NCBI RefSeq assembly: GCF_018336915.1
Contig: NZ_CP064923.1
Span: 60,001-92,000, forward strand
Origin: Acaryochloris marina S15
Lineage (GTDB): Bacteria; Cyanobacteriota; Cyanobacteriia; Thermosynechococcales; Thermosynechococcaceae
Length of the DNA: 32,000 nucleotides
Reading direction: 5' to 3'
Shown here: piece by piece, positions 1 to 32,000 of the stretch
Position numbering within the stretch: position 1 is the first letter of the stretch
Layout of the letters: each line of letters begins with the position of its first letter
Notes under the pieces: model-generated
Databases searched by the model: none
Seen by the model: only the letters and a program-made list of their open reading frames with translations
Told to the model about the DNA's origin: nothing
Made by a program: the position numbers and the translations under genes

Positions 1-707
1 GCCAATCCGAATTTGTGCGCGTGCCCTATGCCAATGGAACCCTATTCAAACTGCCTGACAGCTTTACGTCGGGTTCAGAAGACCACAAAGCGCTACCGCT
101 GGCAGATAATTTTGCAACTGGATATCATGGCGCCCTTAACTCAAATATTCTCCCTGGCGAAACAGTTGTTGTTATCGGTGACGGAGCGGTGGGACAGAGT
201 GCTGTGATGGCAGCAGCAAAGCTCTTTAATCCTGAGCAGGTTATCCATGTGGGCCGGTACGATAGCCGACTGGAGTTTTCCAAGCAAAAAAGTGGCGCGA
301 CCCATACTGTAAATGGCAAAACCCAAGACCCAATCGAGTATGTGAAGAGCTTGACTAATGGTTACGGCGCCATGTCGATTATTGACACCGTTGGTAATAA
401 AGGATCGATTTCGCAAGCCATGGCGATGGCCCATGCAGGCGGTAAATTGAGCGTGCTTGGGTTTGGGCATCTTTATGAACCTGTAGATGCCCCCTACTCT
501 GATGCTCTATTTAGAAACCTGACTATTCATACAGGCGTCGTGAATGTCGCCGCCTATATGAGGACGCTGCTTCCGATCGTCGAAAACGGGCAGATTGATC
601 CCAGTGTCATCTTTACGGATACCTTGCCACTTGCAGAGGCTAAGCAAGGCTATGACTTAATGATGGGTCGGTCGGCCGGTACAGTCAAAGTTGCGCTTAA
701 GCCCTAA
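1..707 (+). CDS. Zn-dependent alcohol dehydrogenase (MDR) family protein, C-terminal part; the 5' end lies outside the window
   Basis: Frame 3 is open from base 3 (QSEFVRVPYANG...). Rossmann motif VVVIGDGAVGQSAV and an MDR-type C-terminus. Stop at 705-707. Confidence 0.8.
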   Translation, partial: QSEFVRVPYANGTLFKLPDSFTSGSEDHKALPLADNFATGYHGALNSNILPGETVVVIGDGAVGQSAVMAAAKLFNPEQVIHVGRYDSRLEFSKQKSGATHTVNGKTQDPIEYVKSLTNGYGAMSIIDTVGNKGSISQAMAMAHAGGKLSVLGFGHLYEPVDAPYSDALFRNLTIHTGVVNVAAYMRTLLPIVENGQIDPSVIFTDTLPLAEAKQGYDLMMGRSAGTVKVALKP

Positions 708-722
708 TTCGCAGCCAACAGG

Positions 723-1022
723 TTGTCGATGAGTCCAGAAGTGAGAAGTCTTTTGGTTGTTTACTTTAAAGACTTTTCGCTCTGGGAGTTGTGTCAGCAG
801 ACCATGATTGACAGATTCCAGTGTATGAAACAACAAATTTTACACACGCACAAACGCGGACAGGCAGAAGGTACCATGCGAGACGATATCTCAGCTGAGG
901 AACTGGCTGACTTTCTGATCAATAGCTATGAAGGTGCATTACTGAGAATGCAGGTGGAGTAGTCTGTTAAGCCTATTGGACAACTGAGTTCACTCATACG
1001 TCACTATCTAATGAGGGCTTAG
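723..1022 (+). pseudogene. TetR-family regulator, C-terminal ligand-domain remnant; no HTH, and an in-frame TAG at 960-962
   Basis: SPEVRSLLVVYFKDF...RGQAEGTMRDDISAEELADFLINSYEGALLRMQVE matches the usual TetR C-terminal pattern (G.IR.D.dpE.lA.FL....EGA.L). The similarity continues past the stop (SVKPIGQLSSLIRHYL). The fragment begins only 15 nt after the upstream ADH stop and has no N-terminal DNA-binding domain. Confidence 0.6.
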
Positions 1023-1153
1023 AGCGTTCCTTGAATATAGTCGACTGGGTTTAAGAAACAAGGATGACTTCCTCAAATCTAGTTACACCAGTACTGGTAA
1101 AATTTGGCTCTATTTTCAGACGACCAGTCGTTTTAATGAATTAGAAGTTACTC

Positions 1154-1558
1154 ATGAAAAATACACTGAAATGGCGCATTCACGGTGATGAATTTGAGGA
1201 TGGTAGCAAGATGGCGGACTGGAAAAAGATTGAAAGTAGCGCTTGGCATTTTCAAGTTGAAAGTAGCTATGAGATGACATTCGATATCTACGAACATGAT
1301 GGTCAGTTCTGGAAGCTATATCAGGGGCGCTGGGTTGTAGAAGGGATCGCCGAATATACTTATCGATACGGTGGTCAAGCCTGCCGGATGACCCAGGTGG
1401 CTTACACAAAAAAGGCGAGATCCCCCCACTCTGGCCTGCTTAAACAGCGCGGAGATTTGGAGTGGGTGCGGGTTTACGAAGTAAATGAACGCATTCATAA
1501 CGTTGTGAAGACTGGCCTGCCGAATCCAAAGTACAACGGCAAAACTGTCGCGGCCTAA
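1154..1558 (+). CDS. hypothetical protein (134 aa), no family recognised
   Basis: ATG-initiated ORF in the same orientation as its neighbours. No motif I can name. Confidence 0.45.
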   Translation: MKNTLKWRIHGDEFEDGSKMADWKKIESSAWHFQVESSYEMTFDIYEHDGQFWKLYQGRWVVEGIAEYTYRYGGQACRMTQVAYTKKARSPHSGLLKQRGDLEWVRVYEVNERIHNVVKTGLPNPKYNGKTVAA

Positions 1559-1601
1559 ATGGAATTGAAGGCAGTGTTTGGCAAAATCGAGGAGGTGCGC
1601 T

Positions 1602-2336
1602 GTGACAAAACCCATTTGTTTGATTACTGGGGTAGGAGACGGGACGGGAAGTGAGATCGCTCGCAAATTTTCCCAAGGAGGATACCGGGTCGCAATGATA
1701 GCCCGTAATCGAGATCGCCTCCAAATGCTCGAACGAGAACTGCCGCAATCCAAAGCTTATGCTTGTGATATTGGAGATTTAGAGACCCTACTCTCCACCC
1801 TAAAGAAAATTTGCTCAGAGATGGGACATCCTTCTGTCTTGATCCATAATGCTGTTAGCGCTACCTTCGGAAGGTTTCTAGAAGCCGATCCTGAAGATTT
1901 AGAACGCAACTTTCGAGTGAATACAACATCATTGCTTTACCTGGCTCGGGAACTCTCACCATCTATGATTGCAGCCGGCAATGGTGCAATTGTGGTCACG
2001 GGAAATACCGCTGCCTTCAGAGGCATTCCCAGCTATGCCCTATTCGCACCGACCAAGGCTGCACAGCGGGTACTATCGCAAGCGCTTGCCCGTGATTTGG
2101 GGCCAAGGGGTGTTCATGTCGCCTATGTGACCATTGATGCCGCGATCGCTACTCCCTGGTCCAAAAACTTGCCCATTGAAGGGCTCAACATTGGACTATT
2201 GAATCAACAAGAGCGACCCGAAGATTTTTTCTGTCAACCCATTGATATTGCAGAAGAGGTGTTTCATGTGGCCCATCAACCAAGATCAGCTTGGTCTTTT
2301 GATGTGGAAATTCGACCGTTTGGGGAAAAGTGGTAG
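1602..2336 (+). CDS. short-chain dehydrogenase/reductase (SDR) family oxidoreductase
   Basis: TGVGDGTGSEIA (TGxxxGxG) and YALFAPTKAA (YxxxK). GTG at 1602 lies 6 nt after GAGGAGG (1589-1595). The ORF-track start at 1578 is a TTG extension. Confidence 0.85.
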   Translation: MTKPICLITGVGDGTGSEIARKFSQGGYRVAMIARNRDRLQMLERELPQSKAYACDIGDLETLLSTLKKICSEMGHPSVLIHNAVSATFGRFLEADPEDLERNFRVNTTSLLYLARELSPSMIAAGNGAIVVTGNTAAFRGIPSYALFAPTKAAQRVLSQALARDLGPRGVHVAYVTIDAAIATPWSKNLPIEGLNIGLLNQQERPEDFFCQPIDIAEEVFHVAHQPRSAWSFDVEIRPFGEKW

Positions 2337-2390
2337 TTGCCGAGATACTAACAATCTTCCCTTTTGGATCACTTTTCAAATCATTGGCTT

Positions 2391-2436
2391 GCATTTTTTG
2401 GAAACTTGCCTTAGGCTACATACATGTAGATAAGCC
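2391..2436 (+). promoter_or_regulatory. promoter/operator-like repeat, copy R0, containing the near-perfect palindrome CTACATACATGTAG (2416-2429)
   Basis: GCATTTTTTGGAAACTTGCCTTAGGCTACATACATGTAGATAAGCC. It shares the T-run, CTTAG and the CTACATACAT core with R1 and R2. It lies directly 5' of the TetR N-terminal remnant. Confidence 0.5.
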
Positions 2437-2531
2437 ATGAAGGTGTTGCGAACAACACAGTAAGCGACACAAAAACAAAGATCTTAGATGTATTGGAGCG
2501 CTTGACCCAAGCCAAAGGGTTCAATAGCTGA
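2430..2531 (+). pseudogene. TetR-family regulator, N-terminal remnant (about 30 codons, no start codon, ends at TGA 2529-2531)
   Basis: The translation ...DTKTKILDVLERLTQAKGFNS* matches the conserved start of the TetR HTH domain (K.KILD.A..LF...GF). It is bounded by TAG 2427-2429 upstream and is truncated before helices 2 and 3. Confidence 0.5.
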
Positions 2532-2546
2532 CAAATTTTAGAGTTA

Positions 2547-2585
2547 CATTTTTTTGATTTGTTTATCTACATACATATAGGTCAG
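2547..2585 (+). promoter_or_regulatory. promoter/operator-like repeat, copy R1 (T-run, -35 TTGATT 2554-2559, core CTACATACATATAG 2567-2580, -10-like TATAGG 2576-2581)
   Basis: 31/36 identity to R2. 16-nt spacer between the -35-like and -10-like hexamers. 66 nt upstream of the intact NTF2-like gene. Confidence 0.55.
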
Positions 2586-2650
2586 TTTCGGCATATACTT
2601 TATTAGACCGTGATTTTGACCCCCTACCCAAACTCAAGGAGACTAAAACA

Positions 2651-3070
2651 ATGTCAACTGAAACTACACTCAACGTAACCCCCAAAACAGCCGCTGACGA
2701 AGCGCATAGCTTTGCAGAATACAAAGCTGTTGAAGCCGCTTTACAGCCTTATATTGAGTCCGCCAAAACAGGTGACGGCGCGCTTTGCCGGACGGCCTTT
2801 TATGACCACGCTCATATTGTTGGCTCAGTACACGGCACTTTCTATGATTTGGATGCTGACACGTTCCAAGGCGCGGTGAATGAAACAGGCGCATCCCCAG
2901 ACGTTCAGTCTCACATTTCCTGGATTGATATTTCTGGACCTGCCGCATCAGCAAAGGTTGAATTTCTCAATTGGGCTGGTTTCCGTTATACCGATTTCTT
3001 TGTCCTCTATAAGCAGGATGGTCAGTGGAAAATCAGCGGCAAGGTCTACGACTCTCACGCCCAAAATTAA
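2651..3070 (+). CDS. NTF2-like (SnoaL / putative lumazine-binding type) protein, intact copy
   Basis: 139 aa. C-terminus AKVEFLNWAGFRYTDFFVLYKQDGQWKISGKVYDSH is typical of the NTF2-like lumazine-binding-2 type fold. AGGAG lies upstream of the ATG. Confidence 0.7.
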   Translation: MSTETTLNVTPKTAADEAHSFAEYKAVEAALQPYIESAKTGDGALCRTAFYDHAHIVGSVHGTFYDLDADTFQGAVNETGASPDVQSHISWIDISGPAASAKVEFLNWAGFRYTDFFVLYKQDGQWKISGKVYDSHAQN

Positions 3071-3158
3071 TCATGTATGCACAGGCACTGGTAAGTGACT
3101 GCACGCTTTGCCTGTGTAGGTTTCGTCTTAAATAGAATTTCAACAACAGGAGGAAAAT

Positions 3159-3593
3159 ATGTCAGCGTCTGTACCGCCCTCAATTGCACCCAAAAGAATT
3201 CTCTATACAATGCTTCGGGTCAGCGATCTGGATAGATCGATTGCGTTCTATCACAATATGCTTGGCATGTCCGAGTTGGGACGTGAAACCTTTCCCGATG
3301 CCGAATTTACCGCTGTCTTTATGGGATACGGAAATCGAAAAACCGATGCGGTCATAGAGATAACCTATAACTGGGACAAGCGTAGCTACGAGCATGGTAC
3401 AGCCTACGGAAATCTCTCTCTTGCCGTAGACGATGTCTATGCATTGACAGCTTATCTCGAAGAGAACGGTGTGAAGGTCTTGCGCCCCGCAGGAGAAGTA
3501 CCAATGGTGTCAACTGAAACAGGTGAGAAGCACACGTTAGCATTTATTGCTGACCCCGATGGTTACCGCATTGAACTCATGCAAACTGCTTGA
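3159..3593 (+). CDS. gloA: lactoylglutathione lyase (glyoxalase I)
   Basis: ILYTMLRVSDLDRSIAFYHNMLGM...IEITYNWD...YEHGTAYGNLSLAVDD...AFIADPDGYRIELMQ. VOC-fold GloA pattern. AGGAGGA RBS. Confidence 0.85.
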   Translation: MSASVPPSIAPKRILYTMLRVSDLDRSIAFYHNMLGMSELGRETFPDAEFTAVFMGYGNRKTDAVIEITYNWDKRSYEHGTAYGNLSLAVDDVYALTAYLEENGVKVLRPAGEVPMVSTETGEKHTLAFIADPDGYRIELMQTA

Positions 3594-3657
3594 CTTTTAC
3601 CCAGATTTTCAACCATTCAAAAGATAAAAATTACCCAATCTAAAAAGGAAAAAGAAC

Positions 3658-4119
3658 ATGACTTCTTTGACCAGAACAGTTACTGCTGAAGCCTTTGAAT
3701 CAGTGGCATCTGGACAACTCGGCTTTACGAATATGGTCGATTACGGCATTACATTGCCAGAGCTTGCTTCCGGCACAACGCCCCCGCCGCAAGGCGCCCG
3801 TTTTGACTTAACCCTTGAGGGGCAACTTACAGGCCCGATTACAGGCAAGATGATTGCTACGGACTATATTAATGTGCGTGCTGACGGCCGATTTGAACTC
3901 AACATGTTTGGGCAAATCACCACCACAGATGGCGCACAGATTTCATTTGAAGGCCATGGGGTATCGGTCCATAAATCTGACGGGACTGAAGGCGTACGTA
4001 TGTCTGTAAAGCTAGTGACTCAATCCAGTGAGTATGCATGGGTAAACGGCGTTACTTTTATCGCTGAAGGGATTGTTGACTCGGCAGCTAACACGTTAGC
4101 AATGTCTCTACTCAGATAA
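3658..4119 (+). CDS. DUF3237-like beta-barrel protein (hypothetical)
   Basis: The pattern G.RF.L.LEG.LTGP..GK...DY...RADGR..L......TTDGA.I...G...EYAWVNGVTFIAEG resembles the DUF3237/UPF0311 family. Confidence 0.5.
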   Translation: MTSLTRTVTAEAFESVASGQLGFTNMVDYGITLPELASGTTPPPQGARFDLTLEGQLTGPITGKMIATDYINVRADGRFELNMFGQITTTDGAQISFEGHGVSVHKSDGTEGVRMSVKLVTQSSEYAWVNGVTFIAEGIVDSAANTLAMSLLR

Positions 4120-4163
4120 GAAAACGTACTGCTGAACGGTGGAGAGACATCTCACGCCAGCCA

Positions 4164-4205
4164 ACTTTTTTTTGACTTAGCTATCAACATACATATAGGT
4201 CAGCC
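4164..4205 (+). promoter_or_regulatory. promoter/operator-like repeat, copy R2 (T8 run, -35 TTGACT 4172-4177, core CAACATACATATAG 4185-4198, -10-like TATAGG 4194-4199)
   Basis: TTTTTTGACTTAGCTATCAACATACATATAGGTCAG. The geometry matches R1. It lies upstream of the peroxiredoxin-like gene. Confidence 0.55.
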
Positions 4206-4353
4206 AAGGTTGTTGTCAAGCCGCGACCTCAAACTGCCCAATTCTCGAAGCAGGGGTAGACAACAATCAATTGTTCGATTCCCTTTTTCAATTTACTGCG
4301 CTGATTTTTTATCAGCACTTGACCACACTATTTATCAATTTGGAGACATCACA

Positions 4354-4908
4354 ATGACTGTAACGACAACTACACCAGCAACAACTTCCGCTATTCGTTT
4401 AGTTCCTGGCAACAACGTCCCTGCGTTGACCATTGATACGCTATCTGGCAATGCTTGGAATCTTGCGGCTCAAACCCCTCGTAACTACACGATGGTGGTC
4501 TTCTATCGGGGATTGCACTGCCCCCTCTGTGCTGAGTACTTAAAGCAGCTGAACAGTAAGCTCAGTCAGTTTCACGATCTCGGTATTGAAGTGATTGCCA
4601 TTAGTGGTGACACTCGCGAGAAAGCTGCTAATTCATCTGAAACCTGGGGTGTAAAAGATTTGACACTGGGCTATGGCCTCACCCGTGAAGCGATGCAGCA
4701 GTGGGGGCTTTATGTCTCCAAGGGTGCATTTGACTATGAGCCAGCCTATTTCAATGAACCAGGACTCTTTTTGATTGGCCCTGACGGCGTGCTTTTCTTC
4801 GCGAGTATTAATAACGCGCCCTATGGTCGTACTGACCTAGATGCACTGCTCGGCGGTATGGACTTTGTCTTGAACAACAACTACCCCGTGCGTGGTACTG
4901 AGGTCTAA
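4354..4908 (+). CDS. thioredoxin-fold peroxiredoxin-like (AhpC/TSA family) protein
   Basis: VVFYRGLHCPLCAEYLKQL carries a CxxC-type redox motif in an AhpC/TSA-like context. ATG 4354 is preceded by GGAGA. The 48-codon upstream extension in the ORF track shows no homology and covers the promoter-like repeat. Confidence 0.7.
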   Translation: MTVTTTTPATTSAIRLVPGNNVPALTIDTLSGNAWNLAAQTPRNYTMVVFYRGLHCPLCAEYLKQLNSKLSQFHDLGIEVIAISGDTREKAANSSETWGVKDLTLGYGLTREAMQQWGLYVSKGAFDYEPAYFNEPGLFLIGPDGVLFFASINNAPYGRTDLDALLGGMDFVLNNNYPVRGTEV

Positions 4909-4956
4909 AAGAAAGAAAGCTCTTCCCCTATTCCAACAATACAACGGAGAAAAATC

Positions 4957-5208
4957 ATGCCTTTTGTAAATGTTCGCACAACCAAAGGAATGCTGACTAA
5001 GGATCAGAAACAAGAGCTTCAAGAGCGTCTGAACGCCTTAATGGTTGAGATTGAAGGGGGTGGTGACCCAACCTTCAAAGACAAGGTCTGGATCATGATT
5101 GAGGAGACCGAGCCTGAGGACTGGAATATCGGAGGGGTCACGCTAACCCCTGACATCATCCAAGAACTCAAACGCCAACAGGCTCCCAAAAGTAAAGGAA
5201 AATCCTAG
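4957..5208 (+). CDS. 4-oxalocrotonate tautomerase family protein
   Basis: 83 aa starting MPFVNVRT (catalytic Pro1 after Met removal), with a beta-alpha-beta tautomerase-like pattern. GGAGAAAAATC precedes the ATG. Confidence 0.7.
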   Translation: MPFVNVRTTKGMLTKDQKQELQERLNALMVEIEGGGDPTFKDKVWIMIEETEPEDWNIGGVTLTPDIIQELKRQQAPKSKGKS

Positions 5209-5221
5209 ACTGCACGCTTAA

Positions 5222-5263
5222 GGATGTGCGATCGCAAAGTATGGGGTAGCGCTTCTACCCCAT
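5222..5263 (+). promoter_or_regulatory. degenerate copy (RA) of the same element, with hairpin GGGGTAG-CGCTT-CTACCCC (5243-5261)
   Basis: GTATGGGGTAGCG aligns with ATATAGGTCAGCC of R2. The stretch 5222-5280 is 48/59 identical, ungapped, to 7523-7581. Confidence 0.4.
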
Positions 5264-5413
5264 GTGATTAATTTTGAAATTTCTGGATCTGCCGCTGTTG
5301 CAAAGGTTGAATTTATTAACTGGGGCGGCTTCCGAGACTTCTCTGTCCTCTACAAGCACAACGGAGAATGGAAAATCAGCGGCCAGGTCTTCGATGCTCA
5401 TACCCAAAACTAA
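5264..5413 (+). pseudogene. NTF2-like gene 3' remnant (copy A, about 49 codons)
   Basis: VINFEISGSAAVAKVEFINWGGFRDFSVLYKHNGEWKISGQVFDAHTQN* aligns with residues 91-139 of the intact copy at 2651-3070. The N-terminal two thirds are absent. Confidence 0.75.
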
Positions 5414-5562
5414 GTTTTCTCTATCCACTGCCTCTAAGTCGCGCAGTCTAAACCGTAGATAACATTGACTTTGTATTGGTGCCAGACGCGTAAACGAGCA
5501 TTCCAAATAGTCAAGCGCACTCGAAATAACAACCTAACTCAACACCCTAACCAGGAAAAAAG

Positions 5563-6255
5563 ATGACTTACGACAACGTGTTTAAAAAATGGCCTGCACA
5601 GCACCCTGAGAGAATTCAGCTGTATTCTCTCGGAACGCCCAACGGTCAAAAAATTTCCATTGCGCTAGAAGAAATGGCCCTGCCCTATGAGGCCCATCGC
5701 ATTGAGATTATGAAAGATGACCAGTTCACCGATGAGTTCATTGCCATTAACCCCAATTCCAAAATCCCAGCCATCATCGATCCAAATGGGCCAAACAATG
5801 AACCTTTTGCTGTCTTCGAGTCCGGTGCCATTTTGATGTATCTGGCAGAGAAGTCAGGGAAATTTCTCCCCACCGATCCGGCAGCCCGCAGTGAGTGTTT
5901 GCAATGGTTGTTTTTCCAAATGGGAGGTGTCGGCCCCATGTTTGGACAGTTTGGACATTTCCACACGTTTGCCAAGGAAAAAGTTCCCTATGCCATTGAG
6001 CGCTATCGCAACGAAGCTCGACGGTTGTTAACCGTCCTGGATAAGCAACTATCAGAAAAACCTTTTCTCATAGGAGACGCGTATTCCATTGCAGATATGG
6101 CGACATTTCCTTGGGTAGGCACATTGGATTGGGCTTACAAAGCAGCTGAATCGTTGCAGCTTCACCAAGACTTTCCGAATGTTATGACCTGGTATGAGCG
6201 CTGTCGGCAACGGCCTGCGGCGGTTCGTGGACTAGCCGTAACGAAAATCAATTAA
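5563..6255 (+). CDS. glutathione S-transferase, YfcG/YghU-like (Nu-class-like)
   Basis: LYSLGTPNGQKISIALEEMALPYE...INPNSKIPAIIDPNG...FESGAILMYLAEKSGKFLP closely follows the E. coli YfcG-type N-terminal pattern. Confidence 0.8.
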   Translation: MTYDNVFKKWPAQHPERIQLYSLGTPNGQKISIALEEMALPYEAHRIEIMKDDQFTDEFIAINPNSKIPAIIDPNGPNNEPFAVFESGAILMYLAEKSGKFLPTDPAARSECLQWLFFQMGGVGPMFGQFGHFHTFAKEKVPYAIERYRNEARRLLTVLDKQLSEKPFLIGDAYSIADMATFPWVGTLDWAYKAAESLQLHQDFPNVMTWYERCRQRPAAVRGLAVTKIN

Positions 6256-6389
6256 CAACGAACTGATTGAGCACGCTGTAAATTCGCTCTAATCAATCAT
6301 CGGATGGCACTCCTAATCCTTGCAGAGCTTTGACTCTATACTCAAGCTCGAATCAATCACTTGTTCATTTATTTAACCCACGGACTCCC

Positions 6390-7502
6390 ATGACTCAAAC
6401 GAACGTTCCTCATCTTCTTAGTTCTCTAGAAACAAAAGATCTAACCTTTCGAAATCGGATTGTGATGGCCCCGCTGACTCGTTCTCGATCGGGTGCGGAA
6501 AGAATACCAAACGCGCTGATGGCTGAGTACTATGCTCAGCGGGCTGGAGCGGGCCTCATCATTACAGAAGGTACTACCATCTCACCCCAGGCGAACGGTT
6601 GGCTCAATTCTCCCGGTATCTATACAGAAGCCCAAACCCAAGCCTGGAAGCAGGTTGTAGATGCGGTACATGCCCAAAATGGGTTGATCTTTTTGCAGCT
6701 TTGGCACACGGGTCGAGCGTCTCATCGTGACTTTCAAGTGAATAATCAACTTCCAGTGGGGCCATCAGCAGTCGGATTAGAAGGCTCAGAGGTACATACT
6801 CCCAAGGGGAAACAACTCTACGAGACCCCGAGGGCATTAGAGACTGCCGAAATCCCTAACGTGATCGAGGACTACCGACAAGCCGCTGCTAACGCTAAGC
6901 AAGCGGGCTTTGATGGCGTAGAGATCCATGGGGCCAATGGCTATTTGATTGACGAATTTCTACAGTCTAAGACCAATCACCGCACAGATCTGTATGGCGG
7001 TAGTTTAGAGAATCGCTTTCGGTTCTTAAAAGAAATCACTGAAGCGGTTCTGACTGTTTGGCCTGCTAGTCGTGTCGGAGTCAGGCTCTCGCCCAATGGC
7101 GTCTTCAACGATATGGGATCACCCGATTATCGGGAGACCTTTACTTATGTTGCTGAGCAGCTTAATACTTACAACCTAGGCTATTTGCATATCCTTGACG
7201 GTTTAGCGTTTGGCTTTCATGAGCTTGGAGAGCCAATGACACTGGCTGAAATTAGAAAGGTTTACAGCAATACACTGATGGGGAACTGTGGGTACGATCG
7301 CAATTCAGCAGAGTCTGCAATTGTATCTGGCGATGCGGCTCTGATTGCCTTTGGCCGCTCTTATATCAGCAATCCAGATCTTGTGGATCGTTTTGCCCAT
7401 AATTGGGAGCTGAATGCTGACTCTGATCCATCTACCTGGTACTCCTTTGAGGCTGAAGGATATACCGACTTCCCGACCTATCAAGTCTCTCAGGTTGTTT
7501 GA
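6390..7502 (+). CDS. Old Yellow Enzyme family NAD(P)H:flavin oxidoreductase (alkene / N-ethylmaleimide reductase-like)
   Basis: RNRIVMAPLTRSR, LWHTGRASH and HGANGYLIDEFL are OYE hallmarks. ATG at 6390; the track's 6330 start is a TTG extension. Confidence 0.85.
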   Translation: MTQTNVPHLLSSLETKDLTFRNRIVMAPLTRSRSGAERIPNALMAEYYAQRAGAGLIITEGTTISPQANGWLNSPGIYTEAQTQAWKQVVDAVHAQNGLIFLQLWHTGRASHRDFQVNNQLPVGPSAVGLEGSEVHTPKGKQLYETPRALETAEIPNVIEDYRQAAANAKQAGFDGVEIHGANGYLIDEFLQSKTNHRTDLYGGSLENRFRFLKEITEAVLTVWPASRVGVRLSPNGVFNDMGSPDYRETFTYVAEQLNTYNLGYLHILDGLAFGFHELGEPMTLAEIRKVYSNTLMGNCGYDRNSAESAIVSGDAALIAFGRSYISNPDLVDRFAHNWELNADSDPSTWYSFEAEGYTDFPTYQVSQVV

Positions 7503-7513
7503 CTTGAGCCATA

Positions 7514-7564
7514 GCATTTTTTGGATGTGCTTTAGCAACGTGTTGGGTAGCCCTTCTACCTAAC
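7514..7564 (+). promoter_or_regulatory. degenerate copy (RB) of the same element, with hairpin GGTAG-CCCTT-CTACC (7546-7560)
   Basis: GCATTTTTTGGATGTGCTTTAGCAACGTGTTGGGTAGCCC. The 5' part matches R0 and R3 (GCATTTTTT), and ATGTGCTTT matches the segment just 3' of R3. It lacks the CTACAT core. Confidence 0.4.
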
Positions 7565-7594
7565 GTGATTAATTCTGAAATAAAGAGATTAGCA

Positions 7595-8566
7595 ATGGCA
7601 AATATGCAAGCAGCTGTGTTGACGGCATTGGGTGGTCCCGAAGGGTTTGAGATCCAGCAGATCCCCAAACCTGTACCAAAAGCCAATCAGATCTTAGTCC
7701 GCGTCTATGCAACGTCTATCAATCCTGTTGATTATCAAACCCGTCGGGGTGACTATAAAGACTATGTGCAACTCCCAGCAGTTATTGGTCTTGATGTGTC
7801 TGGGGTTGTTGAGGCCGTGGGAGAAACCGTAACCGCCTTTAAGCCAGGAGATGAAGTCTATTACGCGCCTAGAATTTTTGAAGATGCGGGTAGCTATGCT
7901 CAATACAATGTTGTTGATGAGAGCCTGGTTGCGATTAAGCCCAAAAATCTATCCCATACTGAAGCAGCGTGTTTTCCCATAGCAGGTGGAACCGCTTGGG
8001 AGTCCCTGTTTACTAGGGCAAATCTCCAGGTAGGTGAATCTGTTTTGATTCATGCGGGCGCAGGTGGCGTTGGGTCTTTAGCCATCCAATTAGCGAAAGC
8101 GATAGGTGCCTACGTGTTCACAACCTGTAGCCCTAGAAATCATGATTTGGTTACGAAACTGGGCGCGGACCATGTGATTGACTATACAACGGAAGACTAT
8201 GTAGAAGTCATTCAGCGAGAAACAGACAATCAAGGCGTTGATGTCGTCTTTGATACGATTGGCGGCAAGACGATTCAACAAAGTTTCGAGATTCTTCGCC
8301 CTTATGGTCGCCTTGTTAGCATCGTCGACATTGAAACGCCGCAATCTTTGCTCGCCGCTTGGGATCGAAATCTATCTGTCCATTTTGTTTTTAACCCAGT
8401 TAATTCAGCGAAGCTAGATGCCCTAAGGCAGCTTATTGAACGCGAACAGCTAAAACCAGTTATTGACTCAATCATGCCGTGGCAACAGGTGAGTCAAGCC
8501 ATCCAACGATTAGAACAAGGCGGAACAACAGGAAAGATTGTGCTGGATTTTGCTGATGATAATTAG
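7595..8566 (+). CDS. NADPH:quinone oxidoreductase-like zinc-binding dehydrogenase (MDR)
   Basis: MQAAVL...GGPEGFEIQQIPKP...VRVYATSINPVDY...HAGAGGVGSLAIQLAK. The start is ATG 7595 or 7604. The in-frame GTG 7565 extension is derived from an NTF2 remnant. Confidence 0.8.
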   Translation: MANMQAAVLTALGGPEGFEIQQIPKPVPKANQILVRVYATSINPVDYQTRRGDYKDYVQLPAVIGLDVSGVVEAVGETVTAFKPGDEVYYAPRIFEDAGSYAQYNVVDESLVAIKPKNLSHTEAACFPIAGGTAWESLFTRANLQVGESVLIHAGAGGVGSLAIQLAKAIGAYVFTTCSPRNHDLVTKLGADHVIDYTTEDYVEVIQRETDNQGVDVVFDTIGGKTIQQSFEILRPYGRLVSIVDIETPQSLLAAWDRNLSVHFVFNPVNSAKLDALRQLIEREQLKPVIDSIMPWQQVSQAIQRLEQGGTTGKIVLDFADDN

Positions 8567-8650
8567 CTTAACAATGCCTGCTGCAACCCTGCCTGAACTT
8601 ATACGAGCACGGCATTTTCTATATTTGTCAAAATAGAAGGTACAAAAGTC

Positions 8651-9115
8651 ATGAAAATCAGGCTACTCGTCCTAGCAGGCCTATTGTTTGCAGCTATGCT
8701 TTTGCCCATCACTGCGAGCAATGCCCATACTGTAAAGAGGTTGAAAGATCGCGACGCTGTAGCGATTGAAACAGTAATTTTCGATTATTTTGAAGGAAAC
8801 GGTACAGCAGATCGAGATCGGCTTGGCGCTGCTTTCCATGAAGACCTCGCCGTAATGGTAGGTATCATTAAGTCAGAGAATGGAACTCTCGAACGTCGTG
8901 CCTGGCACGATATGCCCGCTCTGCTAGATGCATGGGCAGCGGTCGAGAATCCTCCTGGTACGGGACGGGACGGCGAAGTTCTGCACATTCAAACAGTCGA
9001 TGGACGGATCGCAACTGCCCTCTTTCGCTACACAGATGAATTTTATGATGCCTTTACATTGCTAAAGCACGATGGCCAATGGAAGATCGCTAGCAAGGCA
9101 TTCATCGAACAATAA
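8651..9115 (+). CDS. NTF2-like protein with N-terminal signal peptide (distant paralogue of 2651-3070)
   Basis: MKIRLLVLAGLLFAAMLLPITASNA is a signal-like N-terminus. The C-terminus is FTLLKHDGQWKIASKAF. Confidence 0.6.
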   Translation: MKIRLLVLAGLLFAAMLLPITASNAHTVKRLKDRDAVAIETVIFDYFEGNGTADRDRLGAAFHEDLAVMVGIIKSENGTLERRAWHDMPALLDAWAAVENPPGTGRDGEVLHIQTVDGRIATALFRYTDEFYDAFTLLKHDGQWKIASKAFIEQ

Positions 9116-9152
9116 ATTTCAATCGAATAGAAAATGTAATTGGAGAATGATC

Positions 9153-9896
9153 ATGTCTCAAAATATTGATGGGAAAGTCGTTGTTATTACTGGTGCCAGC
9201 AGTGGCCTAGGAGAATCAACAGCTCGTCATTTAGCCTCGTTGGGCGCGAAGGTCGTGTTGGGAGCACGCCGCACAGAGAAATTAGAACGCATCACCCAAG
9301 AGATCCGCGACAGTGGGGGACAGGCTGAATTTTTGACCACAGATGTTACCGTTGCTAGCGATTTAAAGGCACTCGTTGAGAAAGCGATCGCAGCTTTCGG
9401 TCAAGTCGATGTCATTATCAACAATGCTGGATTGATGGCGATTGCTCCCATGTCAGAGACGAAAACTGACGAATGGGATCGCATGATTGATATCAACATT
9501 AAAGGCGTTCTATACGGTATTGCAGCGGCCTTACCCATCTTTGAAAGACAGGGCAGTGGACACTTTATCAACATTTCTTCTGTTGCTGGAGTGAAGGTAT
9601 TTAGTCCCGGTGGTGCGGTCTACAGTGGCACTAAATTTGCTGTGAGAGCAATTTCTGAAGGATTAAGGCATGAAGTGGGTGGCAAGATCAGAACAACCAC
9701 TATTGAGCCAGGTGCTGTAGATTCTGATCTAAAACACGGTAGTTCACATCAGGAAAGCTCGGACTTTGTGAAAGATTTTTATCAGATTGCAATTCCTGCT
9801 GACTCTGTTGCGCGTGCTATTGCCTACGCCATTGAACAACCTGCAGATATAGATATCAATGAGCTTGTCTTACGGCCAACCGTACAAGATTTCTAA
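9153..9896 (+). CDS. SDR family oxidoreductase
   Basis: VVVITGASSGLGE, NNAG and YSGTKFAV motifs. GGAG lies 7 nt upstream of ATG 9153. The 9072 start would overlap the preceding gene. Confidence 0.85.
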   Translation: MSQNIDGKVVVITGASSGLGESTARHLASLGAKVVLGARRTEKLERITQEIRDSGGQAEFLTTDVTVASDLKALVEKAIAAFGQVDVIINNAGLMAIAPMSETKTDEWDRMIDINIKGVLYGIAAALPIFERQGSGHFINISSVAGVKVFSPGGAVYSGTKFAVRAISEGLRHEVGGKIRTTTIEPGAVDSDLKHGSSHQESSDFVKDFYQIAIPADSVARAIAYAIEQPADIDINELVLRPTVQDF

Positions 9897-9935
9897 ACCG
9901 GTTCTAGTTTGAGAACTAGAAGTAGATGACAGTTT

Positions 9936-9978
9936 GCATTTTTTTAGCGACTTTATCTACATCTGCAGGTTGGCTCAG
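9936..9978 (+). promoter_or_regulatory. promoter/operator-like repeat, copy R3 (diverged)
   Basis: GCATTTTTTTAGCGACTTTATCTACATCTGCAGGTTGGCTCAG. It shares CATTTTTTT and TTTATCTACAT with R1. It is followed by NTF2 remnant C and the YahK-like ADH. Confidence 0.45.
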
Positions 9979-10011
9979 TATGTGCTTTCTCAAAAGCCAA
10001 CCTAAAAAACT

Positions 10012-10113
10012 AACTGGGATAGCTTCCACTTCATAGACTTCTTTGTTCTCTACAAGCACTGCAGCCAGCGGGAAATCAGTGGTAAGGCCTACGAGTCTCA
10101 CACCCAAAACTAA
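10012..10113 (+). pseudogene. NTF2-like gene 3' remnant (copy C, about 33 codons)
   Basis: NWDSFHFIDFFVLYKHCSQREISGKAYESHTQN* aligns with NWAGFRYTDFFVLYKQDGQWKISGKVYDSHAQN* of the intact copy. An in-frame TAA sits just upstream at 10003-10005. Confidence 0.7.
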
Positions 10114-10148
10114 GTTTTATCTATCTACTATTTCTAATAGGAGAACCC

Positions 10149-11171
10149 ATGACGACAGCATCCATGATTAGAGCTTATGCTGCTGCCGAGGTCGGCGGTA
10201 ATCTAACGCCATTTGAGTACAAGCCAGATCCACTAAAGGATACAGATGTTGAGATCGATGTTGAGTATTGTGGCCTTTGCCACAGCGATCTGAGTATGTT
10301 GGACAACGAATGGGGAATTACCCAATATCCCTTTGTTCCTGGTCATGAAGTGATTGGACGAGTGGCTAAGCTCGGTTCTGCGGTTAAATCTCTTCACGTT
10401 GGCCAGCAAGTGGGCTTGGGATGGTTTTCCAGTTCTTGTATGACCTGTGAATGGTGTCTTTCTGGGAATCACAATCTTTGCCCCAGCCGAGAAGAAACCA
10501 TCGTTAATCGACATGGCGGTTTTGCGGATAAGGTGCGCGCCCATGAAGTATGGACTGTTCCTCTCCCTGAAGGGATTGATGCGGTCAAAGCAGGTCCCCT
10601 ATTCTGTGGCGGCATTACTGTTTTTAATCCCCTTATTCAGTTGGGAATACAGCCAACAGACAAAGTTGGGGTCATTGGCATTGGTGGATTGGGGCATATG
10701 GCACTAAAGTTCTTGCGTGCTTGGGGGTGTGAAGTCACCGCTTTTTCATCGAGTCCTGAAAAAACGGCTGAAGCAAAAGCGATGGGGGCGCATTATGTTG
10801 TCAACTCACGTGAGCCTGACGCACTGAAAGCGGTCGCCAATTCCTTTGATGTGATTCTTTCTACCGTCAGCGCCGATTTAGACTGGAGCATTTATATCGA
10901 GGCCCTGCGTCCTCAAGGCAAGATCCACTTTGTTGGCATCCCACCCTCCCCTTTGAGTACCTCCTTATTTTCGATTATTGATGCACAGCGGTCGGTGTCA
11001 GGATCACCGTTGGGCAGTCCGGCAACCGTGCAGAAAATGCTCAATTTTTCTCAACGTCACAGCATTGAACCCGTTATTGAAACGTTTCCCTTTAGCCAAG
11101 TCAATGAAGCCATAGACCGGCTCCGTCACGGGAAGCCACGTTATCGGATTGTATTAGTACCAGACTCATAG
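10149..11171 (+). CDS. NAD(P)-dependent alcohol/aldehyde reductase, cinnamyl-alcohol-dehydrogenase (YahK/AdhC-like) subfamily
   Basis: CGLCHSDLSMLDNEWG...PFVPGHEVIGRV, structural zinc cysteines CMTCEWCLSGNHNLC, and GIGGLGHMALKF. AGGAGAA RBS. Confidence 0.85.
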   Translation: MTTASMIRAYAAAEVGGNLTPFEYKPDPLKDTDVEIDVEYCGLCHSDLSMLDNEWGITQYPFVPGHEVIGRVAKLGSAVKSLHVGQQVGLGWFSSSCMTCEWCLSGNHNLCPSREETIVNRHGGFADKVRAHEVWTVPLPEGIDAVKAGPLFCGGITVFNPLIQLGIQPTDKVGVIGIGGLGHMALKFLRAWGCEVTAFSSSPEKTAEAKAMGAHYVVNSREPDALKAVANSFDVILSTVSADLDWSIYIEALRPQGKIHFVGIPPSPLSTSLFSIIDAQRSVSGSPLGSPATVQKMLNFSQRHSIEPVIETFPFSQVNEAIDRLRHGKPRYRIVLVPDS

Positions 11172-11215
11172 CGTTGGATGGAGTACAGGACTAGGACGAC
11201 CTAAAAATGCTATTT

Positions 11216-12820
11216 CTATGGACTATCGTCGTTAGGAGTCGGGGCGGTAGGGGTAGGCGGCGGCACCGGAATCACAACGGGAGATTGTATCGGCGATGGC
11301 TCTGGACTAGGGCTGAGAGTTGGTTCTTCTGGCTGTGTGGGGTCTGGGCTGGGACTGGGGTCCGGCTCTAATGTAGGTTCAGGTGGTTCCGTGGGGGTGG
11401 GAGTGGGTGCAGGGCGCTCCAAGTCTGCAATTTTGCGTTTGGCTGCGAAGTAGATGGGATCGGCTCGCCTATCCCAGTAAGGATTTTGGGGCAATTTAAA
11501 CGCTAAGTCTCGGGCAACATACCAGCGTTTACCATCAAAGGCTGTTTTAGCACGATTGAATAGGTCTTGTTGTTGTTGCCATGTCGTTTGCCAGGTCTGG
11601 ACTTGGGTTTGGGCGGCTTCAGCACTGTCGCTGTTGCTGGGGATTTGGTTTGCGATCGCAATTGCTGCATCTAAATCCCCAGACTGTCGCGCTTCTTGCT
11701 GAGCCTGCTCTAGGAGCGTCGCACCATTATCTACATTGGCGACCGGTTGGAGAAACGGGAATAGTTCATCCGTTACTCCCCAGTAGGTGAGGCCAACCAT
11801 GCCTAAACCCATGACCAAGGCCATAGCGCCGAAGCCGAACACCCAGGGGGCACAGCCTGAAGATTTCGCGACCGGCGGGGATGGGCGCTGCTGTGGACGG
11901 GGGGGGGTGGGTGTGGCAACGACTTGGGTGGGTTCTATGGCTGATATTGCTGGTTCTACGGGAGGTGTGAAGGGTTTAGGAGAGGGCTGTACGGAGGTTT
12001 GATCGATGGTCTGATGGAGTGCTTGTAAAGCATCAGCAGCAGTTTGGTAGCGCAATTTAAAATAGGGGCGCACCATTTGAGTAAGGACCTGGGCCAATTC
12101 ATCACTCACCGCCGCCTGATCTCGCCAAACTAGCTCGCCGTCTACATCTTCTTGGAATTGGGAGGGGGGTCTGCCCGTCAGGGCCTGAATACCGATAATT
12201 CCGAGAGAATACAGGTCGCTATTGGGACGCGGCTTCCCTTGGCTTTGCTCACTGGCCATATATCCGGGGGTGCCCACGACCACGGTGATATTGGTTTGTG
12301 GATTAGTGACTAGGCCTTGATTGCGCACCTGTTTGACCGACCCAAAGTCGACCAAGACCAGCTTCTGATCGGCTCGGCGACGGATAATATTCTCAGGTTT
12401 AATATCGCGATGAATCACCCCTTGGCCATGAATAAATTCCAAGACTTCGAGCACTTCGGACAGCAGCGATTGCACCTGCGACTCTGGCCATTGTTCTCCC
12501 GCCGCCAGTTCATCCGTGAGGGGAGCCCCATCAATCAGTTCTTGGACGAGGAAAAAGTCTTGATCTTGCTCAAAGAAGGCGAGTAGCCGGGGAATTTGAT
12601 GGTGGTGGCCTAACTGTTCTAAGGTTTCCGCTTCACTGCGGAATAGGCGACGAGCCACTTCCAAAAACTCTGGATCGCTGCTAGCGGGCTGCAGCAATTT
12701 AACCACACAAGACGGATTGCCGGGGCGTCTTGTATCCTCAGCAATATAGGTTTGTCCAAAGCCTCCTTCCCCGAGAGACTGTACGATGCGATAACGCCCA
12801 TCCAACGTTTGCCCAATCAT
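11216..12820 (-). CDS. membrane-anchored Ser/Thr protein kinase (Hanks type) with an extracytoplasmic domain and a Pro-rich tail
   Basis: GEGGFGQTY, VVKLL, HRDIKPENI, DFGSVK and GTPGYMASE. A TM segment (PWVFGFGAMALVMGLGMVGLTYWGV) is followed by about 150 aa and a P/T/S/E-rich C-terminus. Confidence 0.85.
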   Translation of the reverse strand: MIGQTLDGRYRIVQSLGEGGFGQTYIAEDTRRPGNPSCVVKLLQPASSDPEFLEVARRLFRSEAETLEQLGHHHQIPRLLAFFEQDQDFFLVQELIDGAPLTDELAAGEQWPESQVQSLLSEVLEVLEFIHGQGVIHRDIKPENIIRRRADQKLVLVDFGSVKQVRNQGLVTNPQTNITVVVGTPGYMASEQSQGKPRPNSDLYSLGIIGIQALTGRPPSQFQEDVDGELVWRDQAAVSDELAQVLTQMVRPYFKLRYQTAADALQALHQTIDQTSVQPSPKPFTPPVEPAISAIEPTQVVATPTPPRPQQRPSPPVAKSSGCAPWVFGFGAMALVMGLGMVGLTYWGVTDELFPFLQPVANVDNGATLLEQAQQEARQSGDLDAAIAIANQIPSNSDSAEAAQTQVQTWQTTWQQQQDLFNRAKTAFDGKRWYVARDLAFKLPQNPYWDRRADPIYFAAKRKIADLERPAPTPTPTEPPEPTLEPDPSPSPDPTQPEEPTLSPSPEPSPIQSPVVIPVPPPTPTAPTPNDDSP

Positions 12821-12824
12821 GTTG

Positions 12825-13748
12825 TTAGTAAAACTTTAGCCATCCATGCCCAGCATAGCGGGGAGGAAAGATATGGGGATGAAATATCTCGGCTAAAAGT
12901 TCCATGGAATCCACTAAACGGGGGCCAGGGCGATTGAAATATTGGTTGCCATCCGTGAGATACACTTGCTGGTTCTGCACGGCTTTCAACTGTTGCCATT
13001 GGGGCTTTTGGGCCAGTTCTTGGGTGGCCTGGGCCGTTTGCTCCAGATTAAAACCACAGGGCATACAAACAATGATGTCTGGATTGGCTACGAGCAGTTG
13101 CTCCCAGGTTAACCAACTGGAATGTTGACCAACGGTTCCTAAACACGGGACTCCTCCCGCTAGATCCACCAGCTCTGGCACCCAATTGCCCGCAATCATC
13201 AGTGGATCGGTCCATTCAATGCAGGCTACGGTGGGTCGATGCTCAAGGTCTTGAAGCTGCTGCTGACAGTTTTTGATGCGGGTTTGGAGCTGCTGAACGA
13301 TGGATTGGCTGTCGTATCCGAGTGCGATCGCAACGCGTTCCATATCTTGCCAAACATGGGCCAACAGGCTGGGCTGCAGTGAAATCACTTGAGTCGTTTG
13401 ATCCGTGATCTGAGTGAGAGCCTGCTCAACATCGGCTAGGCTCACCGCACAGACTTCACATTGGGCTTGGGTGACAATATGCGTGGGCTGTAGATCTTTT
13501 AGCTGATCTAAATCCAGACGATAGATACCTAGTGCCGACTGCAGCAGCTCTGTCACCTGATCATGGATAACGCGACTGGGCCGATCGGAATTCAGATTGG
13601 CTGCGGTGCAAACCGGTAGATCTTGCACCCGCTCAGGATAGTCACATTCATGGGAGCGGCCCACCAAATAGCCACCGCATCCCAAAGCTGCCACGATTTC
13701 CGTCGCACTCGGAATTAAAGAAATAATCCGCAGGTCTGACCGGGACAT
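12825..13748 (-). CDS. BtuF/TroA-like periplasmic-binding-protein-fold protein without a signal peptide (cobalamin-binding-protein-like)
   Basis: RIISLIPSATEIVAALG...LVGRSHECDYP is typical of type-8 PBP (PF01497-like) proteins. No hydrophobic N-terminus. Only 4 nt separate its stop from the kinase start. Confidence 0.65.
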   Translation of the reverse strand: MSRSDLRIISLIPSATEIVAALGCGGYLVGRSHECDYPERVQDLPVCTAANLNSDRPSRVIHDQVTELLQSALGIYRLDLDQLKDLQPTHIVTQAQCEVCAVSLADVEQALTQITDQTTQVISLQPSLLAHVWQDMERVAIALGYDSQSIVQQLQTRIKNCQQQLQDLEHRPTVACIEWTDPLMIAGNWVPELVDLAGGVPCLGTVGQHSSWLTWEQLLVANPDIIVCMPCGFNLEQTAQATQELAQKPQWQQLKAVQNQQVYLTDGNQYFNRPGPRLVDSMELLAEIFHPHIFPPRYAGHGWLKFY

Positions 13749-13758
13749 TCAGGGTCCC

Positions 13759-13977
13759 TTACTCAATCGTGATGGACTGAGGTCCGCCACCATTTTGATT
13801 GGAAGAGTGGTCGGTAGATGAAGAATAATCGTGGGGTCCGCCCTTTTTATCTAACCAACTTTTGACGGGATCGTCATTGAGATCTAGGCGGAAGAGACCT
13901 GAAGCAAACCCTCCCATAAAGGCGACGGGTTTACTCACAAATTCTTGAAATAGGGGCGTTAATTCGTCCAAAAACAT
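13759..13977 (-). CDS. small hypothetical protein (72 aa)
   Basis: ATG ORF lying 10 nt upstream of the BtuF-like gene on the same strand. No family recognised. Confidence 0.45.
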   Translation of the reverse strand: MFLDELTPLFQEFVSKPVAFMGGFASGLFRLDLNDDPVKSWLDKKGGPHDYSSSTDHSSNQNGGGPQSITIE

Positions 13978-14056
13978 CTACGTGTCTCATGCAGGTTACT
14001 ACTGTAATGGTAACGCGACACCCCAGATCCATTGCCGCTAATTTGTAGTCCTTGAT

Positions 14057-14443
14057 TTAAGCGGCCTGCTGGTGTTGAGCGCGATAGACCTGTGAGTAGG
14101 TATTAATTAAAGGCATGCCGTAAGCAGACACTACATGAAAGGCCTGATTGTGGGTATAGAGTTGAGACTGCACATAGGGACTTTGGGCAATGAGGGCACA
14201 GGCTCGTTCAGGAGACTCGCCTTGAATTAAAGCTTCTGCTAAGACACCCCTGTCGAGAGTTTCTCCCATATCTGGATACAAAGACACAATGGAATAATAC
14301 TCGTCATAGGTAGACCCTAGGCAAAGACACCCAAGATCTTGATGTGCTGCATGGGCGAGTTCAACGTAGCGATTCCGAATGGTTGAGCAGGATGGTGTCT
14401 GGGTATCAAGCACGGAAGCCTCCTCAAGGGTGCAGGTGATCAT
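14057..14443 (-). CDS. hypothetical protein (128 aa)
   Basis: ATG ORF with no competing frame. No family recognised. Confidence 0.45.
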   Translation of the reverse strand: MITCTLEEASVLDTQTPSCSTIRNRYVELAHAAHQDLGCLCLGSTYDEYYSIVSLYPDMGETLDRGVLAEALIQGESPERACALIAQSPYVQSQLYTHNQAFHVVSAYGMPLINTYSQVYRAQHQQAA

Positions 14444-14501
14444 TAGGGCTTATTGATTTGAAGCAAAATTAGGGAAGGATAGTTATCCCCAGTGAAGAAC
14501 A

Positions 14502-14545
14502 ACTATCCCTGAGTGCAAGTGAGACTATCTCTGAGTGCAAGTGAG
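14502..14545. repeat. 22-bp tandem direct repeat, two copies (ACTATCYCTGAGTGCAAGTGAG), preceded by a weaker third copy and the palindrome GGATAGTTATCC (14477-14488)
   Basis: Units 14502-14523 and 14524-14545 differ at one position. They lie 60-100 nt upstream of the 128-aa minus-strand gene. Confidence 0.9.
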
Positions 14546-14728
14546 GTTTAATCACTTAAGATAGCCATGGGTCTAATGTCGCAGTTCTGACTCAGGCTTG
14601 ACATGGTAAAACTACCGAAGTCTACGGGGCAAAAATAGCGTTCCAAATTTCGCCGATGGTCAGCTGTCAGAGGCTTTCCGTAATCTCCGTATATATACGG
14701 TTGTTTTGATCAGATTTTGCTTCAAGAG

Positions 14729-16171
14729 TTACTGCTCATCCATGACATCCATTTGAGGTGGAGCATGATCGGCAGAGGTCTCTAGTCCCAAGCGTTTTTC
14801 TCGTAATTTCAACAAGATCTCGGCATGCACTTCCCGTGAAATGGGATAGAAATAGGCCAGCAGTAAGCCAATCAATAAAATTAAGGTGGGGAGGGGGCCA
14901 ATGGCAATCCGAATCGCTAGTAGGGCTGAATCGGGCTGTACCGGCAGTGCTTGCCCCGGCGTTGAGGAAATAAATCCGGTATTTTCCAAGGCGATTCCGA
15001 CGACAAATAGGCCCAATGCCAGACCCATTTTTTGGAGTAGCACCATAAACGCATAAAAGATGCCTTCCCGGCGCTCGCCTGTTTTCAGCTCATCTAGCTC
15101 AATCACATCAGGCAGCATGGACCAAGGAATCAGATAGGCGGTGGCTACCCCTACACCGGCCATCATACTCAGTAAATATAGACCGACAATCTGGCCGGGT
15201 TGGAGAAAGAATAACCCGCTTTGGGCAATAATCCACAGGGACATGCCCATGAAATAAACCATTCGCTTGCCGATTCTCTCACTGACATTGCTCCATACAA
15301 ACAACATGACGATGGCGACGACTTGAACGAGCAGGGCGACCTGAAAATAGGCATCCTGCTTCATCCAACTCGTGACGTAATAAGGAATAATGGCAGCCGT
15401 AAGTTGAAAGGCTAGCCAGGAACACATATAAATGCCAATGACGAATAAAAATGGGCGGTTAGATAACGCTATTTTTACCTGTTCCAGAACGGGCATGGCT
15501 TCAGGTATTTCAGCGGTATAGCGTTCTTCCGTTCCCCACACGCACCAATAGATGGGTAAGACCGATAAAATTGCACATCCTAGACCAATGACAAAATATT
15601 GCTGGCTGGGATCTTCGACCCATTGAGAGATGAGTATACCTAGTACCAAAGCTAGGATACTCCCACCGATGGAGAAGGCAAATCGAAAGCTGTTTAGACT
15701 GGTCCGTTCGTTATAATCCTGGGTTAATTCAGGTGTGAGGGCTGTATAGGGTAAATTCACCGCAGTGAATGCGATGTTAAAAAACACAGCAATCAGCGTG
15801 TAGTAAATAAATAAACCCCATTGATTGATCTCCGCATTGGCGGAAAAGTGAGGCACAACCCACTGCAAGACAAAAAATAAACCGAAGGGAATGGATCCAA
15901 ATAGCATCCAAGAATGACGGCGTCCCCACCGAGATTTTGTCCGATCGCTTAAGACCCCAATGATGGGATCGTTAATGGCATCACTGATTTTGCCAATTAA
16001 GAGAACAGTTCCTGCTAGACCTGGATTGAGACCAGCCACATTGGTGAGAAAGATGAGTAGCGAAAAAACCAGGAGTGTAGCCGTAATTCCTGGCCCCATA
16101 TCTCCTGCACCATAGGCCAACTTGGTCTTGAAACTTAATTTTCCAGAATCGGGAGATATGGGGTCATTCAT
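14729..16171 (-). CDS. MFS transporter, glycoside-pentoside-hexuronide (GPH):cation symporter family (MelB-like)
   Basis: KLAYGAGDMG...GKISDAINDPIIGVLSDRTKSRWGRRHSWMLFGSIPFG is the GPH signature region. Roughly 12 hydrophobic segments. Confidence 0.8.
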   Translation of the reverse strand: MNDPISPDSGKLSFKTKLAYGAGDMGPGITATLLVFSLLIFLTNVAGLNPGLAGTVLLIGKISDAINDPIIGVLSDRTKSRWGRRHSWMLFGSIPFGLFFVLQWVVPHFSANAEINQWGLFIYYTLIAVFFNIAFTAVNLPYTALTPELTQDYNERTSLNSFRFAFSIGGSILALVLGILISQWVEDPSQQYFVIGLGCAILSVLPIYWCVWGTEERYTAEIPEAMPVLEQVKIALSNRPFLFVIGIYMCSWLAFQLTAAIIPYYVTSWMKQDAYFQVALLVQVVAIVMLFVWSNVSERIGKRMVYFMGMSLWIIAQSGLFFLQPGQIVGLYLLSMMAGVGVATAYLIPWSMLPDVIELDELKTGERREGIFYAFMVLLQKMGLALGLFVVGIALENTGFISSTPGQALPVQPDSALLAIRIAIGPLPTLILLIGLLLAYFYPISREVHAEILLKLREKRLGLETSADHAPPQMDVMDEQ

Positions 16172-16302
16172 GGCGTTGCAAGATCATCTATGACCTCCAA
16201 TTGTGCCCTACTCCTTGTCCATTGCCATAACTTCTCATCAAAATCTCATCCAAGCTCTTCTGGAGAGTGGCCTACTGTACCTATTGGCAGGAGTGTTAAG
16301 CC

Positions 16303-16560
16303 TTAAAACTCTGTTTCATCTCCCAGTTCTTCGATTAGGAGTTCCATTTGGCCTTGTCGATCGGCTAAGAAGGCCTCACATTGGCGTAGATAAGTAATGG
16401 CGGCTGCAAAGCGCTCAAAGACATCGGCCAAATCCAACTGCCCCGTCTCAATTTCAGTGATAATCGTTTCGACTTCGCGGATGGTCTCTTCATACCGCCA
16501 GTCAGCGGGGAGTTCAGCCCCGCTTGGAGTAGTCGATGTATCGCTGTTACCTTGCATCAT
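16303..16560 (-). CDS. xseB: exodeoxyribonuclease VII small subunit
   Basis: YEETIREVETIITEIETGQLDLADVFERFAAAITYLRQCEAFL matches the XseB pattern. The start is ATG 16560 or 16557, overlapping the xseA 3' end by about 14 nt. Confidence 0.8.
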   Translation of the reverse strand: MMQGNSDTSTTPSGAELPADWRYEETIREVETIITEIETGQLDLADVFERFAAAITYLRQCEAFLADRQGQMELLIEELGDETEF

Positions 16561-17821
16561 CCGATTCCTGGGGTGAGGACTGCAACGCCGTGACACGAGC
16601 AGTAAAGTGGCCTTCTGCTAACTCTACCTTGAGTTCTTGATCGACCTGTAAATGTTCTGTACTCCGGACAATTTGATGGTCCGTGGTTTGGACGAGGGCA
16701 TATCCCCGTTTAAGAACTTGGGTGGGGTCTAGAGAAGTGAGCTGTTGCTGTAACAGCTGTTGATGCTGCTGAGCCTGTCCCAACCGCTGTTTGATGGTGT
16801 GGAGGAGATGGTTTTGTAATCGCGATCGCAATACCTGTTCCCGTTCCAACTGCCGATCCATCTGCAACCGCCGTAAGCGCGTTTTTTGATACAGCAAGTG
16901 CTCATGGGCCACATCGAGCTGGCGAGTGAGAGTGATATATAGGCGAGCAATAGAATTGCGATAATCCTTTTGCCAGTCTGTTAAGCGCGGAATACACTCA
17001 GCCGCTGCTGTAGGAGTATGGGCGCAAACATCTGCCACCAGGTCGGCCAGGGTCTCATCTCGCTGATGGCCAATGCCAGAAATAACGGGAATGGGGCATT
17101 CTGCAATCGCCCGCACCACCCGCTCATCATTAAAACAGACTAAGTCTTCTGTTGCGCCTCCACCTCTGGCCACAATCAAGACATCGGCTCTACCGTCCTT
17201 AATTACCCGTTCAATGGCCAGCACGATCGCTTCTGGTGCTTGTTTGCCCTGGACTTTAGTTGGTGAGAACAGCACCTTCAACCCGGGATGCTGGGCCTTC
17301 AGAGTGCGTTTGATATCACCCCAAGCCGCAGCTTGATGGGAGGTTACCACCCCGACCGTTTGGGGATAAGCAGGGAGGGCTTGCTTTTGAAGCGGATCAA
17401 AGAGGCCTTCAAGGGTTAAGCGTTCCCGGAGTTGCTGGTAGCGCAGGGAACGTAACCCTTCTCCAGCGGGAAATAATTGCCAGGCCATCAGCTGATACTG
17501 GCCCCGTTGTGGGTACAAGCGAATACGGCCTAAGGCCAGAATCTGCTCACCTACCTCCGGTTCAATGACGAGTTGCTCACAGTAGCTATTCCAAATCACA
17601 CAGTGAATGGAGACGGATTCCTGCTGATCCTGGAGGGTAAAAAAGAAGCCACTGCGATGTCGGACGGCGCTGGATACCTCTCCTTCCACCCAAACCTGGA
17701 CTAAGGTTTGATCTTCTTCGAGTAGTGCTTGAATATAATCCGTTAACCCTTTAACGGACAATACCTCAGGTGGAACTAATAAATTGGGCTGATAGGATGT
17801 CATCGCAGGTTTCTCGTTCAA
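16547..17821 (-). CDS. xseA: exodeoxyribonuclease VII large subunit
   Basis: An N-terminal OB-fold region (VWVEGEVS...SGFFFTLQD) is followed by the catalytic region ...VARGGGATEDLVCFNDE...PVISGIGHQRDETLADLVAD. Confidence 0.88.
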   Translation of the reverse strand: MNEKPAMTSYQPNLLVPPEVLSVKGLTDYIQALLEEDQTLVQVWVEGEVSSAVRHRSGFFFTLQDQQESVSIHCVIWNSYCEQLVIEPEVGEQILALGRIRLYPQRGQYQLMAWQLFPAGEGLRSLRYQQLRERLTLEGLFDPLQKQALPAYPQTVGVVTSHQAAAWGDIKRTLKAQHPGLKVLFSPTKVQGKQAPEAIVLAIERVIKDGRADVLIVARGGGATEDLVCFNDERVVRAIAECPIPVISGIGHQRDETLADLVADVCAHTPTAAAECIPRLTDWQKDYRNSIARLYITLTRQLDVAHEHLLYQKTRLRRLQMDRQLEREQVLRSRLQNHLLHTIKQRLGQAQQHQQLLQQQLTSLDPTQVLKRGYALVQTTDHQIVRSTEHLQVDQELKVELAEGHFTARVTALQSSPQESDDAR

Positions 17822-17880
17822 TCGATAGAACTATAGAGCAGACCATCCAGCTTTCTGTCCCCCATGACATCTGGTTTGAA

Positions 17881-19926
17881 TTAACCGCCAGGTTTGGGAA
17901 ACTTGCTGGGTGACTTAAAGTATTCCACCCGTTTATCCGCAAGCGCTTTACTCATGAAATCTCGCCAGACCGGTGCCGCATAGCTGCCTCCCGAGGCCCC
18001 TCTCCCCATGGGTGAATAGTTATCATTTCCGGCCCATACCGCTGTGGCTAATTGGGGTACATAGCCCACAAACCAAACATCTCGCTCAGAAGATGTGGTT
18101 CCCGTTTTACCTGCCGCCGGTCGGCCAATTTGGGCAGAGGTTCCTGTGCCGCCATTAATAACGGCCTGGAGGGACTGGGTTAAAGAGGCAGATGCCCATG
18201 GATCTAGGACTAATTTGGGCTGGGGGGTATTATCCAACAGCAACCGCCCACTGCTATCGGTGACTTGGGCAATGGCTGTGGTTTCGGATTGCCAGCCGTT
18301 ATTGGCAAACGTCGCATAGGCTGAAGCCATTTCTAGAGGGGTTAAGTCTACAGACCCTAAGGGGAGTGAAATTACAGGGGGGATGGGGCTTTTAATGCCC
18401 AATACCCGACAAATATCAATGACTTTCTCCACCCCGACCTTTTGGCCCAGAACAACGGCCGGAATATTCCGGGATGTGGCTAGGGCTTGTCGCAGAGACA
18501 TGGACCCTCCGTAGGTTTTGTCGTAGTTCAGGGGCGTATAGCCTCGTGCGGTCCCGTCATTAAAGGTGACCTTTTTGTCATTGATGATGCTGCTGGGGGT
18601 AAATTTTCCGGATGCAAAGGCGGCATAGAAGACAAAAGGCTTAAAGGCAGATCCCGGTTGGCGAATGGATTGGGTCGCTCGATTAAATTCACTTTTTTTG
18701 CTATCGACCCCCCCGACAATTGCCTTGATAAAGTGGGTGCGTGGATCAACCGCCACCAAAGCCATCTGATCGGCTGCATAGGAGATTCGCTGTTGTCCCC
18801 ATTTCACCGAATCTTCAGCAATTTCCTGCATCTTGATATCGATGGTGGTTTGAATCCGCATTCCCCCTTTACTCAGGGCATCTCGGCCAAACCGACGGGT
18901 CAATTCCTTAATCACTGTATTGGTGATGTAGGGAGAGCGGCTGACTTGGAAGGACGTTACCTTACCAAATTTCAGAGGGGTGTCTAACGCAGCTTGCTCT
19001 TCTTCTTCGGTAATCCAGGTCAGCTTTTTCATCCGATTGAGAACAACTGCCTGCCGCTGCTTGGCAATTTCTAAGGTTTCATCGGTTACGGAGTCAAAAT
19101 CGAAGGGGCTAAAGCTTTCAGGGGCCTGAATAATGCCCGCCATCATGGACGATTCTGCTAAGTTCAGATCGGATGACGATTTATTGAAATAGCTGCGGGC
19201 TGCGGTTTCAACGCCGTAGGTGTTATGTCCCCAATACACCTGATTGAGGTACATTTCTAAAATTTCATCTTTTTTGAACAGCTTCTCCAACCGCATGGCC
19301 AGAACGGCCTCTGCGACTTTCCGACCTAGCTCTCGCCTAGGGGTCAAAAACAAGTTTTTGACGAGCTGCATGGTTAAGGTGGAGGCACCCTGGACGGTTT
19401 CTCCGGCCTGGATGTTAGTGACCGTAGCCCGGAGGATACCGTAGGGATTAATCCCATCATGTTTATAGAAGTTGCTGTCTTCAATGGCTAACACGGCTAA
19501 CTTCAGATGGGGAGAAATATTGTCTAAGGGAACGACTTCACGGTTTTCTTCATCGTGAAGGCTCGCTAGAATTTTGCCGTTAATATCGTAAATATGGGTG
19601 GTTTCGTTGGGAATATACCCCTTTAAGGACCGTACATCCGGTAAATTGCGAAAGCTAATCGCGACCCCCATTAAGCTACCAGCCACGGCAGCACTGGCCA
19701 GCATAGTCGTGATCAGAATAGTGGAACCCGCTGCTTTGCCAATTCCCCCAATAAAACTGGTGCCTTTGGAAAAGCGGTTGGGGTTGTTGGGGCTGGCAGT
19801 TTGCGATAAAGACACAGCAGATTCACATCCTCTTTTGGAAAGTTTGAAACAATGGCCAGGGATCATACTAGCAATTTTGGCCCACAGGACTAGGCGGTCC
19901 AAGGGGATTGCTAGGGCAAGAGCCAT
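17881..19926 (-). CDS. class A penicillin-binding protein (bifunctional glycosyltransferase/transpeptidase); start codon uncertain
   Basis: GT51 motifs AVLAIEDSNFYKHDGINP and GASTLTMQLVKN. Transpeptidase motifs RQPGSAFKP and KTGTT. The alternative start is ATG 19866. Confidence 0.85.
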   Translation of the reverse strand: MALALAIPLDRLVLWAKIASMIPGHCFKLSKRGCESAVSLSQTASPNNPNRFSKGTSFIGGIGKAAGSTILITTMLASAAVAGSLMGVAISFRNLPDVRSLKGYIPNETTHIYDINGKILASLHDEENREVVPLDNISPHLKLAVLAIEDSNFYKHDGINPYGILRATVTNIQAGETVQGASTLTMQLVKNLFLTPRRELGRKVAEAVLAMRLEKLFKKDEILEMYLNQVYWGHNTYGVETAARSYFNKSSSDLNLAESSMMAGIIQAPESFSPFDFDSVTDETLEIAKQRQAVVLNRMKKLTWITEEEEQAALDTPLKFGKVTSFQVSRSPYITNTVIKELTRRFGRDALSKGGMRIQTTIDIKMQEIAEDSVKWGQQRISYAADQMALVAVDPRTHFIKAIVGGVDSKKSEFNRATQSIRQPGSAFKPFVFYAAFASGKFTPSSIINDKKVTFNDGTARGYTPLNYDKTYGGSMSLRQALATSRNIPAVVLGQKVGVEKVIDICRVLGIKSPIPPVISLPLGSVDLTPLEMASAYATFANNGWQSETTAIAQVTDSSGRLLLDNTPQPKLVLDPWASASLTQSLQAVINGGTGTSAQIGRPAAGKTGTTSSERDVWFVGYVPQLATAVWAGNDNYSPMGRGASGGSYAAPVWRDFMSKALADKRVEYFKSPSKFPKPGG

Positions 19927-20170
19927 CAGGCAACGTTAGCGGAATGAAGGCTCAAAATTGAGTTTGAGCATAGCTTACCATCCCTATTTAATGGCCTACT
20001 ATAATTTCCTTCGGTGCAAAAAAATTAATGTTATTTTGCATTCTGTGAACTATGACGGTTCCTAAGCTATTTCTGATGAGGAGCTGCGCTGCAATGGCAT
20101 ACTAGAATTTGCTTTTGAATGGCTGTATCTGCAGCTTCAGCCTTTATTAATCCTTACTTTCTCCGAACCT

Positions 20171-21385
20171 ATGGTAGATGCAGTGTCTTCGTTGCTCCAG
20201 CGGGGTGTTAGCGATATTTTCCCCAATAATGCTGATTCCCAGCAAGCGGATGATAATTTAGTCTATCGCTTGAAAACAGCGGATCAGCCGTTGCGCATCA
20301 AGCTGGGCATTGACCCGACGGGTACTGATCTCCATTTAGGCCATAGCCTGCCTATTCGTAAACTGCGGGCTTTTCAGGATTTAGGCCATAAAGCCGTGTT
20401 GATTATTGGAGATTTTACCGCTCGTGTGGGTGATCCAACGGGTAAGTCAGAGGTCCGCCGTCAGCTCACAGAAGCAGAGGTGCAGCACAATATTCAGACG
20501 TATCTAGATCAAATTAAGCCGATTTTAGATTTTGATACCCCCGATCGGCTGGAGGTTCGCTATAACTCGGAATGGTTGTCCAAAATCGATTTGGCGAAGA
20601 CTTTAGAACTACTGACCACCATGACCGTGGGGCAAATGCTGGCGAAGGAAGGATTCGCAGAACGCTACCAGCAGGGGACACCTGTCTATTTACATGAATT
20701 TTTATATCCTCTACTCCAGGGCTATGACTCGGTGGCTGTTGAGGCGGATGTGGAACTCGGGGGAACCGATCAGAAGTTCAATATTGCCATTGGTCGAGAT
20801 TTACAGCGACATTTTGGCCTGCGCCCACAGTTTGGTCTGTTAACTCCAATTCTGTTGGGGACAGATGGAGTACAAAAAATGTCTAAGTCTTTGAATAACT
20901 ATGTGGGCTTAGCTGAAGATGCGGTCAGTATGTACTCCAAGTTGGAGAAGACCCCTGATGCTTTGCTGTCCGAGTATTTCGAGCACCTAACAGACTTGCC
21001 CCTCAAAGAGCTACCCGAGAATCCTCGGGAGCAGCAGAAGCTGTTGGCCCATACCTTGGTGAGCCAGTATCACAGTGTTGCGATCGCAAATGAAACACAA
21101 CAATCCCTAGCAGCGATGGTGACCCAGGGAGATATGAGCCAAACCGATGTTATTCCTGAATATTCATTGGCAGAGGTTACCTTTCCTGCCAAGCTGTTCT
21201 ATTTGCTGAGTGCCAGCGGCTTGTGTTCCAGCAGTAGTGATGCCCGTCGCCAAATTAAGGGTGGAGCTGTGAAATTAGATGGCACTAAAATCACCGTGGT
21301 TGATCAAACCTACGACCAGCCAGACGATCTGATCGGGACTGTTTTACAGGTGGGCAAAAAGAAGTTTATTCGGTTTATCGCCTGA
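20171..21385 (+). CDS. tyrS: tyrosine--tRNA ligase
   Basis: HIGH-type motif DLHLGHS, a KMSKS motif ([10 protein letters not shown]), and a C-terminal S4-like domain ([13 protein letters not shown]). Confidence 0.9.
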
Positions 21386-21481
21386 GTAGGCACGGAAGTT
21401 TAGAGTCTTTGGTACAGACGTGGAGACCTCTTGCGATTCGAGCCAGACGATAAACTAGAGACATCCACTACGGGCGGTATC

Positions 21482-22057
21482 ATGCTGGCCATTGAATTAG
21501 ACTTGCAACCGGCTGATTTAGAACTCAGTGATGAACAGTTTTACCACCTTTGCCAAGGCAATCGAGATCTGCGCCTAGAACGAACCGCAACAGGAAAGTT
21601 AATCATTATGCCACCCACGGGATGGGGGACTGGAAACCGGAATTTAAGGCTCGGGCAACGGCTGGGCAACTGGGCAGATGAAGACGGAACCGGAATGGTG
21701 TTTGACTCCTCAACCGGGTTTCGGTTGCCTAACGGTGCGATTCGCTCGCCGGATGTGGCTTGGGTGCGCCAAGCTCGGTTAACAGCACTCAATCCTGATC
21801 CCAATCAGTTCTTGCCCCTCTGTCCTGATTTCGTGATTGAACTGCGTTCTGCTAATGACTCTCTCAGTAGTTTGCAAATCAAGATGCAAGAATATCTTGC
21901 TCAGGGGTTGCAATTAGGCTGGTTGATTAACCCCCAAGACCAGCAGGTTGAAATTTATCGGCCAGAGCAAGAGGTTGAAGTTCTACAAACTCCAGAATTT
22001 TTAAGGGGAGAAACCGTCTTGCCAAACTTGTGCTTATCATTAGCAGGCATTTTTTAG
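21482..22057 (+). CDS. Uma2 (DUF820) family putative endonuclease
   Basis: LSDEQFYHLCQGNRDLRLERTATGKLIIMPPTG...GNRNLRLGQRLGNW...RSPDVAWV...PDFVIELRS is the classic Uma2 pattern. ATG 21482 is preferred over the TTG at 21431. Confidence 0.8.
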   Translation: MLAIELDLQPADLELSDEQFYHLCQGNRDLRLERTATGKLIIMPPTGWGTGNRNLRLGQRLGNWADEDGTGMVFDSSTGFRLPNGAIRSPDVAWVRQARLTALNPDPNQFLPLCPDFVIELRSANDSLSSLQIKMQEYLAQGLQLGWLINPQDQQVEIYRPEQEVEVLQTPEFLRGETVLPNLCLSLAGIF

Positions 22058-22228
22058 AGAGTCATGCCTTAGATCATCTAGATCGTTCATTAGCATGTGT
22101 GAAAAAGCTGCTATATGCAACGCCATGTATAGACCTGGACTTGTTCGCTGCTTGACTATAGAACATGGCACTTAGGCAACATTGCTTGAACAGCTAGAAC
22201 TGTGGGGCCAGATAGGGTTCCCATGATT

Positions 22229-22248
22229 TCAATAATTAGAAATATTGA
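22229..22248. promoter_or_regulatory. AT-rich palindrome, Fur-box-like (TCAATAATTAGAAATATTGA)
   Basis: The arms TCAATAATT and AAATATTGA are near-symmetric (8/9 positions pair). It lies in the 355-nt gap upstream of the AraC gene. Confidence 0.3.
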
Positions 22249-22350
22249 GAACCAACTCTTCGAAGTTTTAGAAACACACGGCTTTGCAAGGGTGATTTCC
22301 CATGTCAACCAACAAAGGCGGCAATCACTCGGCTAGTAATTTTTCTCTCC

Positions 22351-22368
22351 TTAATGATAGTATTTCTC
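22351..22368. promoter_or_regulatory. Fur-box-like site upstream of the AraC regulator gene
   Basis: TTAATGATAGTATTTCTC matches 12 of 18 positions of ATAATGATAATCATTATC. It lies 45 nt upstream of ATG 22413. Confidence 0.4.
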
Positions 22369-22412
22369 AATAAGTTTTTAGATCCTAGCCGTACAAGGTT
22401 TGTTCCTTTTCC

Positions 22413-23402
22413 ATGTCACTATTGCTCTCCGTTCCAGACTTTATCAGTCAGCAAGACAATCAGGACCTCTTTGAAGAAATACGACAGCCATGGATCATTC
22501 CCTTAGAAGATCCAACTGGGCGTAGTTTTGGCTCTCGCTGGGGCGTTAACCTCCGTCCCGGTCTTGATATTTTGATTGATGATTACACGCTGCAAGAAGA
22601 TTTGACCGTTGAGATTGGGGCAGATGTCCCAGATGAACTGGCATGGCTGGAAATGAGCTTTATGCTCTCGGGACAGAACCGTAGCGAAGGGGTCCAGGCT
22701 CACCATAGTTTTTTTGATGCCGGTTGGGAAGAGGATACTGCAGAAGAACTCGCGTTATGGCAGGCGGGGGATCGAGTCTTCAAATTTGATTTTCATATTG
22801 AGAAGACTCTATTTCAAACACTGGTGGGTGAGCAGATACAAACTTTTCCACAATCTTTACAGCAAATTCTCCAAAGTTCACAGCCTATCTCTGAACAGTT
22901 TTGGCAGGTTTATACCATCACTGCACCGATGCAATCCGCGATTCACCAGCTCTTACATTGTCCCTACGAGGGATTAACTCGGTGGCTTTACTGGGAAAGT
23001 CGAATCACTGAACTGATTGCTCTGGGTTTAGACCAGATCAGTCAATCTCGGTCATGTTCTGTACCAGGGTTACCGGTTGAAGATTTAGATCGCATTTATT
23101 ACGCCAGCGACATCATGCGCCAGCGCTACGTTGATCCACCCTCATTATTTGAACTGGCGCGGTTAGTGGGACTGAACGATCGCAAACTCAAAGAAGGGTT
23201 TCGGCAGGTGTTTGGAACCACTGTCTTTGGCTATTTGAGTCAGCATCGGATGGAGACAGCCTGTCAATTGTTGCAGCAACAGCAGTCCGTTGCCGCAGTG
23301 GCTGCCGCCGTTGGCTATGCTAGCCCCACCGCATTTAGCGGTTCATTTCGACGGCAATTTGGAGTCTCTCCCAAGGGATATCAGTTAGGGAAGCGGCCTT
23401 GA
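22413..23402 (+). CDS. AraC-family transcriptional regulator, PchR-like (siderophore-responsive type)
   Basis: C-terminal double HTH (LARLVGLNDRKLKEGFRQVFGTTVFGYL...GYASPTAFSGSFRRQFGVSP). The N-terminal domain has the LYWESRITELIALGL pattern seen in PchR-type regulators. It sits next to a TonB-dependent receptor. Confidence 0.8.
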   Translation: MSLLLSVPDFISQQDNQDLFEEIRQPWIIPLEDPTGRSFGSRWGVNLRPGLDILIDDYTLQEDLTVEIGADVPDELAWLEMSFMLSGQNRSEGVQAHHSFFDAGWEEDTAEELALWQAGDRVFKFDFHIEKTLFQTLVGEQIQTFPQSLQQILQSSQPISEQFWQVYTITAPMQSAIHQLLHCPYEGLTRWLYWESRITELIALGLDQISQSRSCSVPGLPVEDLDRIYYASDIMRQRYVDPPSLFELARLVGLNDRKLKEGFRQVFGTTVFGYLSQHRMETACQLLQQQQSVAAVAAAVGYASPTAFSGSFRRQFGVSPKGYQLGKRP

Positions 23403-23421
23403 GGTGCGGTCTGCAGCAAAT

Positions 23422-23465
23422 AGTCCGGCTGGAAGAGAAAAAAAGTCCGACTGGAAGAGAAAAGG
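23422..23465. repeat. 22-bp tandem direct repeat (AGTCCGRCTGGAAGAGAAAARR); candidate binding site for the adjacent AraC-family regulator
   Basis: Units 23422-23443 and 23444-23465 differ at 3 positions. They lie between the AraC stop (23402) and the receptor start (23575). Confidence 0.85.
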
Positions 23466-23574
23466 ATCGCCTCCACTTTGTAACTTAATAAGGACTTAGT
23501 TGCTAACAACTCTTATCTAGAGGGTCTCAGTACCTGGTGAGTTATGCATCTGTTCGAGCAAAGTGGTGTGGTCA

Positions 23575-26076
23575 ATGAATGTTATCAGAACTTGGAAGCT
23601 AGGATTATTGGTTTTGGGTGGATGGGCGATCGCACCCAATGCCTGGGCTAACCCAACCGAAATAACCGCCCCATGGATTGACATTGCTCCTCAGACTGAA
23701 GAGGTAGAGAAACAGCTGGCCCCCGAACCACTCCCTGCAACCACCGTCAAAGACTGGATGGCGCAAATAGAGGCAGTACAGGTGCAAATTACTGGTGTGC
23801 AGTGGGAAGAGACTGCGTCAGGCTTACAAGTGATCCTAGAGACAAATGGTCAGACCCTGGCAACACCCATAACAACGGTAGAAGGAACTGTTTTGACAGC
23901 CCAGATTCCTAACGCAGTGTTAGCCTTGCCGGACAGTGAAGCTTTTGAAGTAGCTGATCCAGCCAGCGGGATTGCACAGGTGCAGGTCACCAATATGCCT
24001 GGGGATCAGGTGCAGATTGTGATCACAGGTACCGAGGCCCCACCTATGGCTGATATTCAAACTGAAAAAGGGAGTGTGGTTGTTAGGGTTACTCCAGAAA
24101 AGACCAGTTCTGAAGACCTGGAAGAAGCGCTGGAAATTACGGTCACGGCCACCCGCACTGAGACCGCTGCCCAAGATGTTCCCCAAGCCATTCAAGTGAT
24201 TCCCCAAGAAGTGATTAAAAAGCGTCAGGTCAATGACCTGACTGATGCGTTAAGGGTCATTCCTGGAATTAATTCTTCCTTGTCTACTTCTCTATTCAAC
24301 AATGTTAATATTCGGGGATTTTCAGCAGATTTTCGACGCAATGGATTGAGAGATTCCACAGTGGGTAGTTCTGCAATACAAACTGCTAATATTGAGCGAA
24401 TTGAAGTCCTTAAAGGGCCTGCATCGGTGCTTTATGGTTCAGGGTCATTCGGGGGTACCGTGAATATCCTCACGAAACAACCCACTGACGAGCCACTGTA
24501 TCGATTTGATGCTGCGATTGGCAATTTTGATCTTTACCGTGGGGCTGTTGATTTGTCGGGGCCGATTAATAAAAGTGGCACCGTTAAATATCGCTTGAAC
24601 GTGGCAGGAGAAACGGAAGGGAGCTTTATTGATGCAGTGGGGCGAAAGCGATTATTAGTCGCTCCAGTCCTGTCATGGGAAATTGATCAAAATACCGATA
24701 TTACCTTTGAGCTGGAATATACGAATCTGACGGCTGACAATAATTTTGGGTTACCCGCCCGAGGTACTGTTCTGGAGAATATCAATGGTGACATCGATCG
24801 CAGTCTAAATATTGGGGCTCCCGGCCGAGAAAAACGGGAGATTGACACCATTACAGTGGGTTATAACTTTGAACATCGTTTTAGTGATAATTGGCGCATT
24901 CGCAATTCCTTTCAGTTTGCGCGCCGTTCAGCGCCAGAATTCACAGTATCTGGCATCAATTTACTGGATGATCAGCGCACTTTAGAACGAGATTATGTGG
25001 ATGTGCCCAGGTTTGATAGTAATGCCTATCTTCTGGATACGTATCTTATTGGTAACTTCAATACCGGGCCTGTTAAACATGAAATGCTAGTGGGGGTCGA
25101 ATTATTTCAAGGAGATGGGGGAGGTCCATTCTCATTTGGAATAGCCAATTCCATCGACTTATTTACCCCTGATAACAATACCCTCATTCTTGAAGAAGAA
25201 GATTCTCTAGAAGATAAAACAACGAATAAGAATTTAGGCATTTATCTGCAAGATAAGATTGAAGTATTAGATAATTTGATTCTCCTGCTAGGCGGCAGGT
25301 TTGATATCGCTGGCACCCAGTTTGAAGATATAACATTCGGGACATCTGATTCTCAAACAGAAAGTGAATTTAGTCCGCGTTTAGGGATAGTCTATAAGCC
25401 CATCTCTGATCTGTCTCTATATGCCAGCTATAGTCGATCATTTATTCCCAACTTTTTCGATAGGAACATTGATGGAGAGATCTTTCCACCTCAAAGAGGC
25501 ACTCAATTTGAGGTGGGTACTAAAGTGGCACTCACTGATAAATTCTCAGTCAATGTCGCCTATTTTGATATTTCAATTGCCAATGTACCCACCTCAGATC
25601 TAGATAATCCTGCATTCTCTATCATTACTGGAGAGCAGAGCAGTAAGGGGGTTGAGTTATTTGCTTCAGGGGAAATTTTGCCAGGATGGAATCTGATTGG
25701 TGGCTATACCTACAATGATGCCAAAATTACCCAAGACAATGATATTCCAGTAGGAAATCGTATCCCCAATAATCCTAAACATGCCTTGAGTCTGTCAACG
25801 ACATATGAACTCCAAAAAGGAGACTTGAAAGGTTTAGGTTTTGGCTTAGGCATTTTCTTTGTGGGCAAGCGGCAGGGTGATTTTGACAACAGCTTTGAAG
25901 TTCCTAGCTATACCAGAACGGATGCGTCAATCTTCTATAACCGGGGTAAATTTCGTGCAGCCCTGAATTTCAAAAATTTATTTGATGTGAATTACTTTGA
26001 GAATGTTGAAAGTGATTTGCGCGTAAGGTTTGGTGCACCTTTTACCGTCATTGGATCAATATCCTTTGAGCTCTAG
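23575..26076 (+). CDS. TonB-dependent siderophore receptor with an N-terminal AMIN-like extension
   Basis: Signal peptide MNVIRTWKLGLLVLGGWAIAPNAWA. About 130 aa of repetitive beta-rich extension. Plug region (ITVTATRTETAAQDVPQAIQVI...RGF...IERIEVLKGPASVLYGSG), a barrel, and a C-terminal ...SISFEL. Confidence 0.88.
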   Translation: MNVIRTWKLGLLVLGGWAIAPNAWANPTEITAPWIDIAPQTEEVEKQLAPEPLPATTVKDWMAQIEAVQVQITGVQWEETASGLQVILETNGQTLATPITTVEGTVLTAQIPNAVLALPDSEAFEVADPASGIAQVQVTNMPGDQVQIVITGTEAPPMADIQTEKGSVVVRVTPEKTSSEDLEEALEITVTATRTETAAQDVPQAIQVIPQEVIKKRQVNDLTDALRVIPGINSSLSTSLFNNVNIRGFSADFRRNGLRDSTVGSSAIQTANIERIEVLKGPASVLYGSGSFGGTVNILTKQPTDEPLYRFDAAIGNFDLYRGAVDLSGPINKSGTVKYRLNVAGETEGSFIDAVGRKRLLVAPVLSWEIDQNTDITFELEYTNLTADNNFGLPARGTVLENINGDIDRSLNIGAPGREKREIDTITVGYNFEHRFSDNWRIRNSFQFARRSAPEFTVSGINLLDDQRTLERDYVDVPRFDSNAYLLDTYLIGNFNTGPVKHEMLVGVELFQGDGGGPFSFGIANSIDLFTPDNNTLILEEEDSLEDKTTNKNLGIYLQDKIEVLDNLILLLGGRFDIAGTQFEDITFGTSDSQTESEFSPRLGIVYKPISDLSLYASYSRSFIPNFFDRNIDGEIFPPQRGTQFEVGTKVALTDKFSVNVAYFDISIANVPTSDLDNPAFSIITGEQSSKGVELFASGEILPGWNLIGGYTYNDAKITQDNDIPVGNRIPNNPKHALSLSTTYELQKGDLKGLGFGLGIFFVGKRQGDFDNSFEVPSYTRTDASIFYNRGKFRAALNFKNLFDVNYFENVESDLRVRFGAPFTVIGSISFEL

Positions 26077-26193
26077 TTCTATCCGTCAAACGGAGATGAG
26101 CTGTGTTTAGAAATCTCGGTTTTCTCTAGGATCTAGCTACATATCTAGTCTGAATACACATATTAGAAAATCAATATAGGTTATGAAGAAATA

Positions 26194-27159
26194 ATGTTCA
26201 ACACTAGAATTAACAGAATTCTTGTTGGGCTGCTAACCGTCTTATTAGTTGTCGCCTGCCAGAGTGATCCCAATCGTCCGCCTTCTAACTCTAAAGCTCC
26301 TGCAAGCTGCCACCCTATCCAGCATGGTTTGGGGAAGGCCTGCGTCCCTCAACCTCCGAAACGGTTGATTAGTCTAGATGATTCAACATTAGCTAATGCG
26401 TTGATCCTTGGCGTGCCTTCTGTTGGCTGTGCTCTACCGGATGCAGCCCCGCTAGATTATTTGAATCAGTATATGGAGAAGAAAGGCTATGGGACAGAAT
26501 TTCTGGGTCAAAGTACTCAGCCTAATGTTGAGAAAATTTTAATGCTGAAGCCTGACTTAATTCTGGGAGTCGTTCCCTTTGGTGAACCGATTTATACGCA
26601 GCTTGCCGAAATTGCACCGACGGCAATGGGTGAGTGGCAGGGATCTCCGTCCTGGCGAGAGCACTTTGATTTTGTAGCCCAGACCTTAGGGAAAGAACCG
26701 GAAGCTAAATCGATTTGGAGTCAGTACTACCAACGGATTGATGCGTTGCAGCAGGCCCTAGGTGACCGGTTGGACAATCTAGAACTATCAACGATCTATG
26801 CCTATGGTGACCAAATGACGGTTGACGTCAGGAATTCATTTGCTGGCAGCATTTTTTCTGATATTGGCATTCAGCAACCTCGCAATCATAGTCCTAATAC
26901 GAATGGTGTTCTCGTTTTGTCAGAAGAAAGAATTCCTGAAATTGACGCTGATATTTTATTCGTGAATATCTATGATGCTGAGTCCAAACATCTGCTAGAT
27001 GAATGGCAGAAGAAGCCACTTTGGAAGCAACTGAAGGCAGTTCAATCAGGACAAGTCTACGTCGTTGATGCAAATTTTTGGCGAGGTGGTAATCCAATCG
27101 CTGCCAATCTTATGATTGATGATCTTTTTAAATATTTAGTTAATCGTCCTTCAGCTTAA
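26194..27159 (+). CDS. iron-siderophore ABC transporter substrate-binding lipoprotein (FhuD/FecB-like)
   Basis: Lipobox LLVVAC, then a PF01497-like pattern (RLISLDDSTLANALILGV...KPDLILG). Confidence 0.82.
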   Translation: MFNTRINRILVGLLTVLLVVACQSDPNRPPSNSKAPASCHPIQHGLGKACVPQPPKRLISLDDSTLANALILGVPSVGCALPDAAPLDYLNQYMEKKGYGTEFLGQSTQPNVEKILMLKPDLILGVVPFGEPIYTQLAEIAPTAMGEWQGSPSWREHFDFVAQTLGKEPEAKSIWSQYYQRIDALQQALGDRLDNLELSTIYAYGDQMTVDVRNSFAGSIFSDIGIQQPRNHSPNTNGVLVLSEERIPEIDADILFVNIYDAESKHLLDEWQKKPLWKQLKAVQSGQVYVVDANFWRGGNPIAANLMIDDLFKYLVNRPSA

Positions 27160-27185
27160 AAATTCAGTTTTGAACCTAGTTTTTT

Positions 27186-27228
27186 AGTTCAAATGTCGGT
27201 CATCATCCTGCCTTACGACATTTGAACT
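27186..27228. repeat. perfect 13-bp inverted repeat (AGTTCAAATGTCG / CGACATTTGAACT) with a 17-nt loop
   Basis: Read directly: 27186-27198 pairs with 27216-27228. A third TTTGAAC (27169-27175) can pair alternatively with GTTCAAA (27187-27193). Confidence 0.9.
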
Positions 27229-27264
27229 ATGCACACATGCCCTTATTGTTAGGAGAACATTTCC

Positions 27265-27951
27265 ATGGCCAGTAAAATTTCGGAACTCACTGACGATAGT
27301 GGATTTATAGAATCTAATCTTTATGATTACCTGCTCTCGGTTTCCTTGCGTGAACCCCAGGTGTTAACGCAACTACGGGAAGAAACTGCTCAGTTACCCG
27401 ATGGTGAAATGCAGATTGCACCGGACCAAGGGCAGTTTATGGCGTTGCTGATTAAGCTCATGGGGGTTAAAAGGATTCTCGAAATTGGCACGTTCACAGG
27501 CTATAGCAGCCTATGGATGGCCTTAGCACTCCCTGCTGATGGTTTGATCTTGACCTGCGATATCAGTAAAGAGGATACCGCGATCGCACAACGGTATTGG
27601 CAGGCAGCAGGCATTGCCAACAAAGTGGATCTTCACCTTGCCCCAGCACTGGATACCTTAAATGATCTGTTGAGTACAGGAGCGGCTGGCACCTTTGATT
27701 TTGTGTTTATTGACGCTGATAAAGTCAACTATCACCACTATTATGAAAAGTCCCTCACACTCCTTCGGCCAGGAGGATTGATGGCAATTGATAATGTTCT
27801 ATGGTCTGGTGAAGTCGCAGATCTCACCGCAGATGATCCGGAGACAAATGCTCTGAGGGCTTTGAATCTAGCCCTCTGCCAAGATGAACGTATTGACTTG
27901 AGTATGTTAGGGATTGCCGATGGCTTAACCCTTGCACTTAAAAAGTCTTAG
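27265..27951 (+). CDS. class I SAM-dependent O-methyltransferase, caffeoyl-CoA/catechol O-methyltransferase-like
   Basis: ILEIGTFTGYSSLWMALALP...FDFVFIDADKVNYHHYYE...LRPGGLMAIDNVLWSG matches the cation-dependent OMT (PF01596-like) pattern. Confidence 0.8.
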   Translation: MASKISELTDDSGFIESNLYDYLLSVSLREPQVLTQLREETAQLPDGEMQIAPDQGQFMALLIKLMGVKRILEIGTFTGYSSLWMALALPADGLILTCDISKEDTAIAQRYWQAAGIANKVDLHLAPALDTLNDLLSTGAAGTFDFVFIDADKVNYHHYYEKSLTLLRPGGLMAIDNVLWSGEVADLTADDPETNALRALNLALCQDERIDLSMLGIADGLTLALKKS

Positions 27952-28019
27952 GTAATCCAGAGTATTGACGTATCGTTGCTGCCTGGATGGCATTCATCTG
28001 GGCTGACGTCTGATGTCTA

Positions 28020-29387
28020 TTGATTTCTGAGAGGGAATCGTCAGTCACGATTGGCTGTATTGAAACGAATCACATCGTTCTTTTTCTTGTGCGTACATTC
28101 ACCATCATTTGGTTGGGCCAACTGGTTTCCAATATCGGTAGCTATATGACTGGTTTTGCCCTGACAATCTGGGCATGGCAGTTAACAGAATCTACAACCG
28201 CTCTTGTTTTAGTCGATTTCTTTTATGATTTTCCCCAGATTCCGGTTGCTGTGGTTGCGGGCATTATTGTCGATCGCTTCAATCGAAAATATTTGATGAT
28301 GTATGGAGATGCGATCGCAGCATTCTCCACTCTGATTTTGCTGGTGCTCCTCTTCTCTCACCAGCTTCTGCTCTGGCATCTATATCTGGCTTCTGCCGTC
28401 ATGGGGGGCTTTGGTCAAATTCAAGAGTTGGCCTATTCCACCTCTATCACGACCTTGGTTCCAGCCCAACACTATACTCGTGCCAACAGTATGAACTCTA
28501 TGATTCATTATGGTTCGATTATCATTGCCCCCGCTGTGGCAGGTCTGCTCTATCCCATCATTGGTCTAAAAGGTATTTTGGGGATTGATTTGGTCACTTT
28601 TGGAGTGGCGATCTTGACTCTTTTACCCTCCCATATTCCTCAGCCCCCGCCAGAAATTAAATCAGAATCTTGGCAGCAAGCAGGGAAATTTTCGCGTTGG
28701 CGACAAGAGGCCACTTTTGGTCTACGTTATATCTGGAAAAGCCCTCACCTTCTGCGATTGCTGATGGTTACTGCGTTGTTTTGGTTTTTTCATGATCTTG
28801 GCAGTGCCATTGACGATCCGATGATTCTGGCACGCTCTGGCGGCAACACTCAGACCTTAGGGCTGATTGGAGCTGCTGCTGGTATTGGGGGCATCACCGG
28901 AGCGATTCTATTAACGGTTTGGGGTGGCCCTAAAAAGCGCATTCATGGACTGCTTCTGGGATTTATGGGGGCCGGAATCGCTAAAACGTTGTTTGGATTT
29001 GGCCAAAATCTTAAGGTCTGGATGCCAGCTCAATTTTGTTCCTCTCTCAATTTTCCCCTATTAGATAGCTCAGAAACAGCACTGTGGATGGAAAACGTTG
29101 CTCCAGAGCTTCAAGGTCGAGTATTTGCTGCCAACTCACTGGTACTACAGGGGGTGAGTACATTAGCGACTTTGCTGGCCGGTCCCCTTGCCGAGGGTAT
29201 TTTTGAACCCTTTGTGCGTTCCAGTAGAGTCGCTGGGTTGATGGGACCGATATTTGGTACTCAATCTGGTGCCGGTACGGCGTTGCTGTATGTCTTAACT
29301 TCTTTGGGGTTGATTACAGTGAGTATTGGCGGCTATTGTTGTTCCCCGCTGTTTGGGGTAAAGAATAGTCAGACTAAAGAACCTTGA
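28020..29387 (+). CDS. MFS transporter, EntS-like (MFS_3) family; start codon uncertain
   Basis: FTIIWLGQLVSNIGSYMTGFAL...VAGIIVDRFNRK is typical of the enterobactin-exporter-like MFS family. There is no ATG near the 5' end; the candidates are TTG 28020 and GTG 28089. Confidence 0.7.
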   Translation: MISERESSVTIGCIETNHIVLFLVRTFTIIWLGQLVSNIGSYMTGFALTIWAWQLTESTTALVLVDFFYDFPQIPVAVVAGIIVDRFNRKYLMMYGDAIAAFSTLILLVLLFSHQLLLWHLYLASAVMGGFGQIQELAYSTSITTLVPAQHYTRANSMNSMIHYGSIIIAPAVAGLLYPIIGLKGILGIDLVTFGVAILTLLPSHIPQPPPEIKSESWQQAGKFSRWRQEATFGLRYIWKSPHLLRLLMVTALFWFFHDLGSAIDDPMILARSGGNTQTLGLIGAAAGIGGITGAILLTVWGGPKKRIHGLLLGFMGAGIAKTLFGFGQNLKVWMPAQFCSSLNFPLLDSSETALWMENVAPELQGRVFAANSLVLQGVSTLATLLAGPLAEGIFEPFVRSSRVAGLMGPIFGTQSGAGTALLYVLTSLGLITVSIGGYCCSPLFGVKNSQTKEP

Positions 29388-29434
29388 AAACTAACTCACA
29401 TGAATTTAAGGTAGACCCCCGTTAGAGGTACGAG

Positions 29435-30268
29435 CTAGGACTCATGCCCTGCCTTGACTTTCCCCGATGACTTACGACTGATGGGGATACAAAGAGGCGT
29501 ATTGGCGACTGGATCATTGATAATTCGACTTTCTAAGCCAAACACGTTTTGAACCATTGTTTCAGTCATTACCTGTTCTGGATGGCCCTGATCGTAGACG
29601 GCTCCCCCCTTGATGGCTACTAAATAATCACCGAAACGACAGGCTTGGTTGAGATCGTGCAACACCATCACAATCGTTTTGCCTTGCTGCTCGTTGAGAT
29701 CATGCAATAAATCTAAGACTTCGATCTGGTGGGCTAGATCAAGATAGGTGGTGGGTTCATCCAGCAACACAATGTCTGTATCTTGAGCCAAAGTCATAGC
29801 AATCCAGGCCCGCTGGCGCTGTCCACCGGATAAGTTATCTAGAGCACAATGGGCAAAGTCGAGCATTTGCGTAATCGATAAGGCCCAGTTCACCTGCTTC
29901 TCATCTTCTTGAGACCATTGTTGTAACCAGCCTTGGTGGGGGTAGCGACCTTGAGCCACTAGATCTCTGACGGTTAACCCTTCTGGGGCCGTTGGTCCTT
30001 GGGGGAGCAACCCTAATCGTTTGGCAATGGCTTTGGTGGAGAGTTTGGCAATGGATTCACTCCCTAGATAGACGATGCCCTGTTTGGGTTTGAGTAAACG
30101 CCCTAAGCCCTTCAGCAAGGTAGATTTACCACAGCCGTTCGGTCCCACTAAAATCGTGATTTTGCCTGTGGGAATCGCTAGATCGAGGGACTCAATCACC
30201 ACTTTGCCTTCATAGGCTAGGGTGAGTTTGCGGGTTGTGAGGGCGTAGGCAGGTGTTGCAGGGATCAT
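29435..30268 (-). CDS. iron-siderophore ABC transporter ATP-binding protein (FhuC/FepC-like)
   Basis: Walker [10 protein letters not shown], signature LSGGQRQR, Walker [13 protein letters not shown] 4-nt overlap (ATGA) with the upstream permease gene. Confidence 0.88.
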
Positions 30269-31329
30269 GAGTTGCGATCGCGAATCAATACATACAGAAA
30301 ATAAGGCGCTCCCACGATAGCCGTAATAATTCCACAGGGCAGTTCAATGGGAGCAAATAGTAATCGACCCAGTAGATCAGCCACCACCACTACAAATCCT
30401 CCGGTCAAGGCGGCCACGGGGAGTAATCCCTCATGGGAGGGGCCTACCATTTGTCGTCCCAAGTGAGGGGCCATTAAACCGACAAAACCAATGCTGCCTG
30501 CGGTCGCAACTGCAGAGCCAGCTAGGGCTACGCTGCTCAGTAATAGTAGACTGCGCTGGAGTTCTAAACGACTGCCTAAACTGCGAGCCACTTCATCGCC
30601 AAGTTGGAGTGCATTCAGTTCTCGACTCATTAACAGGCTCAGCAATCCAAACCCAGTGAGCCAGGGTAGAAATACCGTCAACTGCTCCCAACTGCGGCCA
30701 TAGACACTACCAGCTAGCCAAACTAAGGCTTGGCTGACGTTGTAGATATTGCCAAAGGTCACCATCAAACTGGTCAAAGATCCAGCAATCAGGCTGAATC
30801 CTACTCCCACTAAAATCAGCCGCACAGGAGAACTGCCGTCCTTCCAAGCCAGCAGGTAAATCAGCAGAGCCACTAAGAGTGCTCCACCAAAGGCTGCCAG
30901 AGGAATGAGGGCAATGGGTAATTCAGGATAGAGAACAATTAAGGTTACGGCAGCTAAAGAGGCTCCAGCGTTGACGCCAATAATGCCAGGGGATGCTAAG
31001 GGATTGCGGGTGATGCCTTGGGTGATTGTGCCTGCGATCGCAAGTCCCATACCAACCCCCCAGGCCACTAGCGTTCTCGGTAAACGCAGAGTCATAACGA
31101 TAAAGCTAAAGTCTGGGTTACCCGTTTCTAACCCCAATACCGTCTTGATCACATCTAACGGTGGCACCGGATATTCCCCTTGCCCCACACTGAGAACTAT
31201 TGCTATTAAAGTTAAGATAATCAACCCTGATAGCACTCCTGGTACACGTCGATGCAGTCGGAATGATAGCCACTGCATTCGCCAGACAAGCCAAGGAGAG
31301 GCGGGAAGAGACTGTACTATTTTTGGCAA
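30265..31329 (-). CDS. FecCD-family iron-siderophore ABC transporter permease; start uncertain (TTG 31329 or ATG 31278)
   Basis: Multi-pass hydrophobic protein with FecCD-like motifs ([14 protein letters not shown]...Q...[24 protein letters not shown]). Confidence 0.85.
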
Positions 31330-31348
31330 AATGAAGAGTTAGCTTGAT

Positions 31349-31367
31349 AATAATGATTTTCATTAAT
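31349..31367. promoter_or_regulatory. Fur box candidate upstream of the permease-ATPase operon
   Basis: AATAATGATTTTCATTAAT matches 14/19 positions of the GATAATGATAATCATTATC consensus. It lies 20 nt upstream of the longest permease ORF start, in the 102-nt gap between two minus-strand genes. Confidence 0.55.
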
Positions 31368-31431
31368 ATTAAGCGTTGCTGTACCGATTAAGCAACTGAA
31401 TGTGCAGTGCTTCATAGTCCAGTATTGTCTT

Positions 31432-32000
31432 CTATGGCTTTGCCTTCAGCAGGTATTTGAACAGATCATCAATGACCAGATCGGCTGCCATCGGATCACC
31501 TGCCCGCCAAATATTTGCATCAACAATGTGTACTTGTCCTGCTTGAACAGCCTTGAGTTGATTCCATAGCGGTTTCTGTTGCCAATCCTCTAATATTTGC
31601 TCAGACTCTGTGTCATATACGCTCACAAATATGATATCGGCATCTATTTCAGGAATACGCTCTTCTGAAAGGATAATTATTCCGTCCTCTACCGCAGCCT
31701 GAGCTTTTGGTCGACGGATACCAATATCGGCAAGGATACTGCCTGCAAATGAGTTCTCGGCATCAATTGTGATGGTGTCATCGTAAGTGTAAATAATTGA
31801 TATCTCGACATCCTGAAGTTGATTTCCTAAAGCTGCTCTAATTTTATTAATTCTCTGTTCATAACTATCCCAAACTTGCCTTGCTTCATCCTCTTTATCC
31901 AAGACATTAGCCACAAAGTTAAAGTGTTCACGCCAAGTCGGCAATCCATTCCAATTTCCCAAAGCAGTCGGTGCAATCTGAGATAACTGTTTGAAAATAG
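31432..32000 (-). CDS. iron-siderophore ABC substrate-binding protein, paralogue of 26194-27159; the 5' end lies outside the window
   Basis: The reading frame stays open to base 32000 (IFKQLSQIAPTALGNWNGLPTWREHF...). The C-terminal 190 aa align collinearly with the other binding protein, e.g. LSEERIPEIDADI.FV..YD.ES...L.DWQ.KPLW.QLKAVQ.GQV..VDAN.WR.G.P.AA.L.IDDLFKYL. Confidence 0.8.
   Translation of the reverse strand, partial: IFKQLSQIAPTALGNWNGLPTWREHFNFVANVLDKEDEARQVWDSYEQRINKIRAALGNQLQDVEISIIYTYDDTITIDAENSFAGSILADIGIRRPKAQAAVEDGIIILSEERIPEIDADIIFVSVYDTESEQILEDWQQKPLWNQLKAVQAGQVHIVDANIWRAGDPMAADLVIDDLFKYLLKAKP

Follow-up and report, generated by a model that had tools for sequence, protein, structure and literature searches.

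The window analysed here is a 32,000-nucleotide stretch from Acaryochloris marina S15, and its positions 1-11171 raise the question of what controls a long run of electrophile and carbonyl detoxification genes when the only TetR genes among them are broken. The first-pass annotation read the locus as a nemR-nemA-gloA-like array whose local repressor has decayed. It allowed two outcomes: constitutive derepression or, should an intact repressor exist elsewhere, a multi-promoter regulon built by module duplication. We believe the second is closer to the truth. Our reading, to which we give a probability of roughly 70%, is that 1-11171 represents the distal portion of a strain-variable electrophile/carbonyl detoxification island under two NemR-superfamily TetR repressors, built by module duplication.

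The island beyond the window edge

Positions 1-11171 make up the right two thirds of an island on the chromosome, ~16 kb long with ~19 intact genes and flanked by a sulfotransferase gene on one side and a Ser/Thr kinase gene on the other (Table 1). Two contigs from SRR12447961, L004 and L003, match the window at 100% identity (L004 over 1-2773), and L004 together with L082, a contig from that sample too, extends the locus leftward. The extension carries an intact NemR-like TetR_A of 196 aa (P0019), ~1.2-1.8 kb left of window base 1, and an intact TetR_B of 177 aa, ~4.0-4.6 kb left of it. The join between L082 and L004 crosses a 42-bp gap within NTF2a' and relies on the order of the accessions and on how its sequence differs from that of the NTF2a inside the window. 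The GenBank numbering of A. marina S15 assigns QUY42796 to TetR_B, QUY42800 to TetR_A and QUY42802 to the in-window fragment, an order that agrees with the layout from the contigs. The decay of the local repressor is therefore mainly an artefact of the window edge, since on the left the array adjoins intact genes of both types in the same strain.

The gene content itself stands. All thirteen listed enzyme types were found (Pfam, NCBIfam), along with the unlisted orf134, and every intact gene in 1-11171 is on the plus strand, as claimed. The spacers are short at eight junctions (37-134 bp) but not at five others (234-446 bp), which contain pseudogene debris, operators or hairpins. ADH1 has its true ATG at -378, and the complete gene is found on L004. 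ADH2 passes the Ahr model NF047908 (524 bits, cut-off 470). OYE is a clear Old Yellow Enzyme (Pfam 7e-80) with 46% identity to E. coli NemA, and falls below the cut-off of the N-ethylmaleimide reductase subfamily (PRK10605, 362.5 vs 403 bits). GloA is 45% identical to E. coli GloA and scores 119.2 bits against TIGR00068, whose curated cut-off is 120; GST scores 248 bits against NCBIfam PRK11752, under the cut-off. Homologues of NTF2a with 60-77% identity are present in many marine phyla, and NTF2b is 33% identical to NTF2a. The orf134 family is rare; Pfam and NCBIfam searches with orf134 gave no match, and comparison of its AF2 model (pLDDT 88) with the PDB found no fold match.

Table 1. Features of the island in window coordinates, in island order; operators and promoters are predictions.
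Unit	Feature	Coordinates	Strand	Basis or remark
1	TetR_B, intact	about -4561 to -4028		head of island
2	FMN azoreductase-like (Flavodoxin_2)			
3	NTF2a'			
4	AhpD-like (CMD)			
5	TetR_A (P0019), intact	-1803 to -1213	opposite	
6	psiTetR_A-N			precedes ADH1
6	ADH1, MDR Zn-dependent alcohol dehydrogenase	1-707	+	Pfam ADH_zinc_N; window has last 234 codons only
6	psiTetR, TetR pseudogene remnant	708-1028	+	TetR_C_13 match; in-frame TAG at 960-962
	NemR-box-like TetR_A operator (predicted), AGACGACCAGTCGTTT	1118-1133	.	21 nt upstream of orf134
7	orf134, conserved small all-beta protein	1154-1558	+	absent from first-pass list
7	SDR1, short-chain dehydrogenase	1602-2336	+	Pfam adh_short; gene model from L004
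	TetR_B promoter/operator O1' (predicted)	2389-2433, operator 2412-2433	+	TTGCAT-17 nt-TAGGCT; exact dyad CTACATACATGTAG; PWM 24.3 bits
8	psiTetR_B, TetR_B pseudogene	about 2448-2531	+	first ~27 codons left (..NTVSDTKTKILDVLERLTQAKGFNS*); translation
	TetR_B promoter/operator O2' (predicted), before NTF2a	2544-2585, operator 2563-2584	+	PWM 29.7 bits
9	NTF2a, NTF2-like (Lumazine_bd_2)	2651-3070	+	Pfam; signature partner of TetR_B
9	GloA, glyoxalase I	3159-3593	+	Pfam Glyoxalase
9	DUF3237 protein	3658-4119	+	Pfam
	TetR_B promoter/operator (predicted), before Prx-4-OT	4162-4203, operator 4181-4202	+	PWM 24.8 bits
10	Prx-like, peroxiredoxin-like (AhpC/TSA)	4354-4908	+	Pfam; gene model 184 aa
10	4-OT, 4-oxalocrotonate tautomerase family	4957-5208	+	Pfam Tautomerase
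	Terminator-like hairpin, repeat D3 copy 1	5239-5265	+	
11	psiNTF2a, fragment (aa 88-139)	5261-5413	+	tblastn 63% identity, E = 3.5e-18
11	GST (YghU/YfcG-like)	5563-6255	+	Pfam GST_N/C
11	OYE, Old Yellow Enzyme (NemA-like)	6390-7502	+	Pfam Oxidored_FMN
	Terminator-like hairpin, repeat D3 copy 2	7539-7567	+	
12	QOR, quinone oxidoreductase-like MDR	7595-8566	+	Pfam, NCBIfam
12	NTF2b, second Lumazine_bd_2 protein	8651-9115	+	Pfam; signal-peptide-like N-terminus
12	SDR2, short-chain dehydrogenase	9153-9896	+	Pfam; gene model 247 aa
	Degenerate TetR_B promoter/operator remnant	9934-9972 (about 9952)	+	repeat D5; PWM <8 bits
13	psiNTF2a, fragment (aa 107-139)	10012-10113	+	tblastn 61% identity
13	ADH2, Ahr-type NADPH-dependent aldehyde reductase	10149-11171	+	NCBIfam AldhRedAhr

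Intact and broken repressors

Fragments of TetR genes do exist in the window, as the first-pass annotation said, but they are not halves of one gene, and none has an intact TetR_N plus TetR_C_13 architecture. Most of the remnant at 708-1028 corresponds to the C-terminal third of a TetR_A. Its first ~25 aa are like TetR_B aa 103-127 and the remainder matches TetR_A aa 119-194, with 63% identity to P0019 over that stretch as against 28% (27/98 aligned positions) to TetR_B aa 103-176; its nearest full-length homologues are 196 aa long. One TetR_A copy has been split by ADH1, which sits exactly between codons 1-45 and 119-194. The pseudogene at 2448-2531 is a TetR_B, and at many loci tblastn aligns it with the N-terminal part of a TetR_B gene that precedes an NTF2a homologue. 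A search for an intact paralogue matching both fragments had been proposed; no single one exists among the database proteins searched, since each fragment stems from a different TetR type. The TetR_B duplicates of S15 comprise one reduced to ~27 codons and a second that is wholly gone. Redundant regulator copies have been lost in S15, and the in-window fragments are the leftovers of duplicated modules.

Relatives keep what S15 has lost. The close relative L011 has an intact TetR_B and two operators ahead of NTF2a-ADH2; the segment is deleted in S15, where its counterpart is ~106 bp with half an operator. L011 also has a full NTF2a at the site of the S15 fragment 10012-10113. Indels relative to L073 and L011 make the locus strain-variable, and internal repeats within it support module duplication. 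The two NTF2a 3' fragments had been overlooked before.

The two intact proteins differ in how closely they resemble NemR. P0019 carries TetR_N and TetR_C_13 (PF00440 4.7e-13, PF16925 3.7e-15) and aligns with E. coli NemR over residues 9-183 at 31% identity (E = 3e-24). TetR_B (P0034) has PF00440, PF21993 and PF16925 (precomputed), the domains of an intact TetR/AcrR protein of the NemR-like subgroup. It is ~22% identical to both NemR and P0019, the alignment with NemR (23%) covering the N-terminal 124 aligned positions (residues 3-117) only, and its nearest solved structures are uncharacterised proteins. The equivalent of NemR Cys106 is invariant in a 44-sequence alignment (A1) that includes NemR, and is kept in both TetR_A and TetR_B. 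A role of Cys106 in HOCl sensing is cited in PMC3739934, and we infer that both repressors may sense electrophiles through this conserved cysteine.

Predicted operators and the case for two regulons

In several bacterial phyla a 20-bp palindrome, the dyad TATCTACATACATGTAGATA, precedes TetR_B genes. The repeated dyad operators reported for this locus are real: CTACATACATRTAG recurs at 2416, 2567 and 4185 (4 matches vs 0.23 expected). A position weight matrix (PWM) trained on 18 non-cyanobacterial sites, upstream of TetR_B genes only, gave six matches above 16 bits in a 41-kb composite, all intergenic and all within the island, while shuffled sequence gave 0.45 matches per 32 kb at a threshold of 12 bits. 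The TetR_B-type predicted operators thus mark six promoters in the island, at -4597, -3996, -3126, 2412, 2563 and 4181, three of them inside the window. O1' was probably the autoregulatory site of the deleted TetR_B copy. O2' is the counterpart of an operator that different phyla conserve between TetR_B and NTF2a, and the Prx-4-OT operator region is an 85% repeat of 2546-2585. The remnant at 9934-9972 retains the left half-site TATCTACAT, with the right half replaced.

TetR_A promoters carry a different box, AGACGACYGGTCATAT, which resembles the palindrome of the E. coli nemR promoter, TAGACCGACTGGTCTA. Boxes with the GACYRGTC core (AGAYGACYRGTCRT) lie at -571 and -549 before ADH1 and at 1122 before orf134-SDR1, and these predicted palindromic sites overlap promoters as expected of a NemR regulon. 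The same box precedes orf134 homologues in L005, L008 and L083, and also TetR_A (three independent loci); P0019's own promoter has a degenerate half box only. No NemR-like box was found anywhere in 2337-11171. The site at 1118-1133, overlooked earlier, is the only one in the array part of the window, and one more core match occurs at 15697, outside the array.

We propose control of the island by two TetR repressors of the NemR superfamily. TetR_B would bind TATCTACATACATGTAGATA overlapping the -10 region at six promoters, and TetR_A would bind the NemR-box-like AYGACYRGTCRT at two sites before ADH1 and one before orf134-SDR1. As the likely signal, electrophiles or oxidants would modify thiols and thereby release the repressors. 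The island would have grown through duplication and recombination of TetR-headed modules, with redundant regulator copies afterwards deleted or disrupted to give the window fragments. Six TetR_B-type promoters, internal repeats and intact repressors nearby all favor the multi-promoter regulon that had been offered as a fallback. Repressor function, inducers and operator occupancy are what we infer from sequence here. With the PWM, nothing reaches 12 bits ahead of GST-OYE, QOR-NTF2b-SDR2 or ADH2, so part of the array may fall outside either regulon. These distal units may have escaped control, and would be either read through from upstream or constitutive.

The earlier headline, that the local repressor is lost and the array constitutively derepressed, wholly or at least distally, draws on these operator-less units, on the three TetR remnants and on the deletion relative to L011. 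We think it unlikely. The same strain has an intact TetR_B 4 kb and an intact TetR_A 1.2 kb beyond the left edge of the window, three strong predicted TetR_B operators and one TetR_A box persist within the window, and the whole-array form of the argument arises from where the window stops. The dyad might instead be a duplicated promoter or the site of another regulator, its association with TetR_B being hitch-hiking. The S15 copies are part of larger duplicated segments, and repetition within one genome proves little alone. However, across several phyla the palindrome is retained ahead of TetR_B genes even though the encoded proteins share only 55-68% identity and the flanks are not conserved. 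Of 34 tblastn hits, 21 have their best dyad match (at most 3 mismatches) beginning 29-33 nt ahead of the start codon of TetR_B, and the layout of two operators, one ahead of TetR_B and the other ahead of NTF2a, is seen again in Alpha-, Gamma- and Deltaproteobacteria. A near-fixed distance to the start codon with a second copy after the gene is a pattern typical of autoregulated TetR genes, and we hold hitch-hiking to be quite improbable.

Co-oriented, accessory, strain-variable genes with repeated intergenic elements could also suggest an integron-like or other mobile cassette array, with the common orientation coming from site-specific cassette capture rather than regulon assembly. We give this very little credence. 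Among called genes searched with Pfam there is no integrase, transposase or recombinase in the island or its 10-kb flanks, which hold NdhH, a methyltransferase and the sulfotransferase on the left and the kinase, a binding protein, MFS and XseAB on the right. The repeats are predicted promoters/operators and gene fragments and do not look attC-like. The junctions lie within the coding sequence of TetR and NTF2a, which argues for homologous or illegitimate recombination.

Relation to known systems

The analogy with E. coli nemR-nemA-gloA is a good one as far as the parts go. P0019 can be aligned with NemR along its whole length (PDB 4yze, E = 4e-21) and keeps the equivalent of Cys106, the GACYRGTC core overlaps a sigma-70-type promoter, and the island has a NemA-like OYE and a GloA-like enzyme. 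By its alignment and its cysteine P0019 is NemR-like and a candidate NemR orthologue. The arrangement differs. In S15 the TetR_A boxes precede ADH and orf134-SDR1 and not OYE/GloA; GloA lies downstream of a predicted operator of the more distant TetR_B type, while OYE follows a terminator-like hairpin with no operator recognised upstream. A repressor co-transcribed with and controlling nemA and gloA is not found in S15, where it lies on the opposite strand, transcribed away from the first detoxification gene, and is not an operon leader. The E. coli operon has 3 genes, whereas S15 has ~19 in many transcription units.

The acrylate-responsive AcuR-AcuI regulon of Rhodobacter is another marine electrophile detoxification system with a TetR regulator and an MDR reductase. 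AcuR is P0019's best NCBIfam match (137 bits), and the TetR-family PDB 3bru is among its top structure matches. However, the score is far under the AcuR cut-off (247 bits), QOR reaches 51 bits on an AcuI model with a cut-off of 440, and the island is without a dddL-type gene. The cyanobacterial TetR_A-orf134-...-SDR module (A. marina MBIC11017 pREB2; Leptothoe) shares the order TetR_A, orf134 homologue, SDR and the paired boxes, one ahead of TetR_A, one ahead of the orf134 homologue. In S15 the TetR_A of this module is interrupted by ADH1 and has stop codons, and the additional intact paralogue P0019 lies upstream on the other strand.

The TetR_B-NTF2a(-AhpD-like) modules of marine Proteobacteria and related MAGs have TetR_B directly upstream of NTF2a at 24 of 63 loci, the two-operator layout in common with S15, and a variable cargo drawn from OYE, GloA, ADH, QOR, GST, SDR and CMD. 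With them one regulator and 2-7 genes are usual; the S15 island combines six promoters that carry predicted operators with the remains of two additional TetR_B copies, and a second repressor type is nested within it.

A minor observation concerns the hairpins at 5239-5265 and 7539-7567, which are homologous to each other and had been overlooked.

Intact repressors beyond the window edge

The first-pass annotation held that the local repressor of this array had decayed. A stress regulon without its repressor would, if true, illustrate regulatory decay neatly, but the idea fails given the sequence left of the window (negative coordinates run leftwards from base 1). Contig L004 (SRR12447961), from the same strain, matches window 1-2773 at 100% identity and extends 2.87 kb leftwards. 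Left of ADH1 it carries, on the opposite strand, an intact 196-aa NemR-like TetR (P0019, QUY42800; type TetR_A), and beyond this an AhpD-like CMD gene and then NTF2a', a second NTF2a copy. The other, more distant type, TetR_B, is intact on L082 of the same strain, with a sulfotransferase gene on its 5' side and, on its 3' side, first an FMN azoreductase-like gene and then the beginning of NTF2a'. It was found there through P0151, a shorter Logan gene call; the full-length TetR_B of L011, a MAG of a close relative, used as query led to P0034, which is WP_212663946 / QUY42796 of A. marina S15. We infer that L082 and L004 join through NTF2a', bridging a 42-bp assembly gap, and the accession order in S15 fits (42796 TetR_B, 42800 TetR_A, 42802 window fragment). 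Given this join, TetR_B would lie ~4.0-4.6 kb left of base 1. Intact copies of both TetR types are linked in cis, past the window edge, and decay of the array as a whole is not supported. What is left of the claim concerns the distal GST-OYE, QOR-NTF2b-SDR2 and ADH2 genes, at which no operator is recognisable; their expression may be constitutive or depend on read-through.

It had also been proposed to look for one intact paralogue matching both TetR fragments in the window. The concatenated query was matched by its C-terminal part only; the fragments come from two different TetR types. The stretch 708-1028, 3' of ADH1, translates as a TetR C-terminus with TAG in frame. Its final ~76 residues are 63% identical to P0019 aa 119-194 and its leading ~25 residues are TetR_B-like, which gives a hybrid junction; a cluster look-up identifies the 77-aa ORF at 729-962 as QUY42802 of A. 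marina S15 (5,881,945-bp chromosome). L004 places the true start of ADH1 at -378 and shows, in frame 5' of it, codons 1-45 of a TetR gene, NemR-like and broken by two stops (MTRPKRSENI*EKLL*..GYHGTG..VPKGS). The promoter 5' of this fragment is near-consensus and has two boxes, TTGACG..ATGACTGGTCATATAAT and TCTAGACGACCGGTCATATAG. From -545 to 1028, then, one broken NemR-like gene encloses ADH1 in frame, with codons 1-45 on the 5' side and codons 119-194 on the 3' side, and ADH1 has so inherited the two-box promoter. The SDR1-NTF2a spacer holds, at 2448-2531, ~27 codons of a TetR_B N-terminus (..DTKTKILDVLERLTQAKGFNS*) with a promoter-like element containing the dyad CTACATACATRTAG on each side. 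The database holds no near-identical protein for this fragment (none sharing three 5-mers).

Gene content and architecture

The gene list for 1-11171, roughly the right-hand two thirds of a ~16-kb island, agrees with Pfam and NCBIfam, all on the + strand; orf134 was absent from it. The "short spacers" are real for eight intervals (37-134 bp) and not for five (234-446 bp, with debris). The island OYE is 46% identical to E. coli NemA and its GloA 45% identical to E. coli GloA. NTF2b has a signal-peptide-like N-terminus (MKIRLLVLAGLLFAAMLLPITASNA) and may, in contrast to the other array products, be exported. An Rfam search of 1-12000 found no RNA families.

Genes of the array in window 1-11171
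Gene	Coordinates	Strand	Assignment
ADH1, 3' part only	1-707	+	Pfam/NCBIfam
orf134	1154-1558	+	without family match
SDR1	1602-2336	+	Pfam/NCBIfam
NTF2a, Lumazine_bd_2	2651-3070	+	Pfam/NCBIfam
GloA	3159-3593	+	Pfam/NCBIfam
DUF3237	3658-4119	+	Pfam/NCBIfam
Prx-like	4354-4908	+	Pfam/NCBIfam
4-OT	4957-5208	+	Pfam/NCBIfam
GST	5563-6255	+	Pfam/NCBIfam
OYE	6390-7502	+	Pfam/NCBIfam
QOR	7595-8566	+	Pfam/NCBIfam
NTF2b	8651-9115	+	Pfam/NCBIfam
SDR2	9153-9896	+	Pfam/NCBIfam
ADH2	10149-11171	+	above Ahr cut-off

A reading of the array as a single operon is rejected, since it has more than one promoter/operator site and a pair of hairpins within it. These hairpins are homologous and terminator-like, one 3' of 4-OT and one 3' of OYE; totals in a sigma-70 and terminator consensus scan were not above shuffled sequence, and only this pair was kept, as weak evidence. 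An integron is rejected as well: the called genes in or near the island include neither integrase nor transposase, and the junctions lie within coding sequence. NTF2a 3' fragments occur at 5261-5413 (5' of GST) and 10012-10113 (5' of ADH2).

Two 59-bp elements (5222-5280 and 7523-7581), 81% identical and each with a GC-rich hairpin, flank the S15-specific psiNTF2a-GST-OYE segment, where psi marks a pseudogene. Both copies of this hairpin repeat, D3, align to one place in L011, between 4-OT and QOR. A 19-nt inverted repeat, 95% complementary, pairs 9837-9855 (SDR2 3' end) with 9954-9972 (degenerate operator), and RNA folding of 9897-10010 gives z = -3.4; the repeat may be the scar of a TetR_B deletion or a terminator.

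Two predicted repressor-operator pairs

The analogy to NemR is better founded than could be known from the window. P0019 gives a full-length match to E. coli NemR (31% identity; PDB 4yze, E = 4e-21), and its top NCBIfam match, under cut-off, is AcuR. P0019 homologues head a TetR_A-orf134-...-SDR module that is conserved in A. marina pREB2, Leptothoe and an Acaryochloris-like contig. Each of these three has two boxes, AGACGACYGGTCATAT overlapping the promoter of TetR_A and AAGACGACYRGTCRTAT 5' of the orf134 homologue; the E. coli nemR promoter has TAGACCGACTGGTCTA at the position equivalent to the TetR_A box. The box predicted for P0019, AGACGACCGGTCATAT, occurs in the S15 locus only at -571, -549 and 1122, so the NemR-like repressor probably controls ADH1 and orf134-SDR1, and not OYE or GloA. 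P0019's own promoter (L004 3960-3990; window ~-1190) has only a degenerate half box (TAGCGTTCCTGGTCATATACT), and P0019 may not be autoregulated. The orf134 product is conserved and rare, with 40 representatives in a set of 1.84 billion; it is always encoded directly 3' of a NemR-like TetR and with its own box. Cys77, His92 and His115 are invariant, and there are GGxACR and SPHS motifs. The AF2 model is confident (pLDDT 88) and all-beta, and a fold search against the PDB gave no significant match.

The second pair involves TetR_B and NTF2a, a 139-aa Lumazine_bd_2/NTF2-like protein. A scan of species-representative genomes found NTF2a at 63 loci, 60-77% identical across Cyanobacteria, Alpha-, Gamma- and Deltaproteobacteria, Bacteroidota and others, often with an AhpD-like CMD gene 3' of it (20/63 loci). 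This conservation, seen in the window and at loci L014-L072, suggests that NTF2a has a specific role, in catalysis or binding, and that it has spread horizontally. At 24 of the 63 loci a 175-177-aa TetR gene lies directly 5' of NTF2a, its N-terminus matching the 2448-2531 fragment, and the cargo 3' comes from the same enzyme set as in S15: CMD, ADH1-like, QOR, GloA, GST, OYE and SDR. PLSDB gave no match to DNA 2337-3160, and tblastn with TetR_B found there only relatives below 60% identity (~33-36% among the matches listed), so the module is not on known A. marina plasmids.

The repeated dyads reported earlier are borne out, with 4 matches to the pattern where 0.23 would be expected (the 4 come from three sites, one of which is palindromic and counts once per strand); their role as operators is a prediction. 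A third copy lies 5' of Prx and a degenerate one 5' of ADH2. The consensus is CTATCTACATACATGTAGATAA, whose left arm is also the -10 hexamer, and the predicted TetR_B operator is the 20-bp palindrome TATCTACATACATGTAGATA. Of 34 TetR_B tblastn hits, cyanobacterial copies and split hits included, 21 have their best dyad match (<=3 mismatches) beginning 29-33 nt 5' of the start codon; the flanks are unrelated sequence. A PWM built from 18 non-cyanobacterial sites only scores >16 bits in the S15 composite at -4597, -3996, -3126, 2412, 2563 and 4181, all intergenic and within the island. Over the other ~21 kb of the window no site reaches 12 bits, a score that shuffled sequence reaches 0.45 times per 32 kb. 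At most foreign loci the PWM also picks out a second site, absent from the training set, in the interval from TetR_B to NTF2a. We infer that TetR_B uses the dyad as its operator.

When 39 TetR_B and 4 TetR_A proteins are aligned with E. coli NemR, one cysteine is invariant: TetR_B Cys97 (in a CxC motif), P0019 Cys105 and NemR Cys106. According to work cited in PMC3739934, Cys106 suffices for the NemR response to HOCl, and other cysteines for that to electrophiles. Together these make thiol-based release of both repressors plausible.

Growth of the island and its wider meaning

In the relative L073 (SRR12447965) the island occupies the same place in the chromosome and is headed by a single TetR_B, and L011 has a full TetR_B-NTF2a pair 5' of ADH2. 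In place of that pair S15 has 106 bp with a half operator and the final 33 NTF2a codons. At L011 9354-9886, 5' of NTF2a, aa 1-52 and aa 54-177 of the TetR_B copy are matched in different frames, which points to a pseudogene with a frameshift or else to misassembly. L073 is without TetR_A, ADH1, 4-OT, OYE and NTF2b. Missing from it are S15 -3141..657 (NTF2a'-CMD-TetR_A-ADH1), 4912..7536 (4-OT-psiNTF2a-GST-OYE, bounded in S15 by two D3 repeats) and NTF2b; ADH1 was probably lost, since its last 50 bp are still present. The cut-down TetR_B with its two operators (2389-2585) is common to L073 and so predates the strain split. Cassette capture would be another route to such an island, but breakpoints within TetR, NTF2a and operator sequence, and the lack of integrase or transposase in or near the island, favour recombination between paralogous modules. 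The alternative already raised at first pass, a multi-promoter regulon built by module duplication, fits this evidence, with spare regulators discarded.

All regulatory functions in the island are predicted from sequence. The wider reading, to which we give jointly a probability of only about 0.3, would be as follows. TetR_B, its 20-bp palindrome and the strongly conserved NTF2-like protein would form an undescribed electrophile-defence module spreading horizontally among marine Cyanobacteria, Proteobacteria and other phyla. Operator promoters and NTF2a/TetR coding sequences would serve, in Acaryochloris, as portable homology patches through which new reductase cargo recombined into an existing regulon, giving a hypervariable two-repressor island in which ADH1 captured the autoregulated promoter of a broken repressor. 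Both orf134 and the NTF2-like protein would then be sensors or detoxification enzymes of a new kind. A literature search found no published account of the island, the TetR_B operator or PF12893 in this context.

Oxygenic phototrophs produce lipid-derived carbonyls, and to our knowledge their reactive-electrophile defences are poorly mapped. This work offers a testable regulon model for such defence in cyanobacteria, and a predicted operator, kept across phyla, for an uncharacterised TetR subfamily. It is also an example of regulon growth in which whole regulator-plus-promoter modules would be duplicated and surplus regulators then dropped. NTF2a and orf134, conserved proteins without assigned function, now have a defined regulatory context. 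Elsewhere in the window, outside the array, are two 22-bp tandem repeats of two copies each (14502-14545 and 23418-23463).

Follow-up and report, generated by a model that had tools for sequence, protein, structure and literature searches.

Why does a short element recur in gap after gap of a same-strand array of redox genes, and is it one element throughout? The question is raised by a stretch of 32,000 nucleotides of Acaryochloris marina S15 (hereafter the window), where the first-pass annotation saw six copies of a single promoter/operator-like element, named R0, R1, R2, RA, RB and R3. All six lie on the plus strand in intergenic positions, 5' of a gene or a gene remnant, as had been proposed. 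Three of them (R0, R1 and R2) are good copies of one element and a fourth (R3) is a decayed one; RA and RB belong to another element.

Genes of the array

The array runs on the plus strand from the start of the window, which cuts a Zn-dependent alcohol dehydrogenase gene and leaves its 3' part (15..707; Pfam ADH_zinc_N, E 3.6e-19; the full 390-aa gene is found in locus L001), to another Zn-dependent alcohol dehydrogenase gene (10149..11171), its last member, which is followed by a convergent protein-kinase gene. The array ends in the same way in L050. Ahead of R0, Pfam comparison delimits genes for a 134-aa protein of unknown function and a short-chain dehydrogenase (1578-2336; together 1154..2336), in a gene order that matches L017 and L050. 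The NTF2-like gene downstream of R1 (2651..3070; Pfam Lumazine_bd_2, E 6.8e-22) is conserved as the gene that comes first after R1-type modules; it follows tetR and operator in cyanobacteria, alpha- and delta-proteobacteria, and its closest PDB entries are named 'NTF2-like protein of unknown function'. Next come a glyoxalase-family gene (3159-3593) and a DUF3237 gene (3658-4119), assigned by Pfam and missing at the corresponding place in L017 (3159..4119 as a pair), then R2 with genes for an AhpC/TSA-type peroxiredoxin (4354-4908) and a tautomerase (4957-5208; the two spanning 4354..5208).

Further downstream, the same strand carries a 3' remnant of a Lumazine_bd_2 gene (5274..5413; 80% identity to 2925-2985, continuing in the repeat family), genes for a glutathione S-transferase (5563-6255) and an Old Yellow Enzyme-type flavin reductase (6390-7502; jointly 5563..7502), a Zn-ADH/quinone-oxidoreductase-like gene (7595-8566), a second Lumazine_bd_2 gene encoding an N-terminal hydrophobic stretch (8651-9115), an SDR gene (9153-9896) and a second Lumazine_bd_2 3' remnant (10029..10113; 77% identity in the repeat family).

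The dyad and its promoter-like flanks

The core of R0 is the 14-bp dyad CTACATACATGTAG (2416..2429), a palindrome with perfect 6-bp arms CTACAT/ATGTAG around a 2-bp centre, as had been read before; CTACAT-AC-ATGTAG can alternatively be read as ATCTAC-N6-GTAGAT. R1 carries the dyad with one mismatch (CTACATACATATAG, at 2567-2580, 2567..2585 with the conserved GGTCAG) and R2 with two (CAACATACATATAG, at 4185-4198, 4185..4203 with GGTCAG); these putative operators, O-R0, O-R1 and O-R2, are annotated without strand. With up to two mismatches, the 32-kb window contains four dyad matches at three sites against 0.12 expected; none of 100 shuffled windows equalled this count, and no further copy was found in the window outside R0, R1 and R2. 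The similarity noted for R1 and R2 is borne out (85% over 40 nt in the repeat comparison of the window). In R2 the left arm has degenerated in all orthologues (CAAC in L050, CGAC in L031, TGAC in L017), so that binding at this site may be weak.

R3 (9934..9962, plus strand) was rightly seen as a relative, being 76% identical to R1 over 29 nt and matching an R1-type site of L013 at 20 of 24 positions by eye. It retains TTGCAT, the run of 7 T, the 11-nt spacing and the left arm CTACAT; the right arm is gone, replaced by an inverted copy (9954..9972, plus strand, 18/19) of the SDR coding sequence 9837-9855, a segment conserved in the orthologues. The RNA fold around R3 reaches a z of -4.64. R3 would be a dead module of the R1/R2 type, its right arm overwritten by a nearby coding segment copied in inverted orientation.

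The candidate -35 of R0 is TTGCAT (2389..2394, plus strand), whose first five bases, TTGCA, do not vary among 10 cyanobacterial R0-type sites, and the candidate -10 is TAGGCT (2412..2417, plus strand), 17 nt after the -35, with TA..CT conserved in R0-type sites (consensus TTGCAY-17-TAnnCT). This -35 aligns with TTGACT/TTGACA in delta-proteobacterial and acidobacterial loci, and L055 and L056 have TAATCT and TATCCT in the -10 columns; the R0-type columns of other phyla hold canonical TTGACT-17-TAATCT and TTGACA-17-TATCCT. Given the position of the two hexamers, the operator would overlap the -10/+1 region, its first two bases being the final two of the -10. The dyad had been placed between -35 and -10, a layout that fails at R0 and with which the geometry of R1 and R2 is compatible. 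R0 (TTGCAT-17-TAGGCT) would be the repressor gene's own promoter and, since the operator covers the -10 end and the start site, a bound repressor would block RNA polymerase, a case of autoregulation.

R1-type sites consist of a T-run, TTGNCT, 7 nt, the operator and GGTCAG. The T-run and the -35-like hexamer occupy 2549..2559 in R1 (7 T, TTGATT) and 4166..4177 in its repeat partner R2 (8 T, TTGACT), both on the plus strand. Among 18 R1-type sites, T-run and TTGNCT are the top-conserved flank columns, separated from the operator by 7 nt (6 in one site). GGTCAG and the AT that precedes the operator are also conserved, and the 7-nt spacer is variable. This geometry recurs in alpha- and delta-proteobacterial sites. 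The best -10 candidates of R1 and R2 (TATAGG, TGTAGG and TAGGTC) are without the conserved last T, and a simple sigma-70 scan called none of R0, R1 and R2. Some R1-type sites show TAYRCT 15 nt 3' of the operator, a second register that would put the operator over the -35 and that is not kept at all R1-type sites.

RA and RB were rejected as copies of the promoter element: they form a pair of their own (81% over 59 nt) with neither the dyad nor the TTGAYT/TATAGG parts, and the left piece of RB, GCATTTTTTGGA (7514..7525, plus strand), is the sole part common to RB and R0. Their core is a hairpin, GGGGTAG-N5-CTACCCC, and they are the two best terminator-like matches in positions 1-11500. The RA hairpin (5239..5265, plus strand; GGGGTAG-CGCTT-CTACCCC with extended stem) folds at -15.9 kcal/mol (z -3.16), and that of RB (7539..7567, plus strand) at -12.5 kcal/mol (z -2.48), 28 nt before the oxidoreductase start codon. 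In the hairpin alignment 91% of cells are paired; the two pairs with changes in both partners are found in RB and do not reach significance with five sequences. RA/RB is a conserved hairpin of the quinone-oxidoreductase leader, unrelated to the operator modules, and RA is a duplicated copy of this leader. The two flank a 2.3-kb inserted block that is missing in L017, L031 and L050. At the RNA level the hairpin probably acts as an intercistronic stabiliser or attenuator, a role proposed with low confidence.

Linkage of the dyad to a tetR gene

Directly after R0 and before R1 stands a tetR remnant (2460..2531, plus strand), recognised by its translation and by alignment with the full tetR of L017 and L050, which lies between R0-type and R1-type sites. 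The remnant comprises 23 codons and a stop, (V)SDTKTKILDVLERLTQAKGFNS, and reads as a TetR N-terminus; its start codon has changed from GTG to GTA and about 465 bp are missing inside it. The tetR copy of L017 is frameshifted and the local one is dead, suggesting that some lineages may be losing the system. The cognate TetR (WP_212663946.1) has 177 aa, with TetR_N and TetR_C_13 domains and an invariant CxC motif (Cys97 and Cys99 in all 43 homologues); it reached no NCBIfam model.

In related Acaryochloris strains (L050-L053) the array begins with an intact tetR, located about 7 kb 5' of R0. The S15 accessions QUY42796.1 (intact TetR) and QUY42802.1 (the fragment at 723-962) are six apart in one 5,881,945-bp record, a spacing that agrees with the gene order of L051 plus L001. 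From these closely related assemblies and the accession order, we infer that S15 has an intact tetR outside the window. The fragment itself (723..962, plus strand; TetR_C_13, E 2.7e-5) is a chimeric TetR C-terminal pseudogene, whose residues 2-26 resemble the cognate TetR (56%) and residues 27-84 a second, 196-aa TetR encoded upstream in L001 (67%).

A DNA-pattern scan for the dyad in 185,579 genomes returned 46 matches in 44 stretches, with about 70 expected by chance under a uniform base model. Thirteen of the 46, on seven cyanobacterial and four alphaproteobacterial contigs, each adjoin the conserved 177-aa TetR gene, its following NTF2-like gene, or both. Intact tetR orthologues have one dyad 16-18 nt before the start codon and a second about 20 nt after the stop codon, before the next gene, and this pairing is found in cyanobacteria, alpha- and delta-proteobacteria and an acidobacterial MAG. 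In a motif-independent test, protein similarity was the sole criterion for choosing four TetR homologues, those of Moorena (82% identity), Ruegeria (55%) and two MAGs, one delta-proteobacterial (68%) and one acidobacterial (59%). At three of the four loci, a dyad with at most 2 mismatches precedes the start by no more than about 35 nt, and another follows about 20 nt past the stop. At the Ruegeria locus (L057) no site follows the tetR stop; the sequence next to the start codon resembles the dyad but has diverged, and a 2-mismatch site lies about 170 nt upstream, adjoining a divergent CMD gene. At cyanobacterial loci, all 34 listed sites are intergenic; apart from two reverse-strand readings of near-symmetric sites, they face a gene start 16-221 nt downstream. 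Two more sites are at a contig end.

With the same dyad flanking tetR orthologues and a tetR remnant behind R0, the comparisons argue for the putative TetR-family operator suggested by the first-pass annotation. That annotation had also offered a shared regulon or repeated module capture, and both appear to hold: the sites would belong to one regulon, and the module precedes different enzymes in different strains, namely Lumazine_bd_2/NTF2-like, AhpC-type peroxiredoxin, SDR, Zn-ADH, flavodoxin-like reductase and DJ-1/PfpI proteins.

Alternative readings and comparison with known repressors

We favour, with a probability of about 0.7 and on the basis of sequence comparison, the reading that R0, R1 and R2, with the decayed R3, are modules of a putative, uncharacterised TetR-type repressor controlling a strain-variable detoxification cluster. 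R1 and R2 might instead be operators without promoters of their own on one long transcript from R0 or the island head, acting by roadblock or by looping to R0. Genes on one strand with short gaps, the absence of a canonical -10, the silent sigma-70 scan and the fact that R1-type modules always begin right after the tetR stop codon would fit this, whereas the T-run and TTGNCT stay at a fixed distance from the operator across phyla while the spacer varies, in keeping with contacts by RNA polymerase. R1-type modules are also found ahead of genes with no close preceding tetR or array gene (L013 at 468; L054), and roadblocks by TetR-type proteins are generally weak. We consider this arrangement unlikely, and R1 and R2 are most likely repressible internal promoters.

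That the repeats are functionless relics of segmental duplication, in an island that is constitutive or otherwise controlled, would agree with the deleted local tetR, the frameshift in L017, the destroyed R3 and the ongoing decay seen in the gene remnants and the chimeric TetR fragment; yet the operators of R0 and R1 are intact and identical between strains (L001, L050), the array of related strains starts with an intact tetR and the operator-tetR association is conserved across four phyla, which makes mere relics very improbable. The idea that the repeats act in RNA, as leader structures or small RNAs, and not as DNA sites draws on the stable hairpins of RA and RB and the strongly structured surroundings of R3, but the folds of R0 and R1 are no more stable than those of shuffled sequences (z -0.46 and +0.11), no Rfam match was found in the window and conservation concerns a DNA dyad and promoter-like hexamers rather than paired columns; we give it hardly any weight. 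A dispersed MITE-like or REP-like repeat, as short repeated copies at junctions of rearranged segments might suggest, is scarcely credible, as the 32 kb have no copy beyond the array and the 9.9 kb preceding tetR in L050 have none at all, the cyanobacterial matches of the genome scan fall on a single contig per genome and always at the tetR locus, and neither terminal inverted repeats nor target duplications were seen.

Among known systems, the nemR-nemA-gloA operon includes a glyoxalase, and the NemR operator appears to differ in sequence from the dyad of the window. NemR of Escherichia coli, a TetR-family protein, acts at an inverted-repeat operator in its promoter to repress its own gene together with that of an Old Yellow Enzyme reductase (PMC13178969). 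Its derepression by electrophiles and bleach depends on a cysteine, and the window has both an Old Yellow Enzyme gene (6390-7502) and a glyoxalase-family gene (3159-3593). However, NemR is not orthologous, its chain 4yze matching the cognate TetR at 25.6 bits (E 1.1e-4) in the N-terminal part only, and the proposed regulon in the window is much larger, with several operator copies. Some homologues of the cognate TetR are labelled 'repressor of nem operon' by JGI.

AltR, from the allicin-tolerance cluster of Pantoea ananatis, is an autoregulated TetR-family repressor of a thiol/redox enzyme cluster whose operator, CAATCTAC-N6-GTAGATTG, overlaps the -10; a second, weaker box gives the consensus YWAYCWAC-N6-GTWGRTWR, and the inducers are thiosulfinates, not NEM or diamide (PMC13178969). 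The sites of the window, (T)ATCTAC-ATACAT-GTAGAT(A), agree with these boxes in frame (CTAC-N6-GTAG) and in flanks. AltR, compared here by its description, requires a cysteine near position 100, and Cys97 and Cys99 are invariant in the cognate TetR and its homologues; the AltR description includes neither a conserved NTF2-like first gene nor the T-run module. The closest solved full-length relatives are the structural-genomics TetR proteins 3on4 and 2g7s (E 9e-27 and 2e-23), the first cysteine of CxC being common to 3on4; their entry names give no function, ligand or operator. QacR/TetR-style promoters resemble the proposed system in that a TetR-family dimer occludes a sigma-70-type promoter; their dyad lies between -35 and -10, whereas that of R0-type sites lies over -10/+1, and a QacR/TetR-style position at R1 and R2 is possible but putative.

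In the model that we propose, an island of same-strand detoxification genes, most of it in the window, would be under a TetR-family repressor of an uncharacterised subfamily, supplied by the intact tetR at the array head, beyond the window and about 7 kb 5' of R0. R1 and R2 would be copies of a second module, ahead of the NTF2-like and peroxiredoxin genes. The array may have been built by joining several operons, each made of module, NTF2-like gene and enzymes, followed by deletions; its breakpoints are at repeated modules, the NTF2-like gene and the hairpin. The inducer class is read from gene content and the conserved cysteines: electrophiles, quinones or oxidants would modify these cysteines and release the repressor from DNA, and reductases, glutathione transferase, glyoxalase, peroxiredoxin and tautomerase would then be expressed. 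The array appears to be a putative NemR/AltR-like electrophile regulon, directed at the detoxification of electrophiles, quinones and peroxides.

Gene array of the window and its repeats

All genes between positions 15 and 11171 lie on the plus strand, with families assigned by Pfam. The array opens with a Zn-ADH gene cut by the window start (15-707), a TetR C-terminal fragment (723-962; TetR_C_13, E 2.7e-5), a 134-aa protein to which the Pfam search assigned no function (1154-1558) and an SDR gene (1578-2336), followed by the repeat R0, a tetR remnant and the repeat R1. A Lumazine_bd_2/NTF2-like gene (2651-3070), a glyoxalase family gene (3159-3593; Glyoxalase, E 5.4e-20) and a DUF3237 gene (3658-4119) then lead to R2, and AhpC/TSA (4354-4908) and tautomerase (4957-5208) genes to RA. 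The 3' remnant of an NTF2-like gene (5274-5413), a GST gene (5563-6255) and an Old Yellow Enzyme (OYE) gene (6390-7502; Oxidored_FMN, E 6e-80) precede RB; a Zn-ADH/quinone-oxidoreductase-like gene (7595-8566), a second NTF2-like gene (8651-9115) and a further SDR gene (9153-9896) precede R3. Another NTF2-like remnant (10029-10113) and a Zn-ADH gene (10149-11171) end the array. According to Pfam, the rest of the window encodes housekeeping and iron-uptake functions unrelated to it.

The first-pass annotation had treated the six repeats as diverged copies of one promoter/operator-like element, which holds for three of them and for half of a fourth. R0 carries the 14-bp dyad CTACATACATGTAG (arms CTACAT/ATGTAG) with 0 mismatches, R1 with one and R2 with two; R1 and R2 are 85% identical over 40 nt (direct-repeat family D8). 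At up to two mismatches, the dyad has four matches at three sites, against 0.12 expected in the window, a count equalled by no shuffle, and allowing three mismatches brought no additional site anywhere in the 32 kb. R3, 76% identical to R1 over 29 nt (D5), retains TTGCAT, the T-run, the 11-nt spacing and the left arm CTACAT, while its right arm is gone. RA and RB form a separate pair, 81% identical over 59 nt (D3) and centred on a hairpin, GGGGTAG-N5-CTACCCC. In a common alignment of all six, RB overlaps R0 only in GCATTTTTTGGA, and RA overlaps essentially nowhere. Extending the palindrome past 14 bp was also rejected, the longer sequence being without symmetry.

The 11-mer ACTGCACGCTT is found just 3' of the NTF2-like stop (3098-3108), where it opens a small terminator-like hairpin (3099-3119), and again just 3' of the tautomerase stop (5209-5219); this may be a further trace of recombination. 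On the minus strand at 11193-11213, where the ADH and protein-kinase genes converge, the intergenic sequence ATAGCATTTTTAGG (inverted-repeat family I14) is similar to the left piece of RB, ATAGCATTTTTTGG.

A TetR repressor and its predicted operator

Frame 3 downstream of R0 translates as ...VSDTKTKILDVLERLTQAKGFNS*, the N-terminus of a TetR protein. A full 177-codon tetR is preceded by an R0-type site and followed by an R1-type site both in L050, another Acaryochloris strain, and in L017, a syntenic contig of a related cyanobacterial MAG. A three-way alignment shows that the window lacks about 465 bp of this gene, from approximately codon 22 to the last codon, and has also lost the GTG start. 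TetR sequence in the window is limited to this 23-codon remnant (2460-2531) and the chimeric C-terminal fragment (723-962). The fragment matches an A. marina protein at 100% identity; its first 25 residues are of the cognate 177-aa TetR type and the rest of the 196-aa type found in the near-identical strain L001.

Sequence upstream of window position 1 was taken from related Logan assemblies, and an intact tetR stands at the head of the array in four of them. L051 and L001, which derive from the same sample, were combined to give the gene order tetR, flavodoxin-like reductase, R-type site, NTF2-like, CMD, a second TetR on the other strand, ADH and TetR fragment. The S15 accessions QUY42796.1 and QUY42802.1 stand six steps apart, as this order would predict, and we therefore infer that S15 has an intact repressor gene about 7 kb upstream of R0.

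Orthologues of the repressor combine PF00440 with PF16925/PF21993. The closest solved structures, 3on4 and 2g7s, are unnamed structural-genomics TetR proteins, and the NCBIfam search with the repressor reached no equivalog. The repressor has 269 homologues at E <= 1e-20; across 43 of these, neither Cys97 nor Cys99 varies.

Just upstream of the window, L001 encodes the intact 196-aa second TetR (931-1521, minus strand), and at 2150-2290 it shows another palindrome, ATATGACTGGTCATAT / TAGACGACCGGTCATA. Behind this comes one more N-terminal piece of a TetR gene, joined to the front of the ADH gene whose 5' part lies outside the window. This arrangement suggests that the island holds a second repressor/operator pair. 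In L017, the tetR reading frame is shifted by a 1-2 nt indel at about 4000-4015, reflecting either true loss of the gene or a mistake in the assembly; L017 also holds a second R0/R1 pair, its members 134 nt apart (984 and 1118), corresponding to an independent tetR deletion.

A DNA scan of one genome per species with the pattern CWACATACATRTAGRTMAG returned 46 matches in 44 stretches; a uniform model expects about 70 by chance, and the majority look random. Thirteen do not. Seven cyanobacterial contigs hold eight of them and four contigs of marine alphaproteobacteria the other five, each match adjoining a gene for the conserved 177-aa TetR, an NTF2-like gene behind tetR, or both. Searching every such locus with the 14-nt core located one site 16-18 nt 5' of the tetR start, a distance kept before the start codon in eight cyanobacterial loci, and another about 20 nt 3' of the stop. 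The 34 sites listed for cyanobacterial loci all fall between genes. Apart from two reverse-strand readings of near-symmetric sites, they face a gene start 16-221 nt away; two further sites lie at a contig end. In a motif-blind test, four TetR homologues were picked on protein similarity only. Both sites were present with at most two mismatches in three of them (Moorena, a delta-proteobacterial MAG and an acidobacterial MAG), and the fourth, from Ruegeria, has a variant upstream site and another site beside a divergent CMD gene. For any one region of 100 nt, the probability of such a site arising by chance is less than 1e-3. The dyad is the predicted cognate operator of the TetR protein, an inverted repeat that lies in the presumed promoter of the tetR gene and is conserved along with it.

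An OYE gene stands behind the operator also in Roseovarius L009 and in the acidobacterial locus L056. In L009 (Roseovarius albus), the operator flanks tetR on both sides and also heads a divergent operon of NTF2-like, signal-peptide NTF2-like, GST, OYE and GST genes, the protein families of the window. By eye, the NTF2-like proteins are approximately 60% identical across phyla.

Promoter geometry and relation to known systems

The dyad had been placed between the -35 and -10 hexamers, which does not fit the conserved hexamers at R0. R0-type sites (n = 10) conserve TTGCA(C/T), a 17-nt spacer and TA..CT, the final two bases of which open the operator, and the same columns read TTGACT-17-TAATCT in the delta-proteobacterial locus and TTGACA-17-TATCCT in the acidobacterial one. 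In R0 itself, the candidate -35 TTGCAT (2389-2394, plus strand) and candidate -10 TAGGCT (2412-2417, plus strand) have the spacing of a sigma-70-type promoter (16-18 nt) and, in the -10, its key bases, A second and T sixth. The pair is conserved but falls below the threshold of the simple promoter scan, which called none of the six copies. Given these hexamer positions, the operator would cover the -10/+1 region, outside the spacer. The operator/promoter interpretation is retained as to the link between dyad and TetR gene, but neither as to the position of the dyad in R0 nor for RA and RB, which are not copies of it.

R1-type sites (n = 18) have the consensus ataTTTTTTTG.CTca.ttATcTACATACATaTAGGTCAGTT, in which the T-run, TTGNCT, AT and GGTCAG are conserved and the 7-nt spacer is variable, a geometry found again in alpha- and delta-proteobacteria. 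This fits a putative promoter in which a T-tract precedes the -35. Either TRTAGG or TAGGTC would serve as the -10, both without the last T, as in the R1 and R2 readings TTGATT-16-TATAGG and TTGACT-16-TATAGG. A downstream -10 of the form TAYRCT, 15 nt 3' of the operator, occurs at several R1-type sites and was not taken up, being variable in position and absent at R2. An inverted repeat CTGAC...GTCAG around R1-type modules was set aside: it is accounted for by common descent, since the tetR stop codon lies inside it, and it is missing in proteobacteria. At title/abstract level, the papers found showed no transcription-start map for the locus.

Among known regulators, NemR is functionally similar in its autoregulation, its control of OYE and glyoxalase, both encoded in the array, and its cysteine sensing. 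However, the NemR structure 4yze is a weak match (25.6 bits, E 1.1e-4, residues 3-127 only) and, no NCBIfam equivalog being reached either, full-length orthology was not found and the repressor was kept out of the NemR orthologue group. The system also resembles AltR from Pantoea ananatis, whose operator, CAATCTAC-N6-GTAGATTG, overlaps the -10; the AltR-type consensus is YWAYCWAC-N6-GTWGRTWR (PMC13178969). At the level of site sequence, the CTAC-N6-GTAG frame is common to the AltR operator and the sites of the window. Read against the consensus as printed (PMC13178969), 8/8 positions agree in the left half of R1, TTATCTAC, and in the right half of R0, GTAGATAA, but only 6/8 in the remaining half of either site. 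A Pantoea vagans TetR from the plasmid collection, tried as AltR, is an unrelated protein. A full-text literature search for the operator sequence matched only an unrelated zebrafish paper.

Hairpin, mosaic structure and meaning of the array

The RA/RB hairpin is followed by GTGATTAATTCTGAAATAAAGAGATTAGCA-ATG and lies constantly 28 nt ahead of the start codon of an oxidoreductase gene regardless of the upstream neighbour, which is a tautomerase gene in L017 and L031, AhpC in L050 and OYE in the window. In 1-11500, the terminator-like scan gave its two best matches at RA and RB and picked no other of the six copies; their fold z is -3.16 and -2.48, respectively. An intrinsic terminator would have a U-run directly behind a GC-rich hairpin, but the tail here is only moderately T-rich. 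In an alignment of five sequences, 91% of cells are paired, with two compensatory changes, both in RB; covariation in these five was not significant, the observed score being equalled in 90 of 500 shuffles. An Rfam search of the whole window gave no match. With low confidence, the pair may represent an RNA hairpin of an intercistronic leader. Of this leader, the upstream part is preserved in RA and the downstream part in RB; the block between them (NTF2 remnant, GST, OYE) is missing in three relatives (L017, L031 and L050). RA also contains the cyanobacterial HIP1 octamer GCGATCGC at 5229-5236.

In R3, 19 nt (9954-9972) are the reverse complement, at 18/19 positions, of SDR 3' coding sequence at 9837-9855 (inverted-repeat family I9). 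As the SDR segment is conserved in orthologues, the intergenic copy in R3 is the derived one, and it looks as though a fold-back or template-switch event, apparently nucleated by the similar TATCTA(C/T)AT, erased half of the R3 operator. The fold z of the region 9825-10015 is -4.64.

Gene content varies among the window, L050, L017, L031, L022 and L013, and the stretches that differ are bounded by R-type modules, by the hairpin, or by NTF2-like genes in intact or remnant form. A dispersed MITE-like repeat, which would have many scattered copies, was rejected: in the sequence searched the copies are confined to the island, and the scan gives one locus per genome. An integron cassette array was rejected because no integrase domain was present in the searched ORFs of at least 60 aa and the repeats are located 5' of genes; they are, moreover, tied to tetR. 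The tetR-operator unit adjoins a Tn3-family transposase and resolvase in an acidobacterial MAG (L056, 1-1920) and a resolvase in Ruegeria (L057, 4695-5255), which hints at horizontal transfer of the unit. We tentatively propose, with a probability of about one in five, that the T-run, operator and GGTCAG together with an NTF2-like gene form a portable cassette. Homologous recombination at these repeats would recruit different detoxification enzymes under one repressor, fuse them into a super-operon and swap them between strains, and the whole tetR-operator unit would cross phyla on Tn3-type elements. If true, this portable cassette would resemble integron gene shuffling without an integrase.

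The regulatory principle itself is not new. The locus is a clear case of one promoter-operator module whose downstream enzymes change from strain to strain, and stages of its gain and decay can still be seen. For a chlorophyll-d cyanobacterium, it suggests a stress regulon responding to electrophiles or quinones. It also provides an operator open to testing, a regulon and two cysteines (Cys97/Cys99) as candidate sensors in a widespread, uncharacterised TetR subfamily that ranges over marine cyanobacteria, Roseobacter-group and other alphaproteobacteria, delta-proteobacteria and Acidobacteriota.

Follow-up and report, generated by a model that had tools for sequence, protein, structure and literature searches.

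The nemRA-gloA operon of E. coli comprises the TetR-family NemR, the OYE reductase NemA and glyoxalase I (PMC5297802). We analyzed a 32-kb window (the whole stretch of DNA under study) of the Acaryochloris chromosome, which is colinear with Acaryochloris sp. 'Moss Beach' (CP071717) at 96.5% identity. The cluster in this window resembles nemRA-gloA in having an OYE (NemA-like) and a glyoxalase I, in promoters with a palindromic operator and in the TetR-family repressors of relatives. It differs in the TetR_C_13-type C-terminal domains of TetR, in the addition of PF12893 NTF2-like, Prx, tautomerase, QOR, SDR, YahK and GST genes, and in that both TetR genes of the window survive only as remnants. 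The region is plausibly a chromosomal cluster for the detoxification of reactive electrophiles and carbonyls in Acaryochloris, and plausibly an electrophile/quinone/glyoxal regulon.

In relatives the cluster is made of TetR-repressed operons, each with a PF12893 NTF2-like gene at its head; the order in relative L002 is TetR'-NTF2-1-Prx-tautomerase-QOR-GST-SDR-Grx-orf79-TetR-NTF2-2-YahK. An earlier note on the window had reported one intact and three truncated copies (remnants A, B and C) of one NTF2-like gene, each ahead of an oxidoreductase gene, and had explained them by serial duplication of an already damaged module. Its coordinates and identity counts are exact, and self-BLAST of the window places the similarities far beyond chance (E values from 2e-8 to 3e-24). 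We are nevertheless fairly confident that the three "remnants" are three different things, in a cluster where rearrangements left scars. In all likelihood A and C are real and are leftovers of separate rearrangements, B is the normal QOR leader, and the whole thus represents ordinary genome wear.

Table 1. Positions of the features discussed in the text, numbered from the first nucleotide of the window
Feature	Position	Strand	Remark
TetR-family repressor gene, C-terminal remnant	711-1013	+	weak PF16925 match
TetR N-terminal remnant, ~29 codons	2460-2546	+	TetR gene precedes NTF2-1 in relatives
Promoter/operator repeat (TTGATT ... TATCTACATACATATAGGT) upstream of NTF2-1	2546-2585	+	repeat families D5, D8
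NTF2-1, intact NTF2-like gene, 139 aa	2651-3070	+	PF12893 (Lumazine_bd_2), 78.8 bits
Promoter/operator repeat, second copy, upstream of peroxiredoxin-tautomerase genes	4164-4203	+	
QOR leader, left copy, in native place after the tautomerase gene	5209-5280	+	aligns with tautomerase-QOR spacer of L001, L002
Probable junction microhomology, TTGAAAT (leader)/TTGATAT (NTF2-2 nt 275-281)	5274-5280	+	
Remnant A, probable final 45 codons of an NTF2-2-type gene	5281-5413	+	earlier GTG ORF, 5264-5413
NTF2-2/YahK spacer piece, 25 nt, carried with remnant A	5414-5438	+	
Inserted block: GST upstream region, GST, OYE and 20 nt more	5439-7522	+	Pfam for genes
YghU-like GST	5563-6255	+	within inserted block
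OYE/NemA-like alkene reductase	6390-7502	+	within inserted block
QOR leader, right copy (earlier "remnant B")	7523-7594	+	
Quinone oxidoreductase QOR (zinc-type medium-chain dehydrogenase, 323 aa)	7595-8566	+	Pfam
NTF2b, second intact PF12893 gene, 154 aa	8651-9115	+	Pfam, 58.9 bits
Decayed NTF2-2 promoter/operator and 5′ UTR relic	9938-10008	+	
Remnant C, final 33 codons of NTF2-2, probably in place, without start codon	10012-10113	+	
Native NTF2-2/YahK spacer with ribosome-binding site, then YahK-like ADH (10149-11171)	10114-11171	+	

Intact NTF2-like genes and decayed repressor genes

The gene reported as intact is indeed so. NTF2-1 and NTF2b are clear members of PF12893, which comprises NTF2-like/SnoaL-like proteins, and 478 homologues of NTF2-1, about 70% identical across phyla, were found. 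NTF2b, overlooked in the earlier note, has a hydrophobic, signal-peptide-like N terminus. The tandem NTF2/NTF2b pair is also present in L088 and L089, and the order TetR-NTF2-NTF2b-oxidoreductase recurs in one flavobacterium and one alphaproteobacterium.

The two promoter/operator repeats are 85% identical over 40 nt (self-BLAST, E=1.6e-4), and a search with their motif yielded 2 matches versus 0 expected. The first of the TetR remnants matches residues 119-194 of the Moss Beach TetR (63% identity; tblastn, E=1e-28), indicating that decay in the cluster is not specific to NTF2 genes. The second matches residues 1-29 of L002 TetR-2 (69% identity; tblastn); the inverted operator of this gene, CTACAT-AC-ATGTAG, lies at 2416-2429, and L002 has approximately 462 nt extra at the point of the remnant.

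The QOR leader and a probably inserted block

Remnant B had been described as a short NTF2 fragment (VINSEI) fused in frame to the QOR gene. The 59-nt unit in question, which includes GTGATTAATTCTGAAAT, is a conserved leader upstream of QOR in L001, L002 and L004. The right-hand copy aligns with the tautomerase-QOR or Prx-QOR spacers of these three relatives through the ribosome-binding site and the ATG, and none of them has NTF2 sequence at that position. As its likeness to NTF2 genes is no greater than that of shuffled sequence, an NTF2 origin of B was rejected. The fusion was also rejected as a mechanical extension of the open reading frame: the QOR gene starts at the ATG at 7595, and its orthologues are called at 321-323 aa from the corresponding ATG. 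Overall, positions 7525-8565 match 5733-6773 of L002, with 91.5% identity for QOR.

The stretch shared by A and B, previously taken for a common 5′ truncation junction, is the native QOR leader duplicated around an inserted block. Its two copies (5222-5280 and 7523-7581) are identical at 48 of 59 positions (self-BLAST, 81%, E=2e-8). The left copy, in a segment where 4301-5280 matches 4801-5789 of L002, has its hairpin at 5239-5265 and stops with GAAAT, just short of the expected ribosome-binding site; the right copy contains a hairpin at 7539-7567 and is followed by the ribosome-binding site AAAGAG. The probable insertion in the QOR leader measures 2.3 kb, with a copy of the 59-nt unit on either side. 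The inserted block is absent between the tautomerase and QOR genes in L001, L002 and L004, and in other cyanobacteria the orthologues of its GST and OYE genes lie apart from one another and away from NTF2 genes. No locus of origin was found for either gene against which junctions 5438/5439 and 7522/7523 could be compared.

These features suggest that a composite insertion, with the NTF2-2 tail at its left end (remnant A) followed by GST and OYE, entered the QOR leader between the hairpin and the ribosome-binding site. It would have done so by illegitimate recombination at a microhomology of 6/7 nt, either through replication template switching or through homology-facilitated illegitimate recombination after DNA uptake, and the event would have duplicated 59 nt of the leader. 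B would then be the right-hand leader copy, the usual 5′ leader of the QOR gene. That the block was inserted here, and not lost in relatives, is probable; alternatively, the 59-nt repeats may have recombined and removed it precisely in the lineages of L001, L002 and L004, which would reverse the direction of the event without altering the nature of B.

As a result of the duplication, the tautomerase and OYE genes are now each followed by a copy of the hairpin. The hairpin is predicted to fold in every copy, and both hairpins of the window were flagged as terminator-like. Its G+C-rich stem of 7-12 bp, 5-nt loop, compensatory changes (three stem pairs changed on both sides among six sequences) and U-containing tail (AUUAAUUYUG) are shared with intrinsic terminators or intercistronic stabilising hairpins; unlike intrinsic terminators it has a weak U tract. 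It may be a candidate terminator, attenuator or processing site.

Remnants A and C as tails of NTF2-2

The two other remnants contain NTF2 sequence, as the earlier note had proposed. Against the intact gene, A is 76.7% identical over 146 nt (5274-5413 versus 2925-3070; E=3e-24) and C (10012-10113) is 73.5% identical (E=4e-13); against each other they are 77% identical over 109 nt (10029-10137 versus 5329-5437; E=7e-18), all by self-BLAST. C does precede an oxidoreductase gene, the YahK-like ADH, whereas the gene downstream of A, approximately 150 nt away, codes for a glutathione S-transferase, which is not an oxidoreductase.

C very probably is the in-place orthologue of NTF2-2, from which approximately 348 nt were deleted, from the ribosome-binding site to codon 106. 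L002 and L003 carry a full-length NTF2-2 upstream of the YahK-like ADH gene. Full-length genes in related genomes, at all four positions, were what the earlier note had named as speaking against its model, and they are seen here at the position of C. Positions 10012-11171 are colinear with 10319-11478 of L002 (88.7%). Upstream of C, the relic at 9938-10008 aligns with 9896-9970 of L002 with a local score of 22.5, reached by none of 300 shuffles; its −35 box and second operator half-site are mutated. A single deletion would have taken the ribosome-binding site, the start codon and the first 106 codons of NTF2-2, and a second one the upstream Grx-orf79-TetR genes, leaving the mutated promoter/operator relic, the 5′ UTR and 33 codons. 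The deletions appear to end where the YahK ribosome-binding site starts, presumably because YahK is still under selection.

A is most likely a 165-nt piece, consisting of the NTF2-2 tail and 25 nt of its 3′ spacer, that forms the left junction of the insertion. The BLAST segments matching the leader (4301-5280) and NTF2-2 (5274-5437) overlap by 7 nt. The latter matches the NTF2-2 tail and spacer of L002 (10275-10444) at 82.9%, versus 76% to copy-1 genes, and the spacer homology stops at 5438, exactly where the ribosome-binding site of YahK would start. Outside the 32-kb window, the genome could hold an NTF2-2-like gene with GST-OYE behind it that was the direct source of A.

The observation that A and C share a stop codon and 3′ flank (31 of 37 positions identical between 5402-5438 and 10102-10138) was confirmed, the flank being the NTF2-2/YahK spacer also found in L002 and L003. 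They share it because both derive from NTF2-2, a paralogue distinct from the intact NTF2-1, as sequence comparison supports: A and C have paralogue-2 states in common and, relative to L002 NTF2-2, two strictly derived sites and three spacer sites, and no site supports either alternative grouping of these three sequences. Their 5′ breakpoints differ, lying at gene nt ~275 in A and ~319 in C, 44 nt apart, which precludes C having been copied from the module of A. A remnant of C in strain L085, next to a Pyr_redox_2 gene, has its breakpoint at ~391 and retains about 10 codons.

Remnants A and C evolve under relaxed constraint. Over the same codons, pN reaches 0.077 in A and 0.153 in C, versus 0.018 in the intact copies. 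Between strains, the substitutions in A are all nonsynonymous, with an in-frame indel in addition, and C differs from its Moss Beach counterpart at 9 of 102 positions, near the synonymous rate. A occurs with identical junctions in seven strains, six of which also have C, its junctions likewise identical. The later differential erosion that the earlier note had proposed holds: strains differ in a 6-nt in-frame deletion in A and in a 12-nt one in the spacer of C, and L085 has lost more of C.

Alternative histories and known systems

Serial copying would mean that one truncated module (junction, NTF2 tail and 3′ flank) was copied to three places and eroded unequally, with B and C as worn A-like copies. 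The 48/59 nt shared by A and B up to the same GAAAT fit this idea, as do the stop codon, the 25-nt flank and the derived substitutions shared by A and C. It is nonetheless highly improbable, since the A/B stretch occurs as the orthologous QOR leader in genomes without NTF2 remnant, C lines up colinearly with a full-length gene, whose own promoter and 5′ UTR it keeps in place of the 59-nt stretch, A is longer than C, and the C locus of L085 shows a third independent breakpoint. It is possible, if rather unlikely, that the same anatomy arose when the NTF2 tail, GST, OYE and leader arrived as a block from another strain and not by intragenomic copying; natural transformation followed by homology-facilitated illegitimate recombination is an equally tentative route, with the QOR leader or gene as right anchor and the left join at the TTGAxAT microhomology. 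The leader copies are adjacent yet only 81% identical, meaning that the event is old or that one of the copies stems from a divergent donor. Identity to the close relative L004 is mosaic (SDR1/NTF2-1 95%, Prx 82.5%, QOR 89.6%), the pS of NTF2-1 in the Moss Beach comparison is an outlier (0.237 versus ~0.09 for its neighbours), pointing to frequent recombination in the cluster, and the closest OYE from outside the genus belongs to Pleurocapsales (83%). Conversely, the few informative sites group A with the lineage's own C and not with L002 NTF2-2, the QOR gene beside the right leader copy shows no unusual divergence from its L002 counterpart, and no donor arrangement was found.

The identical junctions of A in seven strains might also reflect retention of a functional element, either a 49-51-aa micro-protein or a segment of the tautomerase-GST transcript that is structured or regulatory. 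A differs by only 2-4 substitutions per 133 nt (1.5-3%) between strains whose synonymous sites diverge by ~9% (pS ~0.09), and in the NCBI annotation the Moss Beach ORF is an NTF2 family protein. We find this improbable: intergenic DNA overall is likewise slower than synonymous sites (3.5-4%), and A is no less diverged than the intergenic DNA around it. Two well-conserved residues are lost through the 6-nt indel, pN is fourfold higher than in intact copies, and the GTG start lies in the 3′ arm of the hairpin without a Shine-Dalgarno sequence. The 49-codon ORF moreover covers only the last third of the fold (PF12893 profile positions 75-115 of 116; 23.3 bits). A and C are probably non-functional. 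Finally, the 59-nt hairpin unit might be a recombination site, integron attC-like or otherwise recognised through its hairpin, with the block as a cassette placed by a site-specific recombinase, given that the unit bounds the insert on both sides, ends at the same base and keeps its hairpin through compensatory changes. This seems very unlikely. No recombinase, transposase or integrase domain was detected in any ORF of at least 110 aa in the 32-kb window, nor a further copy of the unit in the window or the cluster's other intergenic spacers, and no attC-like inverse core sites were seen on reading the sequence; the left copy is continuous native sequence, and its junction has microhomology with the NTF2 gene, typical of illegitimate recombination.

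Separate rearrangements around NTF2-2 agree best with bacterial pseudogene fragments and rearrangement scars. As in these, A, a C-terminal fragment of a PF12893 protein, and C are truncated and without start codon or ribosome-binding site, have accumulated nonsynonymous changes at a raised rate, vary in indels among strains, and have full-length orthologues in relatives and junction microhomology. Nothing essential sets them apart, except that both remnants come from one paralogue. Particular to this locus is that one of them lies at the edge of a 2.3-kb insertion with a 59-nt target duplication around it.

Gene order and the intact NTF2 genes

Alignment with related genomes showed that the sequences A, B and C, taken by the earlier note for truncated copies of one NTF2-like gene, are three separate things: C is an in-place deletion, A an ectopic fragment lying at the junction of an insertion, and B a native leader. 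The pattern of a "damaged module" thus comes down to ordinary events, and the value of the result is mainly corrective.

Features of the cluster and of the sequences discussed here, in window coordinates
Feature	Position	Basis	Remark
ADH fragment	15-707	Pfam	
TetR remnant	711-1013		C-terminal
134-aa ORF	between ADH fragment and first SDR	Pfam annotation order	
SDR (short-chain dehydrogenase)	1578-2336	Pfam	
Promoter/operator unit	2416-2429		upstream of TetR remnant
TetR remnant	2460-2546		N-terminal
Promoter/operator unit	2564-2582		upstream of NTF2-1
NTF2-1	2651-3070	Pfam PF12893	
Glyoxalase I	3159-3593	Pfam	
DUF3237	3658-4119	Pfam	
Promoter/operator unit	4182-4200		upstream of peroxiredoxin
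Peroxiredoxin	4354-4908	Pfam	
Tautomerase	4957-5208	Pfam	
Leader, left copy	5222-5280		hairpin 5239-5265
Remnant A	5281-5413		spacer to 5438
GST	5563-6255	Pfam	
OYE alkene reductase	6390-7502	Pfam	NemA-like
Leader, right copy	7523-7581		hairpin 7539-7567
"B"	7565-7582		
QOR (quinone oxidoreductase)	7595-8566	Pfam	
NTF2b	8651-9115	Pfam	second intact PF12893 gene; 154 aa; hydrophobic signal-peptide-like N-terminus
Second SDR	9153-9896	Pfam	
Promoter/operator relic	9954-9972		upstream of remnant C
Remnant C	10012-10113		
YahK-like ADH	10149-11171	Pfam	

Housekeeping genes make up the remainder of the window by Pfam, and a domain search of ORFs of at least 110 aa detected no recombinase or transposase in it. 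HIP1 sites (GCGATCGC), a cyanobacterial hallmark, number 12. Acaryochloris sp. 'Moss Beach' (CP071717; locus L087) is colinear with the window across 14.4 kb at 96.5% identity. It carries an extra segment (L087 1-5760, corresponding to window 1-1039) with a duplicated ADH, a third NTF2 copy (L087 861-1280), CMD, an intact TetR, a split ADH and Flavodoxin_2; the window's C-terminal TetR remnant sits at the matching junction. In comparison with L002 and L004, loci from other genomes, glyoxalase I and DUF3237 (window 3095-4300) are an insertion that separates NTF2-1 from the promoter of the peroxiredoxin gene; L001 has its glyoxalase gene behind the second SDR gene. In L085 the SDR gene is followed by a complete Pyr_redox_2 (thioredoxin-reductase-like) gene (6976-7962), of which L002 retains only the first 9 codons (8528-8557; ATGAAACTCACCAAACAAACGCTCAATTAA), another strain-specific gene remnant of the same cluster. 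Elsewhere in the window, a 547-nt inverted similarity (26590-27134 and 31454-31998; 65.6%, E=1e-62) joins two periplasmic-binding-protein (PF01497) genes, diverged paralogues of an iron/siderophore-type transport region that have no bearing on the remnants.

The two intact NTF2 genes are full-length members of PF12893 (Lumazine_bd_2; gathering cut-off 22.1 bits), NTF2-1 scoring 78.8 bits over profile positions 2-115 of 116 and NTF2b 58.9 bits; an exact-sequence look-up with the intact NTF2 returned no match. At the position of NTF2b, L002 and L004 have a 214-aa GST. A flavobacterium (L088) and an alphaproteobacterium (L089) have the NTF2/NTF2b tandem as well, within TetR(TetR_C_13)-NTF2(PF12893)-NTF2b-oxidoreductase modules that in L089 run TetR-NTF2-NTF2b-CMD-glyoxalase-OYE. 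Since these modules recur, with NTF2 proteins approximately 70% identical between the phyla in the homologue search, having an NTF2-like gene in front of redox enzymes is a conserved operon design and no peculiarity of the window. Between window and Moss Beach (2651-3070 and L087 7389-7808) the pS of NTF2-1 is 0.237, against 0.03-0.11 for adjoining genes, which points to imported DNA or to conversion of the gene by a paralogue. Together with the mosaic identity to L004, which ranges from 82% to 95%, this value suggests frequent recombination in the cluster.

The QOR leader and the probable insertion carrying remnant A

The identity counts and coordinates reported for the fragments proved exact, and self-BLASTN placed the similarities well above chance (E from 2e-8 to 3e-24); what changes is their reading. 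In the relatives, whose loci were reached via NTF2 homologues, QOR lies directly 3' of the tautomerase gene (L001, L002) or of the peroxiredoxin gene (L004). The short spacer before QOR in these three loci aligns with both 59-nt copies of the window, through the ribosome-binding site and the QOR ATG, and holds no NTF2 sequence. Local alignment of the leaders with three NTF2 genes gave scores no better than those of shuffled sequence. This indicated that GTGATTAATTCTGAAAT is the native QOR leader and that the peptide VINSEI is no relic. B, which is orthologous to these leaders, does not derive from a PF12893 gene, and the shuffle-level scores equally rule out an ancient NTF2 remnant common to all relatives. 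The supposed in-frame fusion of B to QOR is a mechanical extension of the ORF 5' of the real start, the ATG at 7595. The junction said to be common to A and B does exist as a shared stretch, 48 of 59 nt being identical between the two copies (81%, E=2e-8 in the window self-BLASTN), but it is QOR leader and not an NTF2 truncation.

The leader has the consensus GGATGTGC..GCAAAGTATGGGGTAG-N5-CTACCCCACGTNATTAATTCTGAAAT-AAGGAGATT..ATGGCAAAT, and a hairpin is predicted in every copy. A consensus scan marked both window hairpins as terminator-like with a weak U tract, and among six sequences three stem pairs are altered on both sides, as compensatory changes. No Rfam family matched anywhere in the window, so the hairpin corresponds to no described RNA. 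The left copy has acquired a HIP1 site at 5228-5235; the corresponding bases are TTTAGC, TCTAGC or TTTCGC in the right copy and in the relatives.

The segment 5281-7522, which runs from A to 20 nt beyond the OYE stop codon, is missing from L001, L002 and L004 and is flanked by the two leader copies. Such a pattern is typical of an insertion that entered the leader 3' of the hairpin and 5' of the ribosome-binding site and duplicated 59 nt of its target. At the left junction A and the native leader share a 6/7 microhomology (TTGAAAT versus TTGATAT), and their BLAST segments overlap at 5274-5280. Replication template switching would fit, as would homology-facilitated illegitimate recombination following DNA uptake. 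With no more than 81% identity between the leader copies, either the event is old or a diverged donor supplied one of them. The relatives could conceivably have lost the block precisely via the 59-nt repeats; the event would then have run the other way, with the nature of B unchanged.

The GST protein found 80 loci in a GTDB scan (best identity 78%), and within 4 kb of them there was no NTF2, OYE, QOR or other cluster gene except one unrelated OYE, so that these loci do not indicate where the GST-OYE block came from. The nearest OYE outside the genus, in Pleurocapsa (83%), lies in an unrelated housekeeping context; no donor locus was found for either gene, their orthologues in other cyanobacteria being unlinked to each other or to NTF2. 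An integron-like cassette with attC was rejected: window ORFs of at least 110 aa encode no recombinase domain, and the unit has only two copies in the window, one of them native. We also consider it very improbable that the leader is a reusable operon-junction element where new genes enter polycistronic detoxification operons, hairpin-guided or by template switch, each insertion regenerating the hairpin behind the newly entered genes and leaving, as a by-product, the NTF2 tail.

Remnant A itself derives from the PF12893 family. Its ORF scores 23.3 bits over profile positions 75-115 only, the last third, and 5274-5413 matches the intact gene (2925-3070) at 76.7% across 146 nt (E=3e-24). The window stretch 5274-5437 is closer to L002 10275-10444 (82.9%) than to either copy-1 gene (approximately 76%), so A consists of a tail of the type of NTF2-2, the second paralogue found before the YahK-like ADH, followed by 25 nt of the NTF2-2/YahK spacer. 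Its homology stops at the very point at which YahK's ribosome-binding site would start. This accounts for the stop codon and flank shared with C (31/37 identical between 5402-5438 and 10102-10138; 77% across 109 nt between 10029-10137 and 5329-5437, E=7e-18), and upholds a common source for A and C distinct from the intact copy. Relatives have no gene at the position of A, which makes it an ectopic fragment. Two strict and three spacer sites unite A and C against L002 NTF2-2, and none supports either alternative grouping; A was thus probably copied from its own lineage's NTF2-2, as these sites suggest, while that gene still reached at least nt 275. A protein search with the A peptide returned only two clusters, the window itself and Moss Beach, and no full-length gene closer to A than L002 NTF2-2. 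The GTG of A falls within one arm of a hairpin and lacks a Shine-Dalgarno sequence.

Remnant C and the erosion of both fragments

Full-length NTF2-2 precedes the YahK-like ADH in L002 (10001-10420, 139 aa) and L003 (2979-3398), the position that C occupies in the window. Window 10012-11171 is colinear with L002 10319-11478 (88.7%), which comprises the last 102 nt of NTF2-2, the spacer and the ADH gene; C also matches the intact gene (73.5%, E=4e-13), and its PF12893 ancestry rests on both comparisons, the 33-aa peptide having no Pfam hit. Upstream, 9938-10008 aligns to the NTF2-2 promoter/operator and 5'UTR (L002 9896-9970) with a score of 22.5, reached by none of 300 shuffles. These matches on both sides show C to be the native NTF2-2 in place, with an internal deletion of approximately 348 nt from the ribosome-binding site to codon 106. 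C has no in-frame start codon, and in its relic promoter the -35 box and the second operator half-site are mutated. The Grx-orf79-TetR genes, upstream in L002, were lost by another deletion. A 19-nt inverted repeat (9837-9855 / 9954-9972; 18/19 complementary, 98 nt apart) pairs the conserved 3' end of the SDR coding sequence with the mutated operator relic. The changes in the relic relative to L002 (ACATGTAGGTCGG to CTGCAGGTTGG) raise this complementarity and could be a template-switch (quasi-palindrome) mutation that followed once the deletion had joined both sites.

Serial duplication of an already damaged module, as proposed for A, B and C, fails on these observations: the A/B junction is QOR leader, C never had that junction and sits in place with its own promoter, and the 5' breakpoints differ (approximately nt 275 of the gene in A, nt 319 in C). 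The differential erosion proposed to have followed is borne out. The junctions of A are identical in seven strains, with a polymorphic 6-nt in-frame deletion (Moss Beach and L093 retain the two codons), and those of C in six strains, among which a 12-nt deletion in the spacer is polymorphic. L085, 96.9% identical to the window, has at the C locus the Pyr_redox_2 gene; NTF2-2 is cut there near nt 391, so that only some 10 codons are left.

Both fragments are under relaxed selective constraint. Measured against L002 NTF2-2, A has a pN of 0.077 and C one of 0.153, whereas that of the intact copies across these codons is 0.018, with similar pS; the corresponding pN/pS ratios, from few sites, are 0.23, 0.40 and 0.05. 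The between-strain divergence of C (8.8%) is near the pooled pS of approximately 0.09. Selective retention of A was rejected, because between strains it diverges no less than intergenic DNA and its substitutions are without exception nonsynonymous. A and C are gene remnants and rearrangement scars of a known kind. The 51-aa Moss Beach ORF annotated as an NTF2 family protein is, judged by its sequence, a pseudogene fragment, and this fragment of 49-51 codons, which at least one public genome lists as a protein, deserves a pseudogene label.

TetR remnants and the detoxification regulon

Decay in the cluster is general and not specific to NTF2, since both linked TetR genes are remnants. The C-terminal piece is 63% identical to residues 119-194 of the Moss Beach TetR, and the N-terminal one, of approximately 29 codons, is 69% identical to L002 TetR-2. 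There is no intact TetR gene within the 32-kb window; L001, L002 and L087 have intact ones. The promoter/operator unit, TTGAYT..TATCTACATACATRTAGGT with the inverted repeat CTACAT-N2-ATGTAG, recurs at four positions in the window (see the table), and the same operator box lies upstream of both NTF2 genes and TetR-2 in L002. This TetR-regulated, NTF2-led electrophile-detoxification cluster shows quick gene gain and loss among Acaryochloris strains. In this lineage, which lost both linked repressor genes, the regulon may be de-repressed, or its control may lie at another locus.

In gene content the cluster resembles the nemRA-gloA electrophile regulon of Escherichia coli (PMC5297802). Compared with a NemR-type regulon, the window has operator-bearing promoter repeats, but its TetR genes persist only as remnants.
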